Shown one piece after another: positions 1-64,000 of a stretch of 64,000 nt of DNA. Under the pieces are notes generated by a model. The model was not told the DNA's origin. It worked only from the letters and a program-made list of their open reading frames with translations, and searched no databases. The stretch comes from Candidatus Saccharimonadota bacterium (GTDB lineage: Bacteria > Patescibacteriota > Saccharimonadia > Saccharimonadales > Saccharimonadaceae). Both the position numbers and the translations under genes were made by a program. Within the stretch, counting starts at the first letter, position 1. The number at the start of each line of letters is the position of its first letter. Location of the stretch: assembly GCA_037141755.1 (NCBI GenBank), contig JBAXBX010000002.1, forward strand, positions 28,915 through 92,914. Direction: 5' to 3'.

Positions 1-762
1 GCTCATGTTGTATCAGTTTTGGCGCCACATCTAACAAACTTACAAAAAGCCTCTGAAACCGCCAAAGTTACACCACATTCAATTATTATTGCTGGTGTTG
101 CGGCTGCTCGGTCGGTATTAAGCGAACAACAGATTGAAAACGGTGTTGTTTTGATTGATATTGGTGGCGCCACAACTAACGTTGCTATTTACGAGGAAGG
201 TGATTTGCAATTTACGGCCGTTATTCCGATTGGTGGCGTCAATATTACCAATGATTTGGCAATTGGGCTAAAGACCGATCCTGAAATTGCCGAAAAATTA
301 AAACTTGAACACGCGTCGGCTGTTAGTCGCAAAGAATCATCTGGCATCAGTATAAAACATGGTGGTGAAATTCACAGTTTTAACACTTCAGAGATTGACG
401 AAATTGTTGAAGCGCGATTAGAAGAAATTTTTGAAGCTGTTAACCACGAATTAAAGCGTGCTGGTAGGGCAGGAAAATTACCAAGCGGTGCTGTTTTGAC
501 CGGTGGAACTGCTCAACTAAAGGGAGTTGCTGATTACGCCAAAGAATCACTAGGTTTGGCGGCACGTGTCGGCATTGCAAGCGGTTTTGGCGGTGTGGCT
601 GATGGTGTCGACAAACCTCAATTTGCAACTGTTATTGGTCTAATGTTAATTGATGCCGAAGGTGGTGGTGCAACTAAACATAACGACAAATCCAGAGGTA
701 AAGGTGCTATTTCAAAGGGCTTTGGTACATTATCAAAATTGTTTGGACGTTCAAGGGCTTAG
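1..762 (+). CDS. ftsA: cell division protein FtsA, C-terminal part (5' end lies outside the window)
   Basis: The frame is open from base 1. Actin-like ATPase motifs are present (VLIDIGGATTNVAIY, AVLTGGTAQLKG). It sits immediately upstream of ftsZ. Confidence 0.85.
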   Translation, partial: AHVVSVLAPHLTNLQKASETAKVTPHSIIIAGVAAARSVLSEQQIENGVVLIDIGGATTNVAIYEEGDLQFTAVIPIGGVNITNDLAIGLKTDPEIAEKLKLEHASAVSRKESSGISIKHGGEIHSFNTSEIDEIVEARLEEIFEAVNHELKRAGRAGKLPSGAVLTGGTAQLKGVADYAKESLGLAARVGIASGFGGVADGVDKPQFATVIGLMLIDAEGGGATKHNDKSRGKGAISKGFGTLSKLFGRSRA

Positions 763-821
763 TGTTTTTTGGACCAAGTGTTATACTAGATATTGAATAA
801 GAATGTTGGAGATATAGTCAC

Positions 822-2024
822 ATGCCTGAAGTAAAACCAAGCGATATACAAACCTTTGCCAGCATAAAAGTTGTTGGCGTCGGCGGAGCGGGTGGCTCGG
901 CTGTTAATCGAATGAAAGATGCTGGATTAACCGGTGTTCAATTCATTGCTATGAATACTGACGCTCAAGCGTTGCATAACAGTAAAGCCGATGTCAAAAT
1001 TCACCTGGGTAGTACTACAACTGGTGGATTAGGTGCCGGTGCAAACCCAACCGTTGGTGAAGCCGCTGCTAATGAATCTCGTGATCAAATTCGTGAAGCT
1101 TTAACTGGTGCTGATATGGTCTTTGTGACAATTGGTGCTGGTGGTGGTACAGGTAGTGGTGCTGGTTACGTTGTGGCAGAAGTGGCCCGTGAACTAGGCA
1201 TTCTAGTTGTTGGCGTTGCAACCAAGCCGTTTAGCTTTGAAGGTGAAAAACGCCGTCAAAATGCTGAATGGGCAATTAACCAATTAGGTCGCCAAGTTGA
1301 CACACTAATTACGATTCCAAACGACCGTTTGTTACAAACAATCGATCGTCGTACACCTCTACTTGAGACTTTCAAGATTGCTGATGACGTTTTACGTCAA
1401 GGCGTTCAAGGTATTTCAGAATTAATTACCGAACACGGTTTAATTAACCTGGACTTTGCTGACGTCAGGGCTATTATGAGCAACGCCGGATCAGCCTTGA
1501 TGGGAATTGGACGTGCTAGTGGTGAAAATCGCGCTGCCCAAGCTGCTCAACAAGCAATTGAATCACCACTGATCGAAGTTTCAATCGATGGTGCCAAAGG
1601 CGTTTTGTTCAACGTTACAGGTGGTTATGACATGAGTATGAGCGAAATCCAAGAAGCCGCTGAAATTATTACCAGCGCTGTTTCACCAGATGCTAATATT
1701 ATCTTTGGCGCAACCCTGAAGGCTGATTTGGAAGACGAATTAATCATTACAGTAATTGCAACTGGTTTTGATTCAGCTTATTTCCATCAAGACCAGCCAA
1801 AAACTGAAGAAAAAACTGCTCAACAGGTAACTGATCAAGTGATTGGTGAAAAAGTTGGCGATATTGATTTGAATTTAGACCACAGCGAATCATCGGCTAT
1901 ATTCGCCGAAGAAAATACACACGATATTTGGAATCAACCACCAGAAGACGAAGAAAAGTCAGATATTCCAGCATTTTTGCGTCGCCGTAAAAAGAACAAA
2001 AATCCAGACAACAAGGAAAATTAG
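822..2024 (+). CDS. ftsZ: cell division GTPase FtsZ
   Basis: Tubulin signature GGGTGSGA, a conserved C-terminal peptide DIPAFLRRR, and a GGAG RBS upstream. Confidence 0.95.
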
Positions 2025-2029
2025 TCAAA

Positions 2030-2485
2030 ATGGCCAAGTATAATATTGGTGACAGCCGAGTAATTGAATCGCGCGAAGTTAGCGATGGCATTACGATTCG
2101 TCGTCGTCGTGAATCGCCTGACGGTAAACGCTTTACGACCTACGAAAGGGTTGAAAAGCCTAACTTAGCGGTTATTAAAAAAAGTGGCGTCCGTGAATTA
2201 TTCGAACGCGACAAATTATCTAGTGCTATTAAACGTTCAGTTGGCAAATTTTTTGCGTCGGAAGTCGAAGTCGAAGAAATGATATCTGAAATTGAAGATG
2301 CTTTGTATCTGATTGGTGAAAACGAAATTACATCTAAGCAAATTGGCGACAAGGTGTTAGACGAACTGGCAAAACGCAATGACGTTGCGTATGTTCGCTA
2401 CGCCAGTGTTTATTATAAATTTAAAACCCTAGACGATTTTGTCAAAATTCTTGAACAACGCCGTACTCAAAAGAAGGAATCGTAA
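2030..2485 (+). CDS. nrdR: NrdR-family transcriptional repressor with an ATP-cone, lacking the four zinc-ribbon cysteines
   Basis: SRVIESR...IRRRR...RFTTYERVE plus an ATP-cone (VIKKSGVRELFERDKL) matches the NrdR layout. The CxxC...CxxC positions read MAKY and SPDG. Confidence 0.8.
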   Translation: MAKYNIGDSRVIESREVSDGITIRRRRESPDGKRFTTYERVEKPNLAVIKKSGVRELFERDKLSSAIKRSVGKFFASEVEVEEMISEIEDALYLIGENEITSKQIGDKVLDELAKRNDVAYVRYASVYYKFKTLDDFVKILEQRRTQKKES

Positions 2486-2489
2486 TAAT

Positions 2490-2750
2490 ATGCGGGTGGT
2501 AGTAATTTACAAAGATCAAACAGATTATACTCGGACAGTATTGGACTTTTTGCGTGATTTTCAACATCAAACTGGTCACGAGCTTGAAACGCTTGACCCC
2601 GATACAGCTGGTGGCACACAATTCTGTGACACCTACGATATTGTTGATTATCCAACAATCATTGCCGTTAGTGATGATAGTATAATGCAAAATTCTTGGC
2701 GCGGTTTGCCACTGCCAACAATCAGCGAATTGAGTTATTATGTTCAGTAA
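2490..2750 (+). CDS. small hypothetical protein, possibly thioredoxin-fold-like without CXXC
   Basis: An ATG follows an AAGGAA RBS. The beta-alpha-beta-like start MRVVVIYKDQTDYTR and its overlap with the VKOR gene are the only support. Confidence 0.4.
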   Translation: MRVVVIYKDQTDYTRTVLDFLRDFQHQTGHELETLDPDTAGGTQFCDTYDIVDYPTIIAVSDDSIMQNSWRGLPLPTISELSYYVQ

Positions 2751-3372
2751 ATTTATTAATTTTTTTACCCACCGCGACCAAAAAATACGTAGTAAACGCT
2801 GGATATTTATTGTCATCTTAGTGACAGCTGTTTTGGGTCTTTTGGCGGCTTTTGTGTTGTCGGTTGATGCAGTTGTGCTTGCTAAGGATTCAAAGGCTGT
2901 ACTTAGTTGCAATATTAACCCTATTATTAATTGTGGAGCAGTAGCTAACTCTCCATATTCGTCGATGCTGGGCTTTCCAAACAGCTTTTTGGGTATGATG
3001 GTTGAACCTGTTTTTGTCATTGTGGCAATTGCTGGACTTTACGGTGTTAAATTCCCACGTCAATTTATGTTTGGCGTCCAAATTGCGGCATTATTTGCAC
3101 TAATTTATGCATTTTTCCTGTTTGATATTAGTGTAAATATTATTCAGGCGCTGTGTCCATGGTGTCTATTGGTTGATGTAGTGACGATAATTATGGTTGC
3201 CGCTATTACTCGTTACAATATAATTGACGATAATTTATATTTATCAAAGAAAGTTTCTGCAAAATTTAAAGAATTTGTCGTCAGAGATTTTGACAAATTT
3301 GCTGCTGCGCTGTTAATCGTGCTTGGCATTGCGACGATTATTGTCAAATTTGGCAGTGGTCTTTTCGCCTAA
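2740..3372 (+). CDS. vitamin K epoxide reductase (VKOR) family membrane protein
   Basis: Multi-TM protein with a loop cysteine pair (SCNINPIINC) and an active-site-like CPWC in a TM helix. Confidence 0.7.
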   Translation: MFSKFINFFTHRDQKIRSKRWIFIVILVTAVLGLLAAFVLSVDAVVLAKDSKAVLSCNINPIINCGAVANSPYSSMLGFPNSFLGMMVEPVFVIVAIAGLYGVKFPRQFMFGVQIAALFALIYAFFLFDISVNIIQALCPWCLLVDVVTIIMVAAITRYNIIDDNLYLSKKVSAKFKEFVVRDFDKFAAALLIVLGIATIIVKFGSGLFA

Positions 3373-3383
3373 ATAATCTTTAC

Positions 3384-3412
3384 TTGCGTACAGTAGTAAA
3401 AATGACTATAAT
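3384..3412 (+). promoter_or_regulatory. sigma70-like promoter of the ileS leader (TTGCGT-17 nt-TATAAT)
   Basis: -35 at 3384-3389, -10 at 3407-3412, with an exact 17-nt spacer. Confidence 0.45.
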
Positions 3413-3419
3413 GTATGTT

Positions 3420-3590
3420 GAACGTCCTATGAATTAGGTGAGTGACTATCAACCACGAATGTTCAAACGGCATCGACCCGTCAGATCGAATAAACTAAGC
3501 GCTAAAAGGAATCTCTTTTTAGAAACTGGATGGTACCGTCCTATCGTATGATGGGGCTCCAGTCACTAAATAGGGATTTTTTGTTTTTCA
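3420..3590 (+). promoter_or_regulatory. probable T-box leader (Ile specifier) upstream of ileS
   Basis: UGGAUGGUACCG at 3527-3538 resembles the T-box core GGGUGGUACCGCG. There is a short stem I (GTTGAAC...GTTCAAAC) with AUC-A at 3448-3451. A U-rich tract at 3577-3588 follows a weak hairpin. Confidence 0.5.
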
Positions 3591-3605
3591 AAGAAAGGAA
3601 ACAAA

Positions 3606-6509
3606 ATGAAATTTAAATCAGGCACCCGCAGACGAGCATTGGAATACGAGAAAGATTTAGTTGCCCAGTGGAAGCAAAACAAAACTTTTGAAAAATCAGT
3701 CAATCAACGACCAATCGAAAATTCGTATGTTTTTTACGATGGTCCACCATTTATTACTGGTGTACCACATTATGGAACCTTGCTAAGTAGTATTGTCAAA
3801 GACGCCGTGCCAAGGTATCAAACCATGAAAGGCAAACGTGTCGAGCGTCGTTGGGGTTGGGATTGTCATGGACTGCCCGCCGAAAACTTCGTCGAGAAAA
3901 AATTAGGTATAACCAGCCGACATGACATTGGCGAAAAAATTAGTTTAGCTGATTATATTACAACTGCACGCGATAACATGGTTCAAAACAGTGCAACCTG
4001 GGAAGATACAATTGACCGTATTGGTCGTTGGGTTGACTTTAAGGGCGCCTACAAAACCATGGATAAAGATTTTATGGAATCCGTTTGGTGGGCCTTTAAA
4101 GCTTTGTACGAAAAAGGCAAGATTTATGAAGGTGAACGCGTTTTAATGTATGATACCAAGTGGGCGACACCACTGTCGAAGGCTGAAGTTACAATGGATG
4201 CCGGTGCTTATATTGTTGTGACTGACCCGAGTGTTTATGTGAAGTTCAAAATGGCTATTGGAATATGGAATATGGAAGATAGCGAATCTCGTAATAGTCA
4301 TCCAGTTTCGTTGTTGGCTTGGACAACGACGCCTTGGACTTTGCCTGGCAATACGGCGCTGGCGATTAATCCAAAGTTGATTTATGCCGAGGTTGAGTTA
4401 GAAGGCGAGCATTTTATTATCGCCAAGGACTTAGTTGATGCCGTACTGACAAATGAGAAACATGTTGTTTTGGACTACAAAATTATTCGAACGTTCAAGG
4501 GTTCAAAATTAATAGGTTTGACCTACGAACCACTATTTGGTGACCGTGGCGACAATGCACACAAAATTTGGGCAGCTGATTATGTAACAACCGAATCAGG
4601 TACGGGTATTGTTCATATTGCGCCAGCTTATGGTGAAGAAGACTTTGCTTTGGCTAAAGAAAACAATATTCCCGTGGTTCATGTCTTGGACGAATACGGT
4701 AAATATATCGAAACTGAATGGTTAGGCAGTGATGTTTGGGAAATTAACAAAACTATTGCCAAAACTTTACACGAACGTGGCGTTGTTTGGAAAATTGATT
4801 ACATTCGTCACGAGTATCCACACAACCCACGCACTGGTAATCGTTTGATGTATCGGGCACATCCAAGTTGGTTTATGGATATCGATGGTCAACGAACTGA
4901 AATGTTAGCTGAAAACACTGAACACATAAATTGGTTTCCGGACCACATAAAACACGGTCGTTTTGAAAAAACTATCGAGACTGCACCAGATTGGAATTTG
5001 TCGCGCGATCGTTTTTGGGCGACAGCAATGCCAGTTTGGAAGGGGATTGATGCTGACGGTAACGAACTTATCAAAGTCATTGGCAGTTACGCCGAGCTTA
5101 AAGAACTTAGCGGCGTTGAGTTGCAGGATTATCACCGCCCATGGGTTGATGACATTAAATTTACGATTGATGGTGTCGAATATACTCGCATCGACAAAGT
5201 TTTGGATGGTTGGTTTGAAAGTGGCAGTATGCCATTTGCACAATTCCATTATCCATTCGAAAATGTTGCCAAATTTGAAGCCAACTTTCCTGGTGACTTT
5301 ATCGTTGAATATGTCGGTCAGGTTAGGGCTTGGTTTTACTACGTGCATGCCGTAAACGTTGGACTGTTTGGTCATAATGCCTTCAAAAACGTTATTGTGA
5401 CCGGAACAATCGCTGGTAATGACGGCCGCAAGATGAGCAAAAGTTATGGTAATTATACCGACACTAATGAATTAATGGATAAATTTAGCGCTGACAGTTT
5501 ACGCTTCTTATTATTGTCCAGCCCGTTACTTAGCGGTGAAGATTTTGCGTTGCAAGACAAAGAAGTCGGTGACGTGGCCCGAAAATTGTCGATGATTTGG
5601 AACATGTACGACTTTTTCACGATGTATGCCGAAGTTGACAGGTGGGAGTTTACGGGTGATTTGTCAGACCCAGTTGAATCGCTAACTAATCCACTGGATA
5701 TTTGGGTTGTCAGTCGTTTACACCAATTAACAGCTGAAGTCGAAAGCAAAATGGATGGTTATGATGTGGCCGGTGCGCTTAAACCTGTACTACCATTTAT
5801 TGAAGACGCCAGCAACTGGTATGTCCGTCGCAGTCGTCGCCGTTTTTGGAAGGCAGGGGATGATACCGACAAAAACAATGCTTACCGAACATTACATTAC
5901 GTACTAGTCCAATTATCGATGATATTAGCACCATTTACGCCATTTTTGGCTGAAGAATTGTATCAAAAACTAATTGGCGGTGAAAGTGTTCACTTGTTGG
6001 ATTGGCCAACGGTTGGACATATTAATGAGTTGGTTGTTACCGAAATGGAAACGGTTCGTGATTACGTAAATCAAGGCCTTAGCATTCGAGCCCGCGAACA
6101 TCAAAAAGTTCGTCAGCCACTAGCTAGCGTTACAGTCCAGAAAATGGGTGAATTTGTTGATTTTGCCGATATTTTAAGCGAAGAATTAAACGTCAAATCA
6201 GTCTTAACTGGCCCAGAATTTAGTCTTGATTTAACGATTACGCCAGAATTAAAAAGTGAAGGCATTGCCCGCGAAGTTATTCGCCATATTCAAACTGCCC
6301 GCAAAGATGCTGGCCTAAATATCGACGATCGAATTCAACTGGTCTTATTAACAGATGACAATGAACTAAAACAGGCGATTGTTGACCATAAAAAAGTAAT
6401 TGTCGAAGAAGTTTTGGCAACCGAGCTTCACGCCACTGGCGACAAAGATTATACTGCCAAAGTTAAAATTGACGCTGCTGATTTAACCATATCTTTGCAA
6501 AAAGCCTAA
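3606..6509 (+). CDS. ileS: isoleucine--tRNA ligase
   Basis: 967 aa with a class I HIGH-like PHYGTLL, KMSKS, WDCHGLP, and an editing-domain-sized insertion. Confidence 0.95.
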   Translation: MKFKSGTRRRALEYEKDLVAQWKQNKTFEKSVNQRPIENSYVFYDGPPFITGVPHYGTLLSSIVKDAVPRYQTMKGKRVERRWGWDCHGLPAENFVEKKLGITSRHDIGEKISLADYITTARDNMVQNSATWEDTIDRIGRWVDFKGAYKTMDKDFMESVWWAFKALYEKGKIYEGERVLMYDTKWATPLSKAEVTMDAGAYIVVTDPSVYVKFKMAIGIWNMEDSESRNSHPVSLLAWTTTPWTLPGNTALAINPKLIYAEVELEGEHFIIAKDLVDAVLTNEKHVVLDYKIIRTFKGSKLIGLTYEPLFGDRGDNAHKIWAADYVTTESGTGIVHIAPAYGEEDFALAKENNIPVVHVLDEYGKYIETEWLGSDVWEINKTIAKTLHERGVVWKIDYIRHEYPHNPRTGNRLMYRAHPSWFMDIDGQRTEMLAENTEHINWFPDHIKHGRFEKTIETAPDWNLSRDRFWATAMPVWKGIDADGNELIKVIGSYAELKELSGVELQDYHRPWVDDIKFTIDGVEYTRIDKVLDGWFESGSMPFAQFHYPFENVAKFEANFPGDFIVEYVGQVRAWFYYVHAVNVGLFGHNAFKNVIVTGTIAGNDGRKMSKSYGNYTDTNELMDKFSADSLRFLLLSSPLLSGEDFALQDKEVGDVARKLSMIWNMYDFFTMYAEVDRWEFTGDLSDPVESLTNPLDIWVVSRLHQLTAEVESKMDGYDVAGALKPVLPFIEDASNWYVRRSRRRFWKAGDDTDKNNAYRTLHYVLVQLSMILAPFTPFLAEELYQKLIGGESVHLLDWPTVGHINELVVTEMETVRDYVNQGLSIRAREHQKVRQPLASVTVQKMGEFVDFADILSEELNVKSVLTGPEFSLDLTITPELKSEGIAREVIRHIQTARKDAGLNIDDRIQLVLLTDDNELKQAIVDHKKVIVEEVLATELHATGDKDYTAKVKIDAADLTISLQKA

Positions 6510-6569
6510 ATAATATAATCGGTTAACGTGCTAAAATAAAAACATAAACACGATTAAATTGGAGTACCT

Positions 6570-7256
6570 ATGGACCCAAACACTTTACCGAATCAACCAG
6601 TGCCCGAAACACCACAACCAACGCCAGTGGTGACACCTGTGCAACAGTCAGTCGCTCAACCTCAACAGCCTTATATACCACCGCAGCCTGTTGGTGGTGT
6701 TCAGACACCACGACTAGTCGCAAAAGCAAAAAGTTTGCCGCTAAAAATCATAATCGGTGTAATAGTTATCATATTAATTGCTGGCGGAGTGAGCGCCTAC
6801 GTTATGTTTACTAGTCAAAAGGCTAGTGACACAACGACAAAAGTAGTCAAAACGTCAGACAATTCTGCTTCAAAGCCAACTACAACCAATTCTTTTAGCC
6901 CGTATGTAAATGCGAATAATGCCAAAGCAATAACTAACGCCCAGACAGTATCGAATGTGGCTGAAGTTTATTTTGCAGATTCTGGTTTTTACCCAGCTTC
7001 GGCAATTGATTTGATGAACGGTGACAGCACCTCGCAAGTGCCAAAAGGCATAACAATCATGCCTGGGGCTGAACCATCTCCGTTAAATGCCACCAATGGG
7101 ACCGACCACGTTACTTGGTCATGCTTGGTCACTTGTACCGAAACAAAAGGCGGCAAGATTACATACTGGGATTATACAACTAGCGCTGTCTCGACGGATG
7201 TAATTTATGCTGGTGATGCAACTGTACATTCAACATTTGTTAATCCAGCATCTTAG
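6570..7256 (+). CDS. hypothetical single-pass membrane protein with a Pro/Gln-rich N-terminal tail and a pilin-like ectodomain
   Basis: The N-terminal ~55 aa are P/Q/V-rich, followed by one TM helix. The ectodomain has AKAITNAQTVSNVAEVYFADSGFYP and a late C..C pair. Confidence 0.5.
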   Translation: MDPNTLPNQPVPETPQPTPVVTPVQQSVAQPQQPYIPPQPVGGVQTPRLVAKAKSLPLKIIIGVIVIILIAGGVSAYVMFTSQKASDTTTKVVKTSDNSASKPTTTNSFSPYVNANNAKAITNAQTVSNVAEVYFADSGFYPASAIDLMNGDSTSQVPKGITIMPGAEPSPLNATNGTDHVTWSCLVTCTETKGGKITYWDYTTSAVSTDVIYAGDATVHSTFVNPAS

Positions 7257-7328
7257 TCACAATATATGCTTGCAATTTCATAAACTTTATGCTTAAATAG
7301 GTATAAAGGTAAACAAAAACAAACAAAA

Positions 7329-7520
7329 ATGTCATTACTAAACTATCTGCGATTTCAAGAAATAGACTCGTCACCAGACGATATTTCTGACACGCATCGT
7401 GAACAAGACGATATTTTGTTGGATGAAAAACTTGACGAACAATCACTAGAAGAATTTTGGGAACAAGTCGTCCAAGATATTCACGATGATCCTGACTGGT
7501 TTTCGTTTGCCGATGAATAA
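7329..7520 (+). CDS. small acidic hypothetical protein
   Basis: 63-aa ORF that is highly D/E-rich. It lies 17 nt upstream of the next gene. I recognise no family. Confidence 0.35.
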   Translation: MSLLNYLRFQEIDSSPDDISDTHREQDDILLDEKLDEQSLEEFWEQVVQDIHDDPDWFSFADE

Positions 7521-7537
7521 GACTGTATAATTAGTAC

Positions 7538-7915
7538 ATGACTGATGCGGAATTTGATATTTTGATTACCAAGGCGATGAATGAATTGCCTCAAAAATAT
7601 ATTAAGGGTTTGGATAATGTGGCAATTGTTATGGCGGATAATCCAACGCCCGAACAGCGCCAAAAAATGAATATCGATAGCGACCATCTGTTGTTGGGTC
7701 TATATGAAGGCATTCCATTAACCCAACGTGGGGCAGGCTATTCATTTGTATTACCTGACAAAATTACACTATTCAAAAATTCACTTATCGCCTCAGTAAA
7801 CAATGAAACTGATTTATTTGAACAAATCAAACATACACTTTGGCATGAAATTGCGCATTATTATGGGCTAGATCACGACAGGATTGATCAACTGAGGCGC
7901 AACAATAAACACTAG
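7538..7915 (+). CDS. zincin-like metallopeptidase family protein (DUF1025-like)
   Basis: C-terminal HEIAHYYGLDHDRI (HExxH) and a size of about 125 aa are typical of this family. Confidence 0.65.
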   Translation: MTDAEFDILITKAMNELPQKYIKGLDNVAIVMADNPTPEQRQKMNIDSDHLLLGLYEGIPLTQRGAGYSFVLPDKITLFKNSLIASVNNETDLFEQIKHTLWHEIAHYYGLDHDRIDQLRRNNKH

Positions 7916-7939
7916 TCTTGTTAGTACGCTATATCCGGT

Positions 7940-7967
7940 CGCTGGAGGACAGTCCTCTAGAGGTGTT
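7940..7967. repeat. left 28-bp inverted repeat (cgctggaggacagtcctctagaggtgtt)
   Basis: Its reverse complement matches 8697-8724 at 27 of 28 positions. It contains the nested palindromes GAGGACAGTCCTC and CCTCTAGAGG. Confidence 0.9.
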
Positions 7968-7981
7968 GTTTTGTGCTAGTT

Positions 7982-8611
7982 TTATTTATTCGCAAGTTGG
8001 TCTTTTATTTCATGCAATGTGTCGCGCATCTCTTCGTAATCTGAGACAAAATCAAGATACGATTGTCTAGAAGTAAATAACTCTAAAATTCTAGCTGAAG
8101 TAAGCCAGTTTGGTTCTTTGCCATGTACATAGAAACTTAGGCTTGAGTATTTATACTTTTCCCATAATCTGGGATTCAGGTAAATGTAGCGACTAATATG
8201 TTGCAAATATGATTCTTGATCTATCCTGACAGCCTTGTAACGACTTTCAAACACTGATCCAGTTCGTTTATACTTTAAGTTAAAATAACGACTATAGCTT
8301 GTCATTACGCAGCGCATAAGCTTTTCTAGATAGGGTGTATCGATTTGGTATATCAGCAGATGGAAATGATTAGTCATCAGGCAATATGCCAAAACTTCAA
8401 TCTGTCCAAGGAAGTTAGGGTATATCTCGTTTGTTTTGCTGATAGCAGGCTCCTCGGATAGATATCGTTCGAATAACTTAAGGAAGTACTTATAGTCAGC
8501 ACTTTCTATAAATAGTTTTTGCCTATTAATACCTCTGGCATAAACATGATAATAAGAATTAGGTACTTGATTCTTGATTATATTCCTAGATGGCATATGT
8601 TCATTATACAT
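7982..8611 (-). CDS. HUH/Y1 transposase (IS200-like / REP-associated tyrosine transposase-like)
   Basis: HUH motif in TNHFHLLIY, a catalytic-Tyr region SRYIYLNP, and the YHVYARG start typical of the PF01797-type fold. Confidence 0.8.
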   Translation of the reverse strand: MYNEHMPSRNIIKNQVPNSYYHVYARGINRQKLFIESADYKYFLKLFERYLSEEPAISKTNEIYPNFLGQIEVLAYCLMTNHFHLLIYQIDTPYLEKLMRCVMTSYSRYFNLKYKRTGSVFESRYKAVRIDQESYLQHISRYIYLNPRLWEKYKYSSLSFYVHGKEPNWLTSARILELFTSRQSYLDFVSDYEEMRDTLHEIKDQLANK

Positions 8612-8696
8612 AATAACTACTATATTTTAAGCTTAAATTAATAATTAAATACATAAAAACCGTCTTTATAAACAGTGACAAAAAGTGACACGAAAT

Positions 8697-8724
8697 AACA
8701 CCTGTAGAGGACTGTCCTCCAGCG
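8697..8724. repeat. right 28-bp inverted repeat
   Basis: aacacctgtagaggactgtcctccagcg is the reverse complement of the left repeat with one mismatch. Confidence 0.9.
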
Positions 8725-8872
8725 AAGCTGTGTGTATAGCTATGTGATAGGGTATGAATAGGTATGTATATTTTGCAATATGCTTTACAAATGTACACTA
8801 TTGTAGTAATATATTGTTTAGTGAAATAAGGTGAAGTGGGCGATAGAATCTTTCTGAGGTTTCACAAAAAAT

Positions 8873-8896
8873 AGAGACGAGGGCGTCTCTTTTTTG
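8873..8896 (+). terminator. hairpin plus T-run (AGAGACG-aggg-CGTCTCT-TTTTTG), with T-runs on both sides
   Basis: 7-bp GC-containing stem followed by T5. It lies between the transposase unit and the glycan operon. Confidence 0.5.
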
Positions 8897-8943
8897 TATG
8901 TCAGAATAATCGCCAACTCGTAATTAAAAGGAGAGCCAAAGCT

Positions 8944-9618
8944 ATGCAAGAAATCAATTTATATCATCTATTAAAATTCTATATCAGTAAATGGAAGCTT
9001 GTTTTAGCATTAACAATCGCTGGTTTGGCTGTTGGCCTTTGTTATAACGTATTTATTCAAGTGCCAATGTATAAAAGTAGCGCCACGCTGATTTTAATCA
9101 ATCCAGTTGATAAAACTGCCGCTACTGACGTCACACTTATCAATAACTATATCGAGTTATTTAAATCTCGTCGCGTGCTAGAACCAGTTGTTGCTGGTCA
9201 CAAACTTAACATGACATATGACGACTTAGTAAGCTCAACGAACGTGGTGAATACTAAAAGCACGGCCGTTATTGACGTATCGATTACCTCTAAAGATTCG
9301 TTAACCAGCCAATCATTAGTTGATAGTGCGGTTGCGTCATTCAAATCCCAGTCTAAATTGTTGTATTCTGACGACAACATCCAGGTAGTTGATAATGCCA
9401 GCCTTGAAACCAAGCCATACAATGTCAATCAAGTAATGCAGTTGGCCTTGTCAACAGCTGTTGGCTTCATTATATCTGTAATTGCATTATTCTTTGCCTA
9501 CGACTATAAACAAAACAAAAAAACCGTAACTAAGAAAGCTCAGCCTGCGTCAACTAAAAAAGTGGCTAAGGTTAGCCTTAAAAAGGCTGCATCAAAAAAA
9601 GTTGCTAAAAAGAAATAA
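8944..9618 (+). CDS. Wzz/YveK-type polysaccharide chain-length determinant protein
   Basis: N-terminal Wzz-like segment with a TM helix (KWKLVLALTIAGLAVG...YKSSATLIL), a second TM helix near the C-terminus, and a Lys-rich tail. Confidence 0.75.
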   Translation: MQEINLYHLLKFYISKWKLVLALTIAGLAVGLCYNVFIQVPMYKSSATLILINPVDKTAATDVTLINNYIELFKSRRVLEPVVAGHKLNMTYDDLVSSTNVVNTKSTAVIDVSITSKDSLTSQSLVDSAVASFKSQSKLLYSDDNIQVVDNASLETKPYNVNQVMQLALSTAVGFIISVIALFFAYDYKQNKKTVTKKAQPASTKKVAKVSLKKAASKKVAKKK

Positions 9619-9640
9619 ATTAAGCAAGGAGTACTGGTGT

Positions 9641-10372
9641 ATGTATCAAAAATTTATCAAACGCCCGCTAGATACTGCATTTGCACTTGTTATCTTTTTG
9701 GTGACATTACCAGTCGGTATTGTCATTGCTGTGATTATTAAACTAGAGAGTAAAGGTCCAGTATTTTTCAGGCAACAGCGTATTGGTATGAACATCCGAA
9801 CGTTTACTATATATAAATTTCGTACAATGCGGACTGATGCACCAAAATTACCACCTAATAAATTCAAAGATGTTAACAAATATATCACCAAATCAGGCGC
9901 AATTTTGCGCAAAACGTCACTGGATGAATTGCCTCAACTTTTTAATGTTCTAAATGGTGACATGTCAATTGTTGGTCCACGACCTGGTGCCGCCCAAAAC
10001 GAAGACGAATTAATTGTCGAACGTCAAAAATACGGTGTATTCGATGTACGTCCAGGTATTACTGGCTGGGCACAAGTCAATGGACGTGACGAACTGGCGG
10101 CCAGTGTACCGCACAAGGTAGCCTATGACGCTGAATATGTAGAAAATTTAAGCCTTATTATGGATTTAAAGTGTCTATACAAAACTATTCTGACCGTATT
10201 AAAGAGTGACGGCTATAACGAAGGTATCGTTAGCGACGCAATTAAACAGCCACGAATTGCAGTTAATCAGCAGCCTATGTTTTATGCTGAACTTCCTTCG
10301 CAAGCAGGTAAAAATAGTAAACGTTCAGTAGTGCGCCACCAGAATATTACTAAGTCAGAAAAGAATAACTAG
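9641..10372 (+). CDS. initiating sugar-phosphate transferase (bacterial sugar transferase family)
   Basis: DELPQLFNVLNGDMSIVGPRP and GITGWAQVNGR motifs. I prefer the ATG at 9641 (AAGGAG RBS at 9626-9631) over the track's TTG at 9602. Confidence 0.85.
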   Translation: MYQKFIKRPLDTAFALVIFLVTLPVGIVIAVIIKLESKGPVFFRQQRIGMNIRTFTIYKFRTMRTDAPKLPPNKFKDVNKYITKSGAILRKTSLDELPQLFNVLNGDMSIVGPRPGAAQNEDELIVERQKYGVFDVRPGITGWAQVNGRDELAASVPHKVAYDAEYVENLSLIMDLKCLYKTILTVLKSDGYNEGIVSDAIKQPRIAVNQQPMFYAELPSQAGKNSKRSVVRHQNITKSEKNN

Positions 10373-10380
10373 GTCAAATC

Positions 10381-11508
10381 GTGAAAAAAGTATTATTCAC
10401 AGCCACCGTTGATTCGCACATACTGGCATTTCATACGCCTTTTTTGAAGTACTTCAAGGAGAATGGCTATGAAGTTCACGTTGCGACAAACGGCACTGAA
10501 AATATACCTTATTGTGACAAAAAGCACGTTATTTCTTTCGAGCGTAGTCCATTTAAATTAAATAACCTTAGGGCAATCAGACAATTAAAAAAAGTTGTTG
10601 ACGCGGAACATTACGATATTATTCATACGCACACGCCAATGGGGGGGGTGGTAACTCGATTGGCGGCAATTGCGGCGCGTAAAAAAGGCACGCGAGTTAT
10701 CTATACAGCGCACGGATTTCACTTTTTTAAGGGCGCACCACTGATTAATTGGCTGACATATTATCCTATCGAAAAGTTAATGTCCAAATATACAGACACA
10801 TTGATAACTATCAATAACGAAGATTACGAACGCGCTAAAAGCAAATTCAAAACTGACATTCAATACGTCCCTGGTGTTGGTATCGACCCAAAAAAGTTCG
10901 ACTTCAAAATGTCAAAATCGCAAAAGTCAGAATTAAGACAATCTCTTGGGTTAGCTGATGATGATTTCGTCATGATTTATCCGGCCGAATTAAACAAGAA
11001 TAAAAATCAATTATGGTTAATTAAATCTATTGCAGATTTAATAAAAAATAACTCAAAAATACACTTATTACTACCAGGTGTCGACAGCCTAAACGGTAAA
11101 TGCCAAAAACTAGCAATAAAACTAGGTATTGATAAAAATATTCACTTTTTGGGATACAGAAAAGACATCCCTCAATTGCTAAAAATAGCAGATTTATCGG
11201 TCTCATCATCGTTGCGAGAGGGGTTGCCTGTGAATATCATGGAGGCGGCTTATCTAGGCCTGCCTATTATTGCGACTAATTGTCGAGGTAATCGAGACAT
11301 AGTTGCAGATACTAATAACGGAAAACTATATGACATAAATGATTCAGATAAAATTATTAATGAAGTTTTTGTTGTTTATAGTAGCATACGGCACCCCTAC
11401 GGTAATATTGCCGTAACGCCTCAAAAAAACAACATATATTCTCTATATATGATTATCTATAGGATGTCGGAAGTATATGATCATAGTGTGCGTGAGGCTA
11501 ATATATAA
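10381..11508 (+). CDS. glycosyltransferase family 4 (GT-B fold)
   Basis: REGLPVNIMEAAYLGLPIIAT (E-x7-E region). The N-terminal domain resembles Glyco_trans_4. Confidence 0.85.
   Translation: MKKVLFTATVDSHILAFHTPFLKYFKENGYEVHVATNGTENIPYCDKKHVISFERSPFKLNNLRAIRQLKKVVDAEHYDIIHTHTPMGGVVTRLAAIAARKKGTRVIYTAHGFHFFKGAPLINWLTYYPIEKLMSKYTDTLITINNEDYERAKSKFKTDIQYVPGVGIDPKKFDFKMSKSQKSELRQSLGLADDDFVMIYPAELNKNKNQLWLIKSIADLIKNNSKIHLLLPGVDSLNGKCQKLAIKLGIDKNIHFLGYRKDIPQLLKIADLSVSSSLREGLPVNIMEAAYLGLPIIATNCRGNRDIVADTNNGKLYDINDSDKIINEVFVVYSSIRHPYGNIAVTPQKNNIYSLYMIIYRMSEVYDHSVREANI
10641..10648 (+). repeat. G8 homopolymer inside the GT4 coding sequence
   Basis: atg ggg ggg gtg encodes M-G-G-V. It is one of only two G/C runs of 8 or more that I saw in the window. 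Confidence 0.9.
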
Positions 11509-12962
11509 TGAAGTCAAAATGGATAATATTTTTCATAACTTACATCTTTATCTTTTTTTCTATATTTACTTTAAGTTTTATAAATTATGATATTTACAAC
11601 ATTAACAAAGTCTGTATATATTGGGGATTAATAATTGTTAGTCAGCTCATTTTATTTTTTATACTATATTATTCAAAACACAAGACGCTAAATAACCCCT
11701 TTATATATTTCGTAATTACTGCATTTGTGTGTTGGTTTGGCCAAATAATGGTCGTGCTTTTCAATCTAAACCATGATACAACACTTATAATCAATACTTT
11801 TAATTCTAGTGAGCTATACGCAACACTGCAATATAGTACAATCTGCTTCTTCACTCTGTGTATTGCTGGGCTTTTGTTCTCCGGAAAAAATAGCTACAGT
11901 AATTTTACGACGGGTATTAGTGACAAAATATTTAAAAAGAGTATGAATCTAGTAGGCATGTCTTTATCTTTTATTGGCATTTACGGCTATTTCTCGGAAA
12001 AATTTACAAGCATAGCATCGTCTTTTAATACTGGTTATTCTTCAATGTATCAGAATAACGCAAATGCCTTAGACGCTATATCAAATAGTACAGATAATGT
12101 TATTTCAAATTTTAGCATGTTTTTTATACCAGGAATCGTAATTCTATTTATTGCAAATAAGGACAATAAAACAATTAGAAGAATTATTGTTTCGGTGCTT
12201 CTTTCTTCTGTTTTAATGTCATTTATAGCAGGCGGACGAGCTGAAGCGCTGGCGATTATTATTGGGCTATTTTGGATATATTCTAGCGAGATCAAGAAGA
12301 TTGACTTAAAAGTGATTATTTGGTTGATAATCATAGCGATATTCATTCTAAAACTAATTACAGCCATAGCGCAATTTAGAATTATGCCAGACAGGAGTCT
12401 GAGTGTATTTATAGACATATTTTTTTCAAACAGTAATAGTTTTGGAAATTCACTTGGCAATATGATGGGGGAGTTTGGCTTTAATATTTTTTCTTTACAT
12501 GAGACTATGAATCTCATACCGGCGACACAAGACTATTCATTGGGCTACACATACTTTGCTTCAGTCATGGCTGTTATACCTAGTTTCTTATTTGGTGGAT
12601 ATTCATTTTCAAGCGCAGCAGGTCTACCAAGCTGGCTAATGAATAAATTACACATGGACTACGGCCCAGGCTATTCTATTGTTGCAGAATCATATTATAA
12701 TTTCGGCTGGATCGGTATTATATCAATGTTCATTATTGGTATCATTTTAGTAAAAATGTTGTCCAATGACAAAACTAACGATGATTATAAAAGTCTTCGT
12801 AATGGCCTTATAGCCATTATTATATATTCCAACCTATTTATTGCTAGGGGCACGTTTTTATTGATCTTTAGGAAATATTTTTACACAGTACTAATACCCA
12901 CTATGTTAATTATGTTTGCGTATGAAATGTATAGACGAAGAGGTCGAAATCTAAATGCGTAG
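11508..12962 (+). CDS. polytopic membrane protein, probable O-antigen/EPS polymerase (Wzy-like)
   Basis: About 12 predicted TM segments, very AT-rich, and located between glycosyltransferases and the flippase. Confidence 0.55.
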   Translation: MKSKWIIFFITYIFIFFSIFTLSFINYDIYNINKVCIYWGLIIVSQLILFFILYYSKHKTLNNPFIYFVITAFVCWFGQIMVVLFNLNHDTTLIINTFNSSELYATLQYSTICFFTLCIAGLLFSGKNSYSNFTTGISDKIFKKSMNLVGMSLSFIGIYGYFSEKFTSIASSFNTGYSSMYQNNANALDAISNSTDNVISNFSMFFIPGIVILFIANKDNKTIRRIIVSVLLSSVLMSFIAGGRAEALAIIIGLFWIYSSEIKKIDLKVIIWLIIIAIFILKLITAIAQFRIMPDRSLSVFIDIFFSNSNSFGNSLGNMMGEFGFNIFSLHETMNLIPATQDYSLGYTYFASVMAVIPSFLFGGYSFSSAAGLPSWLMNKLHMDYGPGYSIVAESYYNFGWIGIISMFIIGIILVKMLSNDKTNDDYKSLRNGLIAIIIYSNLFIARGTFLLIFRKYFYTVLIPTMLIMFAYEMYRRRGRNLNA

Positions 12963-14889
12963 TAGGAATCATGATATTTCGATTGTTATGTCTGAGTATA
13001 ATACAAACGAAACATATTTGCGTCAATCCATAATTAGTATATTAAACCAAACTTTTGTAGACTTTGAGCTCATAATCGTCGACGATTGCGGATCTAATGA
13101 TGTCGCAAAAATCGTTGCAGAATTTAATGACGACAGAATTATAATTGTTAAAAATTCAAATAATATGGGTCTATCCTACTCATTAAATAATGGCATTAAA
13201 CACGCTCGAGGCAAATACATCGTCAGAATGGATACCGACGATATTGCCATGCCTGCCAGAATCAAAGAAATTTACAATTTTATTATCTCTCATCCGGAAT
13301 ATGACGTTGTTGGATCTAGAGCTGTAGAGTTCTCAGATAATGAAACAGGCGGAATACTTGGCAAAAGTGGCGAAAAAACAAAAAAATCAATAATGCACGG
13401 TGACACAATGATACACCCTAGCGTTATAATGAAAAAAAGTGTTATAGAAGCAGTTGGTTATTACACACACTATAAAAGAGCTGAAGACTTAGCTCTATGG
13501 TGTGAGCTACTACTTCGTGGAAATAGACTATACATTATCGACAATGTACTTTTGCAGTATCGTGTAAATCTGAGCGATTACAGCAAAAGGAAGTTAAAAA
13601 CTCGGAAAGATGATATCAGGATTAGGCTCAACTATTATTATAAGATGAGGGCTAATCTATTTGACTATATGTATATATTAAAAGGCATTATCTCTGCAAT
13701 CTTGCCAGTAAGGGTCGTAAGAAAATATAGAAATATATTCGTATTGAAACAATACAAAAAACAGGCACGTAAGTCACCTAACGACGGTATTATTATTTTG
13801 CATATCGTTGGCAGCATGAATAGAGGCGGCGCTGAAACATTTTTGATGAATGTGCTGCGGAATATAAACAAAAATAAGTTTAAGTTTGTTTTCTTATGCT
13901 ACGGCGACACCAAATTCGATTACGAGAATGAGATTATCGATCTTGGCGGAAAGATTATAAGAACTGACGACGTAAAAGAAGTTGGTATATTAAAACATAT
14001 AAAAAATATTCAACAAATTATCCAAGACGAAAAAATTGACATTGTTCATACGCACACCTGTCGCAATTCTATGTTTTCGCTGATTGCAGCTAAACGATGT
14101 CGAGTTAATACACGAATTGCTCATTCACATAACACCAGGACAAGCCAAGGCGAAAATCTAATAAAGAAGATGTACTTTATTTTCGCAAAATACATTATCA
14201 ACAAATATTCGACTAAGTATCTTGCTTGTGGCGAGCAAGCTGGCAAAGCATTATTTTATCCAAAAAATACGTTTACCGTTATAGATAATGGCATCAATTT
14301 AGATGATTTTTATTATAATGACGGTGTTCGTCAGGACATAAGGAGAAAATTAAACATTTCGAATGATACTGTCGTGATTGGACATGTGGGTAGAATCGAT
14401 AAAAATAAAAATCAAAATTTTGTAATCGATACATTTTTCGAATATTTAAAATTACAGCCTAAATCTAAACTTATTTTAGTAGGCGATGGAATTTTAAGAA
14501 GTCAAATTGAAAACAAAGTACGCAAACTAGGAATACAAAAAAATGTATTGTTTTTAGGAAACCGATCTGACGTAAACAAACTATATAATGCATTTGATAT
14601 CTTTATATTCCCATCGATACGCGAAGGTCTGCCAGTGACATTAGTTGAAGCGCAGACAAATGGATTAACTTGTCTAATTAGCGATTCAATTGACGAATCA
14701 GTAGAATTGACTGATTGTATTACCTTTTTTTCACAAAATAATAATTCGCAACAGTGGGCAAACCAGTTAAACAAATTAGACATTAAAAGAAAAGACACGA
14801 AAAAAATATTAAGTCACAGCCAATATAATATGTCCAAAAATATACGAAAAATTGAGTCGCTATATGCTAGCGCGCTGGAAGGTAATTAA
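12955..14889 (+). CDS. fused two-domain glycosyltransferase (N-terminal GT2 plus C-terminal GT4)
   Basis: GT2 motifs are ISIVMSEYNT, VDDCGSND and RMDTDD. The GT4 part has REGLPVTLVEAQTNGL. Confidence 0.8.
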   Translation: MRSRNHDISIVMSEYNTNETYLRQSIISILNQTFVDFELIIVDDCGSNDVAKIVAEFNDDRIIIVKNSNNMGLSYSLNNGIKHARGKYIVRMDTDDIAMPARIKEIYNFIISHPEYDVVGSRAVEFSDNETGGILGKSGEKTKKSIMHGDTMIHPSVIMKKSVIEAVGYYTHYKRAEDLALWCELLLRGNRLYIIDNVLLQYRVNLSDYSKRKLKTRKDDIRIRLNYYYKMRANLFDYMYILKGIISAILPVRVVRKYRNIFVLKQYKKQARKSPNDGIIILHIVGSMNRGGAETFLMNVLRNINKNKFKFVFLCYGDTKFDYENEIIDLGGKIIRTDDVKEVGILKHIKNIQQIIQDEKIDIVHTHTCRNSMFSLIAAKRCRVNTRIAHSHNTRTSQGENLIKKMYFIFAKYIINKYSTKYLACGEQAGKALFYPKNTFTVIDNGINLDDFYYNDGVRQDIRRKLNISNDTVVIGHVGRIDKNKNQNFVIDTFFEYLKLQPKSKLILVGDGILRSQIENKVRKLGIQKNVLFLGNRSDVNKLYNAFDIFIFPSIREGLPVTLVEAQTNGLTCLISDSIDESVELTDCITFFSQNNNSQQWANQLNKLDIKRKDTKKILSHSQYNMSKNIRKIESLYASALEGN

Positions 14890-14890
14890 T

Positions 14891-16345
14891 ATGAGCAATA
14901 AAATAGAATTACTGAAAAATACATTTATTCTTGCCACGGGCAAGTTGTCAGCCCAACTAATATCATTTCTACTTCTTCCTATTTATACAGCATTTTTATC
15001 GCCTAGTGAATACGGCGTATTAGATTTAACAATCATATATATGGCACTACTAGTCCCAATCATTACCATACAACTTGAAATGGCATCATTCCGATTCTTG
15101 ATTGAAAACAGAAAAAATAAAGTCCACCAGCAACAAATTATATCAAACGTCATACAAACAGTAACGTTGATATTGGTAATATTTATAGTAATATACGCTA
15201 TTTTCTATAACTATATCAACATTAGATACGCAAATTTAATCCTACTAAACGTCTGTTTAACTGCATATTCCAATCTATTTTTACAATTTGCACGTGGTTT
15301 TGGTGACAATAAAAGGTTTTCTATTGCCAGCGTTATTATAGGGTTCACCACACTTACTACTACGATTGGTTTAGCAATCTATGGTAATCTCGACGTTCAA
15401 GGTATTTTATTGTCACTGGCGTTCGCTAACTTTTTGTGTATTATATACCTGATTTTTTCACTAAAACTTTACAAATATATTAATATATCCAGCTCAAATA
15501 AAGACACTAAACAAAAGTTATTAAAATATTCGTATCCTTTAGTCCCAAGCGCTATATCTTGGTGGATAGTCAGTGTATCCGACAGAACAATAATTTCAAT
15601 TTTTCTTGGCATAGCAGCGAACGGTATTTATGCAATCGCAAATAAATACGCAACCATATTTAACGCTATATTTGCTATATTTAATATGTCATGGATAGAG
15701 TCTGCATCAATTCACATAGACGATCACAACAGAGATAACTTTTTTTCCGAAACAGCCAATGCAAATATTAAAGTGTTCGGATCACTCGGCTTGTTATTAA
15801 TAGCGTACATACCATTAGTGTTTACAGACCTAGTAAATAGACAATACAATGAAGCCTATTTATATATCCCCATCCTGACTGTCGCCGCATTCTTTAACGC
15901 CTTAGCTGGCTTCTACAGTGCAATTTACATAGCAAAAAAACTAAGCAAGCAGGTTGCTAATATATCTATTGTTGCTGCAATTATTAATATTATTATAAAC
16001 TTAATTTTTATTCAGTATATTGGCATATACGCTGCAGCATTATCAACAGTAATTGCATATCTGGCCGTATCAATCCATCGCCATTACGACATAAAAAAAT
16101 ATGTAAGCATTACTTATGAAAAAGGCATATTTATCAATATGGCAATATTATACGCTTTCGCGATTATCCTGTATTACTACAATAACGTCATCGGAAATGT
16201 GTTAAATGCTGTCATTATTACTATCATTGCAATAGTTTTAAACAAATCGGTCATAAAAGTCATCAAAGACAAAGTACTTAGCGTTAGCAACCGTAAACGT
16301 TCAAAACTAATAATCGAACAAGATCTATATGAAAATTCAATATAA
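14891..16345 (+). CDS. wzx: polysaccharide flippase (Wzx, MOP superfamily)
   Basis: About 12-14 TM helices and an N-terminal LLKNTFILATGKLSAQLISFLLLPIYT typical of polysaccharide biosynthesis (PST) proteins. The ATG at 14891 avoids overlap with the upstream gene. Confidence 0.75.
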   Translation: MSNKIELLKNTFILATGKLSAQLISFLLLPIYTAFLSPSEYGVLDLTIIYMALLVPIITIQLEMASFRFLIENRKNKVHQQQIISNVIQTVTLILVIFIVIYAIFYNYINIRYANLILLNVCLTAYSNLFLQFARGFGDNKRFSIASVIIGFTTLTTTIGLAIYGNLDVQGILLSLAFANFLCIIYLIFSLKLYKYINISSSNKDTKQKLLKYSYPLVPSAISWWIVSVSDRTIISIFLGIAANGIYAIANKYATIFNAIFAIFNMSWIESASIHIDDHNRDNFFSETANANIKVFGSLGLLLIAYIPLVFTDLVNRQYNEAYLYIPILTVAAFFNALAGFYSAIYIAKKLSKQVANISIVAAIINIIINLIFIQYIGIYAAALSTVIAYLAVSIHRHYDIKKYVSITYEKGIFINMAILYAFAIILYYYNNVIGNVLNAVIITIIAIVLNKSVIKVIKDKVLSVSNRKRSKLIIEQDLYENSI

Positions 16346-16781
16346 AAACCTGCTATTAATCACCTGGATGATACTAATCTTCCTATTTTCAAACGAAGTT
16401 GCAACCACATCATCCACGCGCAGTGCCGTTATTGTTAACGATATTATCAATACTTTGCATGTTAGTTTGTCCGAAGATATACTGACTTTTTTAACCCGCA
16501 AAGCAGCACATATTTTTCTTTATTTGGTGCTGGGTGTATTAATGTATAACGTCGTAAAGGAATATGGCTTCACAACCAAAAAGGCGATGTTGTTGAGTAT
16601 TTTATTTTCATTATCATATGCCGGTTTCGATGAAACTCATCAATTATTTATATCGGGTCGCAGCGGACAGGTGAGTGATGTGATGATTGATACAACCGCT
16701 AGTGCTGTTGGAGTTGCGGTATATTATTATTTACATAAATTACGCCATAATCTTATAGCTGTTAAGTTGGGTGATGAGTAA
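16329..16781 (+). CDS. VanZ family membrane protein
   Basis: Four TM helices and the DETHQLFISGRSGQVSDVMIDT motif. Confidence 0.7.
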   Translation: MKIQYKNLLLITWMILIFLFSNEVATTSSTRSAVIVNDIINTLHVSLSEDILTFLTRKAAHIFLYLVLGVLMYNVVKEYGFTTKKAMLLSILFSLSYAGFDETHQLFISGRSGQVSDVMIDTTASAVGVAVYYYLHKLRHNLIAVKLGDE

Positions 16782-18189
16782 TATGCTGAATGCTAAACCA
16801 TTAAAAATTATCAGTAAAGTAATCGCCATTATCGCAGTCGTCAGTTATATTGTAGCGGTTTATTTGGTTGTTGATGCTAGGCTGATTCCAGTTAAATATT
16901 TAGCAATCATCATATTAATTACAAGTTTGCTAATTATATGGCTGCTGTTTTTAACCTTTAAAAATAAGCTGTCGTCCAGGGGCGTAATTGCAGCGACTTT
17001 GACATCAACACTAATTATTTTGGCCAATGTCTATGTTATATCGACCAGTATTAGTACAAATATTTTTTTAAACAGCATTCAAGAAGCCAAATACACTCAG
17101 CAGGAATATAGTATTATCGCCAAAACCGATCAGGTTATTAACTTGGACTCTGGTGTCAATCGAATAGGGATTATCAACACTGACGTTAATAATGATTTAG
17201 TCAGGTCCGAGGTCAATAAACAGACCAAAGTTAGCTATGTAAAGTATGATAATATCAGTGGCATAACAGCCGCCTTGGATGATAAATCAGTCAATATGGC
17301 GGTCATCAAAAGCTCATATTTGCAATTGCTAAGTGAAAACTATGATTCTTTTTATCAGACCATCAAAGTAATTGGCAGACTGAATATCAAAGTCAAAAAA
17401 GACACAATTGTCACAAAATCAGATGTATCAAAACCATTTGTTTTGTATATCAGCGGCATTGATACTTATGGTGACGTATCGACGGTGTCACGTAGTGACG
17501 TTAATATTATGGTCGGTGTTAACCCGCAAACGCATAAAATTTTGTTGGTAAATACGCCTAGGGATTATTATGTTCAGCTGCATGGCACGACTGGCGTTCG
17601 CGACAAACTGACTCATGCTGGTATTTACGGTATCGATATGTCGGTTCAGACTATGGCGGATTTGTACTCTGTGCCAATTAATTATTATCTGCGTATTAAT
17701 TTTTCGTCACTAACTAATATCGTTGATGTACTGGGCGACGTTGACGTCATTTCGGAATATAATTTTTTGGCTGATGATAATCAGTATGTAGTTGGCGTTA
17801 ATCATTTAAATGGCAGTCAGGCGTTGAGCTTTGCGCGCGAGCGACATTCATTTGAGGCTGGTGATCGAACCAGGGGACAGAATCAACAACGTGTCATCGA
17901 AGCGATTATTGCCAAGATGAATAATCCTAATACGTTGGTTAAATACCAGCAAATCCTGGCATCACTGCAACGGACAATTCAAACCGACATGGATTCGGAC
18001 AGTATAACTACATTAATCAAAAACCAACTGGATAATATGATTAAATGGAGCGTCGAATCAATCAGTGTGACTGGCGTGGACAGCCATAATGTAACCTACA
18101 GCATGGGTAATTTGCCGCTTTACGTGATGGAACCAGACGCAGATTCATTAAACGCTGCTAAAACCAAGATTCAACAATACATAAAATAA
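16771..18189 (+). CDS. LytR-CpsA-Psr (LCP) family glycopolymer transferase
   Basis: N-terminal TM helices. The LCP core reads YISGIDTYGD...RSDVNIMVGVNPQT...NTPRD...GSQALSFARERH. Confidence 0.8.
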   Translation: MMSNMLNAKPLKIISKVIAIIAVVSYIVAVYLVVDARLIPVKYLAIIILITSLLIIWLLFLTFKNKLSSRGVIAATLTSTLIILANVYVISTSISTNIFLNSIQEAKYTQQEYSIIAKTDQVINLDSGVNRIGIINTDVNNDLVRSEVNKQTKVSYVKYDNISGITAALDDKSVNMAVIKSSYLQLLSENYDSFYQTIKVIGRLNIKVKKDTIVTKSDVSKPFVLYISGIDTYGDVSTVSRSDVNIMVGVNPQTHKILLVNTPRDYYVQLHGTTGVRDKLTHAGIYGIDMSVQTMADLYSVPINYYLRINFSSLTNIVDVLGDVDVISEYNFLADDNQYVVGVNHLNGSQALSFARERHSFEAGDRTRGQNQQRVIEAIIAKMNNPNTLVKYQQILASLQRTIQTDMDSDSITTLIKNQLDNMIKWSVESISVTGVDSHNVTYSMGNLPLYVMEPDADSLNAAKTKIQQYIK

Positions 18190-18255
18190 AAGTAGGGGAC
18201 GGTTCCTAAAAGTGATATCCGATATATGCTAACGCATCAATGGTATAATAATATT

Positions 18256-18372
18256 ATGAACAAAGCACAAATAGATAAACTCACAGAAAAGCAAAAAATA
18301 ACTGTTGAAAAAGCAGTTAAATTGACTGTGAAAAAATATCGAAAAACTTTGATTAGGCTTGCCTCTACTTAA
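18256..18372 (+). CDS. possible 38-aa basic mini-protein (not in the ORF track)
   Basis: ATG lies 6 nt after TATAAT (18244-18249). It translates to MNKAQIDKLTEKQKITVEKAVKLTVKKYRKTLIRLAST. There is no other support. Confidence 0.25.
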   Translation: MNKAQIDKLTEKQKITVEKAVKLTVKKYRKTLIRLAST

Positions 18373-18414
18373 AATGGTTTCCATAAACATTTAATTGTTT
18401 GTTATAATAGAACC

Positions 18415-18660
18415 ATGAGCACTGATGAATTTACAAGATTATTCAATTACATGACTGAACGTTTTGATAAGATTGATAAAATATTAGAGACCAAAGCCGA
18501 TTCTGATGATCTTCAAAGAGCTTTAGGCCTGCTGGATGCATTGGCCAAGCGCCAAGAAATATCCGATGATGAGCGACTTGTCATGGGACACCAACTTACG
18601 CGTTTACATGATTGGGTTGAAGAAGCTGCCAAACGTATTGATTTGAAATTTGTTCATTAG
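18415..18660 (+). CDS. hypothetical 81-aa helical protein
   Basis: ATG lies 6 nt after TATAAT (18403-18408). I recognise no family. Confidence 0.45.
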   Translation: MSTDEFTRLFNYMTERFDKIDKILETKADSDDLQRALGLLDALAKRQEISDDERLVMGHQLTRLHDWVEEAAKRIDLKFVH

Positions 18661-18708
18661 TGGCTCGCTTTTCATACATAAGTGTTTTATATTAGTATCA
18701 TCGTGAAG

Positions 18709-19617
18709 ATGAAGACAAACAAAAGTAAGACATTGGTTAAGTCGGTTGTAAAGCGGGCGCGTCATCATATCAAGATGGCGGTTGTACCACATCATAAAAA
18801 CGGCTATCGACCACATTTAATTCGTGGCTATGGATTAGTGGCGTTGGCTTTTGTTGTGATTGGAATTCAGTTGGGTTACAACGTGGCGGCGACAGGCCAG
18901 GTACTTGGGATACAATCAGACATTACAATTAACGCAGTATTTGATCAAACGAATCAAGCTAGGATAGAAGCGGGTTTTTTGCCGCTGAAGTTGAATGCTA
19001 AGTTGAACCAAGCGGCTTATTTAAAGGCTGAGGATATGTTTGCTAAACAATATTGGGATCATATTTCGCCTGATGGTGTTCAACCTTGGAAGTGGTTTGG
19101 GGATGTTGGTTATAATTACGATGAAGCAGGCGAGAACTTGGCGAAGGACTTTACATCGACTGATGCAATGGTAACTGCTTGGCTAAATTCGCCCGAACAT
19201 AAAGCTAATTTGTTGCGAGAAAGTTATCAAGATGTTGGGTTTGCGGTTGTTGGTGGAGATTTGAATGGGCAACCAACAATACTAGTCGTGGCATTGTATG
19301 GCAAGCCAGCTACGGTTGCGGTAGCGGCTGCAGCTCAACCATTGGCGCCAGTTGCAGATGGGGCAGCATCAAATGGAAGCCTTAATTTATTAACTCAGTT
19401 TGTAGTTGCGTTGCAATCAATTACACCAGCGGTGATTGTTGGGTTGGTATTAATAGCAGCGGCAATCATTGTCGCCTTATTAGCGCATGCTTATAGACGC
19501 CGATTACCAAAACCTATTCGTTTGTCTTGGCGTCGTCACCACGGATTATACAAAGTTATGGTATTAATATCGTTTAGCTTTGTCGTGATTTTGGTGTATG
19601 GCGGGGGACAAATTTAA
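18709..19617 (+). CDS. CAP/SCP (YkwD-like) domain protein with N- and C-terminal TM segments
   Basis: YWDHISPDG, GENLAKDF and WLNSPEHKANLL are CAP-domain signatures. I prefer the ATG at 18709 over the GTG at 18682. Confidence 0.75.
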   Translation: MKTNKSKTLVKSVVKRARHHIKMAVVPHHKNGYRPHLIRGYGLVALAFVVIGIQLGYNVAATGQVLGIQSDITINAVFDQTNQARIEAGFLPLKLNAKLNQAAYLKAEDMFAKQYWDHISPDGVQPWKWFGDVGYNYDEAGENLAKDFTSTDAMVTAWLNSPEHKANLLRESYQDVGFAVVGGDLNGQPTILVVALYGKPATVAVAAAAQPLAPVADGAASNGSLNLLTQFVVALQSITPAVIVGLVLIAAAIIVALLAHAYRRRLPKPIRLSWRRHHGLYKVMVLISFSFVVILVYGGGQI

Positions 19618-19621
19618 GTTA

Positions 19622-19745
19622 GCTATTGGAATATGGCTATTAGAATATGGCAGTGAGTCACAGTAGGTTAATTAGAAGATGGCAATTAGTTTCATGCCAA
19701 TAGCCAATAGCCAAATTCCAATAGCGGCTGAAGCTATTGCTTCAG
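19622..19745. repeat. palindromic element built from GCTATTGGAATATG-type 14-nt units, plus a terminal hairpin
   Basis: The left arm 19622-19651 matches the reverse complement of the right arm 19696-19725. A CTGAAGC-tatt-GCTTCAG hairpin lies at 19728-19745. Related copies are at 25488, 44622 and 52834. Confidence 0.8.
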
Positions 19746-19803
19746 TCCATCACATCTGTTATAGTGGATAATTGATTAGTAAAAAGTAATAAGGAATTAT
19801 CAA

Positions 19804-20112
19804 ATGACAAAAGCAGTCGTTAAGATCGGTGGCAAACAATTTATTGTCGCCGAAAAAGAGACCCTACTGGTGGACCTCCTCCAGGAAGGCACAAAAGAGC
19901 TCACGCTTGATGCACTGTTGGTTATCGATGGCGATAAAACGCAGGTCGGCAAGCCAACCGTTAAGGGTGTTAAAGTAACCGCTAAGGTTATCGAAGACCT
20001 CGTAAAAGGTGACAAAGTCCGCGTTATTCGCTACAAGGCTAAAAAACGTGTTCACAAAGAAAATGGGCACCGCCAAAAATACAGCAAGATTGAAATTACT
20101 TCAATCAAATAA
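19804..20112 (+). CDS. rplU: 50S ribosomal protein L21
   Basis: AVVKIGGKQFIV start and a size of 102 aa. Confidence 0.95.
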   Translation: MTKAVVKIGGKQFIVAEKETLLVDLLQEGTKELTLDALLVIDGDKTQVGKPTVKGVKVTAKVIEDLVKGDKVRVIRYKAKKRVHKENGHRQKYSKIEITSIK

Positions 20113-20121
20113 CTGACTAAA

Positions 20122-20150
20122 ATCCCCGCAAAATCTGCGGGGATTTTTTT
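20122..20150 (+). terminator. rho-independent terminator after rplU
   Basis: ATCCCCGCA-aaatc-TGCGGGGAT followed by T7. Confidence 0.85.
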
Positions 20151-20197
20151 ATGTGCTCATGCTATAATGAATTCAAATAGAGAGGGAATATCAACAC

Positions 20198-20965
20198 GTG
20201 GCAACTGTAATTTCAGTGACTAATCAAAAGGGTGGCGTAGGCAAAACTACGACGGCTGTTAACCTGGCTTATTATATGGCAAAATTCGGTAAGAAGACTT
20301 TATTAATTGATTTTGACCCTCAGGGAAACGCGACTAGTGGACTCGGTATTGATAAGCAAGAACTAAAACTGACGATGTCTGATGTAGCGCTTGAACAAGC
20401 TACTTTAGACCAAATTATTATCCCAACTGATTACAAAAACTTTTTTTTAGCTCCGACTATACCGGGTTTGGCGAATGCTGAGGTTCAATTAGCTCAGGCT
20501 GACAGACGTTTTTCGCGACTTAAAAGCGCTATCGAAGCCTGTAAGGGTGAGTATGATGTAATTATTGTCGATAGTCCACCTAGTTTAAGCCTGCTGACCG
20601 TTAACGGGCTAGTGGCGGCTAAATATGTGTTATTGCCGGTTCAGGCTGAATTTTATGCCCTAGAAGGCTTAGGACAGTTACTAGAGACTATGAAGCTGGT
20701 GCGTAAAGGTATGAATCCGATGCTCGAACTGTTGGGTGTTTTGCCAACTATGATGGACACGAGGACGACTTTAAGCGGTCAGGTGCACGAAGAGATTAAA
20801 AAACATTTCCCTGGCAAGGTATTTGACACTGTTATCCCACGAAATATTCGTTTAGCTGAAGCACCAAGTCACGGTTTACCAATTGGTGCCTACGACAGGT
20901 TTTCAAAGGGCGCACGTGCCTATAAAGCGTTTTCAAAGGAGGTGATTAGTCGTGCCAGTATCTAA
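20198..20965 (+). CDS. parA: chromosome partitioning ATPase ParA/Soj
   Basis: Deviant Walker A NQKGGVGKTT, GTG start, followed by parB. Confidence 0.9.
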   Translation: MATVISVTNQKGGVGKTTTAVNLAYYMAKFGKKTLLIDFDPQGNATSGLGIDKQELKLTMSDVALEQATLDQIIIPTDYKNFFLAPTIPGLANAEVQLAQADRRFSRLKSAIEACKGEYDVIIVDSPPSLSLLTVNGLVAAKYVLLPVQAEFYALEGLGQLLETMKLVRKGMNPMLELLGVLPTMMDTRTTLSGQVHEEIKKHFPGKVFDTVIPRNIRLAEAPSHGLPIGAYDRFSKGARAYKAFSKEVISRASI

Positions 20966-21854
20966 TAAAAGCCAAAAACATGGTTTAGGCCGTGGATTTG
21001 AATCATTAATCCCAACTGACTTGCTGGATGAGTCATTTGATCCAACAGCGTCGCAAGATCAAATGGTTAGTGAACTGCGTAATATTAAAATTGATCAAAT
21101 AGTCATTGATCCTAATCAGCCGCGACGTCAATTTAGTCAGGAAGAACTGGATGAACTGGCGGATTCAATTGATGAACATGGTGTATTGCAGCCAATTATT
21201 GTCACACCATATAAAGGTGGTTATCAAATTGTAGCTGGCGAGCGCCGATATAGGGCGTCTAAGCAGGCTGGGCTTGATAAAATACCTGCCCTAGTTAGGA
21301 CTTTAACTGACCAACATAGATTAGAAATTTCATTGATTGAAAATCTACAACGTCAAGATTTGAATCCAATGGAAACAGCGACTGCCTATTTAAAATTGCG
21401 TGATCAATTTAATCTGACTATCGAGCAAATTGGTAAACGAGTTGGTAATCGTTCGATGAGTGCCGTCAGCAATAAATTGCGACTGTTGAAATTACCTGAT
21501 TTAGTAAAGGATGCATTAGTTAGTGGTAAGGTATCCGAAGGTCAAGCAAAACCTTTGATTGGGCTTGATGATGATATTATTGAAAAAGTTTTTCCAAAAA
21601 TTATCAAAGAAGAATGGACAGCCCGCAAAGTCGAACAATTTGTAGTTGATTTAAAAAAGAATCGTTTAGACCATGAAGTTGTTTCTCCAAAAAAGATTGT
21701 TGAACAGCCATATAGGGCGCAGCTAAAACGAATTCAAAATCATTTAAAAGCTGATGTCAGAATTCAAACAAATACTAGAGGCGCTGGACAAATTACAATT
21801 AAATTCAAAAACGAAAAAGAGTTTGAACGTTTGCAAGATTTATTAGGTAACTAA
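20952..21854 (+). CDS. parB: chromosome partitioning protein ParB/Spo0J
   Basis: ParB box GERRYRA, LQPIIV and an HTH region. Confidence 0.9.
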   Translation: MPVSNKSQKHGLGRGFESLIPTDLLDESFDPTASQDQMVSELRNIKIDQIVIDPNQPRRQFSQEELDELADSIDEHGVLQPIIVTPYKGGYQIVAGERRYRASKQAGLDKIPALVRTLTDQHRLEISLIENLQRQDLNPMETATAYLKLRDQFNLTIEQIGKRVGNRSMSAVSNKLRLLKLPDLVKDALVSGKVSEGQAKPLIGLDDDIIEKVFPKIIKEEWTARKVEQFVVDLKKNRLDHEVVSPKKIVEQPYRAQLKRIQNHLKADVRIQTNTRGAGQITIKFKNEKEFERLQDLLGN

Positions 21855-22468
21855 AACGTTCGTATTTTGTCGAATGGGAAAATCCGAACACTAACTGGCC
21901 CGACAACATCATAAAATGGAATTGTGCCAAGTCCGTTTCTTGAATCAAATGAATTTTGTCCTTGACGGTGATCGCCTGATACGAATAATTCGCCATCTGG
22001 TACAACTTCATCGATAGCGCCACTAGTTGGGCTACCAGGCTCGCCATTATTAGTATCATCAGGGTTAAAGCCGTTGTCTGGGTATGGATGTTCGTTATTA
22101 AAGACAGTATAGCTGCCGTTTTTCAGAATTACTCTTTCGCCAGGCAATCCAATAACGCGTTTTACGATAAATTCATCACTGACACCAGTTGTAAATAAAG
22201 GGTTTTTAAAGACAATAACCTGACCACGTTCGGGAATATATGTTTTATTTTGAATTTGAGCCCAAGTGACGGGAATACGATTAACTATCAGGCGATCACC
22301 AGTGTACATAGTTGTTTGCATACTTGGTCCGACTACACTGAAACTGCGAAAAACAAATGTATTTATTATAAGTGTGCCGATGGCGACACAAGCAACAAAT
22401 ATAATAATGCTGATGACATCTTTAATTACAGGGTAGCGTCTGAAAAAACTTGAATCCATTACTACCAC
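21851..22468 (-). CDS. lepB: signal peptidase I
   Basis: SMQTTMYTGDRLIVNR (catalytic Ser box), VKRVIGLPGE and GDHRQGQNSFDSR. Confidence 0.9.
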   Translation of the reverse strand: MVVMDSSFFRRYPVIKDVISIIIFVACVAIGTLIINTFVFRSFSVVGPSMQTTMYTGDRLIVNRIPVTWAQIQNKTYIPERGQVIVFKNPLFTTGVSDEFIVKRVIGLPGERVILKNGSYTVFNNEHPYPDNGFNPDDTNNGEPGSPTSGAIDEVVPDGELFVSGDHRQGQNSFDSRNGLGTIPFYDVVGPVSVRIFPFDKIRTF

Positions 22469-22563
22469 CTACTATACACTTTTTATTACTGTATGGACAG
22501 AAAAACTTATGCATATAAAGGTTTTAATATGCCTATAAGTTAGGTATAGTAGTATAAGTATTT

Positions 22564-24201
22564 ATGAATAAGAAAAATGCCTCTACTGACGGTTTTATTC
22601 CCAGAAGGTCTGGTGACCAGCTGGGTTCTTTGCATGACGAAAGAAATAAACGCTATGCCTTGACAGACATATCAGAGAATAGGCCACTTCACACTAATGG
22701 TGGAGATATTAATCGTCCGATTGGTGAACCGCAAACTGGTCGTGGACTGGGACGATCCGATATTGATGAATCGTTGAATGATATTGATGATGACAAGGCC
22801 CCAGTTAAAAAACTTAGTCGTCGTCAACGTCGACGTTTGGCTGGTCAGGTTAAAAGACCACGAAGCTTGGCGCGACGTATTATTAAATGGTTAATAATTT
22901 TGATTATATTGGCGGCGCTATCTGCTGGAGGGTATGTGGCCTACAAATTCTATGGTGCTGGTAGTAATATTCTGCAGGGTAGTTTTCTAGATATCTTGAA
23001 AAATCAGCCACTGAAACAAGACAGTAATGGCCGCAGTAATTTTTTGATTCTTGGAACGTCTGAGGACGATCCTGGTCATGATGGGGCAAATTTGACTGAC
23101 TCGATGCTGGTTGTCAGCATTGACCAGAATAACAAGAATATTTATATGTTTAGTGTACCGAGAGATTTGTATGTAAAATATGGAATGGCTTGTGTAGCGG
23201 GCTATTCAGGTAAGATAAATTCATATTTTAGTTGCGTTGATGATGGAACAACTGCTGAGGCCGAGCAAGATAGGCTGACTCAGACTCAAAAATTTGTTGG
23301 CGATATATTTGGCATGGATATTCAATACGGTATTCATGTTAATCATACTGTCATTAAAGAAGCAATTGATGCGGTTGGTGGAGTTGATGTTGACATTGAA
23401 GGTAGCAATGGTGATTCGGGTGTCTTGGATCGTAATTTTGACTGGCGCTGCAAGTACACTTGTTATTTAGTTAAATATGATAACGGCACATACCATTTAG
23501 ACGGCGAACATGCATTATATCTGTCGATGGCCAGGGGTGATGTAGCGCCAACCTACGGATTGAGCAATTCAAATTTTGATCGTGAAAAGAACCAACAAAA
23601 AATACTAATGGCCTTAAAAGATAAGGCAATGACGACTGGAACTTTAACTAACTTAAGTGCAGTTACAAAATTAATCGACACCTTTGGTGCGAATTTACGA
23701 ACAAATATTCAAACCAGCGAGATACGAACCCTGATGCAAATTTCTAGTGAGGTTAAAACAGCTGATATCTTTATGTTGAGTTTAGTCGGTGCTGATAATT
23801 CTGTGGTTACAACTGGCAATTATGATGGTGCCAGTGTGGTGATGCCTTCGGCTGGGATCTATGATTATAGTGAGATTCAAAGTTTCATTAAAAAGAATAT
23901 TACTAGCGATCCAATCGTCAAAGAGGCTGCGCCAATTGTAGTGTTGAATGGCACTGGTCAAACTGGATACGCACAAACGCAGGCTGATACGTTAACGGCT
24001 GCAGGCTATACTGTTTCATCAGTTGATAATGCACCTGACGGTACCTATGATAAAGTTGAAATATATCAAATCGGAACAGCTAATGTAAGCACGGCCGCTA
24101 AACTATCTAAGACTTATAATGTGACAATAAAGACAACCAAGCCACCAGTTTTAGTAACTGGTGATGTAAAATTTGTGATAATATTTGGGGCTACTAGTTA
24201 G
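22564..24201 (+). CDS. LCP family protein with a basic cytoplasmic N-terminus and a C-terminal LytR_C-like domain
   Basis: NFLILGTSEDD...LTDSMLVVSID...SVPRDLYV and LSMARGD. The tail reads VVLNGTGQTGYAQ. Confidence 0.8.
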   Translation: MNKKNASTDGFIPRRSGDQLGSLHDERNKRYALTDISENRPLHTNGGDINRPIGEPQTGRGLGRSDIDESLNDIDDDKAPVKKLSRRQRRRLAGQVKRPRSLARRIIKWLIILIILAALSAGGYVAYKFYGAGSNILQGSFLDILKNQPLKQDSNGRSNFLILGTSEDDPGHDGANLTDSMLVVSIDQNNKNIYMFSVPRDLYVKYGMACVAGYSGKINSYFSCVDDGTTAEAEQDRLTQTQKFVGDIFGMDIQYGIHVNHTVIKEAIDAVGGVDVDIEGSNGDSGVLDRNFDWRCKYTCYLVKYDNGTYHLDGEHALYLSMARGDVAPTYGLSNSNFDREKNQQKILMALKDKAMTTGTLTNLSAVTKLIDTFGANLRTNIQTSEIRTLMQISSEVKTADIFMLSLVGADNSVVTTGNYDGASVVMPSAGIYDYSEIQSFIKKNITSDPIVKEAAPIVVLNGTGQTGYAQTQADTLTAAGYTVSSVDNAPDGTYDKVEIYQIGTANVSTAAKLSKTYNVTIKTTKPPVLVTGDVKFVIIFGATS

Positions 24202-24236
24202 ACTGTGAGTCTAATCGTGCTATACTGGTAACAGAT

Positions 24237-25037
24237 ATGGAGTTTCTAAAAGTTGTCAAAAGACGCTCGTTTCTAAACGAAGTCATATATATCGCATTAA
24301 ACGTAGCTTTAGCGGTTGGTTTGATGTTGTTAATTAGAACTACTGGATCGGTTTATCCAGCGTTTGGGTTAGTTTTAATTAGTAAATGGCGTATATTTGC
24401 TGTTCGCCCACGGTTTTGGTTTGCTAATATCCAAACGAACATGGTTAGTTTTATTGTTAGTGTTAGTTATGTAACTTTCTTGTATACGACCAGCCTGACC
24501 AGTATGAGTGAATCTCAAATACTGATTCTTCAAAGTATATTGGCGATTTTCGATATCGCATGGTTAGTGTTGTTAAAGCCACAGTCAAAGCGAATTTATG
24601 TCGTGTTGCAGGCTGGCGTAGCTTTGTTTGTTGGGGTTACTGCTCTTAGTAGTGTGTCTTATGGGTGGATGTCATCGCCAGTTGTGTTGTTGACTTGGTT
24701 GATTGGTTACGCTGTTTCTCGACATGTGTTGAATAACTATGACGACGAAAGCCATACTTTGTTTTTAAGTCTAGCTTGGGGATTGGTATTGGCCGAAATT
24801 GGGTGGCTGGCATATCATTGGACAATTGCTTATCAATTGCCGATTTTCAACAAAATATTATTACCGCAAGTCTCGATTATTGCATTGTGTTTTGGATTTT
24901 TGACATTCAAAGCATATGATTCATACTATCATCACCAAAAGATTCGTCTTGTAGATATTATTTTGCCACTAATCTTTACAGTTAGTGTTGTTGCGATGTT
25001 GTTGGTCGCATTCAATAATGTTACTACTGGTGTTTAA
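24237..25037 (+). CDS. hypothetical polytopic membrane protein
   Basis: About 7 TM segments. TATACT lies 10 nt upstream of the ATG. I recognise no family. Confidence 0.5.
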   Translation: MEFLKVVKRRSFLNEVIYIALNVALAVGLMLLIRTTGSVYPAFGLVLISKWRIFAVRPRFWFANIQTNMVSFIVSVSYVTFLYTTSLTSMSESQILILQSILAIFDIAWLVLLKPQSKRIYVVLQAGVALFVGVTALSSVSYGWMSSPVVLLTWLIGYAVSRHVLNNYDDESHTLFLSLAWGLVLAEIGWLAYHWTIAYQLPIFNKILLPQVSIIALCFGFLTFKAYDSYYHHQKIRLVDIILPLIFTVSVVAMLLVAFNNVTTGV

Positions 25038-25851
25038 ATACTAGAATATAGTTGGCTTGTTGGTCGATTGTAAACGAATGTTGTCTTGCATAATTAATTA
25101 AATCTTGGTGTTGCTCTGGATCGGCTTCGATAATTAAATAACTGCCAGGTGACATTATTTTACTAGCTTGAATGATTAATTTATTGATTAAGGCTTTGCC
25201 GCCATCATCGGCGAATAGAGCCAGTGTTGGCTCGTAGTTGGTTTCAGGTGAACGTTTCCATGATCTGTCGACGTATGGTAGATTAGCGATAATAATATCT
25301 GGTCGGCCTTTGTATTTTTTTAACAAATCATTTTGTAGGAATGATACGTTGGCTGATAGTTTTTTGGCGTTTAAAGATGCAATCTCTAAGGCCTCAGCAC
25401 TGATATCGGTTAGTGTAATGTCAAGGTTGGGGAATTCTAATTTAGCGGTAATGCCTAGACATCCACTGCCTGTGCCAATGTCAATTAGGTTGGCTATTGG
25501 AATATGGCTATTGGAATATGGCAATACAATGCTTTTTAGGATAGTGATAATGTCTTCGGATTCGGGGCGGGGGATTAGAGTAGCTGGCGTGACTGTGAAA
25601 TTGCGTCCGTAAAATTCTTTGTAACCTGTAATATAGGCGCTTGGTATACGATTTAGGCGCTTGACTAAGTATCCATCGGCGTCTTTTGTCTGTTGATCAT
25701 CAAGAATTTGTTCTGGATGGGCGTGCAAATAGGTGCGGTCCTTATTTATGGCACAGGCCAAAAGAACTTCGGCGTCCAGGCGCGCGCTAATTATCTCGGC
25801 GACTGATAATTGTGTTGTTGCTGTACTTATCCAATCTTTAATGGCTGGCAT
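25024..25851 (-). CDS. prmC: release factor glutamine N5-methyltransferase PrmC/HemK
   Basis: SAM motif IDIGTGSG and a motif IV variant IIANLPYV (NLPY instead of NPPY). It overlaps the end of prfA. Confidence 0.9.
25488..25527. repeat. tandem 14-nt repeat units of the dispersed family, located inside the prmC CDS
   Basis: ggttGGCTATTGGAATATGGCTATTGGAATATGGCaatac. The minus strand encodes [13 protein letters not shown]. Confidence 0.85.
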
Positions 25852-26908
25852 TTGCGGCGTTCAACTCTCTTTCATAGCCTTGTAAGTGTTCGATCAAGTC
25901 TTCGATATCACCGTTCATGGCGCCAGGAATGTTGCTACGTGAGTATCCGATGCGGTGGTCGGTAATGCGGTCTTGAGGGAAGTTGTAGGTTCTAATTTTT
26001 TCGCTGCGGTCGCCCGATCCGATTAGACTACGGCGTTCGGCGGTTTGTTTGGCTTGTTCGGCGTCAATTTTTTGTTGCAACAGGCGGCTGCGCAAAACAC
26101 CCATGGCTTTTTCTTTATTTTTGGTCTGAGATTTTTCGTCTTGGTTAATTACGACCATACCACTTGGAATGTGGGTGATTCGGACAGCACTGTCGGTTGT
26201 ATTAACAGATTGGCCGCCATGACCGCCTGAACGGTAAATATCGATACGCAAGTCATTGGCATTGATTTCGATGTCGGCTTCTTCGGCCTCGGGCAAGACA
26301 GCGACAGTAACCGTACTAGTGTGAATGCGACCCTGAGATTCGGTGGTTGGAATACGTTGCACGCGATGAACGCCAGATTCAAATTTAAGTTTAGAATATG
26401 GAGCGTCGCCTTTGACGCTAAAGATAACTTCTTTTAGACCGCCCGAATCGTTGGCACTTTCGTTGATAAGGTCGGTTTTAAGTGAGTGAGTTTCGCAATA
26501 ACGTAAATACATACGATAAAGTTCGGCGGCAAACAAACTGGCTTCGTCGCCACCAGCGCCAGCGCGAATTTCGACGATAATATTTTTTTCGTCGTTCGGG
26601 TCTTTGGGTGCTAGCATTGCAAATAAATCTTCTTCTAACTTTTCCAGGCGATTTTTGATGTCGTCTACTTCAAGGGCTGCCATTTCGGCCAATTCGTCAT
26701 TGCCGCCGGCAAGTTCTTTGGCTTCTTCAAGTTGGTTTTCAAGAGTATGGCGTAAAATTGCTTTTTCCAGAATTTTTTCAAGTTCGGTTAGGCGTTTATT
26801 TTTTACGGTGTAATTTGGGTCAGTATAAGCCGAAGGTGATGACAAAAATGAAGTAAGCTCGGTTTTTTCGAGTTGTAATTCGTCGATGTTGAGCGATATT
26901 TTTGCCAT
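25838..26908 (-). CDS. prfA: peptide chain release factor 1
   Basis: PTT tripeptide ([10 protein letters not shown]) and GGQ ([20 protein letters not shown]). Confidence 0.95.
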
Positions 26909-26990
26909 ATTTTCCTTTAGCGTTTAACTTTCATAATTCATTGTAACAAAAAAGAGGCCATCGTGACGATAACCTCTTTTTAAAATAGCG

Positions 26991-27311
26991 CTACTTTTCA
27001 GTTTTGCTGGCTTTGCGAGTGCTGGCTTTTTTAGCTTTGCTGGCAAGCGCAACTTTGCGAGCTTCGGCAGCAGCAAATTTAGCTTTAAAGCGATCGACGC
27101 GACCTTCGGTGTCGATAATCTTTTCTTCACCTGTAAAGAATGGGTGAGAAGCTGATGAGATGTGGATTTTAACAAGTGGATACTCGTTGCCATCTTCCCA
27201 TTTAATAGTTTCGGTAGTTTGCGCGGTAGACTGTGTCAAAAACGCAAACCCAGCCACCTCGTCGCTAAATACGACAGGGCGATATTCGGTTGGGTGTAAT
27301 TTAGTTTTCAT
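26991..27311 (-). CDS. rpmE: 50S ribosomal protein L31, type B (Cys-less), with a Lys/Ala-rich C-terminal extension
   Basis: MKTKLHP...HPFFTG...GRVDRF core without CxxC, followed by a basic tail of about 30 aa. Confidence 0.9.
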
Positions 27312-27373
27312 ATTGGACTATTGTATCTGTTTTTTGGTGAATTGTCAAAGGGTAAAGTTGTTCGCTTACGGCA

Positions 27374-27422
27374 CGGGTCCTGCCGTCCGGTTTCCCCGGC
27401 CCAATCCCCACCGAACGTCACC
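27374..27422 (-). ncRNA. compact copy of a conserved bipartite structured motif
   Basis: The minus strand reads GGUGACGUUCGGUGGGG-auugggccgggga-AACCGGACGGCAGGACCCG. Both blocks are identical to 42777-42793 and 42843-42861. Confidence 0.5.
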
Positions 27423-27488
27423 TGTTTTAAATCTGTTACTTAGTCGAAAGTATAGTATACAACATTGAAAGGTGTAAATATCGTAAAT

Positions 27489-27507
27489 TCCTGGGTTGAA
27501 CCTAGGA
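27489..27507. repeat. imperfect palindrome TCCTGGGTTGAACCTAGGA
   Basis: Seen directly. It shares a GGGTT-S-AACC core with the next palindrome. Confidence 0.7.
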
Positions 27508-27553
27508 AAAATAAAACATGGTTCACTACAGAAGATAAGGTATCTACATATTT

Positions 27554-27580
27554 GTCAATCAGGGTTCAACCCTGATTGAC
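27554..27580. repeat. perfect 13-1-13 palindrome GTCAATCAGGGTT-C-AACCCTGATTGAC
   Basis: Seen directly. It lies in the divergent rpmE / DGR-target intergenic region. Confidence 0.85.
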
Positions 27581-27623
27581 TGAATGACGAATTATGATTA
27601 AAACTAGTTTATTGATTTATCAC

Positions 27624-27652
27624 TTGCATTTCTCTACGGGGGGGGCTACAAT
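27624..27652 (+). promoter_or_regulatory. putative promoter of the DGR target gene with a G8 tract in the spacer
   Basis: TTGCAT (27624-27629), then a 17-nt spacer containing G8 (27638-27645), then TACAAT (27647-27652). Confidence 0.5.
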
Positions 27653-27724
27653 AATAAGCATAAGTAATAATTAAGTTTTTTAAATGTATACACATAAGGG
27701 GTTATCCAAAATGAATAAAATATT

Positions 27725-28819
27725 ATGAATAAAATATTCTTAACTTCGAAAAATGAACCTGTCACTCTACCACCTACTACCTACAAACTACCATCTACCA
27801 AACCTGGTTTCACCCATGCTTCGCCAAGGCTACGCAGGATAAAGGTAGCTTCGCCAGCCTTTACAATCGTCGAACTCCTAGTAGTCATCGTAGTCATCGG
27901 TATCCTTGCCGCTATCACAATAGTTAGCTACACTGGTATCTCTCAAAAAGCTATTGTCGCCACCCTCCAATCTGATCTAGGCAATGCTTCAAAAACAATT
28001 AAGCTATATCAAGTCGAACAAGGACAATTTCCAACTTCCTTTGATGCCAACAATTGCCCAGTCCCAGCCAATGCCAGATACTGCCTGAAAGCCAGTTCAG
28101 GTAATACTTTTGACAGGACTGCCTATGCTGCATCTGTCAACAACTCGACTAATCCTCAAACCTTTACATTGGATGTTACTAATACCAATACGACTAAATA
28201 CCGCATTACTAATAATTCAGCACCAATAGCTGTATCTGCCACACCTGAAACACTAGCCGACACAGACCCAGCTAACTGGCTAGCCATAGGAACTCAGGTC
28301 TGGGGCAAATACAACCTTAACGTCGGTACTATGGTTACTGGCGTAACTGCTCAAACTAACAACTTAATCCTAGAAAAATACTGTTCCGCCAACACTGAAT
28401 CAAACTGCACAACCTACGGTGGTCTATACCAATGGGATGAAGCCATGCAATACGTCACAACTAACGGCGCTCAAGGCATCTGTCCAACTGGATCACATAT
28501 TCCATCTGACAACGATTGGAAGGTGTTAGAGGTTCAACTCGGTATGACTCAGGTGCAAGCTGATGCGATTGCTTGGCGCGGTACTAATCAAGGCACTCAA
28601 TTGAAAAATGGCGGAACGTCGGGGTTGAATATGCCGCTTGCCGGCCTCCGCTACACCGACGGGTCCTTCGACACTCTGTCGTCGTTCGCTTACTTGTGGT
28701 CTAGTTCGGAGTCGAGCACTAGTGCTTGGGAACGTACCTTGTACTCGGGTTACGCGACGGTGTACCGTGACACGCTTGGCAAGGCGGGCGGTTTTTCGGT
28801 ACGCTGCCTAGGAAATTGA
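27725..28819 (+). CDS. DGR variable protein: type IV pilin-like N-terminus fused to a FISUMP / C-type-lectin-fold domain
   Basis: Class III signal-like A|FTIVELLVVIVVIGILAAITIVSY. FISUMP-like YGGLYQWDEAM, CPTGSHIPSDNDW and GFSVRCLGN. The last ~62 codons are the VR. Confidence 0.9.
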   Translation: MNKIFLTSKNEPVTLPPTTYKLPSTKPGFTHASPRLRRIKVASPAFTIVELLVVIVVIGILAAITIVSYTGISQKAIVATLQSDLGNASKTIKLYQVEQGQFPTSFDANNCPVPANARYCLKASSGNTFDRTAYAASVNNSTNPQTFTLDVTNTNTTKYRITNNSAPIAVSATPETLADTDPANWLAIGTQVWGKYNLNVGTMVTGVTAQTNNLILEKYCSANTESNCTTYGGLYQWDEAMQYVTTNGAQGICPTGSHIPSDNDWKVLEVQLGMTQVQADAIAWRGTNQGTQLKNGGTSGLNMPLAGLRYTDGSFDTLSSFAYLWSSSESSTSAWERTLYSGYATVYRDTLGKAGGFSVRCLGN

Positions 28820-28821
28820 TT
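28634..28821 (+). repeat. DGR variable repeat (VR)
   Basis: 188-nt ungapped match to 29424-29611. It has 21 mismatches, 20 of them opposite TR adenines. Confidence 0.92.
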
Positions 28822-28935
28822 GTTCGATTTGACTATTTGACCCTTTGACTATTTTTGTACAAAATAAATTAGATTTGGCTGTTAAATATAAAATTTCGTG
28901 ATGGTATGTTTATTAAAATAAGGTGGATAAAAAAT

Positions 28936-29334
28936 ATGACGACATATTACAATTTGCCTGTTTATAAACAAAGTTATGATTTGCTTTTAGAGATATTTAA
29001 ATTGACGAAGGAATTTAATCGGGAATATAAATATACGATTGGTGAAGAACTAAAAAAAGAGACTACTGCAATGATAATCAATATTTATCGAGCTAATAGC
29101 AGCAATAATAAAGTCGATTATATCGTTAGTGCTAGGGAAAATATTGAGGTTATTCGATTATTGATTAGGCTGCTAAAAGATTTAAAACAAATTCAAGTGG
29201 CTAGAATTGCCAGATTAAATTTAGCGATCGAGGAACTGTCGAAACAGTTAACCGGTTGGGGAAATTATTCAAAAATAAATAGTGCTAAAGGGCCAGAACC
29301 ATTCGTTGCCAAGTTGGCGAGTGGGCGCGCCTAA
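28936..29334 (+). CDS. avd: Avd-like accessory protein (four-helix-bundle family)
   Basis: 132 aa. LPVYKQSYDLLLEIFKLTKEF..EYKYTIGEELKKE is typical of the four-helix-bundle / 23S IVS protein family. AGGTGGA RBS. It is positioned between VR and TR. Confidence 0.8.
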   Translation: MTTYYNLPVYKQSYDLLLEIFKLTKEFNREYKYTIGEELKKETTAMIINIYRANSSNNKVDYIVSARENIEVIRLLIRLLKDLKQIQVARIARLNLAIEELSKQLTGWGNYSKINSAKGPEPFVAKLASGRA

Positions 29335-29349
29335 TCAATTTAGTAATCT

Positions 29350-29376
29350 CCTCGCTTAGCGAGCGAGGTCTATAAT
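29350..29376 (+). promoter_or_regulatory. hairpin (CCTCGCT-tagcg-AGCGAGG) followed by TATAAT, a possible TR-RT promoter region
   Basis: Stem at 29350-29356 / 29362-29368 and a -10-like box at 29371-29376, about 48 nt upstream of the TR. Confidence 0.35.
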
Positions 29377-29423
29377 TTACCAAAAGACATTTTCTTTTAG
29401 TAAAGAGGTATATGATTACTGTC

Positions 29424-29611
29424 CCGCTTGCCGGCAACCGCAACACCGACGGGTCCTTCAACAATCTGTCGTCGAACGCTAACTTGTGGTCTAGTTCGGA
29501 GTCGAGCACTAGTGCTTGGGAACGTAACTTGAACTCGGGTAACGCGACGGTGAACCGTAACACGAATGACAAGGCGAACGGCTTTTCGGTACGATGCCTA
29601 GAAAATTGATT
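29424..29611 (+). repeat. DGR template repeat (TR), non-coding
   Basis: The VR homolog carries AAC/AAT wherever the VR codons vary. It ends 14 nt before the RT ATG. The 65-aa ORF called here is an artefact. Confidence 0.92.
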
Positions 29612-29625
29612 AAAAAGTAAAATAT

Positions 29626-30846
29626 ATGACAGAAAAACATATACAAATTACTCACGAATATAGCCTGATTGAGGATATCTTTCAGGCTTATTATGATGCT
29701 CGTAAAAATAAACGAAATTCTAATAGTTCTTTGGGATTTGAACTTGAATATGAGAAAAACTTGGTACAACTCTTCCACGAAATTAATGAACGAAGTTACA
29801 AGCCCAGGCCTTATTCTGCATTTATTATCGAAAAACCAGTCAAAAGAGAAGTTTTTGCAAGTGAGTTTAGGGATAGAGTAGTCCATCATCTGATATTTAA
29901 TTATATTAATCCAATATTCGACCCACTTTTTATAAATGATAGTTACAGTTGTCGCGTAAATAAAGGTACTTCGTATGGTATAAAAAGAGCTGACTATTTT
30001 ATAAAGTCATGTAGCCAAAACTATAAAAAAGACGCCTACATAATGAAATTAGATGTAGAAGGTTATTTTATGTCGATTGATAAAACGATACTTTTTGAAA
30101 TTATTAAAACGCAAATTATTAAACGTCAAGACAAGTTGATTTGTGAGTTAGATTTAATATTATTTTTGGTTGAAAAGGTTATTTTTTGCGACCCAACGAA
30201 AGATTGCATAATTAAAAGTGGGCGAGAGTCGTGGCAAGGGTTGCCAAAATCAAAAAGTCTGTTCTTTTCTGGTAAAAATAAAGGTCTACCGATAGGTAAT
30301 TTGACATCTCAGCTTTTCGCAAATATTTATCTGAATGAAATTGATCAATTCATAAAACGGGAGCTAAAATTTAAATATTACGGACGATATGTGGATGATA
30401 TGATTTTTGTCGATAATGATAAAGAGCGATTAATATGGGCTATTAAAGAAATTAAAAAATATTTAGCGTCCAATTTATCATTAAAGCTTCATCCAAAGAA
30501 AATATATTTGCAGAACTCCAATAAGGGAGTTAATTTTTTAGGCGCATTTATAAAACCATATAGGATTTTAGTCGGGAAAAGAATAAAAAGTAATTTATAT
30601 CGTAAAGTGTATGAAGGACTATATATTTTGAACTATTCGAATGCTAAAATCAGTGATTTTGATAAAAATTTTGAATTTAAACAATTAATTAATTCATATT
30701 TTGGTATATTAAAACAGGCAAATTCTTATACATTCAGAAAAGGAGTCGTAGAATTAATTGTCGATATATCTAGAGGTGATTTTGTGCCAAATGATGATTT
30801 TAGTGTGATAAGTTTATGTAAAAAATATACAGTTTTGAAAGTGTGA
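29626..30846 (+). CDS. DGR-type reverse transcriptase
   Basis: LPIGNLTSQLFANIYL (DGR-type motif 4), catalytic YVDD, and an RVVHHL fingers region. 406 aa. Confidence 0.9.
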   Translation: MTEKHIQITHEYSLIEDIFQAYYDARKNKRNSNSSLGFELEYEKNLVQLFHEINERSYKPRPYSAFIIEKPVKREVFASEFRDRVVHHLIFNYINPIFDPLFINDSYSCRVNKGTSYGIKRADYFIKSCSQNYKKDAYIMKLDVEGYFMSIDKTILFEIIKTQIIKRQDKLICELDLILFLVEKVIFCDPTKDCIIKSGRESWQGLPKSKSLFFSGKNKGLPIGNLTSQLFANIYLNEIDQFIKRELKFKYYGRYVDDMIFVDNDKERLIWAIKEIKKYLASNLSLKLHPKKIYLQNSNKGVNFLGAFIKPYRILVGKRIKSNLYRKVYEGLYILNYSNAKISDFDKNFEFKQLINSYFGILKQANSYTFRKGVVELIVDISRGDFVPNDDFSVISLCKKYTVLKV

Positions 30847-30853
30847 AGGGATG

Positions 30854-30972
30854 CGTCCAACACCACTTGGTTTATTGCAAACGGATGCGAAGCGGTAGCG
30901 GAGGCCGAACGCCACGTGCTGACGAAGTCACACGTAGAGTGGCCGTTTGTATGAACTTAGTGGTGGTGGACG
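30854..30972 (+). ncRNA. GC-rich structured element downstream of the RT (candidate ncRNA, function unknown)
   Basis: Nested stems: 30854-30867 with 30959-30972 (13 of 14 bp), 30877-30884 with 30943-30950, and an inner hairpin at 30914-30935 with a GAA loop. It is markedly GC-rich compared with its surroundings. Confidence 0.35.
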
Positions 30973-31110
30973 GGAGAATAAGAAATGTATTGATTTTAAC
31001 CACCCAAGGTGTTAAGATAGTCAGGTAAACAATTTTAATGAAGCAGTTTGCGTAGATAACTCCTGGTAATTAATCGGGTACGCAAGCGAAGAAAAAGGAG
31101 TTCAAATATT

Positions 31111-31845
31111 ATGGCAGTAGATGTCGATATTAAAGCTTTACTCGAAGCTGGTGTTCATTTCGGACACAAAACGAGCAGTTGGCACCCTAAAATGGCGCCT
31201 TACATTCACAGTAAACGCCAAGACAGTCACATTATTGACTTGGTAAAGACAGTTGAAGGTTTGGAAGTGGCTTTGCCATTTTTGACCAAAGTTGTATCAA
31301 GCGGCAAAAAAGTATTATTTGTTAATACTAAAAAACACACCAAGGACATCGTTCGGGCTACAGCCGAAGCAATCAATCAGCCATTCGTAACTGATCGTTG
31401 GTTGGGTGGAACGTTAACAAACGTTTCAACTGTATCTCAACAAGTTAAAAAACTAAAAGACCTTGAAAAGCGCATGGCTTCAGGTGACTTGGAAAAACGT
31501 TATTCTAAATTAGAAGTTCAACGCTACCAAGAAGAAATCGATGATTTGAATATTAAATACGGTGGTGTCAAAGATTTAAGCGGCAAACCAGGTGCATTGT
31601 TTGTAATCGATGTTATCGGTGATATGAATGCTATCAAAGAAGCCAACACATTGGGAATTCCAGTAGTTGCGATTGTTGATACAAATGCAAATCCAACTTT
31701 GGTTGACTATGTTATCCCAGGCAATGATGATGCTATCAAAGGCGTACAATTAATCCTTGATTATGTACGTGCAGCAATTGCTGAAGGTGCCGTTTCAAAT
31801 AAAACAGTCGAAACAATCGAAAAAACTGATACAAAGGAGAATTAA
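31111..31845 (+). CDS. rpsB: 30S ribosomal protein S2
   Basis: LLEAGVHFGH start and an AAGGAG RBS. Confidence 0.95.
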   Translation: MAVDVDIKALLEAGVHFGHKTSSWHPKMAPYIHSKRQDSHIIDLVKTVEGLEVALPFLTKVVSSGKKVLFVNTKKHTKDIVRATAEAINQPFVTDRWLGGTLTNVSTVSQQVKKLKDLEKRMASGDLEKRYSKLEVQRYQEEIDDLNIKYGGVKDLSGKPGALFVIDVIGDMNAIKEANTLGIPVVAIVDTNANPTLVDYVIPGNDDAIKGVQLILDYVRAAIAEGAVSNKTVETIEKTDTKEN

Positions 31846-32448
31846 GTGATGGGCGTATCGATCGAAGATATCAAAAAGTTAAAAGAATTAAGTGGTATTG
31901 GTTTGACTGATGCTAAAACAGCATTAGTTGAAGCTGGTGGCGATTTTGATAAAGCCCTAGAAGTACTTCGCAAAAAAGGCGTTACCAAAGCCGAGAAAAA
32001 AGGCGATCGTGAAGCTCGCGAAGGACTAATTGACAGCTATGTTCATGGTGGACGCATCGGCGTTATCGTTGAAGTTAACTGTGAAACTGATTTCGTAGCC
32101 CGTACTGATGGCTTTAAGTCTTTTGCGCACGAGATTGCATTGCAAATTGCATCGATGTCACCAATTTATGTCAGTGAAGCTGATATTCCTGCGGCCGAAC
32201 TTGATCGTGTTCGCAGTGAAGCCAAAGAACGTATTGTTACTGAAGGCAAAAAACCAGCCGATATGATTGATAAAATCGTTGATGGTCAGGTTAAAAAGCA
32301 CTTTGCTGAAAAAGTTTTGATGCAACAAGAATACATCAAAAATGACAAGCAAACTGTTGAAGATTTTGTTAAAGAAAACATTGCTAAAACTGGCGAAAAC
32401 CTAATCATTCGTCAATTTAAACGAATTGAATTAGGCGTCAACGACTAA
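31846..32448 (+). CDS. tsf: translation elongation factor Ts (short form)
   Basis: UBA-like N-terminus IKKLKELSGIGLTDAKTALVEAGGDFDKALEVLRKKG. It follows rpsB. Confidence 0.9.
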   Translation: MMGVSIEDIKKLKELSGIGLTDAKTALVEAGGDFDKALEVLRKKGVTKAEKKGDREAREGLIDSYVHGGRIGVIVEVNCETDFVARTDGFKSFAHEIALQIASMSPIYVSEADIPAAELDRVRSEAKERIVTEGKKPADMIDKIVDGQVKKHFAEKVLMQQEYIKNDKQTVEDFVKENIAKTGENLIIRQFKRIELGVND

Positions 32449-32466
32449 CAATTCAGATTGATATTA

Positions 32467-32500
32467 AATGACCACGTAGAAAATACGTGGTCATTTTGTT
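32467..32500 (+). terminator. rho-independent terminator after tsf
   Basis: AATGACCACGTA-gaaaa-TACGTGGTCATT followed by TTGTT. Confidence 0.8.
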
Positions 32501-32514
32501 ACAATAGATATATT

Positions 32515-33069
32515 ATGTTTGACACAAAACCCTACGAAAGCAGATTTGAAACGGCGATTAATCATTACACCGAAGAACTTAAAAAAGTTCGTACCGGTCG
32601 GGCGCACCCAGGCCAATTAGAGGGAGTGAAGGTTGAAGTTTACGGAACTTTAATGCCGTTAAACCAGGTGGCTAATATTACAGCACCCGAGGCTCAATTG
32701 TTGCAGATTACGCCATTTGATCCGGGCAGTATTACGGCTATTAGTGCGGCGATTCGTAATGATCAAAGCCTAGGATTTAACCCTAGTGATGATGGTCGCG
32801 TAATACGCGTACCAGTACCACCACTTACCGAAGAACGACGTAAATTGTTGGTTAAACAAACTAGCGAAAAAGTTGAAGAGGCAAAAATTGCACTACGTAA
32901 TATTCGTCAAGATGCTTTGAAAGAAGCTAAACGCAAAAAAGAAGCCAAAGAATTATCCGAAGATGATGTTAAGCGTGTTGAAAAGACAATTGATAGTATT
33001 ATGGCAGCCGAGAATGCCAAAGTCGATGAATTATTTAGAACTAAAGAGAAAGATATTTTGACAATTTAA
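32515..33069 (+). CDS. frr: ribosome recycling factor
   Basis: RTGRAHP, ITPFD and IRNIRQDA motifs. The ATG at 32515 lies 9 nt after TACAAT. The track's upstream start would run through the terminator. Confidence 0.9.
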   Translation: MFDTKPYESRFETAINHYTEELKKVRTGRAHPGQLEGVKVEVYGTLMPLNQVANITAPEAQLLQITPFDPGSITAISAAIRNDQSLGFNPSDDGRVIRVPVPPLTEERRKLLVKQTSEKVEEAKIALRNIRQDALKEAKRKKEAKELSEDDVKRVEKTIDSIMAAENAKVDELFRTKEKDILTI

Positions 33070-33761
33070 TGACTGAATCTATTATTCCTAATCATATTGG
33101 CTTTATTGTTGACGGCAATCGTCGTTGGGCTAAAAAGCATGGTTTGCCAGGCTATGAAGGCCATTTGGCAGGTTATAATACCGTCCAAGATATTGTGACG
33201 GCGACTTTTGAAGCTGGTGTTAAATTTGTATCACTATATATATTTAGCACTGAAAATTGGAAGCGTAGCGAAGATGAAATTAGTCGAATTATGGGGTTAC
33301 TAATTAAATCATTAACGTCAGACTTACCGATCTTTGAAAAAAATAATATTAAACTGGATATTTTGGGGTCTCGCGAAAATTTGAGTGACCGTTTGCTAAA
33401 AGAAATTGATAACGCCGAAAAGGTAACTGCCAATAATACAACTGGTACATTGTCAATCTGTTTTAATTACGGTGGACAACTAGAAATTGTTGATGCGGTA
33501 AAAAATATCGTTAGGTCTGGCGTGTCGGCTGATGATGTTACGCCGGAATTGATTGAGAAAAATCTTTATTCACCCGAGGTGCCACCAATTGATTTGGTCG
33601 TTCGAACCAGTGGCGAACAAAGATTGTCAAATTTTATGTTGTGGCGCATAGCATATAGCGAAATTATGTTTATTGACAAATTATGGCCTGACATGACCAA
33701 AGACGACGTCATGGATATATTAACAGAGTTTAACCGACGCTCAAGGCGATTTGGGGGGTAA
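33069..33761 (+). CDS. uppS: undecaprenyl diphosphate synthase
   Basis: DGNRRWA and RTSGEQRLSNFMLW. Confidence 0.9.
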   Translation: MTESIIPNHIGFIVDGNRRWAKKHGLPGYEGHLAGYNTVQDIVTATFEAGVKFVSLYIFSTENWKRSEDEISRIMGLLIKSLTSDLPIFEKNNIKLDILGSRENLSDRLLKEIDNAEKVTANNTTGTLSICFNYGGQLEIVDAVKNIVRSGVSADDVTPELIEKNLYSPEVPPIDLVVRTSGEQRLSNFMLWRIAYSEIMFIDKLWPDMTKDDVMDILTEFNRRSRRFGG

Positions 33762-33763
33762 AT

Positions 33764-34903
33764 ATGGGTTTATTAGTCGGAATTATTATTGGGCTTTTTA
33801 TCCTAGTATTTTTGGTTGTAGTTCATGAACTTGGGCATGCTGTTATTGCTCGTCGTAATGGTGTCGTCGTAAAAGAATTTGGTATTGGTATGCCGCCACG
33901 AGCTTGGAAGAAAAAGTTGAAAAATGGCGTACTACTCACTTTAAACTGGTTACCACTGGGTGGTTTTGTTAGCCTGAAAGGCGAGTATGATGCCGCTGAT
34001 AAACCAGGTGATTATGGGGCAGCGACTTTTTGGCAAAAAACGCGGATATTATTTGCCGGCGTAGTTGCTAACTGGATTGTGGCGGTGGTATTACTGTCAA
34101 TTTTGGCATTAACTGGTTTACCAAAAGTTTTGCCAGATCAATTTACGGTAGCGGGTGATACGACGATTATTAATCAGCCAGTTATGGTTGCTGGTTTAAC
34201 GGCTGGTCATGCAGCTGAAAAAGCGGGTATAAAAACGGGCGATACGATTATCAGTTTTGCTGGCCAGCAGGTATTAACGGCCGATCGAATGATTGAACTG
34301 TCGGGACAGAATAAAGGCACAACAGTCGAAGTCGTTTATAATCGCGCTGGTGTTGAAAAAACTATTCAAGTAACTTTGGGTACGGGTGAAAATGGTGGCT
34401 ATTTTGGAGCAAGTTTAGGTCAACGTGATTTAATCAAATCAACTTGGTCGGCGCCAATTGTTGGTGTTGCAACAACAGCGCAATTTACGTGGCTAACACT
34501 ATCCAGTTTAGGTGGTATGCTTGGTAATTTGGTAAATGGCTTGGTTGCACAATTTAATCCTGATTCGGCTGTGCGTCAGCAGGCCTCAGCTGATTTGCAA
34601 TCGGTAAGTGATGGTGTATCTGGTCCGATTGGTATTTTGGGAACGATATTTCCAGCCGCTCAGCAGGCAGGGGTGACTCAATTGGTCTTTTTGACGGCAA
34701 TAATTTCGTTGTCATTAGCGGTCATGAATATCTTGCCAATTCCAGCGCTTGACGGCGGCAGATGGTTTACGATTGTTGCTTTTAAGTTGTTTAAAAAGAA
34801 ATTAACCAAAGAGCGCGAGCAAAAAATTCAAACAGTCGGTTTTTCATTATTAATGGGGCTAACATTGTTAGTTACAATCGCTGATGTTGCAAAATTATTC
34901 TAA
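33764..34903 (+). CDS. rseP: RIP metalloprotease RseP (M50) with a PDZ domain
   Basis: HELGHAV and NILPIPALDGG. Confidence 0.85.
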   Translation: MGLLVGIIIGLFILVFLVVVHELGHAVIARRNGVVVKEFGIGMPPRAWKKKLKNGVLLTLNWLPLGGFVSLKGEYDAADKPGDYGAATFWQKTRILFAGVVANWIVAVVLLSILALTGLPKVLPDQFTVAGDTTIINQPVMVAGLTAGHAAEKAGIKTGDTIISFAGQQVLTADRMIELSGQNKGTTVEVVYNRAGVEKTIQVTLGTGENGGYFGASLGQRDLIKSTWSAPIVGVATTAQFTWLTLSSLGGMLGNLVNGLVAQFNPDSAVRQQASADLQSVSDGVSGPIGILGTIFPAAQQAGVTQLVFLTAIISLSLAVMNILPIPALDGGRWFTIVAFKLFKKKLTKEREQKIQTVGFSLLMGLTLLVTIADVAKLF

Positions 34904-35615
34904 ATTGCCAAAATTCATCAAAGCCTTAGCTTTGCCGGTATGGGTTGTTGTCAGTTTTTATATGACGCAGATAATAGTTGTTGTGGCATTAAGGTTATTA
35001 ATCGCCGTTGGTGTACCAGTGATGTCGTTGAATAGCTCTGTTTTAAATGCAACGGCGGCTGCGGCTATATATTTAATAACTTTAATAATAGTAATTGGCT
35101 TGCCTTGGTTGATTAAAAAAAGAAGTACGTCATTAAAGGATATTGGTTTAACTAGATTGCCAACCTGGACGGATATATTAATGGCACCAGCTGGTTTGAT
35201 TATTTATATATTTTTATCAGCGATTTTGATATATATTACAACTCAAATCTTGCCTGGCTTTGACATTAATCAAGCTCAAGATACTGGTTTTAGCGGCATT
35301 AATCAAAGATACGAATTGATTTTGGCCTTCATTACACTGGTTGTAGTTGCGCCGATTGCCGAAGAAGTATTATTTCGTGGCTATTTGTATGGAAAAATAA
35401 AAAAATATTTGCCAATTTGGGTTGCAATACTTTTAACAAGCGTAACTTTTGGATTTTTGCATGGCGCCTGGAATTTGGGTGTTGATACGTTTGCCTTAAG
35501 TGTTATTTTATGTTTGTTGCGTGAATCAACTGGTAATATTTGGTCGTCAATTTTGCTGCATATGGCAAAAAATGGTATCGCATTCTATTTCCTGTTTATT
35601 GTCAGTTTACATTAG
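34884..35615 (+). CDS. CPBP family intramembrane glutamic endopeptidase
   Basis: EEVLFRGYL and FGFLHG motifs in a polytopic protein. Confidence 0.75.
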   Translation: MLQNYSKLPKFIKALALPVWVVVSFYMTQIIVVVALRLLIAVGVPVMSLNSSVLNATAAAAIYLITLIIVIGLPWLIKKRSTSLKDIGLTRLPTWTDILMAPAGLIIYIFLSAILIYITTQILPGFDINQAQDTGFSGINQRYELILAFITLVVVAPIAEEVLFRGYLYGKIKKYLPIWVAILLTSVTFGFLHGAWNLGVDTFALSVILCLLRESTGNIWSSILLHMAKNGIAFYFLFIVSLH

Positions 35616-37039
35616 TAGCTTTGAGCAAATATCCATTCGGTTGATGAAGGTTCACCGGTTATAAAGTCTTTGCCGACTTTTTCTTGGTGATCAACAATCA
35701 TACAACGACTAGAAGCGGTTGTTTCTTTTTTGATTTTTTCTTCAATTTCAGAGTTGTCATTCCAGAAGACTTTTACAAATCCTTTATGAGTAGTAATGAT
35801 TGATTTGAATTCATCGTAATCAGCGGCCGAGCGAGTATTTTCGGTCAAGTTTTGTGCGCTGTTTGCTAACATGGCTGTTTGAATATCAGCCAGCCATTTG
35901 GTCGTCTCATCTAAACTATTTTCAATTGAAATTTCTCGTTCTTCTTTGTTAAAACGGGCTTTGGCGGTAACTTTTTGATTTTCGACTTCTCGGGCGCCAA
36001 TTTTGTAAATAATAGGGACGCCTTTGACTTCCCATTTATTCAATTTAAATCCAAATCGCTCGTCATCGCGTGTATCAATCTCGGTCCGTATATTGCCATT
36101 TTCCAGAGTAGTTTTTAGCTCGTTAGCGAATTTTGTTTCGGATTCTGTCATATTAACGGTAACGATGATTACTTGAATTGGGGCAAGTTTTGGTGGTAAA
36201 ACTAATCCGTCGTCATCGCCGTGTGTCAAAATTAGACCGCCGATGGAACGAGTTGATAGACCCCAGCTGGTTTGCCAGGCAAATTCGTCAACGCCGTCTT
36301 TGGTTTGGAAGGATATGTTAAATGGTTTGCTGAAATTTTGTCCTAAATTGTGTGAAGTAGCAGCTTGTAATGCTTTACCACTTGGCATTAATGCCTCGAA
36401 GGTCATAGTTTCGTCGGCGCCAGAAAAGCGTTCAGCTTTTGATTTATAGCCAATGCAGCCGTCAATTGCAAAATAGTTGTTGTAGATATTTTTATACATA
36501 TCCATGGCCCATTTTTGAGTTTCAAGGGCTTCATCTAGTGTGGAATGAGCGGTATGACCCTCTTGCCATAAAAATTCGCTAGTACGTAGGAATGGGGTAG
36601 TGCGTTTTTCCCAGCGAACGACGTTATTCCATTGGTTCATCATGATTGGTAGATCGCGCCAAGATTGGACCCAGTTGGCGTAGGCATTGTACATGATTGT
36701 TTCGCTGGTTGGTCTGACGACCAGTGGTTCTTCTAATTTTTCATTGCCAGCGATTGTAACCACGGCTAGTTCAGGTGAAAAACCTTCGATATGGCTGGCT
36801 TCTTTTTCAAGTAAGCTCATTGGAATTAATAGTGGAAAATAGGAATTACCGACACCTTTTCGTTTAATTAGTGGATTCATGGCGTTCTGGACATTTTCCC
36901 AGATAGCATAGCCATAAGGTTTGATGATAATCGAGCCTTTGGATGGGCCATAATCAGCCAGGTCGGCTAATCTAATAATTGTTGTATACCAATCGGTTGG
37001 AAATTCTTTTTTTGATGGTAAAAGTTTTTTCTTTGTCAT
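35612..37039 (-). CDS. proS: proline--tRNA ligase, archaeal/eukaryote-like type
   Basis: FPTDWYTTIIRLADL start, class II motifs, and a C-terminal domain ending in ...FAQSY. I prefer the ATG at 37039 (TATAAT 9 nt upstream). Confidence 0.85.
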   Translation of the reverse strand: MTKKKLLPSKKEFPTDWYTTIIRLADLADYGPSKGSIIIKPYGYAIWENVQNAMNPLIKRKGVGNSYFPLLIPMSLLEKEASHIEGFSPELAVVTIAGNEKLEEPLVVRPTSETIMYNAYANWVQSWRDLPIMMNQWNNVVRWEKRTTPFLRTSEFLWQEGHTAHSTLDEALETQKWAMDMYKNIYNNYFAIDGCIGYKSKAERFSGADETMTFEALMPSGKALQAATSHNLGQNFSKPFNISFQTKDGVDEFAWQTSWGLSTRSIGGLILTHGDDDGLVLPPKLAPIQVIIVTVNMTESETKFANELKTTLENGNIRTEIDTRDDERFGFKLNKWEVKGVPIIYKIGAREVENQKVTAKARFNKEEREISIENSLDETTKWLADIQTAMLANSAQNLTENTRSAADYDEFKSIITTHKGFVKVFWNDNSEIEEKIKKETTASSRCMIVDHQEKVGKDFITGEPSSTEWIFAQSY

Positions 37040-37154
37040 AATAAGATGATTATAACAGCATTTGGTCACCAATTCTGTCGCACATGATGAAAAATGACAT
37101 CGCATTTTACTTCCTCTTTATTAATACATCATTATTAACTATAATTAAGTAAAT

Positions 37155-38402
37155 ATGCGAGTTTCTAAACTATTCACCAAAACCAGTAAAAGTGTTCCAT
37201 CTGACGAAGTTGCTAAGAATGCTCAACTATTAATCAGGGCTGGATTTATTCATAAAGAGATGGCGGGTGTTTACGCATATATGCCACTTGGTTTGCGTGT
37301 GATTGAAAACATTAAGCAGATTGTTCGTGAAGAAATGAACGCTGTTGGTGGTCAAGAAGTGATGATGACGACATTGCAACCCAAGGATATTTGGGAAAAA
37401 ACTGATCGTTGGGATGATGCCAAAGTTGATAATTGGTTCAAGACCAAATTAGTTAATGGAACTGAATTAGGTGTTGGATTGACTCACGAAGAGCCAATTG
37501 TTGACGCCGCCAGTAATTATTTAAATTCGTACAAAGATTTGCCATTTGCGATGTATCAAATTCAAAGTAAGTTTCGCAATGAATTACGGGCAAAAAGCGG
37601 ACTTTTGCGTGGTCGCGAATTTTTGATGAAAGACATGTATACTTTCAGCCGTGATCAACAACAACATGAACAAGAATATGAAAAGATTGTTGCGGCCTAT
37701 TTTAGGGTTTATGAACGATTAGGCTTGGGCGGCATCACATACCGAACTTATGCTGATGGTGGTATATTTACGCCAAGATTTAGTGATGAATTTCAAACCC
37801 TAAGTGAAGTTGGCGAAGACACGATTTATATCGACGAAGCCAAAAATATCGCTGTTAATGAAGAGATCATGTCAGATGAAAATTTGGCAAAACTAGGGTT
37901 AGACCGCAGTAAATTGGTTCAAAAAAAGGGCATTGAAGTAGGTAATACTTTCCATTTGGAATCAAAATATACTGATGCGCTAGGCGTTTATTATACCGAC
38001 GAAAAAGGCGAGAAGCAGTCGATTATCATGGGCTGCTATGGTATTGGCGTCAGCCGTTTGATGGGTGTTGTGGCTGAATTATTTGCTGACGATAAAGGTT
38101 TAGTCTGGCCAGAAGCTATTGCGCCATTTAAGGTGTATTTAGTGGGTATTGGTGATGAAAAATCTATGGCCCATGCCGATGAACTATATAAAGAACTAAC
38201 CGACAAAGGTATCGAAGTATTATACGATGATCGCGTTGTTAGACCAGGCCAAAAATTTGCTGACAGCGAATTAATTGGTGTACCATACAGGGTCACTGTT
38301 AGTGATCGTATGATGGCTGATAATGTTTATGAATTTGTTGCACGCAAAAATGGTGAAAAAGAGTTATTGACACGCGAGCAACTGCTTGCTAAACTAAGCT
38401 GA
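37155..38402 (+). CDS. proS: proline--tRNA ligase, bacterial type, lacking the INS editing domain
   Basis: The N-terminus aligns with bacterial ProRS (AGFIHKEMAGVYAYMPLGLRV, THEEPI, FRNELRAKSGLLRGREFLMKD, GCYGIGVSR). At 415 aa there is no room for the ~180-aa INS domain. Confidence 0.8.
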   Translation: MRVSKLFTKTSKSVPSDEVAKNAQLLIRAGFIHKEMAGVYAYMPLGLRVIENIKQIVREEMNAVGGQEVMMTTLQPKDIWEKTDRWDDAKVDNWFKTKLVNGTELGVGLTHEEPIVDAASNYLNSYKDLPFAMYQIQSKFRNELRAKSGLLRGREFLMKDMYTFSRDQQQHEQEYEKIVAAYFRVYERLGLGGITYRTYADGGIFTPRFSDEFQTLSEVGEDTIYIDEAKNIAVNEEIMSDENLAKLGLDRSKLVQKKGIEVGNTFHLESKYTDALGVYYTDEKGEKQSIIMGCYGIGVSRLMGVVAELFADDKGLVWPEAIAPFKVYLVGIGDEKSMAHADELYKELTDKGIEVLYDDRVVRPGQKFADSELIGVPYRVTVSDRMMADNVYEFVARKNGEKELLTREQLLAKLS

Positions 38403-38492
38403 CTATAAAAGGTACTAGGTAAAATTACGCTATATATAGCGTATATTTACTTTCAAAAGACACTTTTTATATTGGAAAGAGGAATTTAAATT

Positions 38493-38948
38493 ATGAAAAA
38501 ACAATATCAAATCACTATCGAAGGTCAAAAAGAACTTGGTTTAGAGTTGACGACTTTAATTGGTCGCCGCAGTGAAGTCGCTGCCAAGATTGCTGAAGCG
38601 CGTGAATTTGGTGATTTAAGTGAGAATGCTGAATATGACGTTGCTCGTGAAGAGCAAGGCTTAGTTGAAACTCGTATTGCTGAAATTGAAGATATTTTGC
38701 AAAATTCTGAAATTATTAAGAGTGGCAGCAAATCAAAAGTCACACTAGGTAGCCAAGTTGAATTGAAACTGGGTAAAAAACAATTTGTTTACTCAATTGT
38801 TGGACCTGTCGAAGCCGATCCACTGGCTGGCAAAATCAGTAACGAATCACCAATTGGCATAGCATTATTTGGTAAAAAAGTTGGCGACACAGCCACTATC
38901 GTCACCCCAAAAGGTGAAGTGACTTACGAAATCGCCAATATTGGCTAA
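38493..38948 (+). CDS. greA: transcription elongation factor GreA
   Basis: GDLSENAEYDVAREEQ and a C-terminal FKBP-like domain. Confidence 0.9.
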   Translation: MKKQYQITIEGQKELGLELTTLIGRRSEVAAKIAEAREFGDLSENAEYDVAREEQGLVETRIAEIEDILQNSEIIKSGSKSKVTLGSQVELKLGKKQFVYSIVGPVEADPLAGKISNESPIGIALFGKKVGDTATIVTPKGEVTYEIANIG

Positions 38949-38989
38949 GAGCCGCAATAGGCCCTTTGAAAATTTGCTATACTAATAGT

Positions 38990-40754
38990 ATGAAACGATT
39001 TATTTTGGGGCTAATCGCGGTAGTTTTAGTATCGGTACTTAATATAAATCTAACTTATGCTGATACCAGTAATTTTACGATTACTGATTTTCAGGCCGAT
39101 TATTATTTGGATAAAGATTCAAGTGGCCATTCAACTTTAAAGACAGTTGAACAGATCACGGCTGATTTCCCAAACTATGACCAAAATCACGGTATCGAGC
39201 GGGCGATCATCGCTAATTACGACGGTCATACAACTAAACTAAATATCGAATCAGTCACAGACCAAAATGACAGCGAATTAAACTATTCAACCTATTGGAA
39301 TAATTCAAACTTAATCTTGCGCATTGGTGATAGCGATACTTATGTTCATGGTTTAAAAACATATGTAATTAAATATTCACAAACTGATGTGACGCGGTAT
39401 TTTGCCGATACTAATGACGATGAATTTTATTGGGACGTTAATGGCACTGGATGGAGTCAAAAATTTTATAGTGTTACAGCTAGATTACATCTAGGGGCAG
39501 GAATTACTGGGCAGGTGACAGATAGCAATGCATGTTATTATGGCCAATTTAGTTCAAACAGCAAATGTGACATTATAAAATCTGGCGATGTAATTACGGC
39601 TAATGTGACAGACCTCGGTGTTGGTGAAAACATGACGATTATATCTGGGTTCAAGCCTCATACTTTTGCTGATTATAAAATGACATTGTCCGATTTTTTG
39701 GCGATGTACTCGTTTATAATATCTGGTGCTGTCGGACTAATATTGTTGATTGTTTTAATTGTCTTAAAATTAACTCTTGGCCTTGGTGCTAAGGGGCGGG
39801 GCACGATAATTGCTGAATATTTGCCACCCAAAGGCGTCGATGTTGCGCTGTCGTCAGTTATTGAGGGCAAAGAGGCTACGTGGGTCGTCTGCGATATATA
39901 TTGATTTGGCGGTGCGACGTAACTTAAAAGTTATTCAAGCTGAAAAAAAATTATTCAATAAAGTTGGTTATAGTTTGGAATATATTAATTCTGATGGGTT
40001 GGATGATACCGAAAAAGCGATTGTCGCAGCGCTATTTGGCGATAATCCAGTTAGTGGAGCTAGATATGAAATTGATCCGAATAAATTTAACTATGAAACT
40101 TCAAAATCATTAAAAAAGTGCTACAAGGATGTTAAGTTGTTTTCCAAACAAAACGGCTATTATATTAGTGATAAAAAATTGCAAAAATTGATGATAACTC
40201 TGGTTGTAATAACAGCTTTGCAGGCGATGATTATGTGGTTGGCTTCAATGTCGTCGGAACTTGGTTTTTTGAATATTGTAACTGGGTTATTCTTTACATT
40301 AATGGGAATATTAGTAGTCGCTTCAATCAAACCGCTGTCTATAAAAGGCCGTGAATTGCATGATTATTTAAAAGGTTTGCAGGTGTATATTAAATGCGCT
40401 GAGGCTGATCGTATTAAGATACTGCAAAGTCCGATGGGCGCTGAAAAAACACCAGTCAATACTAATGACACTGATATGATGATTCATTTATACGAAAGGG
40501 TATTGCCCTATGCAGTGTTGTTTGGAATTGAAAAAGAATGGACTAAAGTGCTGGGTGAATATTACGAACAGCAGAATGTGACCCCTGGTTGGTATGTTGG
40601 CAATAATGCCTTTAATATGGCGGCCTTTAGCTCGTCGATGTCTAGCTTTTCGGGTAGCGTATCCAGTAGCAGCTATAGTTCGTCCAGTGGCGGCTCGGGT
40701 GGCGGTGGATTTTCGGGTGGCGGTGGTGGCGGCGGAGGCGGCGGCGGCTGGTAG
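38990..40754 (+). pseudogene. DUF2207 family membrane protein interrupted by a +1 frameshift
   Basis: ORFs 38966-39904 and 39810-40754 overlap in different frames. The family motif SSAIYIDLAVRR is read only in the second frame. There is a C-terminal Gly-rich tail. Removing one G near 39882-39884 restores a single ORF. Confidence 0.7.
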
Positions 40755-40783
40755 TTAACACCTTTAAAGAGTATAATAGATAC

Positions 40784-41467
40784 ATGATAGAGGTGAAAAA
40801 AATATCGAAGACTTACGGCAAGGGCGACAACGCTTTTAAGGTCTTGAAAAACATAAATTTTACAATTCCAGATGGTGCTAGTGTGGCGATTTTGGGCAAA
40901 TCAGGCAGTGGTAAATCAACCTTGATGCATGTTATGAGCGGTCTTGATCGACCGGATAGTGGTGAAATTATTATAGATGGCAAAGATATATTAAAACTTA
41001 GCCAAAAAGATGTCGACAAATTTCGCTCGACCAAGATGAGCTTTATTTTTCAAAGCTTTTTCGTTCAAGCTAACGAAAGTTGTTATGACAATGTCAGTTT
41101 GCCACTTGAAATTGCTGACTTATCGGCTGGTAGACGTCGATCGAAAATTGAAACGGCTTTAACTGCAGTTGACTTGGCTGATAAAATAAAATCACGGGCC
41201 AGGGATTTGTCTGGTGGCCAAAAGCAACGTTTGGCAGTCGCTAGAGCGATTGTTAATAGTCCACAAATTTTGTTTGCCGATGAACCAACTGGAAATCTAG
41301 ACAGTGTGACTGGTGGTAAGGTTGAAAGTTTGTTGTTTAATTATAATAAAAAGAACAAAATCACATTGATTGTTGTAACGCATGATCCAGAATTAGCGGC
41401 CCGATGTGATATCCAAATTCATATCAAAGATGGCAAGATTGATTCAATCAAGGAGATGAAAAAATGA
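40784..41467 (+). CDS. ABC transporter ATP-binding protein (MacB/LolD-like)
   Basis: GKSGSGKST, LSGGQKQR and LFADEPTGNLD. Confidence 0.9.
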   Translation: MIEVKKISKTYGKGDNAFKVLKNINFTIPDGASVAILGKSGSGKSTLMHVMSGLDRPDSGEIIIDGKDILKLSQKDVDKFRSTKMSFIFQSFFVQANESCYDNVSLPLEIADLSAGRRRSKIETALTAVDLADKIKSRARDLSGGQKQRLAVARAIVNSPQILFADEPTGNLDSVTGGKVESLLFNYNKKNKITLIVVTHDPELAARCDIQIHIKDGKIDSIKEMKK

Positions 41468-42741
41468 AATTACGTGATATAGCGATAAGGGCTGGACGAA
41501 GCCTAAAACAAGCTAAGGCTCGAACATTGCTGACTAGTTTGGCAATCGGCGTTGGTGCTTTTACGATTACTCTATCACTGGCAGCGGGTGTCGGTGGGCG
41601 AGCTTACACTGATCAGATTGTTAATGCCAACACTAATGTTAAGGAATTGAGTGTGACAAAAAAACCACCAGCTGCTCAGCAAGGACCACAAAAATACACT
41701 GGCGTTGCTGCAGTTTCTTCAAGCTCGTTTTTCTCTGGCCAGGAATTGACACAAGATGACATAGACAAAATTCTAAAAGTAGATGGTGTCGTTTCGGTTT
41801 CGCCAAATTACAGTCCGCAAATAAAATATATTACTAGAACGGATCAAGAAAAATATGTTGCCACAATTAGCACTTTTAGCCCCAGCGTGACGCTCAAATT
41901 TGCCGCTGGTTCGGTTAGTGGTGATCTAGCTGATAATGAAATAATTTTAACTGAAGAATATGTTACAGCGCTTGGATTTAGTAGTAATGCTGACGCGGTT
42001 GGAAAGACTGTCGAAATTGTTGCCGATAAGTTGTCGTCACCAGTGACTGCCCCTGAAAGTAACACATTTATATATACAGTCAAAGGTGTCAGCAGTAAAT
42101 CTGGTTTGGCGTTTAGAGCTCAAAGTTCACTGTTAATATCAAATGCCTCAGCTAAAACTTTGTATGATTATATAAATATTGGCACTCGTAGTTATGGTAA
42201 CTACCTTGTGGCTTCGGTTGAGACCGCTAGTGCTAGCCAAGCGACAAAAGTGAAAGACGATTTGACGAGTATGGGTTATTTGGCGCAGACAGCGGCTGAT
42301 GTGCTGGGTGTAATTAATACATTTATCAATGTCTTGCAAGGAATTTTGCTGGGCTTTGGTGCTTTGGCAGTATTAACATCGGTCTTTGGAATCATCAACA
42401 CTCAATATATTAGCGTCTTGGAGCGTACACAACAGATTGGGTTAATGAAAGCGCTGGGTATGCGACGTCGAGATGTTGGGCGATTGTTCAAACTTGAAGC
42501 CGCCTGGATTGGACTGCTGGGCGGGTCAATTGGCACAGGTTTGGCGGTGATTTTGGGCGTAATTGCTAATCCGATTATCAGTAAGTCACTTGATATTGGT
42601 GATGTTAGTTTGATTGTCTTTACTCCGATGAATATTGCAATTGTAATCATCGGCTTAGTATTCGTATCTGTTTCATCTGGCATCTTACCAGCACGCAAGG
42701 CTGCCAAATTGAATCCGATTGAAGCATTACGAACAGAGTAG
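41464..42741 (+). CDS. ABC transporter permease (FtsX/MacB-type)
   Basis: N-terminal TM helix, a large periplasmic-type domain, and a C-terminal FtsX-like 3-TM bundle. It overlaps the ATPase gene. Confidence 0.85.
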   Translation: MKLRDIAIRAGRSLKQAKARTLLTSLAIGVGAFTITLSLAAGVGGRAYTDQIVNANTNVKELSVTKKPPAAQQGPQKYTGVAAVSSSSFFSGQELTQDDIDKILKVDGVVSVSPNYSPQIKYITRTDQEKYVATISTFSPSVTLKFAAGSVSGDLADNEIILTEEYVTALGFSSNADAVGKTVEIVADKLSSPVTAPESNTFIYTVKGVSSKSGLAFRAQSSLLISNASAKTLYDYINIGTRSYGNYLVASVETASASQATKVKDDLTSMGYLAQTAADVLGVINTFINVLQGILLGFGALAVLTSVFGIINTQYISVLERTQQIGLMKALGMRRRDVGRLFKLEAAWIGLLGGSIGTGLAVILGVIANPIISKSLDIGDVSLIVFTPMNIAIVIIGLVFVSVSSGILPARKAAKLNPIEALRTE

Positions 42742-42749
42742 TTTTGCTA

Positions 42750-42883
42750 AACCTGAGTTGTAAAACCCAAACCGCGGGTGACGTTCGGTGGGGCGACCCC
42801 AATATTGTTTTGTTTGTAATCGAACAAAAAATATTAGGGGTGAACCGGACGGCAGGACCCGAGGGGGTTTTGCAACTCAGGTT
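42750..42883 (+). ncRNA. extended copy of the conserved bipartite structured motif, closed by a 19-bp outer stem
   Basis: Outer stem 42750-42768 / 42865-42883. The core blocks 42777-42793 and 42843-42861 are identical to the rpmE-side copy. An inserted hairpin lies at 42797-42840. Confidence 0.5.
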
Positions 42884-42916
42884 ATCAACAGATGAAAAAT
42901 CTGGTACAATATTGAT

Positions 42917-44215
42917 ATGTTAGATATTAGATTTATCCGTGATAACGCTGACGCAGTTCAAATCAACGCTAAGAATAAGGGATATGATGTAGATATTACT
43001 ACATTATTGAAGTTAGATTCTGAACGTCGTGAACTGTTAGTCCAAGTTGATGATTTACGCCAAAAGCGCAATGATATTGTATCTCAAACCAAAGGCGGTA
43101 AGCCAACAGATGAATTGATTGCGGCTGGTAAAGTTGTTAAAGATCAATTAGCTATTATTGAACCACAACTTAAAGAAGCTGATGTCAGTTTTACAACGTT
43201 ACTTAAAAAAGTTCCAAACATGGCAGCCAGCGATGTGCCCATTGGCGCTACTGAAGATGAAAACGTTGTATCCAAAACGGTAGGTGACTTGCCACAGTTT
43301 GATTTTGCACCCAAAAACCATGCTGATATCGCTGCAAATTTAGGCTGGATTGATAAAGAACGCGCTGCCAAGGTGACGGGCAGTCGATTTGCCTATATCG
43401 AAGGCGATTTAGTCAGATTGCAATTGGCGATTGTCCAGTATGTGATTAACACTTTAGGTGACGAAGTGACGATTGCTGAGATTGCTAAAAACGCTGGTTT
43501 GACGGTCTCGCCTAAACCATTTACGCCAATTTTACCACCACTGTTGATTAGAACTGATATGTATGACGCCATGGATCGTCTGGAGCCTCGTGATGAAAGA
43601 TATAAGCTGGAAGGTGATGATTTGTGGTTACAGGGTAGTGCCGAGCACGTCCTGGGTAGTATGCATGCTGGTGAGGTGTTTGATGAATCTCAGTTACCAC
43701 TACGTTATGTTGGTTATGCCACTAGTTTTCGTCGTGAGGCAGGTACTTACGGCAAAGATATGGAAGGTATCTTTAGAATGCATCAATTTGATAAATTGGA
43801 AATGGAAAGTTTTGCAACTGCTAGCGATGGTCTAAATGAGCATCTGTTATTTGTTGCGATTCAAGAATATTTGTTGGCCCAATTAGGATTGCCATACCGA
43901 GTCTTGCAAAAATGTACTTTTGATATTGGCAAACCAAATGCGCGCGGTGTGGACATGGAAACGTGGTTGCCAGGACAGGGAAAATACCGTGAAACCCACA
44001 CAGCTGATTACATGACTGACTATCAGTCACGACGTTTGAACACACGCGTCCGTCGTCAGTCGGGTGAACTTGAACTGGTTCATACTAATGATGCGACGGC
44101 ATTTGCATTAGGCCGTATTATGATTGCGATTATCGAAAATGGGCAAACGGCGGACGGAAAAGTTCGCGTGCCAACAGTTTTGCAGCCTTATTTGGCTGGC
44201 AAAGCAGTGCTATAA
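42917..44215 (+). CDS. serS: serine--tRNA ligase
   Basis: N-terminal coiled-coil arm, class II motifs (FRREAG, GQGKYRETHT). TACAAT lies 6 nt upstream of the ATG. Confidence 0.95.
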   Translation: MLDIRFIRDNADAVQINAKNKGYDVDITTLLKLDSERRELLVQVDDLRQKRNDIVSQTKGGKPTDELIAAGKVVKDQLAIIEPQLKEADVSFTTLLKKVPNMAASDVPIGATEDENVVSKTVGDLPQFDFAPKNHADIAANLGWIDKERAAKVTGSRFAYIEGDLVRLQLAIVQYVINTLGDEVTIAEIAKNAGLTVSPKPFTPILPPLLIRTDMYDAMDRLEPRDERYKLEGDDLWLQGSAEHVLGSMHAGEVFDESQLPLRYVGYATSFRREAGTYGKDMEGIFRMHQFDKLEMESFATASDGLNEHLLFVAIQEYLLAQLGLPYRVLQKCTFDIGKPNARGVDMETWLPGQGKYRETHTADYMTDYQSRRLNTRVRRQSGELELVHTNDATAFALGRIMIAIIENGQTADGKVRVPTVLQPYLAGKAVL

Positions 44216-44248
44216 TTATAGTATCGACCGATTAATTAGGAGGGTAGA

Positions 44249-44620
44249 ATGATTACATCAATTCAAATTACAGGTATTGCATATGAAGTCGACGATAACA
44301 CTCGCAAATATGTCGAAAAGCGGATTGGACGATTGGATAGATATTTACCAAAGCATGCCCGTAACAGTGTGACGGCTGATGTAAAGCTAGCTCAGGTTAA
44401 TCATAATCATGGTAATAAATACGAAGTTGAAGTTATTTTGAATGTGCCAAATAAGATAGTGACCGCTAAAGATTCAACCAGTAATATTTTAGCTGCAGTT
44501 GATATTGTTGAGGCAAAAATTCAAGCGCAATTACGTGAATACAAGCAATCGGCGATTGCTCATATTGGTAAGCGTGGTGTGATGAGCCGATTTAAGAAAA
44601 GCTTTAAACGCGAATTATAA
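44249..44620 (+). CDS. hpf: ribosome hibernation promoting factor (short HPF/RaiA family)
   Basis: The layout I.ITG....V.D..R.YVEKRIGRLDRYL is typical of the sigma54-modulation / S30EA family. Confidence 0.85.
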   Translation: MITSIQITGIAYEVDDNTRKYVEKRIGRLDRYLPKHARNSVTADVKLAQVNHNHGNKYEVEVILNVPNKIVTAKDSTSNILAAVDIVEAKIQAQLREYKQSAIAHIGKRGVMSRFKKSFKREL

Positions 44621-44621
44621 A

Positions 44622-44740
44622 GGTTGGCTATTAGAATATAGCTATTGGAATATGGCGCGGGTTAGATATTGGCTAATAGAAGTTGGCTGTTGGAATTGAG
44701 ATTTCCGCCATATTCCACATTCCAATAGCCAATAGCTAAA
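44622..44740. repeat. palindromic element of the GCTATTGGAATATG repeat family
   Basis: The left arm 44626-44657 matches the reverse complement of the right arm 44706-44736. Confidence 0.8.
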
Positions 44741-44864
44741 AACATAGTCAATGGATGGTATTGAAATTGCTCAGATATCTTGTCTAATTCTTACCTAGGC
44801 TTTATAGTAAGGTGTAGTATTTCACTTTAGGATTTTCATAAATAGGGAGTAGAGGTTTTTAGCT

Positions 44865-47486
44865 ATGGTAAGCAAGAATAAGGTTTTGACTAAAATATTT
44901 GGCGACCCACAGGCGCGTCTGTTGAAGGGGTTGCAAAAAAAAGTTGTAGCGATTAATGCCTTGTCTGACAAGTATAAACAAATGTCCAAGGTTGAATTAA
45001 AAAAGCAAACATCAGTACTAAAAGAGAAGCTACAAACAAAAGGTACGACACTCGATAGTATTTTGCCTGATGCTTTTGCCTTGGTGCGTGAAGCCAGTGA
45101 CAGGGTGCTGGGGATGCGTCATTTTGACGTGCAGTTAATCGGCGGTATGACATTGCATGATGGCAACGTTGCCGAGATGAAGACTGGTGAGGGTAAAACT
45201 TTGGTGGCGACTTTACCGGTGTATTTGAACGCACTTGAAGGCAAAGGTGTCCATGTTGTGACAGTTAACGATTATTTGGCGCAACGTGATGCCAGCTGGA
45301 TGGGTGGAGTTTATCATTTCTTAGGTCTGTCGACGGGTGTTATTATCAACGAAGCATCGTTTATTTATGATCCTGAATATGACAACGAGGCTCATGATGA
45401 CGCTCGAATGAAACATTTGCGTCCAGCCACTCGTAAAGAGGCTTATGCGGCTGATGTGACCTATGGAACTAACAACGAATTCGGATTTGATTATTTGCGT
45501 GATAACATGGTTAACGAAGTTGACTTGTTACGGCAACGTGATTTGAATTTTGCGATTGTCGATGAGGTTGACAGCATTTTAATCGATGAAGCTAGGACGC
45601 CACTGATTATTAGTGCGCCAGCGGCCGAAAACCCTGACAGTTATTATCAATTTGCTAAAATCGCTGCTAAATTAGTTCCCGAAGATTACATTATGGACGA
45701 AAAACACCGTACAGTTGCGCTGACTGACGAAGGTACTGAAAAAGTTCAAAAAATGTTGGGCATTAAAAATTTGTACAGTCCAGATTATGTTCGCTCAGTT
45801 TATCACTTGGACCAATCCTTACGTGCTCAGACGCTGTTTAAGCGCGATAAAGACTATGTTGTGACTGGTGATGGCGAAGTTATCATTGTTGACGAGTTTA
45901 CCGGTCGTTTGATGCAGGGTCGACGTTATAATGAAGGTCTACACCAAGCCATTGAAGCCAAAGAAGGTGTGCCGGTGTTGCAAGAAAGTATGACTTTGGC
46001 GACGGTTTCGTTCCAAAACTATTTCCGTCTGTACAAAAAACTATCAGGAATGACAGGAACAGCCTTTACTGAAGCCGAAGAATTTCAACAAATTTATAGT
46101 CTTGATGTTATTCAGATCCCGTCGAATCGACCAATTGCTCGTATCGATGGTCAAGATTTAATATTTAAAACTGAAAAAGCCAAATTAAAAGCCGTAGCTG
46201 AAGCTATCAAAGAATATCACGCTGCAGGACGACCAGTCTTGGTTGGATCAGCTTCGATTGCAAAAAACGAGTTGATTGCATCATATTTGGATAAAGTTGG
46301 CGTCCCATACGAACTGCTAAATGCTAAAAATAACGAACGTGAAGCGGCGATTATTGAAAAAGCTGGTGAAAAAGGTGCAATTACACTGGCTACTAATATT
46401 GCTGGTCGCGGTACCGACATTAAATTAGGCAAAGGTGTGGTTGAACTGGGTGGTTTGATGGTTATTGGTTCGGAACGACATGAATCACGCCGTATCGACA
46501 ATCAGTTGCGTGGTCGTGGTGGCCGTCAAGGCGATCCAGGTGAGACACAATTTTACGTTTCAACCGAAGACGATTTGATGCGTATTTTCCAAGGCGAACG
46601 CATTGCAAGCCTGATGGATCGATTGGGTGTCAGTGAAGACACCCCAATTCAAAATAAGGCGGTGTCGAAAACTTTGGAAGCGGCTCAAAAACGCGTCGAA
46701 GGATTCAACTTTGATACTCGCAAAAACGTCGTACAATACGATAACGTTATCAATCGTCATCGTAAATTTGTTTATACTGTTCGTCGTAAGATTCTTGAAG
46801 GTGGTGATATTAAACCCGAGATGGAACGACTGATTGATTCAAAAACTCGTGAGTTAGTAGCGCTGCCTATCAAAAATAACAAAAATTTTGTTGAAAATTT
46901 CGAAGCGATTTTCCCACTGAGCGACGAAAAAATCAAAGCTATTGGTAATGAAAAAAATGATAAAGCTCGTGTTGAATTTGCACAAAGGGAAGTTGATGAG
47001 CTTTATGTTGATAAAGAGGCCGAACTGGAAACCGAAGTGTTACGTAAAGTTGAACGTGAAGTTTATCTGCAAGTATTGGATACTTTATGGATGCAACACC
47101 TCGAAAATATGCAACATTTACGCGAGGGAATTCACTGGCGTAGTGTTGGTCAACGCGACCCATTGGTTGAATACCGTAGTGAATCACAAAAGTTATTTGA
47201 CAGTTTGCAGGCAACTTTGCGTGACGAAGTTTTGCGCGCCATAATGCACGTTCGTAAAACTGATGTGATTGCTAAAACTGATGAAGAATACCAGACTGAA
47301 TTGACGCGTTTAGCTGAAAATGCTGTTGAAAAAGGTGTCAACGAAGTTACTGGTGGTGAATTAAATCGTGATAGTGACTTTAAAGTCAAAAAAGCCGTAT
47401 CGACGAATTTATCGAACAAGAAAAAACATGACTCTCGTAAGAAAAAGAAATCACAACGTCAAAATCGTAAGAAAAACCGTAAATAA
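44865..47486 (+). CDS. secA: preprotein translocase ATPase SecA (Lys-rich tail, no C-terminal zinc-finger cysteines)
   Basis: MKTGEGKTLV, DEVDSILIDEARTPLIIS and TNIAGRGTDI. Confidence 0.95.
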   Translation: MVSKNKVLTKIFGDPQARLLKGLQKKVVAINALSDKYKQMSKVELKKQTSVLKEKLQTKGTTLDSILPDAFALVREASDRVLGMRHFDVQLIGGMTLHDGNVAEMKTGEGKTLVATLPVYLNALEGKGVHVVTVNDYLAQRDASWMGGVYHFLGLSTGVIINEASFIYDPEYDNEAHDDARMKHLRPATRKEAYAADVTYGTNNEFGFDYLRDNMVNEVDLLRQRDLNFAIVDEVDSILIDEARTPLIISAPAAENPDSYYQFAKIAAKLVPEDYIMDEKHRTVALTDEGTEKVQKMLGIKNLYSPDYVRSVYHLDQSLRAQTLFKRDKDYVVTGDGEVIIVDEFTGRLMQGRRYNEGLHQAIEAKEGVPVLQESMTLATVSFQNYFRLYKKLSGMTGTAFTEAEEFQQIYSLDVIQIPSNRPIARIDGQDLIFKTEKAKLKAVAEAIKEYHAAGRPVLVGSASIAKNELIASYLDKVGVPYELLNAKNNEREAAIIEKAGEKGAITLATNIAGRGTDIKLGKGVVELGGLMVIGSERHESRRIDNQLRGRGGRQGDPGETQFYVSTEDDLMRIFQGERIASLMDRLGVSEDTPIQNKAVSKTLEAAQKRVEGFNFDTRKNVVQYDNVINRHRKFVYTVRRKILEGGDIKPEMERLIDSKTRELVALPIKNNKNFVENFEAIFPLSDEKIKAIGNEKNDKARVEFAQREVDELYVDKEAELETEVLRKVEREVYLQVLDTLWMQHLENMQHLREGIHWRSVGQRDPLVEYRSESQKLFDSLQATLRDEVLRAIMHVRKTDVIAKTDEEYQTELTRLAENAVEKGVNEVTGGELNRDSDFKVKKAVSTNLSNKKKHDSRKKKKSQRQNRKKNRK

Positions 47487-47508
47487 CAGTTAGGCAGAAA
47501 ACTAATAT

Positions 47509-48795
47509 ATGAAACATACCGTCGAAGAGATACGTTTAAAAAACGGGGCCCGAGGACTATTAATTGACGTACCTGATGCGACGACGATGAGTATGCAGTT
47601 TCAGTTTCGGGCTGGTAATCGTTATGTTAAGTCCAAAGATATCGAACAAGTAGCGCACATAATGGAACATATGGCTTTTGGGGCTAACGCTAGATTTAAA
47701 AGTGACCATGAATTTGAGTTTGAATTTACCAAAAATGGAGCTTACCGGAATGCTTACACCAGTGATTTATCAATGGTTTACGAAGCTGACTGTGCCGATT
47801 TTGAATGGTATCGAATTTTAGACTTACAAAAACTAGCAATTTGTCAGCCAAAATTTAATGAAGAAGAATTACACGCCGAAAAGGGAAATGTCAGAAGCGA
47901 ACTAACAAATTATCTAAACGACCATTATCGTATTTTGTGGCCACGTGTTCAGCAATTGATTGGTGAGGATGTCTTAACTTTCCGTCAGTCGTTACAGACG
48001 ATCAGCGCTGTAACACTAGCTGATGTACGCGAACATCACCGTCGAACTCATACGACCAACAACTTGCGTTTTGTAATTGCCGGTAAGTTATTAGGTCGTA
48101 AGGCTGAAATTAGGCGTCAGCTAGAAGATATGTCGTTGCCTGAAGGCGTACGTTTAGAAGTCCCTCGTGATGAATTATCCAAAGCTGGCCCAAGTGTGAT
48201 TCGTCGTAAGGATGCAACTAATATGACGTTTGGCTTGTTTATGGCAATTCCAAGAGAATTGAATGACGAAGAATTAGATGCTATGCATTATTTGAACCAT
48301 ATTTTAACTGGGACAATGCACTCACGCATCTTTGGCGCCGCTCGGCAAAAAGGCCTGGCTTATAATATTAGTTCGTATGTTGGTACCGGAATGTATGACA
48401 GTGGTTGGGATATTACAGGACAAGTCAACCACGAAGCTGCTGGTGAATTATTTGATATTATTGCCCGCGAAATTAAAAATGTTTTGGATGGAAAAATTGC
48501 TGATGAAGAAGTTAACGCTGCTAAGTCATTTGCACTAGGCAGATACCAAATGGGCGCTCAGACGGTGTCGCAAATTAGTGGTTTTTATACCGGACGTTAT
48601 TTTGATGATGGTTTTATTAAAGATTATGACAAAGTGCCTGAAATGATTAAAAACGTGACAGTGCAGCGTATGATAGATACGGCCAGGTATTTTATCAAAG
48701 AAGATATTTGGGTTCTAGCTGCCGTCAGTAGTGGCGACAAACAAGAATTAGTCGATTTAAATGATAAAGTAGCTGTACTTTTTGAGAAGGAATAA
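47509..48795 (+). CDS. M16 (pitrilysin) family peptidase, subunit 1
   Basis: Inverted zinc motif HIMEH (HxxEH). It is paired with a paralog downstream. Confidence 0.8.
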   Translation: MKHTVEEIRLKNGARGLLIDVPDATTMSMQFQFRAGNRYVKSKDIEQVAHIMEHMAFGANARFKSDHEFEFEFTKNGAYRNAYTSDLSMVYEADCADFEWYRILDLQKLAICQPKFNEEELHAEKGNVRSELTNYLNDHYRILWPRVQQLIGEDVLTFRQSLQTISAVTLADVREHHRRTHTTNNLRFVIAGKLLGRKAEIRRQLEDMSLPEGVRLEVPRDELSKAGPSVIRRKDATNMTFGLFMAIPRELNDEELDAMHYLNHILTGTMHSRIFGAARQKGLAYNISSYVGTGMYDSGWDITGQVNHEAAGELFDIIAREIKNVLDGKIADEEVNAAKSFALGRYQMGAQTVSQISGFYTGRYFDDGFIKDYDKVPEMIKNVTVQRMIDTARYFIKEDIWVLAAVSSGDKQELVDLNDKVAVLFEKE

Positions 48796-48798
48796 TTA

Positions 48799-50094
48799 AT
48801 GCCACTTAAACACACTGTTGAAGAAATAGTGATAGGTAACGGCATAAAGGGGTTGATAATAGACGTCCCTGATTCGACAGTTGTTTCATATGATATCAAC
48901 TTTCGAGCGGGCTATGATTATGCCGATCCGTCTATTCAGCAGGTAGCGCACTTGTTGGAACATTTGTCATTTGGAGCGAATGATAATTATTCAACAGCTG
49001 AAGAATTTAGCCAAGAATTTTCGAAGAATGGTGCAACTATTAGCGCAACGACATCTAATAGGAGTATGAGCTATTCGTCATTGTCGGCCTTGATGGAGCT
49101 AGGTCGAATTATGGACTTGTTTAAACTTGCCATTACTCATCCACAGTATAAGCAAAAACTGTTTGATGCTGAAAGAGGTAATGTACGAGAAGAGTTGGTG
49201 GCGCAGGCGAATAATCATAGCCGAGTTTTGTTTCAACAAATCCAAAGGGCTATGGGTGATACCTGCTTAATAGATTCCGAGAAGATTGAAACTATTAATA
49301 AAGTTGAGTTATCAGACATTCAAAATTTTTACACAAAAACTCATACTTTGAATAATATGCGATTTGTTATCGCAGGTAATATATCTGAATCTAAAGAAAT
49401 GATTATTGATAAGCTAAACAATTGGGATCTAACAGTTGGTGAAAGGTTTCCAGTAAAGCAGGTATCCGTAAAATCATCACCAATTGTACATTTATATCGA
49501 CCAGATCTTTCGAATTTAACATTTGAGATTACTATATTATTACCTCGACAATTATCGACAACTGAATTGGTTGCTATGGGTGGCCTAAACCACATATTAA
49601 CTGGAACGTTTCATTCTAGAATTTTCGGGAAAGCTCGTAGTCAGGGAATTTGTTATCATGTTAGTTCGAATTACGATACTGATGTTTCAAACGTATCATC
49701 ATGGGAGATATATGGCCGAGTTGGACTCGAAAATGCTGAATCACTATTCAAATTAATTATTGAACAGTTACAAAAGGTTATCGATAATGACATAACAAAC
49801 GAAGAATTGGATTCGGCAAAGCAATATGCTTTGGGTAGATATCAAATGAGAGGTCAAACAGTCGGCTCGGTTGTTGGTTGGTATGCGGAGGATTATTTTA
49901 ATCGTGAAGTTATTGAGATGATGGACCTGTCGCCAGAATCGATTAAATCAACAACGCTGCAGGATATGGTTGTATTGGCTAAAGAATTTATTGAAAAAGG
50001 CGAGTGGACTTTGGGTGGAATTGGCAATATATCGCAAGAACAATTACAATCATATTATGACTTGTTATTAAATCTTTTAAAAAAGGTGAAATAA
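48799..50094 (+). CDS. M16 family peptidase, subunit 2
   Basis: HLLEH motif and the same architecture as the upstream paralog. Confidence 0.8.
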   Translation: MPLKHTVEEIVIGNGIKGLIIDVPDSTVVSYDINFRAGYDYADPSIQQVAHLLEHLSFGANDNYSTAEEFSQEFSKNGATISATTSNRSMSYSSLSALMELGRIMDLFKLAITHPQYKQKLFDAERGNVREELVAQANNHSRVLFQQIQRAMGDTCLIDSEKIETINKVELSDIQNFYTKTHTLNNMRFVIAGNISESKEMIIDKLNNWDLTVGERFPVKQVSVKSSPIVHLYRPDLSNLTFEITILLPRQLSTTELVAMGGLNHILTGTFHSRIFGKARSQGICYHVSSNYDTDVSNVSSWEIYGRVGLENAESLFKLIIEQLQKVIDNDITNEELDSAKQYALGRYQMRGQTVGSVVGWYAEDYFNREVIEMMDLSPESIKSTTLQDMVVLAKEFIEKGEWTLGGIGNISQEQLQSYYDLLLNLLKKVK

Positions 50095-51393
50095 ATGAAA
50101 ATTGCGATTGCTGGTTATGGTCAAGAAGGTAGGTCAAGTTATCGATATTGGTCGGCTGATCCAAAAAATGAATTGACGGTTTTTGATGAAAATAAGCTTG
50201 AACAGATGGAGCCAGATGGCGTTTTTGCGATTATTGGCAATGATGCATTCTCGCAACTTAACGGATATGATTTGGTTGTACGAACAGCTGGTTTGGCGCC
50301 AAGTAAAATTGTGACTGACGGTAAAATTTGGTCGGCAACCAATGAGTTTTTTGCTAAATGTCCAGCCCAAATTATTGGTGTAACGGGCACAAAAGGTAAA
50401 GGCACAACTGCCAGTTTGATAGCGAGCATATTTGAAGCGGCTGGTAAAAAAGTATGGTTATTGGGCAATATTGGTACGCCATCACTTGACTCATTGAAGG
50501 ATATCAAGGCTGATGATATTGTGATTTACGAGTTATCTAGTTTTCAATTATGGGATTTAGAATCTTCACCACACGTTGCAGTAGTATTGTTGATTGAGCC
50601 TGACCATTTGAATGTTCACATTGATTTTGATGACTATGTTAATGCCAAGGCTAACATACGTCGTTTTCAAAAAGTAGGTGATTTGTGTGTATTCAACGCC
50701 TCAAATGAATTATCGTTAAAAATTGCCAGTGCTTCAGATACAGGTAAGGCTGTTCGGTACGCGGTACCTGACGATGGTGGAGTGTACGTAAATGATAGTG
50801 ACTTTTATGAAGGTGAACACAAAATTTGTTCAATCGATGCGTTGCAATTAATCGGTAATCATAATGTCGAGAATGCTTGTGCGGCGCTTACGGTTGCTAG
50901 ATTTTATAAATTAACAGATACGGATATCGAATCGGGCTTGCGTAAATTTCAAGGTTTACCACACCGCATTGAATATATTCGTGAAATTGACGGTGTTAAA
51001 TATTATAACGATAGTTTTTCATCGGCTCCATCGGCAACGATTGCGGCGATTAAATCATTTAAACAGCCAGAGGTATTAATATTAGGTGGTATTGATAAAG
51101 GTGCTGATTTTACTGAGCTGGCCGATGCGATTGCTGGTCGAAATAATATTAAATCAGTGATAATTATGGGCGAAATTCGTCAGAAATTAGCTGAAATTAT
51201 AAAGTCGGCAAATCAAAAATTGAAGATTGAAATAACTGATTTATCGACATTACAACCGATTATTGAACTAGCAAAATCACAGGCTGAATCTGGGGACGTT
51301 ATTGTGATGAGTCCGGGTTGCGCAAGTTTTGACATGTTTATCAATTTTTATGATCGTGGCGATCAATTTAGGGACATTGTAAATAATTTGTGA
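50095..51393 (+). CDS. murD: UDP-N-acetylmuramoylalanine--glutamate ligase (MurD family)
   Basis: GVTGTKGKGTT P-loop, Mur ligase middle and C-terminal domains, and GLPHRIE. Confidence 0.85.
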   Translation: MKIAIAGYGQEGRSSYRYWSADPKNELTVFDENKLEQMEPDGVFAIIGNDAFSQLNGYDLVVRTAGLAPSKIVTDGKIWSATNEFFAKCPAQIIGVTGTKGKGTTASLIASIFEAAGKKVWLLGNIGTPSLDSLKDIKADDIVIYELSSFQLWDLESSPHVAVVLLIEPDHLNVHIDFDDYVNAKANIRRFQKVGDLCVFNASNELSLKIASASDTGKAVRYAVPDDGGVYVNDSDFYEGEHKICSIDALQLIGNHNVENACAALTVARFYKLTDTDIESGLRKFQGLPHRIEYIREIDGVKYYNDSFSSAPSATIAAIKSFKQPEVLILGGIDKGADFTELADAIAGRNNIKSVIIMGEIRQKLAEIIKSANQKLKIEITDLSTLQPIIELAKSQAESGDVIVMSPGCASFDMFINFYDRGDQFRDIVNNL

Positions 51394-52643
51394 AACAATT
51401 TATTTTTAAATCATACGATTTTGATAAGGTTAATTCGTTAGCAAAATTTGAATATGGTTTTAATGATGGGCGAACATTTATCGAGACAGTAACATTCGAG
51501 GTCGGTGAACGATATGACGACCAATTGCTTGATAAAGCGCTTTTTTTGGCGTTTATGTTGATAGGTACATCGTATTATAAAACTTTTCCATTGGCGACTG
51601 TCAGATTAGGTTATAAGCTAGATAACTTGCAAGTTGACTTTTTTAACACAGTCTACCAAGAGGGTTTGGGACAATTTGCGTTTGAAAATAATTTAACGCG
51701 TGATGATTTGGCGCATTTTACAGCGACTGGTCCAATGCCAACTGGCGGCGTCAAATATAATGGTTCAGGGATTTTAGCACTTCAAAGTGGTGGTAAGGAT
51801 TCGCTTTTAACAGCTGAACTTTTAAAAAAATCTGGTAAAGAATTTACATCTTGGTATATTTCAAGTAGTGATAATTATCCAAAAGTATTAGATAAAATTG
51901 GCGCGAAACTGGCGCTCAGTAGGCGAAATATAGATCATGATGGTTTGCGCAAGGCCGAGGCTGACGGTGGGCTAAAAGGTCATGTACCAGTGACCTATAT
52001 TGTGCAAAGTTTGGCTATTATTCAAGCGATTTTGTTAAATAAAAATGAAGTTATTACTTCCATAGCCCACGAAGGCGAAGAACCTCACGCCTTTATTGGC
52101 GATTTGGCGGTTAATCATCAATGGTCCAAGACTTGGATGGCTGAAATGATGTTTGCGAAATATGTGTCAATTTATATTTCACCTGATTTACATATTGGAT
52201 CGCTGATTCGTGGTCTGAGCGAACTGCGAGTGGCGGAATTGTTTGTAAAAAATGTATGGCCAGATTATGGTCACGATTTTAGCTCGTGCAACTTGGCAAA
52301 TTATAAACAAGGTAACGATAACAGTGTTTTAAAATGGTGCGGAAATTGTCCAAAATGTGCTAATTCATATCTGTTGTTTGCGCCATTTTTGGAGGCAGTG
52401 GATTTAAAAAGTCTATTTGATGGCCAAGATTTATTTGTAAAACCTGATCTAGTAAATACATTCAAGGGTCTGCTGGAGATTGATGGTGTTATGAAACCAT
52501 TTGAATGTGTCGGTGAGGTTGATGAACTGCGTTTAGCATATCATATGGCGCAAAAAAAAGGCGGTTACGCGCAATTGCCGTTTGATGTGCCAGAATCGAC
52601 TTTTGATTATTTGAAAACATATCAATCGCAAGTGTCGTTATAA
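51390..52643 (+). CDS. PP-loop (SGGKDS) ATP-pyrophosphatase-like protein of unknown function, translationally coupled to murD
   Basis: LQSGGKDSLL PP-loop and a C-terminal CGNCPKC. The GTG start overlaps the murD stop (GTGA). Confidence 0.5.
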   Translation: MKQFIFKSYDFDKVNSLAKFEYGFNDGRTFIETVTFEVGERYDDQLLDKALFLAFMLIGTSYYKTFPLATVRLGYKLDNLQVDFFNTVYQEGLGQFAFENNLTRDDLAHFTATGPMPTGGVKYNGSGILALQSGGKDSLLTAELLKKSGKEFTSWYISSSDNYPKVLDKIGAKLALSRRNIDHDGLRKAEADGGLKGHVPVTYIVQSLAIIQAILLNKNEVITSIAHEGEEPHAFIGDLAVNHQWSKTWMAEMMFAKYVSIYISPDLHIGSLIRGLSELRVAELFVKNVWPDYGHDFSSCNLANYKQGNDNSVLKWCGNCPKCANSYLLFAPFLEAVDLKSLFDGQDLFVKPDLVNTFKGLLEIDGVMKPFECVGEVDELRLAYHMAQKKGGYAQLPFDVPESTFDYLKTYQSQVSL

Positions 52644-52833
52644 AAGCCCATCGGGTCCTGTTAGGTCGGGATTGGGGGTTGGGAAATGGGAAATAGGAAA
52701 GTAAAAAAGCAAGAAATAGTCTAACATAGGAAAAATAGAAAAGATGCACAAAATAACACTTCTCAAGGTCGGTGCTCTAACAGAGGGAAAATATTGCATT
52801 TTATGAAATGGTTATTAATCAACCTTTGCCACC

Positions 52834-52858
52834 TTCCAATAGCCAAATTCCAATCGCT
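52834..52858. repeat. single-arm copy of the dispersed repeat family
   Basis: TTCCAATAGCCAAATTCCAATCGC matches the right-arm type of the copies at 19696 and 44706. Confidence 0.6.
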
Positions 52859-52883
52859 AACTTAAGGTGTTACAATAAATACA

Positions 52884-53960
52884 ATGCAACCACTGTTAAA
52901 ACGACTGACAATATTGTTGACGCAAATTGATGCGGCTTTTGAGCGTTTGGACGTTATTAAAAAACAAGAACAAATTGCGGTTTTGACTAATCAACTGGCG
53001 CAATCTGAAGTGTGGAATAATCCGACTGATGCGCAGGTGAAGATCAAACAACAAACGACGTTATCAAACACAGTTGATCCTTGGGTAACTTTGCGCACTC
53101 AAGTTGCTGACATTATTGAATTTATTGGGTTGGGTGATGACAGTATGGTGCCAGAATTCGAACAGCAAACCTTGGCGCTGGAAAATGACTTTGCAAAATT
53201 ACGCAAAGAATTGTTGTATCATGGTAAATTTGACGACCACAACGCTATTTTGCGCCTAAGTGCCGGTGTTGGTGGTACCGATGCTCAGGATTGGACTGAA
53301 ATGCTGGAAAGAATGTATTTGCGCTGGGCAGATAAGTCAAATATGAAAGCAACTATAATTGAACGTTCGGCGGCCGAAGAAGCTGGCATTAAATCATCTG
53401 TGATTGAAATTATTGGCCATAATGCCTATGGGCGATTACGTAGCGAACATGGTGTTCATCGTTTGGTGCGACTAAGTCCGTTTAACAGTGACAATCTACG
53501 TCAAACTAGTTTTGCATTGGTAGAAGTTTTACCGCAAATTGACACACCCGAAGAAGTTCAAATTGATGACAAAGATTTGAAAGTTGATGTTTATCGAGCT
53601 GGTGGCAAAGGTGGCCAATCGGTTAATACAACTGACAGTGCGGTGCGTATCACACATATTCCAACTGGCATCGTAGTGGCGATTCAAAATGAGCGGTCGC
53701 AATTGCAAAATCGCGAAACGGCTATGAAAATTTTGCGGTCAAAACTAACTCAATTGCAACTTGAACAGCACACTGCTAGTATTACTGATTTGCAGGCAGG
53801 TGAGTCAGCCAATTGGGGCTCGCAAATTCGTAATTATGTTTTGCATCCATATACTATGGTTAAAGATACACGTACTAAACACGAAAACCAAAACGCCCAA
53901 GGTGTGTTGGATGGTGACATTGATGAATTCTCCGAAAGCTATTTAGAGTCAATCGCTTAA
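52884..53960 (+). CDS. prfB: peptide chain release factor 2 (uninterrupted, no programmed frameshift)
   Basis: SPF tripeptide (RLSPFNS) and GGQ ([20 protein letters not shown]). Confidence 0.9.
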   Translation: MQPLLKRLTILLTQIDAAFERLDVIKKQEQIAVLTNQLAQSEVWNNPTDAQVKIKQQTTLSNTVDPWVTLRTQVADIIEFIGLGDDSMVPEFEQQTLALENDFAKLRKELLYHGKFDDHNAILRLSAGVGGTDAQDWTEMLERMYLRWADKSNMKATIIERSAAEEAGIKSSVIEIIGHNAYGRLRSEHGVHRLVRLSPFNSDNLRQTSFALVEVLPQIDTPEEVQIDDKDLKVDVYRAGGKGGQSVNTTDSAVRITHIPTGIVVAIQNERSQLQNRETAMKILRSKLTQLQLEQHTASITDLQAGESANWGSQIRNYVLHPYTMVKDTRTKHENQNAQGVLDGDIDEFSESYLESIA

Positions 53961-53965
53961 ATTGA

Positions 53966-54952
53966 CTACTTTAATTCGGTTCCACCCCATTCAACTACAG
54001 TAAACCCTTTGCGGACGAATGGTTTTAATTCTTGAGCTGGAATACTTTGAAAACTGTCGAGTGGTTTTACGACCATAAATACCCGTAATATTGAATCAGG
54101 GGCAGGGGTGATTGTTAATTTAGCTGTGTCGGTATATTCAGTGCCAGCAAAATGTATCAAATTATACTTATTATTTTCGAGTTTTGGCAACCAATAAACA
54201 ATCATCTCGTTGTATTCTTTGGTTGTAAGGCCGAGATTTTTTAATGTTGTCTGAAGGAATGTTTTCGTGTCCGATCCCTTAACTACGAAACCAGAATCGT
54301 AATTAGGAAATGCAGTATTCGGCAAACCTTCCCAGAATAAATAGCTGTAACTTAGACCATCTTGGTGGTTTGTTAAACTGCCATCAGGATTGGCCGTAAC
54401 CTCCCAGCCATTAGTCGATTTATTGTAATCAGGATAAGTTGAAGTTAATTTACCATCATAATTTAACTCAACTTTGACGTTTTCGGTTTTGGTTGGATAT
54501 AAATATATGACTGGCTTGTCGTCTACAGTGTGTTCAAAGTTGATGTCAGTATGTGAAGAACTGGGGTAGTATGTGTGATAGTCAGTATTTATTAATTGTT
54601 GGTTTTCGTCATGCAGTCGATTTTGATTATATGCAGATAAGCCAGTCAATGCTACGGCTAAAACCGCAAAACTACCTACCAACCATAAAAGAATCTTATT
54701 TGTTTTTGAAACAATTTTTTTAGTTTTAGATTGACTAGTAAAGTAGAAGTACAAGAATATCGTTGCAGAACAGACTGATACTAGCGCCGAATAAACTACT
54801 AGGTCAACAGGACAAATACCAAAATCTAATGGGCTAAGCAGATAAGAGATAGTTATCATAGTAATAATGATAGAGCTTAGCGCAATAGTCAACGATAGTG
54901 ATTGATATTGTTGTCGTTTTGCGATTGCACCTTTTGATATATTTACACCCAT
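53966..54952 (-). CDS. hypothetical membrane-anchored protein with an extracytoplasmic domain
   Basis: 3-4 N-terminal TM helices followed by a ~200-aa beta-rich domain (KPVIYLYP...YSYLFWEG). I recognise no family. Confidence 0.5.
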   Translation of the reverse strand: MGVNISKGAIAKRQQYQSLSLTIALSSIIITMITISYLLSPLDFGICPVDLVVYSALVSVCSATIFLYFYFTSQSKTKKIVSKTNKILLWLVGSFAVLAVALTGLSAYNQNRLHDENQQLINTDYHTYYPSSSHTDINFEHTVDDKPVIYLYPTKTENVKVELNYDGKLTSTYPDYNKSTNGWEVTANPDGSLTNHQDGLSYSYLFWEGLPNTAFPNYDSGFVVKGSDTKTFLQTTLKNLGLTTKEYNEMIVYWLPKLENNKYNLIHFAGTEYTDTAKLTITPAPDSILRVFMVVKPLDSFQSIPAQELKPFVRKGFTVVEWGGTELK

Positions 54953-55089
54953 TTTTATACCCCAGTTATTTGTATAGCTAAATTATATCACTTATTTAAT
55001 CTAGCGATATTTTAATTAATTTTTAATGACAACATATTAATAATTCAATATTTGTGGTTATATTATAATTATAAGCTTAAAGGAATAAA

Positions 55090-55920
55090 ATGAATCCAGA
55101 ACAAAATCAACCAAACCCTATCGTGCCAGAGCCTCAATCAGTACCACAATCACCAGTTGTCGAGCCTTCTAACCCAATAGTGCCATCACCGACAGCAACG
55201 CAGCCATTGACGCCCGTTTTTGACGTGCAACCAACGGTCGTTGTTGCGCCAGTTGCGTCGCAGCAATTAATGAGCGTACAACCGACAGAAGCAGTTAGCG
55301 CAAATAGTAAAACAAAAAAATCAGAAACAAAGAAAATAATTATTGCAGCCATAGCAATAGTTGTTCTATTTGGATTAGGTATAGTAGCTTGGTTGTTGCT
55401 GCCAAGCACAGTATATAGTGGCTTGCCATTAAAAGAGTATTCAACAGATAAGTTTGTTGTATTAATTCCAGATACATACGTAAAATACGAAAGTAGTAGC
55501 GGTGTTAGATTCCAAGATCCAAGATCTGTTGGGGACACGCACTATACTTATAGGTCTAGTGTATATATAGATAAATACAGCCCAAATGATGATAGTCACG
55601 CAAAAGAATATATAGCCCCAATAGTGGAAGCATTTAATAAGTCTAACGCGGAAGCTGTAATAAATATTTTTACTATGGGATCACAATCATATTATTCTAT
55701 ATCAAATAAACATATGAATGTACGTTCCAATGGTTCAATTAAGGTTTATGAAATATCTGCACAATTTACGGATAAAAACACGCAGGAAGCAACATTTGGT
55801 GATTTTGCACTATTAACAAAAGACGGTACTTATTATCAGGTGATGATACAAGGTGATAAATATGAGCCCAAAATGGAAGCAAGCGCCCACAAAATTATTG
55901 ATTCATTCCAATTTAAATAA
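55090..55920 (+). CDS. hypothetical single-pass membrane protein with a Pro/Gln/Val-rich N-terminal tail
   Basis: Same architecture as 6570-7256: a P/Q-rich ~75 aa, a TM helix, then an ectodomain. Confidence 0.5.
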   Translation: MNPEQNQPNPIVPEPQSVPQSPVVEPSNPIVPSPTATQPLTPVFDVQPTVVVAPVASQQLMSVQPTEAVSANSKTKKSETKKIIIAAIAIVVLFGLGIVAWLLLPSTVYSGLPLKEYSTDKFVVLIPDTYVKYESSSGVRFQDPRSVGDTHYTYRSSVYIDKYSPNDDSHAKEYIAPIVEAFNKSNAEAVINIFTMGSQSYYSISNKHMNVRSNGSIKVYEISAQFTDKNTQEATFGDFALLTKDGTYYQVMIQGDKYEPKMEASAHKIIDSFQFK

Positions 55921-55994
55921 GGTCTAATATTGCCTTATTGATCGTGTGATTTGTTGTCATCTGCCAACTTACTTATGTTATAATTAATCAAGCA

Positions 55995-56678
55995 ATGATT
56001 CTAATTGATAGGGTAACAAAATCATACGGCAAAGACCTAAACCCAGCTGTTAACCAGGTGAGTTTATTCATTGAACCGCGCGAATTCGTGATTTTGGTTG
56101 GTACATCTGGTGCCGGCAAATCAACCTTGTTGAAGCTATTAACTCGTGAAGAAAAACCAACCAGTGGCAAGATTGTCGTTGGTGGAATTGATTATGACAC
56201 TTTAAAAGACAGTCATATTCCAATGTTGCGTCGCAAGATTGGTGTCGTTTTTCAGGATTTTAAATTATTGCCACAACGTACGGTTTTTGAAAATATTGCT
56301 TTTGCCTTGGAAATCGCTGGTATGACTCGACGTGAAATTCGAAACACCGTGCCAAAAGTTATTGAACTAGTCGGATTAACAGGCAAAGAAAAACAATTTC
56401 CAAACCAATTGTCGGGCGGTGAACGTCAACGAGTTGCAATTGCTAGGGCAGTGGTTAGACAGCCAAAAATTTTGATTGCCGATGAACCAACCGGAAATTT
56501 GGACCCAAAACACAGTTGGGATATTATTCGGTTGCTTGAAAAGATTAACAAATACGGCACAACCGTACTGTTGACGACACATAATGCTGATATTGTTAAT
56601 AAATTAAAACGTCGCGTTATTACGTTAGAGCACGGCAAAATTACTGGTGATCAAGCCGAGGGGAGTTATCGACAATAA
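55995..56678 (+). CDS. ftsE: cell division ATP-binding protein FtsE
   Basis: GTSGAGKST, LSGGERQR, and followed by ftsX with a TAATG overlap. Confidence 0.9.
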   Translation: MILIDRVTKSYGKDLNPAVNQVSLFIEPREFVILVGTSGAGKSTLLKLLTREEKPTSGKIVVGGIDYDTLKDSHIPMLRRKIGVVFQDFKLLPQRTVFENIAFALEIAGMTRREIRNTVPKVIELVGLTGKEKQFPNQLSGGERQRVAIARAVVRQPKILIADEPTGNLDPKHSWDIIRLLEKINKYGTTVLLTTHNADIVNKLKRRVITLEHGKITGDQAEGSYRQ

Positions 56679-57661
56679 TGATTGGTAAAAAGAAAAAATC
56701 AGATTCCAAATCATTGGCGTCACAAAAACGTAATCGTCGCAAATTGTTATCGTTTTTTAGGGTAATTCGATACGGTACCGACAGTTTTATTCGTAACTCT
56801 TGGTTGTCGATTGCAGCTACTGCTGTGATGACTATTACATTATTGATTATTTTTACGGCTTTTGTAGCTCAAAATATACTGACAGATACGATTGGTGATT
56901 TGCGTAGTAAAGTTAAAATGTCGATATATTTACAGACTGACACGACTGACCAAGTTGGATCAGATTTGTCGACTGAGCTTAAAAAATTATCATCAGTTCG
57001 TGCGGTTACGTATATCAGTGCCGAAGTGGCACAGACTCAAGACGCTCTAAATCATCAAGACGATGCCAGCTTTTTAGAAGCACAGAATGCCGCAACTAAT
57101 AAATATCCAGCAACACTAAGTGTTGAGGTGAACGACATCAGTAACACTTCGCAATTAGAAAATTTCGTAAATACTAACGCTATGGTAAAAAAATCTCTCA
57201 ATCCTGACCACAAGCCGTCATTTGCCGGTGTAAGACGTAATACAATTGAATCGATTGGGCGGGCTGTTAGTTTTGCACAAAAAGTTGGTTTGGCGGCGGG
57301 CGCAGTATTTATATTTATATCATCATTAATCATCTTTAATACGATTCGAATGGCTATATTTAACCGCAAAGAAGAGATTCAGATGATGAAGTTAATTGGT
57401 GCTGATAAGTCATTTATCCGTGGGCCATTTTTGGTCGAGTCTATGATGTATGGTTTTTTGGCGGCCCTGGTGGCAACAGGTTTGGGTATTTGGGTATTGT
57501 ACAATGTGTCTAGTACGCTTACAAGTTATCAAATAAAAGTTCAACCAACGATTGATTTAGTAACCATTTATGCTTGGCCCGTATTGTTGGTCATGATCGC
57601 TACTGGTTCAATTATTGGAGTAATTTCGTCGCTACTTGCAACGTACAGGTATTTAAAATAA
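56678..57661 (+). CDS. ftsX: cell division permease-like protein FtsX
   Basis: N-terminal TM helix, an extracellular domain of about 100 aa, and a C-terminal 3-TM FtsX bundle. Confidence 0.85.
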   Translation: MIGKKKKSDSKSLASQKRNRRKLLSFFRVIRYGTDSFIRNSWLSIAATAVMTITLLIIFTAFVAQNILTDTIGDLRSKVKMSIYLQTDTTDQVGSDLSTELKKLSSVRAVTYISAEVAQTQDALNHQDDASFLEAQNAATNKYPATLSVEVNDISNTSQLENFVNTNAMVKKSLNPDHKPSFAGVRRNTIESIGRAVSFAQKVGLAAGAVFIFISSLIIFNTIRMAIFNRKEEIQMMKLIGADKSFIRGPFLVESMMYGFLAALVATGLGIWVLYNVSSTLTSYQIKVQPTIDLVTIYAWPVLLVMIATGSIIGVISSLLATYRYLK

Positions 57662-58884
57662 TGAAGATTGCAATTTCTAAGCCTAACTTTCACTCTGTGG
57701 TGACAAAAACTGTTCTGGTGGTAATTAGTTTAGTTATCGCTATATCAGCGCCTATACAAATTATGACAAAGGATGCGTCTGCAGATACATCAGTGTCTCA
57801 ATTGCAGGCTCAGATTGATGCACTTGAGCAGGATATTGCAAATTATCATGCACAGGCGGCTCAGTTGAATAATGAAGCTCAGACGCTACAGACTGCTCTT
57901 GCAAAACTCGCAAGCGAGAGAGCGATAATTCAAGCTCAAATTGATATAAATCAGGCTAATTACGACTCGCTATTAGTGCAGATTAAAGACACTGAGAAAA
58001 AAATAACTGACAATCAAGACGCGCTTGGTTCTACTATTGCCGATATGTACGTAGATGGCAACGTTACGCCAATTGAAATGCTAGCCAGCAGCAGTAGTAT
58101 AAGTGATTATATGGATAAACAAGAGTATCAGACATCAATTCGTAATCAATTAACGACAACTATTTCAACAATTAAAAATCTAAAGAAGTCCCTTGTTGAT
58201 AAAAAGGCTGAGGTTGTTAAGGTGCTAGAAGATCAGAATAGTGCAAAGAACGCGTTAGTTGCGAAAGAATCCGAACAGCAAAGCATTCTAGATCAGACAC
58301 AAAATAGTGAAGCTGCGTATCAGAAGCTTTCTGCTGACGGAGAAAGCAAAAAGAAAGATTTAGTACAGCAACAGCAGGCAATCATTATTGCTGCTCAAAA
58401 TAGAGGCGGAACTGTAACTGGAATACCTGATGCAACAAAGGGTAATTATCCTTGGGGTGGAGGCAACTGCTACGTTGCATATGACGGATGGGGTAATCTG
58501 ATGTCATATAATGGCATAAATGGAGATGGTTCTGACGGTTTAGGCTATGCGTGTCGTCAGTGTACTAGCTATGCCGCGTGGAGAATATTAGAATATACAA
58601 ACAGAAGTTATCGATACTTGGGTGATGCTGCAAATTGGCCAAATAATTTTCCTGATAGCATGGTGCATACTACTCCAAGAGCAAATTCTGTCGGTGTTAT
58701 CTCAGCAGGCCAATACGGTCACGTTGTTTGGGTTGAAACAGACCCGGATGCTGACGGCTATATAATAATAAGTCAATATAATGACTATAGTCACAATTCT
58801 GGAGATAATAGTGGCTTAGGCTGGGGGAATTATAGTAAGATTAGAGTCCATGAATCAACTTATAATTATTATATATATTTCTAG
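57661..58884 (+). CDS. secreted coiled-coil plus CHAP-domain peptidoglycan hydrolase (PcsB-like)
   Basis: About 230 aa of heptad-rich coiled coil, then CHAP (CRQCTSYAAWR Cys box and GHVVWVE His box). The ATG overlaps the ftsX stop by 1 nt. Confidence 0.75.
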   Translation: MKIAISKPNFHSVVTKTVLVVISLVIAISAPIQIMTKDASADTSVSQLQAQIDALEQDIANYHAQAAQLNNEAQTLQTALAKLASERAIIQAQIDINQANYDSLLVQIKDTEKKITDNQDALGSTIADMYVDGNVTPIEMLASSSSISDYMDKQEYQTSIRNQLTTTISTIKNLKKSLVDKKAEVVKVLEDQNSAKNALVAKESEQQSILDQTQNSEAAYQKLSADGESKKKDLVQQQQAIIIAAQNRGGTVTGIPDATKGNYPWGGGNCYVAYDGWGNLMSYNGINGDGSDGLGYACRQCTSYAAWRILEYTNRSYRYLGDAANWPNNFPDSMVHTTPRANSVGVISAGQYGHVVWVETDPDADGYIIISQYNDYSHNSGDNSGLGWGNYSKIRVHESTYNYYIYF

Positions 58885-58976
58885 ATTTAAAAGCATAAGT
58901 TCTATAGCGCAACCACCATGTGTTGCGCTATAATTATATGTAATAGAAAAAGTGTGCCTAAACCCCAGGGGATATA

Positions 58977-60230
58977 ATGAAGCGTATTCAAGCTAAAATC
59001 AAAGCCAAAATTACTAAACATATTGTAGAGCATAGTCAAATAAAGACTAAACTATTAACCCCGTCAGTGTTTTTTGTGTCGATTGCGTTGGCTTTGGCGC
59101 TTGGTTATAGTGCTGGCGTCTATCATTATAATGTTGAATCGGCGATTGGCCCAGTTTTTGGGGCAAAAGCCCACGATGCGTCGATTGATATGAGTTCGTT
59201 ACAAGAGACTTACAATAAGTTGGCGGCTAATTATGATGGCACGTTAGATACAAATGCTTTGATTCAAGGTGCAAATCGTGGTATGGTCGCGGCGGCTGGC
59301 GACGCATATACAACCTATTTTAGCCCATCTGAGGCAATTGATTTTAATAACAATTTGTCGGGCAATATTGGTGGTGGTATTGGTGCTGAAATTGGCCTCA
59401 AAAACGACAAGGTTACTATTAATCGACCATTGAAGGACAACCCCGCTATTAAAGCTGGCTTGTTGGCGGAAGATGTTATATTGAAAGTTAATGATGAATC
59501 GATTGCTGGTTGGACGGTTGACCGGGCGGTTGGTGTAATTCGTGGCGATGTCGGCACAACAGTTAAACTGACGATCCAACGTGGTACTGAAGTTAAAGAC
59601 TATACAATCACTCGTGCAACTATTAACAATCCAAGTGTTGACAGTAGCGTTGTTGATGGACTTGGTACGATTACAATTTCACGATTTGATGATAAGACCG
59701 GCGCTTTGGCGAAGGCTGCCGCACAGGATTTTGTTAAACAAGGCGTTAAATCTGTAATCTTAGACCTACGATATAATGGCGGTGGCTATGTATCAGCTGC
59801 GGTCGACGTTGCGGGCTTGTGGTTGGATAATCAAGTAATTGTAACTGAACGAACAGGTACTGATGGTTCTAAGATTGTAAGTACTTCAAAGTCGGGTAGT
59901 GATGCAATACTAAAGGGCATACCAACTGTCGTACTAGTAAATGGTCAATCAGCTAGTGCTAGTGAAATTGTGGCTGGCGCTTTGCAGGATCACAAAGCAG
60001 CAAAATTGGTTGGCGAAAAAACATTTGGTAAAGGCAGCGTTCAAGAGCCGATGCAATTAAGTGGCGGTGCTGAAATTAAAGTTACAGTTGCGCGTTGGTA
60101 TACTCCAAACGGCAAAAACATTACCAAAGAGGGCATTACACCAGATGTGACGGCAACTTTGACACAAACAGACATTAATAACAGTGTTGATCCACAGGTT
60201 GATGCAGCTAAAAAAGCTCTTGGTCTTTAA
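58977..60230 (+). CDS. S41 family C-terminal processing peptidase with a PDZ domain
   Basis: GGGIGAEIG, PAIKAGL, NGQSASASEI and GEKTFGKGSVQ. Confidence 0.85.
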   Translation: MKRIQAKIKAKITKHIVEHSQIKTKLLTPSVFFVSIALALALGYSAGVYHYNVESAIGPVFGAKAHDASIDMSSLQETYNKLAANYDGTLDTNALIQGANRGMVAAAGDAYTTYFSPSEAIDFNNNLSGNIGGGIGAEIGLKNDKVTINRPLKDNPAIKAGLLAEDVILKVNDESIAGWTVDRAVGVIRGDVGTTVKLTIQRGTEVKDYTITRATINNPSVDSSVVDGLGTITISRFDDKTGALAKAAAQDFVKQGVKSVILDLRYNGGGYVSAAVDVAGLWLDNQVIVTERTGTDGSKIVSTSKSGSDAILKGIPTVVLVNGQSASASEIVAGALQDHKAAKLVGEKTFGKGSVQEPMQLSGGAEIKVTVARWYTPNGKNITKEGITPDVTATLTQTDINNSVDPQVDAAKKALGL

Positions 60231-60273
60231 ACGCTTGTGTTTTTAGGTCAGGTTGTAGTAATATAGGGGTAAT

Positions 60274-60666
60274 ATGGATACAAAGAAAAAGATTCTACTT
60301 GTCGAAGATGATGTTGCACTGTCTGCAGTTTATAAATCTCGTCTTGAGATGGAAGGTTTTGACACACACGCCGTGAATAACGGCGAAGTTGCTTTGTCGG
60401 CAGCGTTGGAATTTAAGCCTGATTTGATACTGCTTGACGCTATGATGCCTAAAATTAGTGGTTTTGATGTTTTGGATATTTTGCGAAACACTCCTGAAAC
60501 ATCGAATATTCGGATTATTATGTTGACAGCACTTAGTCAACCTAAGGATAAAGAACGTGCTGAATCGTTGGGCGTTGATGACTATCTGGTTAAATCACAA
60601 GTTGTTATCGGTGACGTTGTTGAACGAGTTAAATATCACCTTGGGTTGATGGAACACAAAGCTTAG
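60274..60666 (+). CDS. stand-alone response regulator receiver domain (CheY-like)
   Basis: LLVEDD, a phospho-acceptor LLDAMMP, and LTA...DYLVK. Confidence 0.85.
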   Translation: MDTKKKILLVEDDVALSAVYKSRLEMEGFDTHAVNNGEVALSAALEFKPDLILLDAMMPKISGFDVLDILRNTPETSNIRIIMLTALSQPKDKERAESLGVDDYLVKSQVVIGDVVERVKYHLGLMEHKA

Positions 60667-60685
60667 TAATAAAATATGCAAATTT

Positions 60686-60709
60686 AAAACTGCCCGACTG
60701 GGCAGTTTT
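60686..60709. terminator. bidirectional terminator between convergent genes
   Basis: AAAACTGCCC-gact-GGGCAGTTTT with A/T runs on both sides. Confidence 0.8.
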
Positions 60710-60730
60710 AAATTGGTTTCAAGATATTTG

Positions 60731-61003
60731 TTATAGTACGGAAACTTGAGTACGAGGAGTAGTTTTGCCTGTAAAGCGGCTTTTGCGAACTTTCCCGAAG
60801 CTTACAACACCGTCAACGGCTGCATGAATCGTAAAATCACGGCTGGTAAACGTACCAACACCACCGATTTTGGTTGAACCAGTTTGACGGACTAATACTT
60901 CGCCAGTGCGAACTTTTTGGCCACCAAAGCGTTTAACACCAAGTCGTTGACCGGGACTATTATGGACGTTTTTGGCTGTTCCACCTGCTTTAACATGTGA
61001 CAT
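60731..61003 (-). CDS. rpmA: 50S ribosomal protein L27
   Basis: MSHVKAGGTAKN....RLGVKRFGGQ.V..G. Confidence 0.95.
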   Translation of the reverse strand: MSHVKAGGTAKNVHNSPGQRLGVKRFGGQKVRTGEVLVRQTGSTKIGGVGTFTSRDFTIHAAVDGVVSFGKVRKSRFTGKTTPRTQVSVL

Positions 61004-61096
61004 GAGATAACTCCTTGAAATTTAATAACAAAATTTAGTTAATTGTATCAAATAATGGTGGTAGCGTCAAGGTGTTTGCGGATGTATTTTACATCA

Positions 61097-61285
61097 CCAC
61101 CACTCCACCCCTTCATTCCTCTGAATGTCCTGTTTGCCTGACGCGCTTAAAATTAAATCAACTAAACTATGTATCCTGCGTAACTCGTTACCACTCAGAC
61201 ATACTCGGATAGCATGGTTTAGGTTGATTTAATTTTAACGGTCAGCCAAAGGGACACTCAGAGGAACGATGGGATGAAGTGGTGG
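61097..61285 (-). ncRNA. ~190-nt imperfect long hairpin. Candidates are a structured ncRNA (6S-like shape), a leader RNA, or an ERIC-like palindromic element
   Basis: The left arm 61097-61167 pairs with 61217-61285. Four mismatches become G-U only on the minus strand, against one on the plus strand. Confidence 0.35.
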
Positions 61286-61296
61286 CTGGCGATTAG

Positions 61297-62481
61297 TTAG
61301 ACTCGAGTTAATACTAAAAGTTCGCGAGCGACAACTTGATCTTCGCGGTAGTACAGTAGGTCGTTTTGCGAGATATTGGTAAATTCGTGCGGTTTATATC
61401 CAAATCGGGCGATGATTGATGTGATTGGCAGGTGAGTGAATCGACCTTCCTTGTTGCGCCAAGCTGGAACAGCGATACAAACAGGGGTGCCTGGTTTGAT
61501 TTGAGTGCCTAGATTGCGCAAAAATTCGGTAATAATATAATCGCAATTTTTGACTACTTCTTCGAGTTTGGCGGGTGATGGCGGAGCGCTAAATGGTTGT
61601 CCTAGGTAAGTTTCGGCAACGACGGCGTTAATTGGCTGTTGCCATTTATTAGTCATCGCATCGCCATGGCTGAACTTATAATCGAATTCTTTGTGATAAA
61701 CATCTTCCAGCCATTTAATATTAGCATGGCTGTACTCAACCATTTTTTCTGACAAATCAGTGCCGTAGGCGGCATGTCCCATCAAGACTGCTTCTTGAGG
61801 TATAACGCCAGTACCGCAGAATGGGTCCAAAACAACTAATTTGCGACCTTCTTCAGGTCTTAGTTGTCCGCAGGCCAGATTAATCATAATTTGAGCTAGT
61901 TTTGGTGGTAACATACCAACGAAAGCATCGCGTTTGGGACGTTCTTGGTCGCGCTGGGCATAGGCGGTGATGTTTTGCGATCCAGTACTTTCGGCAATGT
62001 ATATTTTGCCTTCACGGGTACGGACGATTATTAATTCGACTTTGTTTGGCGACAGCCCAAGTTTGTTGTGGTGGCTGGTAGCGGTACTCAAGGCAGGGTC
62101 AGAGTTTGGGACTAGGCGTAAACTGACGTTATGCTTCTTGAGTTTTTGTTTTAGTATGATACCGGCTTGTTGGACCTCACGATTACTGACAACAAAATCA
62201 TAGACGCTGATGCCGAGTGTGATTTTGCCCTCAAATTTTGACCATTTGTCTGAATATAACTGGACAATTCGCTGACTGACCTGGCGCCAATTACTGGGTT
62301 GCAATTCGGTAATAACTTTGCCAGCTTTTAAAACGCCGCCAAATCTTTGAATTTCAAAATCTTCACAATCAATAATGACTGACTGAAGTGATATTGGCGT
62401 GACAGCTTTGCCGCCGTATATTCTTTCTAGCTCGGCCGTGCCAAGCGCTGGTTGTCGTCCTAAAATTGCTATGTAACTCAT
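61297..62481 (-). CDS. SAM-dependent RNA methyltransferase (UPF0020 / Trm11-like)
   Basis: DPFCGTGVIPQEA SAM motif. The N-terminal domain of about 180 aa could be THUMP-like. TATAAT lies 6 nt upstream of the ATG. Confidence 0.5.
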   Translation of the reverse strand: MSYIAILGRQPALGTAELERIYGGKAVTPISLQSVIIDCEDFEIQRFGGVLKAGKVITELQPSNWRQVSQRIVQLYSDKWSKFEGKITLGISVYDFVVSNREVQQAGIILKQKLKKHNVSLRLVPNSDPALSTATSHHNKLGLSPNKVELIIVRTREGKIYIAESTGSQNITAYAQRDQERPKRDAFVGMLPPKLAQIMINLACGQLRPEEGRKLVVLDPFCGTGVIPQEAVLMGHAAYGTDLSEKMVEYSHANIKWLEDVYHKEFDYKFSHGDAMTNKWQQPINAVVAETYLGQPFSAPPSPAKLEEVVKNCDYIITEFLRNLGTQIKPGTPVCIAVPAWRNKEGRFTHLPITSIIARFGYKPHEFTNISQNDLLYYREDQVVARELLVLTRV

Positions 62482-62533
62482 TCTTCTATTATACGTTGTT
62501 GATGGCGTTTTGGGTGCTATAATTATATTAGTT

Positions 62534-63565
62534 ATGTCATTTCGTTCTTGGGTATCATTAATTACTATTTTATTGCTGGCGCTAGTCGTTTATTTTGGCT
62601 GGGATCAGATTATGAAGGCTTGGGGATTGCTGGGCAGTGTAAATATTTGGATTTGGTTACTTTTAATTCCAGCGCAACTGCTGAGTTATTACACAACTGG
62701 TGAAATGATGTTTTCATACCTTCGTTCAAGAGGTGAATTGAAAACTACGTCACGCTGGGAAATGACACGCATGGCGTTAGAGTTAAATTTTGTAAACCAT
62801 ATTTTGCCAAGTGGTGGCGCAGCTGGTTTTTCATATTTAGGCTGGGTATTACATCGTCATGGGGTCAGTCCTGGACGGGCTACTATGGCACAAATTATTC
62901 GATTTGTCTTGTCGTTTGTTAGCTTTGTCGCTATGGTTATAATTGCTGTAACAATATTAGCGTTTGATAATGGCATCAACCAAACGATAACCGTCGTCAG
63001 CTCGATTTTGATTATTACGGCCATCGGCGGCACGTCATTCTTGATATATGTTGTCAGTAATCATCAGCGTTTAATATCTTTGTCTGGCTGGATTACGCGC
63101 GTTGTTAATAAAGTAATGGCAAAATTGACGCGTGGTAAAAAGAAAAATATATTAGTTTTATCCTCAGTTGAGGAATTTTTTACAGATATTCATCGTGACT
63201 ACCTTGAAATTCGCCGCGAAAAAAAGATATTAATTCGTCCGCTTATGTGGTCGGTTATAACAAATCTCTTGGATGTGTCATTGATTTTGATAGCATTTAT
63301 TTCACTGGGATATTGGATTAATCCAGCAACTTTGTTTATTGCTTTTGGAATTACGTCAGTTGTTAGTGTTATATCGTCATCACCAGGTGGCGCTGGTGTT
63401 TACGAAGCAGTAATGATTTCATTTTTGGCATCATCTGGTGTTCAACCTGATGTCGCAATTGCCGGTATACTATTGGCGCGGGCAACATTATTAACTGGTA
63501 CGATTTTATTTGGTTATGTGTTTTATCAACTGACAATTAATAAATATGGAAAAAACTCAGATTAA
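62534..63565 (+). CDS. UPF0104 / flippase-like (LPG-synthase TM region) membrane protein
   Basis: About 8 TM helices and a SPGGAGVYEAV motif. I prefer the ATG at 62534 (TATAAT 10 nt upstream) over the TTG at 62510. Confidence 0.55.
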   Translation: MSFRSWVSLITILLLALVVYFGWDQIMKAWGLLGSVNIWIWLLLIPAQLLSYYTTGEMMFSYLRSRGELKTTSRWEMTRMALELNFVNHILPSGGAAGFSYLGWVLHRHGVSPGRATMAQIIRFVLSFVSFVAMVIIAVTILAFDNGINQTITVVSSILIITAIGGTSFLIYVVSNHQRLISLSGWITRVVNKVMAKLTRGKKKNILVLSSVEEFFTDIHRDYLEIRREKKILIRPLMWSVITNLLDVSLILIAFISLGYWINPATLFIAFGITSVVSVISSSPGGAGVYEAVMISFLASSGVQPDVAIAGILLARATLLTGTILFGYVFYQLTINKYGKNSD

Positions 63566-64000
63566 ACCTATTTTCAGCGTCAGTGATTTTATTGCGGTTG
63601 TTAATCAAACGCTAGAATATGCCTATCCAACCGTCGAAGTTGAGGGTGAGGTTGCTTCATTTAAAGTTAATCAAGGCAAATATGTCTTTTTTGATATCAA
63701 AGACGCCGGCGGTAGTATCGGCTGTTTCATGAGTGTTTGGCAATTACGGGTTCCGATTGAAGACGGCATGAAAGTCATTGTTTCGGCTGTTCCAAAATTA
63801 ACCCAATGGGGTAAGTTTAGTCTGACGGTTAAAACAATTCGACCTAGTGGTGAAGGGGCCCTAAAAAAGAGTTTTGAATTGTTAAAATCAAAACTCGAAA
63901 CCGAAGGTCTTTTTGCGCCCGAACGTAAACGTCGATTACCGATTGTTCCGCAACATGTCGCTGTTATCGCCAGCACACAATCGGCTGGTTATGCTGATTT
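63546..64000 (+). CDS. xseA: exodeoxyribonuclease VII large subunit, N-terminal part (3' end lies outside the window; not in the ORF track)
   Basis: My own translation gives MEKTQIKPIFSVSDFIAVVNQTLEYAYPTVEVEGEVASFKVNQGKYVFFDIKD...GLFAPERKRRLP, which is the OB-fold N-terminus typical of XseA. Confidence 0.8.
   Translation, partial: MEKTQIKPIFSVSDFIAVVNQTLEYAYPTVEVEGEVASFKVNQGKYVFFDIKDAGGSIGCFMSVWQLRVPIEDGMKVIVSAVPKLTQWGKFSLTVKTIRPSGEGALKKSFELLKSKLETEGLFAPERKRRLPIVPQHVAVIASTQSAGYAD

Follow-up and report, generated by a model that had tools for sequence, protein, structure and literature searches.

SSR contingency loci are textbook systems in Neisseria, Haemophilus, Campylobacter and Bordetella. 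In Neisseria meningitidis a poly-G tract separates the -35 from the -10 in porA's promoter, where tracts of 11G, 10G and 9G grade expression instead of acting as a pure ON/OFF switch, and in Neisseria mononucleotide phase variation becomes 100- to 1,000-fold more frequent once MMR is lost (PMC3639595). Likewise, C7 and C8 versions of the C-stretch in the Bordetella fimX promoter differed 3.8-fold in transcript level (PMC1891110), and a further report describes, in the AT-rich genomes of Campylobacter and Helicobacter, hypermutable G/C tracts, both intergenic and coding, in surface-structure genes including those for glycosyltransferases (PMC8355987). In Saccharibacteria, MutS and MutL were not found by Jaffe et al. 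2021 (PMC8406219).

The locus described here belongs to a 64 kb stretch of Saccharibacteria DNA, which was analysed as a whole and is called the window below. It resembles porA (and opc) in that a G homopolymer, G8, lies in the 17-nt spacer of a putative promoter before a surface appendage gene; it differs in its CPR/Saccharibacteria setting, a reduced genome reportedly without MutS/MutL constitutively, in its shorter tract, in that the gene product is also diversified by a DGR, and in that switching is here proposed only. The likeness to fim2, fim3 and fimX of Bordetella pertussis is that of a homopolymer in the promoter of a fimbrial major-subunit gene, the window gene being pilus- or fimbria-like. 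The Bordetella C-stretch (10-18 nt), however, sets the distance between upstream elements, namely an activator (BvgA) site, and the -10, whereas the window promoter has no known activator and, 44 nt upstream of its -35, a conserved palindrome. The pair of G8 tracts in the window, which fall in the putative pilin promoter and in a GT4 ORF, fits the Campylobacter/Helicobacter pattern, but Campylobacter has dozens of tracts per genome and here there are two in the 64 kb examined. To our knowledge, Campylobacter and Helicobacter are without MutS/MutL-type repair. With the known CPR DGRs that have pilin-like/Fib_succ_major targets, the locus shares the RT, the Avd, an adenine-specific TR/VR pair and a VR at the target C-terminus; what differs is an SSR in the control region of the target. 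In the literature searched, SSR contingency loci were described neither in CPR bacteria nor on DGR targets, and DGR, Saccharibacteria or Patescibacteria were nowhere joined with SSR phase variation. The kind of mechanism is thus known, and what is apparently new is its setting, a CPR episymbiont with an MMR-less reduced genome and a switch placed on a DGR target.

The DGR cassette and its pilin-like target

The target gene (27725-28819, + strand) encodes a protein of 364 aa made up, in order, of a long leader, a class III (prepilin) signal A/FTIVELLVVIVVIGILAAI, a pilin-like N-domain and a C-terminal Fib_succ_major/TIGR02145 domain, which contains the VR. The Pfam match to Fib_succ_major has E=1.8e-31, and that to N_methyl scores 18.9 bits, under the 21.2 cutoff. 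The prepilin motif reads ...SPA/FTIVELLVVIVVIGILAAITIV, and its F, T, I, V, E and L do not vary among the 32 aligned homologs. The predicted class III signal has the leader ending in G/A, the F-T-x-x-E and the hydrophobic helix expected of one, and the product is likely, by prediction, a pilus-like surface protein. Exactly on the prepilin cleavage motif falls a 51-nt in-frame insertion (27815-27865, + strand; GFT-HASPRLRRIKVASPAFT-IVELL), recognised by alignment with the homologs L017 and L167; no notable secondary structure was found in it. A similar 'SPRLRR' insert occurs in P0003, between duplicated TIVELL.

Downstream, at the target gene's 3' end, the VR (28634-28821, + strand) is matched by the TR (29424-29611, + strand) in a 188-nt repeat, with 21 mismatches over the 188 nt, 20 of them at TR adenines. 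Between VR and TR sits the Avd accessory gene (28936-29334, + strand; Pfam bAvd E=5.5e-15), of 132 aa in public assemblies and with an ORF that could begin at 28906, and 3' of the TR lies the DGR RT gene (29626-30846, + strand; Pfam RVT_1 E=8.6e-17). The cassette is a canonical DGR, and the pilin-like gene is its target. A sister cassette in another species, L011, has the same layout and the same VR-TR spacing, stands 3' of pnp and encodes an RT to which the window RT is 79% identical.

The divergent genes upstream of the target are rpmE and prfA. In L004 the L31 protein is identical and the DNA is 95.5% identical over rpmE-prfA, and synteny is lost at 27353/27354, directly after the -35 box of the rpmE promoter. 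Because of this synteny break and of the homologous cassette near pnp, we regard the pilin-DGR cassette as an accessory, relocatable island. Just inside the strain-specific side there is a GC-rich 60-nt segment (27360-27420) amid AT-rich intergenic DNA, in which we found no Rfam match and no significant fold.

Two further observations concern the VR itself. The L002 contig (Logan SRR7053307) ends at window position 28721, inside the VR, which fits either a VR that is heterogeneous among the reads or a confusion of the TR and VR repeats in assembly. Among alleles of the sister-cassette target, P0251 and P0253 (of the P0002 cluster) have lost the stop codon and are 16-30 aa longer (...CLGNWFD...); the stop codon lies within the VR, so that the protein may now and then be lengthened by DGR mutagenesis.

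The G tract and its putative promoter

In a window composed of 21.8% G and 17.2% C (GC 39%), G/C runs of at least 8 nt number exactly two, at 10641-10648 and 27638-27645. Runs of G of lengths 1 to 8 are counted 8351, 2164, 329, 61, 6, 1, 0 and 2 times, and the longest C run is 4; G/C runs past 5 nt are thus strongly depleted, the two G8 excepted, and because the G run-length histogram falls off before length 8 these two tracts are outliers. The expected number of runs of at least 8 nt is 0.26 for G and 0.04 for C under an iid model, 0.26 and 0.02 at order 1, and 0.04 and 0.003 at order 2, the last two orders being computed analytically. Similarly, a scan of the 64 kb for SSRs with unit sizes 1-7, A/T homopolymers excluded, returned the two G8 tracts only. 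The preliminary description had given the arrangement as TTGCAT, 17 nt with G8 inside, and TACAAT, had counted just two G/C runs of this length where fewer than one was expected, and had placed both in surface-structure genes. On re-reading the sequence the coordinates proved exact, the run count agrees, an expectation of 0.04-0.3 keeps the chance figure below one, and the tracts do lie in the putative promoter of the pilin-like DGR target and in a glycosyltransferase gene of a polysaccharide cluster.

The stretch 27624-27652 reads TTGCATTTCTCTACGGGGGGGGCTACAAT, that is, TTGCAT-TTCTCTACGGGGGGGGC-TACAAT. The putative -35, TTGCAT (27624-27629, + strand), matches the consensus TTGACA at 3/6 positions, TTG alone being in agreement; this TTG is kept at the same register in relatives (TTGCGC in L017, TTGTGC in L167 and L168, TTGTAT in L011 and L169, TTGCCG in L111). 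The 17-nt spacer (27630-27646, + strand) consists of TTCTCTAC-G8-C, its homopolymer (27638-27645, + strand) being the candidate slippage tract, at about -21 to -14 from the start predicted at 27658-27660 (+ strand), 6-8 nt past the -10, by promoter geometry only. At 8 nt the tract falls within the length at which slipping is expected, ~7-8 nt or more, and one G less or more would change the spacer from 17 nt to 16 (G7) or 18 (G9). The putative -10, TACAAT (27647-27652, + strand), agrees with the consensus at 5/6 positions and is preceded by GC (GCTACAAT); the G at -14 makes it a partial extended -10, in which G stands where the TGn motif has its T. Because of this substitution and of the 5/6 hexamer, a heavier reliance on the -35 is to be expected of the G8 promoter. 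The + strand of the window has five copies of GCTAYAAT (20161, 27645, 44209, 58927 and 62516), in every case at most 75 nt 5' of a predicted ORF start or, at 62516, right at one, and three of the four copies other than that at 27645 are TGCTATAAT; the motif looks like the extended -10 of this genome.

The closest homologs of the N-terminal half of the target, L017, L167 and L168, have promoters reading CTTGCGC-TTTCAT-G9-TGC-TATTAT, CTTGTGC-TTCCAT-GGGGTGGGA-TGC-TATTAT and CTTGTGC-TTTAACCTTGGGTAATGC-TAATAT, respectively, and in alignment the G8 of the window coincides with the G-rich cores of the first two, G9 and GGGGTGGGA. The -10 regions in relatives are TGCTATAAT, TGCTACAAT or TGCTATTAT. The homologous pilin gene of L167 and L168 is preceded by an intergenic gap of just 61-64 nt, about half of which is filled by the promoter element. 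Since these orthologous promoters align at the same position, since GCTAYAAT looks like a -10 of this genome and since a distant CPR pilin gene, L111, has G9 in the spacer of a called promoter, we infer that TTGCAT-17-TACAAT is probably the active promoter of the target gene.

The 5' leader of the window gene is a departure from these relatives. The ATG starts 9 nt after the -10 in L017, L167 and L168, and ~58 nt after it in the window, counted to the first ATG; with L011 and L169 included, the ATG lies only 6-9 nt past the -10 hexamer. Judged from this spacing, the pilin mRNAs of all five are probably leaderless and that of the window has probably gained, relative to them, a leader of ~50 nt with a Shine-Dalgarno sequence. 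The greater distance in the window may also accommodate a second start site that went unrecognised. The extra ~58 nt hold the Shine-Dalgarno-like AAGGGG (27696-27701, + strand), 9 nt 5' of the ATG at 27711, a uORF and a duplication in the start region, namely a 14-nt tandem duplication of ATGAATAAAATATT (two copies, 27711-27738, + strand). Its first ATG opens a 5-codon uORF, MNKIL* (27711-27728), the stop of which overlaps the second ATG (ATGA, 27725-27728). L001 and L002 are identical to the window here, and the orthologous start of L167 is ATGAATAAACTATTC. Were one 14-nt copy lost, the ATG nearer the SD would come directly into frame, so that the duplication may serve for translational coupling or act as a second switch, slower than the first.

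Repeat tracts in relatives and across the pilin family

At the orthologous site the tract is G8 in the window, G9 in L017, interrupted (GGGGTGGGA) in L167 and absent in L168, so that tract length varies among related strains or species; because of this series the tract is not a conserved sequence element. The preliminary description had held that a tract invariant in deep population data and conserved in relatives would speak against a switch, and the comparison among relatives did not find it conserved. The spacer measures 17 nt in the window, 18 nt in L017, L167 and L168, and 16 nt in L111. This last is a distant CPR pilin-Fib_succ gene (33% identity), for which the promoter scan called TTGCCG-16-TATAAT with a TG extension and in which the spacer starts with G9; its poly-G was acquired independently. 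Searches with the N-terminus of L017 returned no homolog nearer than P0121 and P0122, and IMG/VR pattern scans with the three poly-G promoters, tract length left free, gave 0 hits; an IMG/VR protein scan added 8 loci.

As for the organism itself, its other populations were sought through exact matches to the L31, RT, pilin, Avd and Wzz proteins, which gave at least one ENA contig together with short Logan or JGI contigs. No length variant of G8 was found, at whichever of the two tracts each spans, in L001, L002 or L170, all 100% identical to the window where compared (L001 across the intergenic region), L002 and L170 both coming from Logan run SRR7053307 and these readable assemblies not being independent of the window. 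As to the phase-variation switch that the preliminary description had proposed, its architecture, its rarity and its surface-gene context stand, whereas G8 length variants are missing from the readable assemblies.

The sister DGR cassette provides a case in which length does vary. Here the repeat is a (CT)n in the 5' leader of the target, after a leaderless-type ATG (TATAAT + 6 nt + ATG), with n=7 in L183, 11 in L169, 12 in L184 and 13 in L011 and L180-182, the identity among these alleles being 98.9% or more. Over 1,484 nt, a stretch that takes in the VR, the sole difference between L169 and L184 is one CT unit, and this one unit throws the first ATG out of frame, the products being of 437 aa and 415 aa. 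Likewise, the 90% cluster of the sister-cassette protein holds four long and six short N-termini, the remaining differences lying mainly in the VR. Allele comparison thus indicates that in the sister cassette SSR slippage and DGR mutagenesis act on one gene.

Repeats of other kinds occur at the same place across the family. Among the 47 pilin-type genes of the fetched loci, scanned over 330 nt upstream of the FTIVELL codons, seven have a non-A/T SSR upstream: G8 or G9 in three, (TAC)11 in L009, and (CT)5, (CT)13 and (CT)14. Three of the seven G/C runs of at least 8 nt in the ~834 kb of window and fetched loci fall in the ~16 kb upstream of pilin-type genes, where simple arithmetic from the background rate gives ~0.08; further such runs in the fetched loci are found in L048, L064 and L096, from other phyla and contexts. 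(LS)n leaders, the translated form of (CT)n, are present in at least 13 of 207 family proteins. In L009 the (TAC)11 (2874-2906) lies between TTGTAT and TGCTACAAT, the -35 being pushed ~60 nt from the -10, while the homologous promoter of L169 and L011 has an 18-nt spacer, reading TTAC TAT TAC GCTCATGC in L169. Outside the CPR, in Bacteroidota and unclassified contigs, Fib_succ_major genes have in their vicinity heptanucleotide repeats in tandem (5-9 copies) and a (CT)9 (L046 152-360 and 4574; L029 5034; L041 4974), which may be further SSR switches on this family.

The poly-G tract goes with the pilin family and not with the DGR, since L017 has the G9 promoter and no adjacent DGR. A cis role in the DGR itself (IMH, target recognition) was rejected for the same reason and because the tract stands ~1 kb upstream of the VR.

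Readings of the tract, their implications and the second G8

We favour, as moderately probable, the reading of G8 as a promoter-spacer contingency switch of the porA/fim type on a DGR target. A slippage-prone G8 would sit in the spacer of a sigma-70-type promoter driving the DGR-diversified pilin-like gene. During replication the tract would gain or lose one G, with MutS and MutL, reportedly absent in Saccharibacteria, not there to correct it; each step would alter the distance from the TTG of the -35 to the -10 and move transcription up or down, and larger excursions in tract length would turn it off. The population would then consist of cells with differing amounts of the appendage protein, the ligand-binding tip of which would separately be rewritten by the DGR. 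On such a scheme G8 would change length at high frequency in the organism and its length would alter expression, both of which we infer. Since the orthologs use 18 nt, G8 and G9 may both be 'on', or permissive, states.

The tract could also be an incidental homopolymer, real and physically prone to slippage but arisen by drift from a G-rich spacer, unselected, and housed in an extended -10 promoter that tolerates 16-18 nt. This seems unlikely to us, if far from negligible. The orthologs do have spacers that are G-rich but non-repetitive (GGGGTGGGA, TTGGGTAA) and constant at 18 nt, the other promoters of the window show strong (T)GCTATAAT boxes without a clear -35, and all readable assemblies of the organism have G8; to judge from these promoter sequences, the RNA polymerase here may be largely insensitive to the length of the spacer, and an extended -10 could blunt the effect of the spacer. 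Drift fits poorly, however, with a window in which G/C runs are depleted past 5 nt and which yet has two G8, both at surface-structure loci, with the independent poly-G in the L111 spacer, and with the other types of SSR, themselves variable, at the 5' end of the same gene in relatives; the weaker TGn and the 5/6 -10 should, moreover, raise the reliance on the -35.

It is improbable, in our estimate, that the promoter lies elsewhere and that the G tract belongs to a 5' UTR or upstream regulatory region, where it might, say, bind a protein or form an RNA structure. The consensus promoter scan left the G8 site uncalled and called no + strand promoter anywhere in the 413-nt intergenic region, and the extra ~58 nt with Shine-Dalgarno and uORF before the start codon, unlike the orthologs, would suit this arrangement, as would the conserved palindrome 44 nt upstream of the -35. 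Yet in 27653-27710, between the putative -10 and the first ATG, no superior -10/-35 pair was found, the TTG-N17/18-TAnnAT of the window aligns with the short intergenic promoters of the orthologs, and no Rfam family matches beyond chance level (E=0.15). That the tract arose as an artefact of sequencing or assembly, a miscalled poly-G for instance, is hardly credible and was rejected, for while errors in homopolymer length are common and poly-G at read ends can stem from two-colour Illumina chemistry, this tract is internal to long contigs, is the same in the ENA assembly and the Logan contigs, and recurs in unrelated, independent projects (L017 in GenBank, at the orthologous position, and L111 in JGI), and the coding G8 at 10641 leaves its 375-aa ORF intact.

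The palindrome is a perfect one of 12 bp with a 3-nt loop, GTCAATCAGGGT TCA ACCCTGATTGAC (27554-27580), with a fold of -12.7 kcal/mol (z=-6.8), and is unique in the window (1 match against 0.02 expected). Its core, TCAGGGT...ACCCTGA followed by TGAyTGA, also stands 5' of the pilin promoters of two other species (L009 2819-2835; L011 2811-2838). It could be the operator of a regulator, an insulating terminator or a cassette boundary. An RNA gene was rejected, as Rfam at gathering thresholds was empty for the window, L017, L111, L009 and L011; a permissive Rfam scan of 27250-27750 gave only a chance-level match to Spd-sr07 (E=0.15, 27527-27583), and searches for tRNA and tmRNA found none.

A broader proposal, to which we give somewhat less than even credence, is put forward tentatively: that in MMR-less Saccharibacteria, and in one or more further CPR lineages, the DGR-diversified pilin-like adhesins would also be contingency loci, in a two-tier form of bet-hedging with SSRs placed independently, as poly-G or (TAC)n in the spacer or as (CT)n just past a leaderless start codon. 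CPR/Saccharibacteria are obligate episymbionts, attachment to the host is thought to be pilus-dependent, and DGRs are already known to diversify such pilus proteins. One tier would be a stochastic on/off or dosage switch, and the other the rewriting of the binding site by a retroelement, both on the host-attachment organelle of an episymbiont; tiny genomes would thus bring two kinds of hypermutation, unrelated to each other, to bear on a single surface organelle. Were the pilin promoter to read through into avd-TR-rt, the tract would gate mutagenic retrohoming too. If the proposal is true, it would explain in part why these loci are fragmented in assemblies and heterogeneous in their alleles, and G7/G8/G9 or (CT)n would serve as a marker, countable in reads, of host-range or phage-evasion dynamics in uncultured populations.

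The second G8 (10641-10648, + strand) lies in frame inside the ORF 10381-11508, where ATG GGG GGG GTG encodes M-G-G-V; of the Gly codons in the window, GGG is the least used (6.8%). The ORF (375 aa) is that of a GT4/GT1 glycosyltransferase (Pfam E=3e-30), with a Wzz-like gene, a Bac_transf sugar transferase and a Wzy polymerase gene as neighbours in a Wzy-type polysaccharide cluster. In L170, the only other assembly read at 10641, the tract is likewise G8, an exact match to the window. From its position in the reading frame it is a candidate translational frameshift switch of a polysaccharide gene. Directly upstream of the polysaccharide cluster lies an IS200/IS605-type Y1 transposase gene (7982-8611, - strand), identified by Pfam Y1_Tnp in the L170 annotation.

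Follow-up and report, generated by a model that had tools for sequence, protein, structure and literature searches.

We analyzed a 64,000-nt stretch of DNA from a Candidatus Saccharimonadota bacterium (GCA_037141755.1 JBAXBX010000002.1:28915-92914), referred to here as the window, and found four parts of a diversity-generating retroelement (DGR) co-oriented on the + strand in the order target-avd-TR-RT. The target (variable protein) gene at 27725..28819 is a 364-aa ORF with matches to Pfam Fib_succ_major and TIGR02532. It is followed by avd (28936..29334), the template repeat or TR (29424..29611) and a 406-aa reverse transcriptase or RT (29626..30846). An earlier note on this DNA had claimed a complete four-part DGR with core translation genes as flanks, and both claims held. 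The upstream neighbours, on the - strand, are prmC, prfA and rpmE (type B L31), while rpsB, tsf, frr, uppS and rseP lie downstream. Proteins identical to those of the window are found in NCBI as Candidatus Saccharibacteria MAG proteins.

The repeat pair, Avd and flanking RNA elements

The repeat finder returned a single long direct repeat, 28634-28821 / 29424-29611, which was 188 nt long and 89% identical. The first copy, the variable repeat (VR), spans the last 62 codons of the target, as the earlier note had proposed. Base-by-base comparison of VR with TR gave 21 mismatches, 20 of which were at TR adenines (A>T 9, A>G 6, A>C 5) and one of which was a TR-C to VR-T change. With 48 adenines in the 188 nt of TR, this bias had a hypergeometric P of 7e-13, in agreement with the adenine-specific mismatch pattern claimed for the pair. 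The three 3'-most mismatches, the sole non-adenine one among them, fall after the last variable codon, within the likely IMH/IMH* segment; the mutagenic part of VR (codons 304-355, 28634..28788) therefore has 18 out of 18 mismatches at TR adenines. The 33-nt 3' segment of VR contains no variable codons, and by analogy with the BPP-1 DGR we consider 28789..28821 a putative IMH and the last 33 nt of TR (29579-29611) a putative IMH*. A VR-G/TR-A difference in this segment, one of three between the copies, is common to the window and L003; the G (Gly363) was present in 87 out of 102 homologues. In L002/L040 the VR-type G occurs in TR itself, and this TR is eroded in its adenines. Unlike in BPP-1, no GC-rich hairpin or cruciform was found 3' of VR.

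Read in the frame of VR, TR contains 11 AAC and 3 AAT codons, and its adenines occupy the first, second and third codon positions 22, 20 and 6 times, respectively. Among the 102 homologues, the VR entropy was 2.85 bits at TR AAC/AAT codon columns versus 0.84 at codons lacking adenine in the first two positions (P 1e-6). TR was 85-91% identical in relatives, with the adenines conserved. The repeat had been described as a 188-nt non-coding TR; the length was correct, but since TR is a copy of coding sequence it has an open 65-codon frame, which is called a gene in some assemblies. We found no further VR in the whole window when both strands were scanned with any base allowed at TR-adenine positions.

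The avd product is 132 aa when counted from the second ATG (28936), whereas the ORF list starts it at 28906. Family HMM searches confirmed the proposed 132-aa Avd, with 56.2 bits against Pfam bAvd PF22296 (cutoff 40) and an E-value of 1.2e-19 against the PHROG 'Avd protein of DGR', while the match to NF033474 DivGenRetAVD (53.9 bits) was under the equivalog cutoff of 80. Avd is 84-94% identical in relatives with a conserved core of ~115 aa, and the last ~17 codons of the window's avd run into a conserved RNA element (29290..29423) directly 5' of TR. RNAalifold on 10 cassettes gave three hairpins and an invariant 7-bp closing helix, AGUAAUC/GAUUACU, for this element, and 15 of its 36 pairs had compensatory changes. 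Of the cells, 95.8% were paired; in the controls, 0 out of 500 shuffles reached the observed values, and slid controls gave <=4 compensatory pairs. The element had no match in Rfam.

Only 14 nt separate TR from the RT start, unlike in BPP-1, so that a counterpart of the BPP-1 spacer RNA, if there is one, would have to be within the RT ORF. The post-TR segment (29612..29715) comprises this gap and the first ~30 RT codons. The synonymous difference over RT codons 1-30 was 0.239 as compared to 0.435 (Mann-Whitney P 7e-6), the second lowest of 323 blocks, and the segment contains an invariant hairpin at 29662-29688 (AGCCUGA...UCAGGCU). We found no covariation in it. We consider the post-TR segment a candidate for this counterpart, placed here within the RT ORF, and the pre- and post-TR elements may together be equivalent to those of BPP-1, which likewise has conserved RNA on both sides of TR. 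The largest conserved structure lies upstream of TR here, unlike in BPP-1. According to an earlier study (bioRxiv 10.1101/2023.10.23.563531), bRT-Avd is enveloped by the RNA flanking TR on either side, and CPR DGRs have similar elements; the conserved TR-flanking RNA found here agrees with that report. A promoter-like site, TTGACC-17-CAAAAT, lies between target and avd at 28837..28865 (consensus scan 9/12) and overlaps a block, TATTTGACCCTTTGAC, common to the window and L003 in the alignment. Tentatively, it is a candidate for the start of an avd-TR-RT transcript.

The target protein and its prepilin-type N-terminus

The C-terminal domain of the target is Pfam Fib_succ_major PF09603 (FISUMP, lectin-like; E-value 1.8e-31, aa 187-362), with VR at the extreme C-terminus. 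We take PF09603 to belong to the Pfam C_Lectin clan. The domain was modeled with a pLDDT of 93.3, and its top Foldseek matches in the PDB were C-type-lectin-like domains, but none was significant (best E-value 0.088), so that structure search gave no confirmation of a C-type-lectin fold.

The N-terminus carries a prepilin-type junction, ...RLRRIKVASPA/FTIVELLVVIVVIGILAAI, in which FTIVELL follows SPA. The leader peptide (aa 1-45, 27725..27859) is disordered in the AF2 model (pLDDT <50) and varies among relatives; the mature N-terminus, FTIVELLVVIVVIGILAAITIVSY..., with Phe+1 and Glu+5, and the long alpha-1 helix occupy 27860..28021. The features of a class III signal are thus present, but position -1 is Ala (usually Gly) and the 45-aa leader is unusually long. 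Ala at -1 is reportedly tolerated in mutagenesis of P. aeruginosa PilA. No alternative in-frame ATG, GTG or TTG start precedes the prepilin motif in the target sequence. The TIGR02532 prepilin N-terminal domain was detected at 20.6 bits (cutoff 16.3), and Pfam N_methyl was slightly under its cutoff (18.9 versus 21.2 bits). The N-terminus also matched solved type IV pilins and pseudopilins (geopilin at 1.7e-8, GspG, PilA and PilE), and the target family profile reached an E-value of 3.8e-16 against solved pilins with up to 110-120 residues aligned (6xxd, 8pfb). In the AF2 model (overall pLDDT 88.8), a 52-residue N-terminal helix (residues 48-99) is followed by a beta head with strands at 148-170, which is the 'lollipop' architecture of type IV pilins (~50-residue helix plus beta head). 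From its sequence and model, the target looks like a type IV pilus subunit with a sugar-binding-type head. The earlier note had called it a diversified surface protein; the prepilin-type signal and the pilin helix support that description, although the note had missed this N-terminus. The signal (class III) and the helix (type IV pilin) also make the host-recognition idea more specific.

Alternatively, the target may not be a pilus subunit, the prepilin-type signal serving only for export or membrane anchoring, as in a pseudopilin-like protein or a lectin tethered to the cell, so that the variable head would sit on the cell surface and not on a filament. The best family-level matches do include type II secretion pseudopilins (GspG at 1.4e-10, GspH) besides pilins, all of them below curated cutoffs, and the mature protein is large (319 aa) and is preceded by the atypically long leader with Ala at -1. 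In addition, the target gene is an orphan, with no pilus assembly genes, prepilin peptidase or other prepilin motif in the 64-kb window. The helix-plus-head architecture is nevertheless that of a type IV pilin, and modular pilins with C-terminal adhesive modules are established elsewhere, S. sanguinis PilB being an example (PMC8179133). Moreover, almost all Saccharibacteria are reported to have type IV pili, with lectin-like domains at the C-terminus of the minor pilins (PMC11623550). We consider a non-pilus role possible but somewhat unlikely, and favor a pilus subunit.

Relatives of the cassette, its activity and its genomic setting

The same cassette with a pilin-type target was present in 11 out of 11 relatives for which the target N-terminus could be seen, each time in other genomic surroundings, and all 11 targets had the [G/A]FTIVEL motif and FISUMP. 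Most relatives come from Saccharibacteria and Patescibacteria MAGs. A DGR is lacking in the vicinity of some homologues of the pilin-FISUMP type, indicating that this fold is not always diversified. The sister contigs L042 and L046, which come from different samples and have an identical RT (79% identical to that of the window), differ at 20 of 2403 positions. All 20 differences are in VR and at TR adenines, which shows recent DGR activity in the clade. In further relatives the TR/VR mismatches were at adenines in 16/16, 12/12 and 15/15 cases.

We also asked whether this copy, though a real DGR, could be silent or a recent fossil with a VR that was written once and then frozen. For the window's own element we found no variant of VR, and the 90% cluster of the target has one member. 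The 4 inspected contigs with an identical target protein necessarily share the same VR, because the look-up selected for that protein; among contigs with the RT, none with a different target was found apart from a 1.4-kb fragment without VR. An exact-anchor scan of JGI metagenomes for the window's element gave no match. The absence of VR variants is weak evidence, because very few samples probably underlie the contigs that are available. That cassettes in this clade can die is shown by the L002/L040 lineage, which has clearly decayed, with an adenine-depleted TR, non-adenine mismatches and an insert of ~170 nt between TR and RT. In the window, on the other hand, all ORFs are intact, the RT retaining its YVDD and IGNLTSQ motifs, TR keeps its 48 adenines at positions conserved in relatives, the mutagenic part shows no drift at bases other than adenines, and the flanking RNA structure is intact. 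The sister element, moreover, shows turnover of VR between samples. We consider a silent copy unlikely, and the element in the window may well be active.

The earlier note had further considered the DGR resident in the chromosome and not phage-borne. For the window this was borne out: the immediate neighbours of the cassette are rpmE and rpsB, it is flanked by housekeeping genes in both directions, no phage, integrase or conjugation genes were present among the ORFs annotated across the 64 kb, and a single-protein scan of IMG/VR found no relatives. The position of the cassette, in contrast, is not conserved. Its neighbours differ in every relative, and the cassette thus behaves as a relocatable unit, which twice adjoins conjugation/T4SS genes; the L006 and L050 copies lie beside conjugation/T4SS or toxin-antitoxin genes, and the L040 copy beside resolvase/relaxase. 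Nucleotide homology among the cassettes runs from the mature-pilin codon (27859/27860) to near the RT stop. These different neighbours would fit a cassette that is part of a prophage, ICE or other island, as would the AT-richness of avd and RT (33% and 29% GC, as compared to 39% for the window) and the nearest annotated RT relatives in the phage collection, which are phage DGR RTs (117 records at 35-43% identity). No terminal repeats or att-like flanks are common to the cassettes, however, and given the housekeeping surroundings we consider a mobile element very unlikely here and a resident chromosomal system the better reading.

Reverse transcriptase class, known systems and proposed mechanism

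The ORF at 29626-30846 contains both the DGR-type motif and the catalytic YVDD expected of the claimed 406-aa RT. The signature IGNLTSQ is at aa 223-229, and the ORF contains LPIGNLTSQLFANIYL; the DGR RT signature has been defined as [I/V/L]GxxxSQ in place of QGxxxSP (PMC7826257). The best solved-structure match was 8ub7, the BPP-1 Brt (E-value 2.4e-34), as compared to 4.7e-11 for the group II intron protein LtrA and 2e-10 for retron-type RTs. BPP-1 Brt was thus the closest solved homologue by 23 orders of magnitude, in favor of the DGR reading over the group II or retron one. Arg74 aligned with bRT Arg74, and the match to PHROG 1423 had an E-value of 3.8e-91. Judged by its sequence, the RT is of the DGR lineage. 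A group II intron RT/maturase was rejected (TIGR04416, 107.4 bits against a cutoff of 300; no group II intron RNA), as was a retron or defence RT (retron St85, 60.6 against 235; Drt2/3a/4/5 and AbiA far below cutoffs). No Rfam family reached threshold anywhere in the window, including group II intron and retron RNAs, and the best PADLOC match was a generic RT model with no system partner. Although the group II model was the best NCBIfam match and relatives bear the label 'retron-type' or 'group II intron RT' in their sources, the reading of a group II intron, retron or defence RT beside an unrelated duplication is effectively refuted by these scores, by the Brt match, and by an Avd gene and an adenine-specific repeat that have no place in such systems.

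The prototype, the BPP-1 DGR (mtd-avd-TR-brt), has the same gene order, adenine-specific TR-to-VR differences and VR at the C-terminus of a domain for ligand binding (putatively so in the window), along with an RT with IGxxxSQ, YxDD and the conserved Arg74 and a four-helix-bundle Avd. It differs in being phage-borne where the DGR of the window is cellular, in a TR/VR of 134 nt instead of 188 nt, and in its target, a tail-fibre tip and not a pilin-like protein. The cellular DGRs of CPR/Patescibacteria (Paul et al. 2017; 'clade 2' of Roux et al. 2021, PMC8144416) are alike by features, namely host phylum, cellular location, compact cassette with Avd and C-terminal VR. Their targets are typically without a recognisable transmembrane or other conserved domain (Roux et al., PMC8144416), whereas a prepilin/type IV pilin N-terminus can be recognised both here and in the rest of this sub-clade. 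The cellular DGR of the Type V pilus system also has a variable lectin-fold head fused to a pilin module, and its cassettes, some of them on ICEs, likewise move between genomes. That pilus is unrelated, however, relying on lipoprotein export and strand exchange and not on a class III signal peptide and type IV pilin helix, and it occurs in another phylum; surface display and activity were shown there by experiment, whereas here they are predicted.

Modular type IV pilins (S. sanguinis PilB/PilC, and PilX1/PilX2 of Nanosynbacter lyticus TM7x, PMC11623550) likewise combine a pilin module with a large C-terminal adhesive or lectin-like module, and the lectin-like minor pilins PilX1/PilX2 contribute to host binding in Saccharibacteria (PMC11623550). 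Unlike the target here, their modules are static and have other folds (vWA, beta-jelly-roll, beta-propeller); PMC11623550 contains no mention of DGRs or retroelements, and the S. sanguinis and TM7x papers tie no DGR to modular type IV pilins. FISUMP (Fib_succ_major, PF09603/TIGR02145) was reported earlier as the VR-holding domain in 43 DGR targets from freshwater and wastewater MAGs (PMC11661182), the same domain that holds VR here. That survey found, separately, a 'G-type pilin' domain that was scarcely represented. It left FISUMP and the G-type pilin unconnected, suggested a signal-peptide role for the domain, and proposed no pilus-displayed variable adhesin.

All the defining parts of a DGR for which sequence offers a test are present: a DGR-type RT, Avd, adenine-specific TR/VR, and a lectin-like domain with VR at its C-terminus. 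The best joint explanation, to which we give a probability of roughly 90%, is a complete canonical DGR in a Candidatus Saccharibacteria chromosome that rewrites a prepilin-type FISUMP target by a BPP-1-like mechanism. By homology with the system of Bordetella phage BPP-1 we infer that the avd-TR-RT region would be transcribed and that the RNA around TR (the 29290-29423 element and the first ~90 nt of the RT ORF) would fold around the RT-Avd complex. The RT would copy TR into cDNA with random bases inserted opposite adenines only. This cDNA would replace VR, with the 33-nt 3' segment (IMH), which is free of adenines, marking the end of the target, and up to 25 codons (40 adenines, ~1e23 possible proteins) could be re-randomised in the C-terminal lectin-like FISUMP domain. 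The target would be made as a prepilin. A prepilin peptidase would probably remove the leader by cleaving behind Ala45, and the FTIVELL... helix would anchor the protein in the membrane. The protein would most likely be built into a type IV pilus as a modular minor pilin exposed at the tip, and the variable lectin-like head would be displayed for binding host-cell or other surface ligands. As a DGR this is an ordinary example of its kind, and the pilin-type target is the under-described point of interest. A pilus-type target with a variable head may be how tiny epibiotic bacteria vary what they stick to.

Cassette parts, repeat, RT and Avd

The earlier note had placed four co-oriented parts in the order target, avd, template repeat (TR) and reverse transcriptase (RT), and the ORF list together with the repeat finding bore out their positions on the + strand. 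The target ORF (27725-28819) encodes 364 aa, the avd ORF (28906-29334) encodes 132 aa counted from the ATG at 28936, and the RT ORF (29626-30846) encodes 406 aa and contains LPIGNLTSQLFANIYL and YVDD. The variable repeat (VR; 28634-28821) and the TR (29424-29611) are 188 nt long, 89% identical and offset by 790; they form the sole long direct repeat in the cassette region, and the gap from the TR to the RT start codon is 14 nt. Current annotation labels the target 'FISUMP domain protein' and the RT 'RNA-directed DNA polymerase', and leaves Avd unnamed. The window avd ORF is longer than that of its relatives (115-116 aa) by ~17 codons at 29281-29334; since these codons run into the conserved structured RNA element 5' of the TR, they are more likely due to loss or displacement of a stop codon than to a functional extension.

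When VR and TR were compared base by base, 20 of the 21 mismatches had an A in the TR (A>T 9, A>G 6, A>C 5) and one was C>T. With 48 adenines in the 188-nt TR, the hypergeometric probability of this bias is 7e-13, which upholds the claimed adenine specificity. In the target frame the TR holds 11 AAC and 3 AAT codons, and 42 of its 48 adenines lie at codon positions 1 or 2. No further VR or remote target was detected on either strand of the 64-kb window with any base allowed at TR-adenine positions. We also aligned the target with 101 homologues (102 sequences) and calculated the per-column entropy. The hypervariable columns coincided with the TR AAC/AAT codons; codons with A at both of the first two positions had a mean entropy of 2.85 bits and those with A at neither a mean of 0.84 bits (P 1e-6), compared with 1.11 bits outside the VR.

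The final variable codon is 355. The 33-nt segment 3' of it has no variable codons and holds three mismatches, of which two are synonymous (C>T at TR 29582 and A>C at 29594) and the third (A>G at 29602) changes Glu to Gly363. The G opposite 29602 is common to the window VR and that of the related locus L003, and five of the six aligned TRs have an A there, the sixth being the eroded TR of locus L002; Gly363 occurs in 87 of the 102 homologues. We read the 33-nt segment as a putative IMH (in the VR) versus IMH* (in the TR), by analogy with the DGR of Bordetella phage BPP-1. Since the three outlying mismatches sit in this non-variable segment, all 18 mismatches of the mutagenic part fall at adenines. 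The 40 adenines of that part allow ~1e24 DNA variants and ~1e23 protein variants, and just one of its codons is stop-capable (AAG, Lys353), a position with Lys in 92 of the 102 homologues.

RT and Avd could both be assigned by homology. The top match of the RT among all solved structures was 8ub7, the Brt of BPP-1 and prototype DGR RT (E 2.4e-34), followed at a distance by the group II intron protein LtrA (4.7e-11) and retron-type RTs (~2e-10). The DGR signature [I/V/L]GxxxSQ is present as IGNLTSQ, and an Arg aligns with bRT Arg74; Ile181 of bRT, the first residue of the motif, and Arg74 promote adenine mutagenesis (PMC7826257). The RT also matched phrog_1423 'Reverse transcriptase' (E 3.8e-91), and its best match in PADLOC was a generic RT model. 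A group II intron, retron, Drt or Abi RT was rejected, as the NCBIfam models of these classes all scored far under their cutoffs (NCBIfam has no DGR RT model). Rfam gave no family at threshold across the 64-kb window, group II intron and retron RNAs included. Avd scored 56.2 bits with Pfam bAvd (cutoff 40) and matched the PHROG 'Avd protein of DGR' (E 1.2e-19); it fell under the strict NCBIfam equivalog cutoff. Mechanistically the element is a textbook DGR and adds nothing new to DGR mechanism.

The pilin-like target and its relatives

Residues 187-362 of the target match FISUMP (Fib_succ_major; E 1.8e-31), and the final 62 codons of this domain are the VR; a survey of freshwater and wastewater MAGs reported FISUMP as holding the VR in 43 DGR targets (PMC11661182). 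A point overlooked in the earlier note is that residues 43-52 read SPA|FTIVELL and are followed by a hydrophobic stretch. The NCBIfam prepilin N-terminal model TIGR02532 scored 20.6 bits against a cutoff of 16.3, Pfam N_methyl was slightly below its cutoff, and the GspG, PpdD, PilA and ComGC equivalogs of NCBIfam matched the N-terminal 60-100 residues, each under cutoff. Among solved pilins the target matched geopilin (1.7e-8) as well as GspG, PilA and PilE, and the family profile gave stronger matches (3.8e-16) that extended over 110-120 residues of PilA, PilA5 and PilE1. The leader of 45 aa and the Ala in place of Gly at -1 are atypical; Ala at -1 also occurs in the related locus L052. In the AlphaFold2 model (mean pLDDT 88.8) the leader (1-45) is disordered and is followed by a helix of 52 residues (48-99), a small beta head and a C-terminal domain (185-364).

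A model of the FISUMP domain only (pLDDT 93.3) matched phage FISUMP proteins in BFVD (E 7e-10). Its top ranks in the PDB were almost all C-type-lectin-like domains, none significant (best E 0.088), and for both the full-length and the domain-only models lectin-like folds came first with nothing at E < 0.001. A profile search of PDB sequences detected no solved FISUMP domain, pilins being the sole matches. The target is a pilin-like protein with a putatively lectin-like variable head, and we infer that it would be incorporated into a pilus and bind a ligand.

The region around the target start has features of its own. A 14-nt tandem duplication at 27696-27738 contains ATGAATAAAATATT twice, and the copy with a good Shine-Dalgarno (AAGGGG, 27696-27701) opens a 5-codon ORF, MNKIL, whose TGA stop overlaps the target ATG (ATGA). 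Because of this overlap, target translation may depend on coupling; alternatively, the duplication may reduce target expression. Further upstream, GGGTT[G/C]AACC occurs in just two copies in the 64 kb, both intergenic, at 27493-27502 and as the center of a near-perfect 25-nt palindrome, TCAATCAGGGTTCAACCCTGATTGA (27555-27579). The palindrome region may be an operator-like site; it was absent in 10 of 10 related cassette loci examined. A 22-nt inverted repeat (82% complementary) pairs 28832-28853, the TTGACCCTTTGAC block between target and avd, with 27340-27361 in the promoter-like TTGACA region of rpmE (- strand), and may merely represent two similar promoters.

The identical target and RT in NCBI are Candidatus Saccharibacteria MAG proteins, and their source contig has the same gene order. 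Source samples are represented by assembly ERZ27299975 and by run SRR12676967, in which the identical RT is present. An RT-based scan of species-representative genomes yielded 34 loci, five of them at 74-81% identity and from Saccharibacteria/Patescibacteria MAGs; more clade members were added by exact-protein look-ups and by searching for a 20-mer that is invariant in the RNA preceding the TR (13 loci). All 11 independent clade members with a visible target N-terminus (the window, L003/L042, L006, L040 with two targets, L047, L048, L049, L050, L052, L060 and L062) had a [G/A]FTIVEL prepilin motif and FISUMP, followed by Avd, TR and RT. Most of the remoter RT relatives (~50% identity) had other target architectures, and some pilin-FISUMP homologues had no DGR inside 4.5 kb. 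Adenine-only mismatches were also found at L003 (16/16), L056 (12/12) and L061 (15/15).

One lineage, represented by L002:586-947 and L040:5392-8950, holds a decayed sister DGR whose RT is ~81% identical to that of the window at the nucleotide level. Its TR has 31 A versus 45-49 in other TRs, is changed at 15 of the 43 columns where other TRs agree on A versus 8 of the 125 other columns, and bears the VR-type G in TAG[G]AAATTG. TR and RT are set apart by a self-complementary insert of ~170 nt. Compared with the two pilin-FISUMP genes upstream, the TR shows no adenine specificity in its mismatches (A 7, G 5, C 4, T 3, and indels). This looks like a template mutagenized after an IMH*-to-IMH change, or like general decay; the features may also come from an assembly chimera.

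RNA elements and diversification in nature

Long invariant blocks run through the ~135 nt 5' of the TR (29290-29423), which fold into three hairpins, and a 7-bp helix that is likewise invariant closes them. Compensatory changes were found in 15 of 36 predicted pairs, with 95.8% of cells paired; none of 500 shuffles attained the observed counts, and slid controls gave at most 4 compensatory pairs. Downstream of the TR no covariation was detected (covariation term +1.13). RT codons 1-30 showed a synonymous divergence of 0.239, ranking second lowest among 323 blocks, against 0.435 in the rest of the gene (P 7e-6); the minimum lies over an invariant hairpin at 29662-29688, and it is this constraint at synonymous sites that suggests an RNA role for the post-TR segment. 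In BPP-1, RNA flanking the TR on both sides envelops bRT-Avd, and for 207 of 278 Avd-containing DGRs, CPR ones among them, stem-loops directly 3' of the TR were predicted together with a duplex between upstream and downstream RNA (bioRxiv 10.1101/2023.10.23.563531). The cassette here fits this general two-sided layout, and its individual elements may be equivalent to those of BPP-1; unlike in BPP-1, the downstream RNA part lies inside the RT ORF and the upstream structure is comparatively large. A BPP-1-like GC-rich hairpin/cruciform after the VR was rejected, since the fold of 28790-28905 did not surpass that of shuffled sequence (z = 0.28), and the one hairpin seen, which overlaps the end of the VR, is weak, AT-rich and 7 bp long.

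No VR variant of the window's own element was found by exact-protein look-ups with target and RT, which gave only same-VR contigs and a 1.4-kb fragment (L037, a Logan contig with the exact RT) broken within the TR, and the exact 36-nt anchor had no match in JGI metagenomes. A sister element, whose RT (P0129) is 79% identical to that of the window, occurs on contigs from different samples in which TR, avd and RT are identical. Between two of them, L046 and L042, there were 20 differences in 2403 positions compared, and all 20 lay in the VR and at TR adenines. The sister element is direct evidence that cassettes of the clade diversify in nature. There were also indirect signs that VR and TR disturb assembly: in L006 (HGW-Saccharibacteria-1) an N run covers exactly the VR (approx. 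5083-5108; PLAGXXXXXXXXXGFSVRCLGN), L037 is broken within the TR, and several sister-element contigs begin within the target gene. Such breaks at repeats are consistent with VR heterogeneity or with TR/VR repeat collapse.

Genomic location and place among known systems

The window cassette lies between rpmE and rpsB. Other annotated ORFs in the 64 kb are housekeeping genes (ftsZ, tRNA synthetases, secA, a Mur ligase, prfB and a polysaccharide cluster), and no phage, integrase or pilus genes were found among the ORFs annotated across the window, nor a second prepilin motif. Given these surroundings, the cassette is chromosomal in the window. DUF2207 (N-terminal) and DUF2207_C (C-terminal), domains of one membrane-protein family, lie on separate ORFs that overlap but differ in frame (38966-39904 and 39810-40754), which points to a frameshift, a pseudogene or an error in sequencing.

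Cassette neighbors were different in each relative examined: typA / rarA-ddl, GmrSD / nusA-clpB, rpsO-pnp / UDG-RNase J-ftsK, Bro-N-UDG-RNase J (downstream side), a restriction-methylase / TraG-like gene, toxin-antitoxin-S24 / Fic-T4SS genes, and resolvase / relaxase. Nucleotide homology between cassettes starts at the mature-pilin Phe+1 codon (27859/27860) and breaks off 20-45 nt short of the RT stop codon; the leaders, promoters and flanks bear no relation to one another, and no conserved insertion site, shared flanks or terminal repeats were detected among the cassettes compared. In the claim of a resident chromosomal DGR that is not phage-borne, 'resident' thus holds in the sense of chromosomal and not of positionally stable, because neighbors and flanks differ among relatives. 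An IMG/VR single-protein scan found no relatives; as it reaches close relatives only, it weighs little against a phage origin. At L050:1-11254 and L006:7220-9985 the cassette adjoins conjugation-type genes (TrbC/TrbL/PrgI/TraC-like; a TraG/VirD4-like coupling protein) and toxin-antitoxin or Fic genes, and the L050 5' end has a second RT gene fragment. These loci hint that some cassette copies ride on integrative conjugative elements.

DGRs are enriched in CPR bacteria, and CPR clade-2 DGR targets typically have no recognizable transmembrane or other conserved domains (Roux et al. 2021, PMC8144416). The RT described here would be expected to belong to that clade. What CPR DGRs diversify has stayed vague because their targets were described without recognizable localization or functional domains. 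One survey counted FISUMP among VR hosts and gave a G-type pilin domain as a separate, 'scarcely' represented entry, with no link drawn between the two (PMC11661182). Within the library searched, no paper linked diversity-generating retroelements to prepilins.

Type IV pili mediate host attachment in cultivated Saccharibacteria. Work on these pili indicated that lectin-like minor pilins contribute to host binding, and DGRs went unmentioned (PMC11623550). The under-described aspect here is the target, recognizably type IV pilin-like with a lectin-like variable head both in the window and consistently across the sub-clade. That DGRs diversify a modular type IV pilin, and that a whole clade of relocatable cassettes has kept this target type, is a moderately interesting, testable extension of what is known. 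Taken together, the observations may describe a Saccharibacteria DGR sub-clade dedicated to a modular type IV pilin with a continually rewritten, tip-exposed lectin-like head, in which the unit of mature pilin, avd, structured RNA, TR and RT relocates between sites and genomes and has an unusual DGR RNA layout. We hold this joint reading tentatively, at a probability of roughly 0.45, slightly short of even odds. If true, the ~135-nt covariation-supported pre-TR RNA and the spacer-like element within the RT ORF would make up an unusual DGR RNA layout absent from Rfam. The system would also parallel, for type IV pili, the type V pilus DGRs of Bacteroides and would answer where CPR DGR targets are localized. 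The concrete, testable hypothesis is that hypervariable pilus adhesins tune epibiont-host specificity; the pilin would then be a programmable pilus adhesin letting an obligate epibiont retune its recognition of hosts or ligands.

Follow-up and report, generated by a model that had tools for sequence, protein, structure and literature searches.

What could cause two copies of one 188-nt repeat, 790 nt apart on the same strand, to differ almost exclusively where one of them carries an adenine? The repeat lies in a 64,000-nt stretch of a Candidatus Saccharibacteria contig (the window, whose numbering is used throughout), and its first copy forms the end of a gene for a pilin-like protein. Our answer is that the two copies are very probably the VR and TR of a chromosomal DGR in Candidatus Saccharibacteria, which diversifies a modular type IV pilin.

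Mismatches within the repeat pair fall almost only on adenines of the TR

28634–28821, + strand: VR; last 62 target codons, stop codon, and 2 nt (repeat alignment, blastn)
28634–28788, + strand: mutagenised part of the VR; 18 of 40 A-templated positions differ from the TR
29424–29611, + strand: TR; non-coding in context, 48 adenines, with the candidate IMH* at 29579–29611

The initial annotation had aligned the two copies by hand, and a scripted recount gave the identical alignment, VR 28634–28821 against TR 29424–29611, ungapped over 188 nt at a constant offset of 790. The TR is composed of 48 A, 51 G, 48 C, and 41 T. Twenty of the 21 mismatches occur at TR adenines, i.e., 20 of 48 adenines differ vs 1 of 140 non-A positions (non-A identity, 139/140), which reproduces every number of the hand count. 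With the alignment thus redone computationally, mismatches clearly depend on the TR base; by chance, 20 or more of the 21 would hit the 48 adenines with a hypergeometric probability of 6.7e-13. The adenines were substituted by T (nine), G (six), or C (five), while the sole non-A mismatch (TR C29582 vs VR T28792) turns GGC into GGT and is silent. The same pair was recovered independently by a repeat search of the window, and blastn of the TR against the whole window detected one VR only (E = 1.6e-63).

As for the codons, the TR contains 14 in-frame AAY codons. The earlier claim that every one has changed holds for the 13 in the "mutable part", where N became L, Y, D, T, F, Y, T, Y, Y, Y, D, L, and G, but not for the 14th, an AAT that is the last codon (29604 in the TR, 28814 in the VR) and is unaltered. 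The other A-site codon changes are GAC to GGC, GAA to GGA, and CGA to CGC (silent), so that the recounted codon list is the same as the original one. NNC codons specify 15 amino acids without a stop codon, and the figure of about 2e15 variants previously put forward is arithmetically correct (15^13 = 1.9e15). Between 28634 and 28788, 17 of 26 adenines in AAY codons are changed vs 1 of 14 other adenines (Fisher P = 6e-4), a bias that points to selection acting on scaffold residues. Homology between VR and TR extends 2 nt beyond the target TGA (28817–28819) and stops at 28821, where it had been placed before.

Two ORFs generated by the repeat (29412–29609 and 28638–28811) were rejected as genes because they are by-products of it. 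Two short matches to the VR, a 13-nt inverted match of 28642–28654 with 30895–30907 and a 12-of-13 match of 27357–27369 with 28681–28693, both correspond to the VR state and not to the TR state. We judged them to be due to chance, since blastn gave E = 0.43 and neither could be extended.

The pair is embedded in a cassette with the expected DGR components

27725–28819, + strand: DGR target, modular type IV pilin-like protein, 364 aa (Pfam, NCBIfam, PDB alignment, AF2)
28936–29334, + strand: avd, accessory variability determinant, 132 aa (gene call and profile matches)
29626–30846, + strand: DGR reverse transcriptase (RT), 406 aa (RVT_1 match, motifs)

The cassette is chromosomal, sits among housekeeping genes, and reads on one strand as target (with the VR at its 3' end), avd, non-coding TR, and RT. 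The TR, which lies on the + strand between avd and RT with its adenines on the RT coding strand, ends 14 nt before the RT start. The avd gene is preceded by a Shine-Dalgarno-like AAGGTGG and has an alternative start at 28906. Its product matches Pfam bAvd with 56.2 bits (cut-off 40) and NCBIfam DivGenRetAVD with 53.9 bits, which is under the cut-off of 80. The Avd accessory protein is common in DGRs, if not universal. In the RT, we found the motifs IGNLTSQ (aa 223–229) and YVDD (aa 255–258). Its best relative in the PDB is 8ub7 (E = 2.4e-34, with IGSLTSQLFANVY aligned), which is labelled just "Reverse transcriptase" and which we take to be the Bordetella bRT. Among group II intron RTs in the PDB, the best match scored E = 4.7e-11. 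The IGxxxSQ motif of DGR type aligns between the two proteins, and [I/V/L]GxxxSQ is diagnostic for RTs of the DGR lineage. The DGR interpretation of the repeat pair is thus supported by all the expected components, present in the correct order.

Candidate cis elements surround the TR and the VR

29337–29429, + strand: structured RNA element directly 5' of the TR (covariance model R1)
28789–28821, + strand: candidate IMH, a non-diversified 3' segment proposed by analogy with the Bordetella IMH (PMC5758913)
28826–28853, + strand: three tandem 8-nt units, (A/C)TTTGAC(T/C), beginning 5 nt past the end of VR homology

The stretch between avd and the TR is predicted to form a structured RNA, in which helix P0 (29341–29348/29414–29421) encloses P1 (29350–29356/29362–29368) and a second hairpin. 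The R1 covariance model scores 32.3 bits at 29337–29429, its sole match in the window. In an alignment of 56 distinct sequences, bases pair in 95.7% of cells, and compensatory changes occur in 24 of 27 pairs. The covariation score of 0.496 exceeds those of shuffles (0.196) and of slid controls (0.127 or less). A single-sequence fold returns the same helices (z = -3.97). Covariation therefore supports a predicted four-helix RNA abutting the TR. No Rfam family reached its gathering threshold in the window, the weak matches around the cassette being meaningless. A TATAAT at 29371 was considered as a TR promoter and rejected; the hexamer is unconserved in relatives and lies inside the conserved RNA structure.

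On the other side of the TR, third-position identity in the RT gene is 0.89 in codons 1–20 (29626–29685) vs 0.51–0.71 elsewhere. Such conservation of synonymous sites suggests an overlapping cis-acting RNA, equivalent to a spacer. With only 14 nt between TR and RT, there is no room for a spacer-like RNA that does not extend into the RT coding sequence.

At the 3' end of the VR, the candidate IMH and IMH* (last 33 nt) differ at three positions, 28792 (T in the VR, C in the TR), 28804 (C/A), and 28812 (G/A). The initial annotation had pointed to the last two A-site differences as the place where IMH and IMH* might be distinguished. For 28812 this is borne out within the clade, VR G/TR A recurring in six of six close-clade VR/TR pairs, with A kept at the equivalent position in 10 of 10 close-clade TRs and Gly at this codon in 42 of 50 homologous proteins. 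It is not for 28804, since that difference, like the one at 28792, is peculiar to this window. The clade-conserved difference at 28812 is thus a candidate IMH/IMH* marker.

Beyond the VR lies the only tandem cluster of TTGAC in the 64 kb. In 37 non-redundant related loci, TTGAC occurs 1.46 times per 80 nt after the VR, compared with frequencies of 0.08 downstream of the TR and 0.095 in background sequence. Judging by this distribution, the repeats are a clade-conserved element that flanks VRs specifically. They may be −35 boxes of an avd-TR-RT promoter or may mark the recipient site. The arrays are mostly absent downstream of pilin-FISUMP paralogues without an adjacent DGR, which fits both possibilities alike and does not discriminate between them.

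Simple repeats lie at the 5' end of the target gene

27624–27652, + strand: putative target promoter, TTGCAT, 17-nt spacer, TACAAT (function predicted)
27711–27738, + strand: 14-nt tandem duplication, two copies of ATGAATAAAATATT (repeat search and sequence reading)

The spacer of the putative promoter contains a G8 homopolymer (27638–27645), one of only two G/C runs of at least 8 nt in the window vs 0.30 expected. At the equivalent 5' position, related DGR pilin targets have G9, G21, or (CT)6–13 tracts. From its sequence, the G8 tract is a candidate for slipped-strand phase variation. The tandem duplication concerns the start codon itself. The ATG at 27711, which is the nearest to a Shine-Dalgarno-like sequence, opens a mini-ORF of five codons whose TGA overlaps the target ATG at 27725.

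Related loci vary at the same codons, and the retrievable copies of the present VR are identical

We found 74 related RT loci, from metagenome contigs, and 36 of them contain a TR/VR pair with no gap over 100 nt or more; these loci share the gene order, and their mismatches lie mostly at A. Among 50 homologues, AAY-templated codons have an entropy of about 3 bits compared with a mean of 0.75 for non-A codons (Mann-Whitney P = 2e-7), and the residues found there are those of the AAY repertoire (Y, N, D, G, S, F, L, V, T, I, H, and A). RT relatives in genome records include other CPR lineages, e.g., Moranbacteria and Nomurabacteria. The rpsB, tsf, and rpmE genes were beside the cassette in none of the 15 related loci tested. 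In a 95.5% identical strain, homology is lost at 27353; an exact empty site of the cassette was sought and not found.

In a search for variants of the present VR, the 90% identity clusters of the target and of the RT each had one member. Exact-protein look-ups (RT, Avd, target, RpsB, and RpmE) returned the same VR in every retrievable assembly, and four of four long contigs carrying avd and RT encode an identical target protein, although these assemblies may derive from the same data and consensus assemblies hide minority variants. The first 88 nt of the VR also have an exact match in a Logan contig (run SRR7053307).

This uniformity across all retrievable assemblies and runs is what one would expect of a DGR that is intact in sequence but now silent or very rarely active, its VR frozen and the differences from the TR left by past homing and fixed by selection. 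The same reading accommodates the synonymous non-A mismatch accumulated at 28792, as well as the promoter's G8 tract and the duplicated 14 nt at the start codon, which could mean low expression of the target. However, the RT and avd reading frames are intact, with the catalytic motifs kept, and minority variants would be invisible in consensus sequences that possibly come from the same data. Moreover, VR and TR agree at 139 of 140 non-A positions whereas many non-A differences separate orthologous TRs in relatives, and such near-perfect identity implies recent homogenisation by homing. We regard a silent element as possible but doubtful, and tentatively infer that the DGR may be active at present.

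The target combines a pilin module with a FISUMP domain

The target consists of a 45-aa leader, a pilin domain (approximately aa 46–175), and a FISUMP (Fib_succ_major) domain (aa 187–362). Prepilin cleavage is predicted at A45|F46, before FTIVELLVV with Glu at +5, in a region that reads ...SPA|FTIVELLVVIVVIGILAAITIV. TIGR02532 matches with 20.6 bits (cut-off 16.3) and Pfam N_methyl with 18.9 bits, just under its cut-off of 21.2, and F46 pairs with residue 1 of mature PilA, PilE, and GspG in PDB structures. The leader is 45 aa long compared with a family median of 21 residues. The C-terminal domain is identified by PF09603 (Fib_succ_major; 110.3 bits, cut-off 33.9) and by TIGR02145 (86 bits, cut-off 41.65), both over aa 186–362. 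Fib_succ_major VRs are a recognised class among DGRs, CLec2 (PMC5758913).

Structural modeling by AF2 yields, for the pilin part, a helix at 48–99 and β-strands between 127 and 170 with pLDDT of 85–94, as in the "lollipop" fold of type IV pilins, where a long α1 helix packs against a β-sheet; the full-length model (mean pLDDT 69.8) is good for this part only. The FISUMP domain is predicted with low confidence, its pLDDT being 45–85 as part of the full model and 44.8 when modeled by itself, the latter model being unusable. The best Foldseek match of the target is the Neisseria gonorrhoeae pilus (5vxx), at a non-significant E of 0.53. With these low-confidence domain models, Foldseek against the PDB gave nothing at E < 0.5, its matches being pilins and none of them a lectin. 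A sequence profile search of the PDB with the target returned pilins only and no C-type lectin. There are more than 4,500 homologues of the target, mostly annotated as pilin plus TIGR02145, and the prepilin motif is present in 8 of the 22 clade targets scored as complete, including loci whose RT is merely 54–55% identical. By these profile matches and alignments, the target is a predicted modular type IV pilin whose C-terminal FISUMP domain contains the VR.

One could accept the DGR and still doubt that its target is a pilus subunit, the prepilin-like N terminus serving as a membrane anchor or a pseudopilin-type export signal and the variable domain being exposed at the cell surface and not on a filament. 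The mature protein (~319 aa) is indeed much larger than major pilins, the 64-kb window contains no genes for type IV pilus machinery (pilB, pilC, pilD, or pilM), and the NCBIfam models for the T2SS pseudopilins GspG and GspH match the target, all under their cut-offs. Yet the class III signal, the Glu at +5, and an α1 helix of ~52 residues are what incorporation into filaments requires. Modular pilins that are incorporated despite a lectin-like C-terminal module are also known, e.g., Streptococcus sanguinis PilB (PMC8179133), and TM7x has predicted modular pilins of its own, PilX1/PilX2 (PMC11623550). Type IV pili are nearly universal in Saccharibacteria, in which they mediate host binding together with lectin-like minor pilins (PMC11623550). 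We therefore consider a role outside the pilus unlikely, and retain the modular pilin.

Proposed mechanism and comparison with known systems

One could also suppose that the 3' end of the gene was simply duplicated, leaving a pseudogene fragment to diverge by normal mutation, or that the assembly is at fault. This view has nothing in its favor beyond the mere existence of a repeat and is exceedingly improbable, being refuted by mismatches that gather on one base of one copy (P = 6.7e-13), by the position of the adenine-rich copy between avd and a DGR-type RT, by an arrangement repeated in dozens of loci, and by four assemblies with identical sequence.

In the DGR model, which we prefer, the avd-TR-RT unit would be transcribed, and RT and Avd would copy TR RNA into cDNA, placing random nucleotides opposite template adenines. 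We infer that this cDNA takes the place of the VR, which ends the target gene, as far as a 3' boundary around 28789, the presumed IMH, and that the TR itself is not overwritten. The 13 AAY codons would be the designed variable positions, and changes at other adenines would be removed by selection. The prepilin signal and the N-terminal helix would insert the target into a type IV pilus, where the C-terminal FISUMP domain, presumed to be C-type-lectin-like, would expose the variable residues. These residues would most plausibly bind surface structures of the host bacterium. More tentatively, the clade may use its own cis elements to tell donor from recipient, i.e., the RNA junction, the TTGAC repeats, and the A/G switch between IMH* and IMH, with poly-G or (CT)n tracts turning pilin targets on and off.

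The system resembles the DGR of Bordetella phage BPP-1 (mtd-avd-TR-brt) in its gene order (target, avd, TR, RT), its adenine-specific mutagenesis of AAY codons in a C-terminal VR, its non-diversified 3' segment with few VR/TR differences (candidate IMH/IMH*), and its RT, the BPP-1 enzyme being the closest solved relative if 8ub7 is what we take it to be. In contrast to BPP-1, the present element is chromosomal among housekeeping genes and not phage-borne, its target is a pilin-FISUMP protein and not a tail fibre, only 14 nt lie between TR and RT start, and the VR is followed by TTGAC tandem repeats and not by a GC-rich inverted repeat.

DGRs of CPR and DPANN genomes were reportedly described by Paul et al. 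in 2017. Like those of "clade 2" (Roux et al. 2021, PMC8144416), the present DGR is cellular and chromosomal, in a Saccharibacteria MAG. However, CPR clade-2 targets typically have no recognisable transmembrane or other conserved domain (PMC8144416), whereas clear prepilin signal, pilin, and FISUMP domains are found here. With the LdtA DGR of Legionella pneumophila and the CLec2 class (DUF1566/DUF823/Fib_succ_major; PMC5758913) the element shares a C-terminal VR domain of Fib_succ_major/DUF1566 type on a surface-exposed protein, and an Architecture B cassette (avd, TR, RT). LdtA is lipoprotein-anchored, though, while the present target has a pilin domain preceded by a type IV prepilin signal.

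Diversification of the ligand-binding C-terminal head of a pilus subunit has a parallel in the DGRs of Type V pili. These pili are assembled from lipoproteins with the help of a protease, unlike type IV pili, which use prepilin peptidase, and their DGRs are borne by ICEs or phages in a different phylum. In Neisseria, pilin varies by gene conversion from silent pilS copies. Pilin antigenic and phase variation in that genus (PMC12871193) is similar to the present case in joining programmed variation of a type IV pilin to switching by simple sequence repeats, and differs in using gene conversion instead of reverse transcription. S. sanguinis PilB (PMC8179133) and Saccharibacteria PilX1/PilX2 (PMC11623550) likewise fuse an N-terminal pilin module to a lectin-like C-terminal module, for which a role in adhesion or host binding is implied. 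No hypermutation is reported for these proteins, and the PilX modules have β-jelly-roll or β-propeller folds (PMC11623550), unlike FISUMP.

Implications

DGRs are already known to be abundant in CPR bacteria, where they are well catalogued, so that what we describe is a well-known kind of system with a little-described, pilin-like target. CPR DGR targets are mostly without recognisable domains (PMC8144416), and the present one is readable as a type IV pilin whose variable head is presumably lectin-like. Saccharibacteria attach to their host bacteria by type IV pili (PMC11623550), and the locus offers a concrete hypothesis, namely that DGRs tune host recognition in episymbionts. It is a testable one because Saccharibacteria are now genetically tractable (PMC10633639). 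To learn how donor and recipient are discriminated in DGRs that have no Bordetella-type cruciform, one might start from the RNA junction, the TTGAC repeats specific to VRs, and the conserved difference of a single base between TR and VR. If these elements and the 5' repeats act as tentatively proposed, the pilus adhesin of an episymbiont would be subject to programmed variation at two levels, in specificity through the DGR and in expression through slipped-strand repeats.

A complete DGR cassette with an adenine-specific VR/TR pair

The element is a complete diversity-generating retroelement (DGR) cassette, with the target gene, the accessory variability determinant (avd), the template repeat (TR) and the reverse transcriptase (RT) gene on a single strand.

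Protein-coding genes of the cassette (window positions)
27725-28819, same strand as avd, TR and RT: target gene
28936-29334: avd, whose Pfam bAvd match exceeds the cut-off
29626-30846: RT gene, starting 14 nt past the TR end

The RT carries the motifs IGNLTSQ and YVDD. Its best solved-structure relative is 8ub7, presumably the Bordetella DGR RT (E = 2.4e-34, with IGSLTSQLFANVY aligned); the best group II intron RT among solved structures reaches 4.7e-11. The core DGR features (an adenine-specific TR/VR pair, a noncoding TR with the VR in a target gene, avd and a DGR-type RT) are present, and the element resembles the DGRs of Bordetella phage BPP-1 and Legionella in its working mode.

A scripted, ungapped alignment pairs the variable repeat (VR, 28634-28821) with the TR (29424-29611) at an offset of 790 nt. 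An independent repeat search recovers the same pair, and across the 64-kb window there is no further TR match besides the VR. Of 21 mismatches, 20 fall on the 48 TR adenines, which are replaced in the VR by T (9), G (6) or C (5); by chance, 20 or more of the 21 would land on adenines with a probability of 6.7e-13. The sole non-A mismatch (VR T28792 versus TR C29582) turns GGC into GGT and is silent. Every count in the hand alignment of the initial annotation was thus reproduced exactly, as was its list of codon changes. Its statement that every templated AAY (AAC or AAT) codon has diverged needs a small amendment: 13 are changed, but the TR holds 14 in frame, and the last, an AAT, is unaltered.

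The cassette lies among housekeeping genes (prmC, prfA and rpmE upstream; rpsB, tsf, frr and uppS downstream), with a polysaccharide synthesis cluster, parAB and secA more distant. ENA contig ERZ27299975:k141_711519 has an identical sequence, and NCBI lists the encoded proteins under a Candidatus Saccharibacteria MAG. These neighbors were beside the cassette in 0 of the 15 related loci tested, and homology to a 95.5% identical strain (L166) stops at 27353. The location of the cassette is not conserved among relatives.

Other elements were seen in the window. An IS200/IS605-type Y1 transposase gene (PF01797; 7982-8611, minus strand) adjoins the polysaccharide cluster. A GC-rich element occurs twice, inverted, at 27357-27425 and 42777-42861 (opposite strand), with exact cores of 19 and 17 nt; the former copy lies just past 27353, where L166 homology ends, and the latter carries an insertion of ~36 nt. 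ARAGORN calls no tRNA there. Between RT and rpsB, a GC-richer noncoding stretch (30854-30972) folds as an extended, imperfect hairpin (MFE -63.6 kcal/mol; z = -4.0; none of 200 shuffles equally stable), which has no Rfam match and no homolog in related loci. Within this stretch, at 30912-30941, Logan contigs of two different runs end and start, a hint of a graph branch point due to a repeat or strain variation.

The DGR target is a type IV pilin-like protein with a FISUMP domain

The 364-aa target displays a class III (prepilin) signal (...SPA/FTIVELLVVIVVIGILAAI, with a Glu at +5), and residue 1 of the mature PilA, PilE, GspG and geopilin structures aligns to its F46. AlphaFold2 predicts a pilin "lollipop," with a helix (48-99) and a β-sheet, at a pLDDT of 85-94. 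Residues 187-362 match Fib_succ_major (FISUMP, PF09603; 110 bits). The VRs in Fib_succ_major, DUF1566 and DUF823 have been assigned to the C-type-lectin class CLec2, of which Legionella LdtA is the type example (PMC5758913). Neither Foldseek nor a PDB sequence search returned a lectin match for the FISUMP domain, the models of which are of low confidence.

Public data hold more than 4,500 homologs that also combine pilin and FISUMP. The prepilin motif is present in 8 of the 22 clade targets scored complete, including loci with an RT merely 54-55% identical. An RT scan of metagenome contigs yielded 74 related loci; in 36 of these, the gene order is the same and TR and VR align ungapped over 100 nt or more, with most mismatches at A. 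A genome scan with the target alignment revealed DGRs adjoining pilin/FISUMP targets in other CPR lineages, and a majority of FISUMP paralogs in Bacteroidota and Ignavibacteria without a DGR. One Moranbacteria contig (L013, 1776-3736) has two DGRs ~5 kb apart; the second shows a 119-nt TR/VR pair with 15 of 15 mismatches at A, and its RT is 37% identical to that of the window.

The VR-region consensus of 50 homologs is PLAGxRxTDGSFxxLSSxAxLWSSSESSTSAWxRxLxSGxATVxRxxxxKxxGFSVRCLGN, in which the x positions take in all 13 diversified AAY codons of the window TR and three other A-containing codons. Entropy at these positions is ~3 bits, the residues being those reachable by AAY mutagenesis, versus a mean of 0.75 bits where codon positions 1-2 contain no A (P = 2e-7). 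In the window VR, adenines are changed far more often in AAY codons (17/26) than elsewhere (1/14; P = 6e-4), which indicates that selection for a functional scaffold has acted on the VR.

A candidate IMH and TTTGAC repeats past the VR

The last diversified codon is at 28787-28788, and the remaining 33 nt of the VR have three differences to the TR. The initial annotation had noted that the last two A-site differences, 28804 and 28812, lie where a distinction between IMH and IMH*, the 3' nondiversified segments of VR and TR, would be expected. This reading is supported in part: 28812 is conserved in the clade, and 28804, like 28792, is private to the window. At 28812, VR GGA faces TR GAA, a difference seen in all six close-clade VR/TR pairs (one VR has GGG, and another pair was aligned with a 1-nt indel), and the A is kept in 10 of 10 close-clade TRs. 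Gly fills this codon position in 42 of 50 homologs, and 44 have Asn at the final position (TR AAT). A conserved A in the TR facing a conserved G in the VR seems better explained by a fixed donor/recipient difference than by repeated mutagenesis and selection. For this reason, we read 28789-28821 as a candidate IMH and 29579-29611 as a candidate IMH*. Distant clades show fixed non-A TR/VR differences at the same place (e.g., TR CAC or TGG versus VR AAC or TAG).

Three 8-nt TTTGAC units (28826-28853), the sole TTGAC-unit cluster in the window, begin 5 nt past the VR. Most loci of the clade have such tandem units, with a period of 8-9 nt, past the VR stop codon and not past the TR. In 37 nonredundant relatives, TTGAC density per 80 nt is 1.46 past the VR, 0.08 past the TR and 0.095 in background sequence. 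The units may serve avd-TR-RT as -35 boxes; the rpmE promoter has a comparable TTTAC/TTGACA pair ahead of a good -10 element. They may instead mark the recipient site. The post-IMH elements reported in a DGR survey are GC-rich inverted repeats alone, in 34% of DGRs (PMC5758913). A GC-rich hairpin is set between the units in some related loci (L085, L122 and L148). In the window, a 22-nt inverted repeat (27340-27361/28832-28853, 82% complementary) flanks the target gene on both sides, the left arm overlapping the predicted rpmE promoter (TTGACA-17-TACAAT, minus strand) and the right arm being the TTGAC array.

Structured RNA at the TR and a possible RNA element at the RT start

A structured RNA with four helices separates avd from the TR, an outer helix P0 around two or three hairpins, the 3' strand of P0 stopping 2-4 nt short of the TR. 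A covariance model derived from distant relatives places this RNA ahead of the TR in 62 loci, on the plus strand in every case, including a single hit in the window, at 29337-29429. Among 56 distinct sequences, pairing holds in 95.7% of cells and compensatory changes occur in 24 of 27 pairs. The covariation score is 0.496, with shuffles at 0.196 and slid controls no higher than 0.127. These figures are flattered by the fitting of the alignment to the model. Folded alone, the window sequence forms the same helices (z = -3.97). No Rfam family matches this RNA.

Third-position identity is 0.89 in RT codons 1-20, versus 0.51-0.71 elsewhere, suggesting that an RNA element overlaps the beginning of the RT gene; it may correspond to the spacer of Bordetella. 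In two close relatives (L084 1336-1389 and L086 3946-4000), an insertion of 40 nt in the gap separating TR and RT forms a hairpin (GTCTTCCAGAGGATAATCCTCTGGAAGA). A hairpin at this place is also found in many distant relatives, but not in the window.

Simple-sequence repeats at pilin targets

Simple-sequence repeats at the 5' end of pilin targets
27638-27645: G8 tract, in the spacer of a putative TTGCAT-17-TACAAT promoter of the target
27711-27738: 14-nt tandem duplication, at the target start codon
Relatives: L006 5397-5422; L085 1777-1794; L086 2093-2116; L089 2097-2108; L117 141-149
Relatives, further: L149 41-61 and 117-128; L012 5974-5982; L104 93-113

The duplication leaves the ATG closest to a Shine-Dalgarno-like sequence out of frame. 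In relatives, pilin targets have (CT)6-13, G9, G12 or G21 tracts at the promoter or 5' end. Across 1.08 Mb of loci, 8 of 18 such repeats lie <400 nt upstream of a prepilin motif, versus 0.25 expected (P = 3e-10). This pattern suggests that pilin targets undergo slipped-strand phase variation in addition to diversification by the DGR. Apart from the promoter tract, the window has a single G/C run of 8 nt or more: a G8 at 10641-10648, within a glycosyltransferase ORF (10381-11508) that belongs to the surface-polysaccharide cluster. This G8 may mark a second phase-variable locus. A perfect 13+13-nt palindrome (27554-27580; GTCAATCAGGGTT c AACCCTGATTGAC) precedes the target start codon by ~145 nt and could act as an operator or terminator; L006 has a comparable GC palindrome at the matching position.

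Activity and significance

The RT and avd reading frames are intact, and outside the adenines VR and TR agree at 139 of 140 sites; the TRs of relatives diverge at many such sites. Non-A identity and intact RT/avd count in favor of recent homing. No direct sign of current activity was found in public assemblies or contigs. The 90% identity cluster of the target has one member; the same protein is encoded by all four long contigs with the cassette, from assemblies that are possibly not independent; and a Logan contig from another, possibly not independent, run agrees exactly with VR nucleotides 1-88.

DGRs of CPR bacteria are abundant in the literature, target domains already listed include FISUMP, with "GspG-type pilin" as a rare VR-bearing domain (PMC11661182), and diversification of Type V pilus tips by a DGR has been described in Bacteroides. 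We found no description of DGR-diversified type IV pilins in the literature searched, which did not include Paul et al. 2017. The DGR is a known kind of system with a biologically informative target, and several of its clade-level cis features merit specialist attention.

Follow-up and report, generated by a model that had tools for sequence, protein, structure and literature searches.

A modular type IV pilin-like protein with a FISUMP head as the target of a diversity-generating retroelement in a Saccharibacteria-type bacterium

Introduction

The locus described here raises the question of how a pilin-like protein that is the target of a diversity-generating retroelement (DGR) is displayed, and what its variable head would bind. 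It lies on a 319,980-bp source contig of Candidatus Saccharimonadota bacterium, in a stretch of 64,000 nucleotides that was analysed as a whole and is called the window. The central problem still unsolved in the biology of CPR/Patescibacteria episymbionts is how they recognize their hosts, and in cultured Saccharibacteria host binding was recently shown to be driven by type IV pili whose minor pilins are lectin-like. A very large family of DGR-rewritten FISUMP heads borne on pilins would offer a concrete molecular way into the question of how uncultured relatives adjust to host surfaces that change.

Target Gene and Class III Signal

The DGR target gene (27725..28819, + strand) opens at an ATG and encodes a modular type IV pilin-like protein of 364 aa, in which domain matches, an AlphaFold2 model, and a homologue profile delimit a leader, a pilin module, a linker, and a FISUMP head. 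Its N-terminus reads ...VASPA45/F46-T-I-V-E50-LLVVIVVIGILAAITIVSY (the slash marks the putative cleavage site), with Phe at +1, Glu at +5, and a hydrophobic stretch thereafter. The initial annotation had placed a class III prepilin signal with this Glu at residues ~45-70, and the assignment holds: the match to TIGR02532 (IV_pilin_GFxxxE) reaches 20.6 bits, above the cutoff of 16.3, while that to Pfam N_methyl stops at 18.9 bits, slightly below its cutoff of 21.2. In a six-frame translation of the window, the motif is unique to the target. The Ala at -1 that the annotation remarked upon is present at residue 45 but is unexceptional in this family, in which the -1 residue is Ala in 28/119 members and Gly in 91/119.

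By score, the top N-terminal family is the type II secretion system (T2SS) pseudopilin GspG, which matches residues 46-105 (E=1.4e-10). This favors an alternative in which the class III signal serves for export and α1N anchoring only, and the DGR-varied head sits on the cell surface as a receptor, membrane-anchored or on a short pseudopilus, and never in an extended pilus. Archaeal binding proteins with class III signals and T2SS pseudopilins are precedents for such an arrangement, which is nonetheless unlikely here in view of the predicted helix and the relatives described below.

Leader Insertions

The leader (27725..27859, + strand) comprises 45 aa and is predicted to be disordered (pLDDT <50). 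Motif alignment with 119 homologues suggests that prepilin peptidase cuts after Ala45, a putative cleavage site whose leader contains a 17-aa insertion. The leader had been described as unusually long, which it is, although its length is 45 rather than 44 residues; it had also been said to lack alternative starts, and codons 1-50 indeed contain no in-frame ATG, GTG, or TTG besides the start ATG. In the closest relative, L010, the leader is 21 aa long by DNA alignment. The greater length of the target leader results from two insertions relative to L010: a clean, in-frame insertion of 51 nt (27815..27865, + strand; HASPRLRRIKVASPAFT) and a second of 21 nt (27767-27787).

Read from the alignment, the 51-nt insertion splits an ancestral KPG/FT-IVELL site and regenerates A/FTIVELL. 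Comparison of homologue leaders identified related inserts in P0003, P0056, P0065, and P0099. The insertion contains a copy of a widespread short motif coding P[AST]SPRLRR, and an 18-mer from it occurs 126 times in at least 120 metagenome contigs, mostly in the P[AST]SPRLRR frame context. The insertion was considered as a pilin-specific element, and this idea was rejected because the 18-mer is widespread in unrelated contigs and none of its 126 occurrences adjoins a pilin motif.

The two insertions could also be taken as signs of a decaying or silent relic, in which the signal peptide is broken by insertions, the start is displaced by a 14-nt duplication, and the variable repeat is frozen. This explanation is very improbable. 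The 51-nt insertion is in frame and regenerates a junction that is native to 28/119 relatives.

Upstream Region and Simple-Sequence Repeats

An exact 14-nt tandem duplication (27711..27738, + strand; ATGAATAAAATATT twice) spans the start of the gene; it was found by direct reading and is identical in the independent assembly L001. The first copy opens a 5-codon upstream open reading frame (uORF; MNKIL and stop), and an SD-like AAGGGG (27697-27702) lies 8 nt before this first ATG. A uORF placed ahead of the main ATG, after the SD-like sequence, is compatible with decay of the gene. However, the TGA of the uORF overlaps the main ATG as ATGA, which is a standard arrangement for translational coupling and argues against a displaced start.

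Further upstream, a G/C-run scan and manual promoter reading identified a G8 homopolymer tract (27638..27645, + strand), a candidate slipped-strand phase-variation tract. It is one of only two G/C runs of at least 7 nt in the 64 kb and falls within the 17-nt spacer between TTGCAT (27624-27629) and TACAAT (27647-27652) as read manually. A consensus promoter scan did not list this TTGCAT-17-TACAAT site because its -35 hexamer matches the consensus at 3/6 positions only. A tract of the same kind immediately precedes a -10-like box in the region upstream of the pilin-FISUMP genes of relatives L010 (G9) and L015 (G12), and the length of the G8 tract does not vary among assemblies of the target locus.

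A second kind of tract, (CT)n, occurs in relatives. A 4-nt difference in this tract separates an in-frame copy in L086 from a frameshifted copy in L007, which form one ON/OFF pair, and L006 holds an out-of-frame copy whose frame one CT unit would restore. Leaders with (LS)n, where n is at least 3, are found in 13/120 homologues. The 5′ poly-G or (CT)n tracts of family members suggest phase variation on top of DGR variation. For CPR pilins, phase variation by simple-sequence repeats (SSRs) seems not to have been described before.

Pilin Module and Predicted Structure

The pilin module occupies residues about 46-165 (27860..28219, + strand) and was delimited from the homologue alignment, the AlphaFold2 model, and the profile. 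It contains Phe46, Glu50, the α1 helix, the invariant residues Cys111 and Cys120, and two short strands. In the AlphaFold2 model of the target (mean pLDDT 88.3), the leader (residues 1-44) is disordered, residues 48-99 form one unbroken helix, and a small beta region is followed by the FISUMP domain, which is modeled with confidence at the C-terminus. The α1 helix spans 52 residues at pLDDT 90-97; the beta region amounts to a short helix and a pair of short strands (148-152 and 158-162), compared with the four-stranded sheet of a canonical alpha-beta pilin head, and the linker around residues 163-184 is of lower confidence. Structure prediction thus returns both the N-terminal pilin α1 helix and the FISUMP domain on which the initial annotation depended. 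A helix of this length is the canonical interface for filament assembly, which argues against a receptor that is merely anchored in the membrane.

By Foldseek, the target model matches N. gonorrhoeae PilE weakly (probability 0.60, E=0.5). A profile of 120 homologues matches solved pilins over up to ~120 residues: Geobacter PilA-N (2e-16), Thermus PilA4 (5e-10), GspG (4e-10), and S. sanguinis PilE1 (2e-8). Among these homologues, residues 45-75 of the α1 segment are very conserved, with an entropy of 0.47 bits.

FISUMP Head and Its Fold

The C-terminal head (residues 187-362; 28283..28810, + strand) belongs to the FISUMP (Fib_succ_major) family, as PF09603, TIGR02145, the alignment, and a model of the head alone all indicate. 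PF09603 matches it with E=1.8e-31 and 110.3 bits (cutoff 33.9) across profile positions 2-186 of 187, TIGR02145 with E=4.8e-24 and 86 bits (cutoff 41.65), and phage FISUMP models with E=9e-11. With both main models above cutoff, the FISUMP layout that had been read into the C-terminal ~180 aa is confirmed. IPR011871 is presumably the InterPro entry for this FISUMP/TIGR02145 domain. The head has pLDDT >90 in the AlphaFold2 model and a pTM of 0.87 when modeled alone. Its invariant cysteines (Cys220, 228, 253, and 361) bring the total in the target to six, which is consistent with three extracellular disulfides.

Foldseek searches with the full model and with the head alone returned no significant structural match in the PDB (best E=0.07, TM 0.28-0.45). 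The sub-threshold list consists mostly of C-type-lectin-like domains from snake venom and NK cells together with the C-terminal (DUF1566) domain of Legionella Lcl (probability 0.80), and Mtd and TvpA are absent among the 50 matches listed. The ortholog in L007 has a weak PF07603 match (E=0.007). The initial annotation had placed the variable repeat at the ligand-binding end of a lectin-like fold and proposed a hypervariable lectin-like domain on, or as, a pilus subunit. The repeat does lie within the head's five C-terminal beta strands, and the signal, helix, FISUMP domain, and DGR support display on such a subunit, but the C-type-lectin fold is weakly supported by Foldseek, and its assignment comes mainly from the published CLec2 grouping of DUF1566/Fib_succ_major variable repeats (PMC5758913).

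The Diversity-Generating Retroelement

The DGR next to the target is intact and runs in the order Avd-TR-RT. The Avd accessory protein (28906..29334, + strand; gene caller start 28936) is a bAvd four-helix bundle that matches PF22296 (E=5.5e-15, 56.2 bits, cutoff 40) and NF033474 (E=1.8e-14); its NCBIfam DivGenRetAVD score of 53.9 bits is under the equivalog cutoff of 80. The reverse transcriptase (RT; 29626..30846, + strand) comprises 406 aa, matches PF00078 (RVT_1, E=8.6e-17), and contains IGNLTSQ and YVDD motifs in its translation. Intact reading frames for target, Avd, and RT, together with the catalytic motifs, are hard to reconcile with a silent relic.

Comparison of the two repeats places the variable repeat (VR) at 28634..28821 (+ strand), where it covers the last 61 target codons, the stop codon, and 2 nt, and the template repeat (TR) at 29424..29611 (+ strand), with 45 adenines in 180 nt and 15 AAY codons. 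AAY codons can give 15 amino acids and no stop codon. The window contains one VR. Twenty of the 45 TR adenines are substituted in the VR compared with 1/135 non-A bases, the sole such difference being near the 3′ end at 28792. The GC content of the VR is 59%, compared with 44% in the remaining target gene and 39% in the genome. The match at 134/135 non-A positions and the retention of such a GC content imply recent homing and argue against a frozen repeat. Among 120 homologues, positions matching the TR AAY codons have entropies of 3.0-3.5 bits, and most of their neighbors are near or below 1 bit.

At the target locus itself, the VR does not vary and is identical in the independent assemblies that carry the target protein, which is in keeping with a frozen repeat. 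L086 and L007, however, represent a close orthologous locus sampled twice. They share ~98% identity outside the VR and differ at 24 sites within it, 22 of which are TR adenines, a pattern which points to ongoing diversification in this DGR lineage.

Paralogues P0070 and P0105, which lie on one 578-kb contig, were considered as trans targets of a single TR. This was rejected: their VR regions differ at 77/186 sites, many of them non-A, and one of the two has drifted AT-rich, so they did not arise recently from a single TR. Some paralogues elsewhere likewise have AT-drifted VRs and no nearby DGR, which lends the decay explanation some support.

Family and Genomic Context

The combination of pilin module and FISUMP domain is not rare. 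The target has >4,500 homologues, most with both domains, and the full-length pilin-FISUMP layout occurs in at least 14 clusters at 50% identity. In related genomes, the pilin module is fused to other heads, including a 7-bladed beta-propeller (in L009), Laminin_G_3, and a second divergent FISUMP domain.

The abundance of the family and the extreme conservation of the α1 segment could suggest that the target is the major subunit of a dedicated filament, with a hypervariable head on every subunit. This is extremely improbable. A head of ~180 aa with its linker is sterically unlike the solved type IV major pilins, which comprise 110-210 aa, and relatives bear extra Ig-like spacers or swapped heads of the kind typical of tip adhesins. 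In addition, the major pilins of TM7x are small (PMC11623550).

The target gene is solitary among housekeeping genes, outside any pilus operon. No type IV pilus machinery (pilB/C/D/M-O) was found in the window, where all ORFs of at least 120 aa were read, or in the 10 kb beyond each end. Many paralogues are likewise single and scattered among housekeeping genes, and known DGR targets with FISUMP/DUF1566 heads, such as Legionella LdtA, are surface-anchored lipoproteins rather than pilus parts (PMC5758913). All of this is in keeping with an anchored receptor. On the other side, one family member, in L002, lies within a run of three pilin genes, and PilB-type ATPase genes share contigs with family members in three other genomes. 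Saccharibacteria are reported to have two types of type IV pili and modular lectin-like minor pilins, and type IV pili with PilD are reported to be nearly universal among them (PMC11623550).

Proposed Function

The target is probably a minor, adhesive modular type IV pilin of a Saccharibacteria-type episymbiont that is likely displayed at the pilus tip and tracks variable ligands on the host surface; we infer its incorporation into a pilus, its tip location, and its ligand. A pilin module with swapped heads agrees with the way in which modular pilins pair a carrier with an effector (PMC8179133), and with PilX1 and PilX2, the lectin-like minor pilins of TM7x (PMC11623550). In the proposed mechanism, prepilin peptidase would process the protein after Ala45, and the α1 helix would dock it into a type IV pilus. 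The bulky head makes a low-abundance tip subunit the most probable role, as proposed for other modular pilins. On the host bacterium, the head would bind a variable ligand that is probably a glycan or a structure of the cell surface. Mutagenic retrohoming would rewrite the 15 AAY codons and about 12 partly variable codons, so that the lineage could sample binding specificities anew on an unchanged pilin scaffold.

A further layer, on/off switching of expression, may come from the G8 tract that precedes the gene and from the (CT)n tracts of relatives. More tentatively, environmental Saccharibacteria may possess two tiers of variation on a type IV pilus tip adhesin, in which the DGR rewrites the FISUMP binding face and individual pilin paralogues are turned on or off by SSRs (poly-G within the promoter spacer and (CT)n within the leader). 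Such a system would give an obligate episymbiont an antibody-like, combinatorial means to find and change bacterial hosts.

Comparison with Known Systems

The initial annotation could cite no characterized example of this combination, and in this respect it overstated the novelty: pilin-FISUMP proteins, pilins with lectin modules, and DGR-targeted FISUMP/DUF1566 heads have all been cataloged. The target locus is no new kind of system, and each of its ingredients is already on record. A link between DGRs and type IV pilins was not found in the literature searched. A description of putative pilin structures among DUF1566-type DGR targets linked to transmembrane segments in CPR bacteria is credited in PMC6642488 to Paul et al. 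2017 (Nat Microbiol 2:17045).

In modular pilins, a short linker connects a small pilin module at the N-terminus with an effector domain, examples being S. sanguinis PilB, with a vWA module, and PilC, with a ConA-like lectin module (PMC8179133; PMC9934059). The IPR012902-IPR011871 architecture is the fifth commonest among them, with 40 proteins in Dataset S1 of Raynaud et al. 2021 (PMC8179133). The target has the same plan of pilin module, linker, and non-pilus domain, whereas the IPR011871 module was given no clear function and no DGR link in that study, and the characterized modular pilins have invariant heads.

PilX1 and PilX2 of Nanosynbacter lyticus TM7x are lectin-like minor pilins, and efficient host binding requires PilX2 (PMC11623550). 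They come from the same phylum as the target and similarly have large C-terminal accessory domains with a proposed tip location and binding of host glycans; PilX2 carries a 7-bladed beta-propeller, as does the L009 fusion to a target-type pilin module. Unlike the target, their heads are a beta-jelly roll and a propeller, no DGR is reported for them, and they reportedly lack the predicted PilD signal that the target has.

DGR targets of category 'd', or the CLec2 class of VRs, include DUF1566 and DUF823 as well as Fib_succ_major proteins such as Legionella LdtA (Wu et al. 2017, PMC5758913), and FISUMP occurs in 43 DGR targets (PMC11661182). LdtA-type targets share the head family, the C-terminal VR, and the order target-avd-TR-RT with the locus described here. 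LdtA, however, is an outer-membrane lipoprotein, whereas the target head is carried by a prepilin module and belongs to a monoderm-like CPR bacterium.

In the Type V pili of Bacteroides, a DGR rewrites the C-Lec head of the adhesive tip subunit (bioRxiv 10.1101/2024.11.15.621889). These pili are an unrelated system from another phylum, assemble by strand exchange from lipoprotein precursors, and have a pilin fold that is not homologous to that of the target, but the function of their tip pilins, with a DGR-rewritten head, is analogous.

Domain architecture of the target protein

The target of the diversity-generating retroelement (DGR) is a 364-aa protein (27725-28819, + strand) comprised of a leader, a pilin module, a linker, and a FISUMP head. 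The initial annotation described a type IV pilin-like protein with a FISUMP / C-type-lectin-like head, and that observation is confirmed as a whole. Its proposed class III prepilin signal with Glu at +5 holds: A45|F46-T-I-V-E50-LLVVIVVIGILAAITIV is the sole class III-type motif in a six-frame translation of the window, the target scores above the TIGR02532 cutoff, and GspG matches residues 46-105 (E=1.4e-10). The ComGC match is weak, and the Pfam N_methyl score is slightly under cutoff. A profile of the family (the pilin-FISUMP homologues of the target) matches solved pilins over up to ~120 residues; those matched are Geobacter PilA-N (2e-16), GspG, PilA4 and PilA5 of Thermus, PilE1 of S. sanguinis, and Neisseria PilE.

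Structure prediction had been proposed as a check on this architecture. An AlphaFold2 model built from a 120-sequence alignment (mean pLDDT 88.3) gives a disordered leader, one N-terminal helix (48-99), a small two-strand module, a linker modelled at lower confidence, and a head predicted with confidence. Cysteines are invariant in both the pilin module (Cys111/Cys120) and the head (Cys220, 228, 253, 361), which fits an extracellular, disulfide-bonded protein.

Both PF09603 (E=1.8e-31) and TIGR02145 (E=4.8e-24) match across residues 187-362, which establishes the C-terminal FISUMP layout. A sequence profile search of solved structures returns none that matches the head. Foldseek searches with the whole model and the head alone (head pTM 0.87) find phage FISUMP models in BFVD (9e-11) and no significant match in the PDB (E >=0.07), where the sub-significant matches are mostly C-type-lectin-like domains and the C-terminal (PF07603/DUF1566) domain of Legionella Lcl. 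The ortholog at locus L007 has a weak PF07603 match. The head likely adopts a putative C-type-lectin-like fold.

The DGR cassette and its variability

The target ORF is followed by the accessory gene bAvd (28906-29334) and the reverse transcriptase gene (RT, 29626-30846), the translation of which contains IGNLTSQ and YVDD motifs. Between bAvd and RT lies the template repeat (TR, 29424-29611) with 15 AAY codons. The variable repeat (VR, 28634-28821) encodes residues 304-364 of the target, and a search of the window found no further VR. In an ungapped comparison of VR and TR, 20 of the 45 TR adenines are substituted, as against 1 of the 135 other bases. GC content is 59% in VR and 54% in TR, compared with 44% in the rest of the target gene and 29% in RT, and may reflect repeated homing.

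The window's own VR is identical across the assemblies carrying it. L086 and L007 are two samplings of one close ortholog, the RT of which is 79% identical to the window's. They are ~98% identical to each other outside VR and differ at 24 VR positions, 22 of them at TR adenines, which is direct evidence for DGR activity in that ortholog. Across 120 homologues, the TR-AAY positions have an entropy of 3.0-3.5 bits and the typical Y/N/D/G/S/F spectrum, against about 1 bit or less at most flanking positions. The family as a whole is thus shaped by DGR mutagenesis at shared positions.

Family size and distribution

Among 8,000 candidates scored, 4,522 are homologues at E <=1e-5, and the majority of the top 120 contain both PF09603 and PF07963. 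A library clustered at 50% identity yields 1,614 representatives at 1e-30 or better. Full-length pilin+FISUMP proteins (317-343 aa) account for at least 14 of the best 150, most of the others being giant multi-FISUMP proteins. The top-scoring representatives for the head domain (P0241-P0260) are giants of up to 7,786 aa with 5-10 tandem FISUMP domains.

A search of GTDB species representatives places target-Avd-TR-RT cassettes that have a FISUMP target in Saccharibacteria-like bacteria, other Patescibacteria, Moraniibacteriota, Nomurabacteria, Saprospirales, and Bacteroidales. Pilin-fused forms are found at loci L006-L008, L010, and L015 (which has two copies), as well as in L022 (labelled as a Gammaproteobacteria MAG). 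Many paralogues stand alone amid housekeeping genes with no RT nearby. A recent origin from one TR was ruled out for two paralogues on one 578-kb contig.

Leader remodeling and simple-sequence repeats

The leader is 45 aa long, one residue more than the 44 aa first stated, and it indeed has no alternative in-frame start. In the closest relative with DNA, Saccharibacteria CG2_30_41_52 (L010), the pilin module is 83% identical and the leader is 21 aa, ending KPG|FTIVELL. Against it, the window leader has two clean in-frame insertions: 21 nt (27767-27787), an expanded CTACCAYCTAC-like repeat, and 51 nt (27815-27865) directly following GFT. The longer one destroys the ancestral Gly site and regenerates Ala|FTIVELL, and since Ala occupies -1 in 28 of 119 relatives, the new junction is a plausible predicted cleavage site. 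Related RLRR-containing inserts occupy the same place in four further members of the family (P0003, P0056, P0065, P0099), and in three of these an (F/L)TIVELL-like motif is duplicated or truncated. The insert's 18-mer core (27821-27838) occurs 126 times across 120 or more unrelated metagenome contigs, mostly in frame as P[AST]SPRLRR (P[AST]SPRLRR[ATV]), so the insert carries one copy of a short, GC-rich repeat motif that is widespread; none of the 126 occurrences is next to a pilin motif. The start region (27711-27738) is an exact 14-nt tandem duplication (ATGAATAAAATATT x2) that creates a 5-codon uORF next to an SD-like AAGGGG; this uORF ends in a TGA overlapping the main ATG.

Only two G/C runs of >=7 are present in the window, one within a glycosyltransferase gene and the other a G8 (27638-27645) that precedes a TACAAT box 5' of the target gene. 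Poly-G tracts in L010 (G9, 9974-9982) and L015 (G12, 9923-9934) hold the equivalent position before a -10 or -10-like box of the pilin-FISUMP gene and are the only G/C runs of >=7 at those loci; the L015 arrangement is TTGCCG-17 nt-TATAAT with a TGG extension. A consensus promoter scan did not list the window's G8/TACAAT site, and no length polymorphism was seen in the window's own tract. The recurrence in three genomes suggests promoter-spacer phase variation. In the leader-coding region, the (CT)n tract of L007 (5397-5422) is 4 nt longer than in near-identical L086 (~111-150), and L007 is frameshifted; the tract in L006 (minus strand, ~1525-1534) lies in a pilin gene that has lost its reading frame and would regain it with a single CT unit. 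Leaders of 13 of 120 family proteins contain (LS)n of at least three. The family's simple-sequence repeats (SSRs) suggest the classical signature of phase-variable surface genes.

Genomic setting and pilus machinery

The window has a GC content of 39%, and its housekeeping genes (ftsA/ftsZ, ileS, parAB, prfA, rpsB, tsf, frr, uppS, secA) are typical for a Saccharibacteria/Patescibacteria genome. The exact target protein is already recorded in NCBI, where it comes from a Candidatus Saccharibacteria MAG. A polysaccharide cluster (~8944-18189; Wzz, sugar transferase, GT4, Wzy-like, GT2, flippase, LCP) is lacking in L207, a strain with an identical FtsZ. Its GT4 glycosyltransferase ORF (10381-11508) contains an in-frame G8 (10641-10648) and, within this strain-variable island, is a candidate for a surface-glycan gene under phase variation. 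Bordering the island is a Y1-type (IS200-like) transposase gene (7982-8611, - strand; PF01797 in L208). Also missing from the L207 strain is a 228-aa protein (6570-7256, + strand) whose N-terminus is Pro/Gln-rich and which has one TM helix plus a C-terminal domain; Pfam gave no match for this protein. Two adjoining paralogous genes of ~430 aa each lie 3' of secA (47509-50094) and are presumably M16-type peptidase-like, judged by eye.

No pilB/C/D/M-O gene is present in the window or within 10 kb past either end (source contig ena:ERZ4200879:NODE_3_length_319980). Family member P0105 has a PilB-type ATPase 8 kb away, and PilB homologues share contigs of 38,709, 99,238, and 578,517 bp with family members. 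Type IV pili (T4P) including PilD are reported to be nearly universal in Saccharibacteria (PMC11623550), so this genome is unlikely to lack prepilin peptidase and T4P assembly genes altogether. The main alternative is that the target is a surface receptor, membrane-anchored or on a pseudopilus, outside an extended pilus. At the level of architecture, the evidence supports the pilus-subunit-like interpretation. The most likely function, one we favor with reasonable but not strong confidence, is host recognition by an adhesive minor pilin that is diversified by the DGR and probably sits at the pilus tip.

Comparison with known systems

The novelty of this system is modest. Modular pilins with a FISUMP-type domain, lectin-type pilins in the same phylum, and FISUMP/DUF1566 DGR targets are already described, as are DGR-varied tip pilins of Type V pili (bioRxiv 10.1101/2024.11.15.621889). 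According to PMC6642488, "putative pilin structures" had reportedly been noted among DGR targets of CPR bacteria by Paul et al. 2017. The literature searched contained no paper joining "diversity-generating retroelement" with "type IV pilin". The explicit DGR-type IV pilin link, the family size, and the SSR layer are worth following up.

The window-type pilin module carries varied heads besides this FISUMP domain, which we take to be IPR011871. L010 also joins it to a second, divergent FISUMP, and L009 (6929-8644) to a 7-bladed lactonase-type beta-propeller. L002 (10001-12952) has a run of three pilin genes with this module and FISUMP, Laminin_G_3, and ComP-like C-termini, and L007/P0002 has an extra Ig-like spacer. 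Modular pilins are described as a "carrier plus effector" design, in which IPR012902-IPR011871 is the fifth most frequent architecture (Dataset S1, PMC8179133), and the window's pilin module with its varied heads follows the same design. The lectin-like minor pilins PilX1/PilX2 of TM7x (PMC11623550) provide a parallel to the modular design of the family, and the L009 propeller fusion resembles TM7x PilX2.
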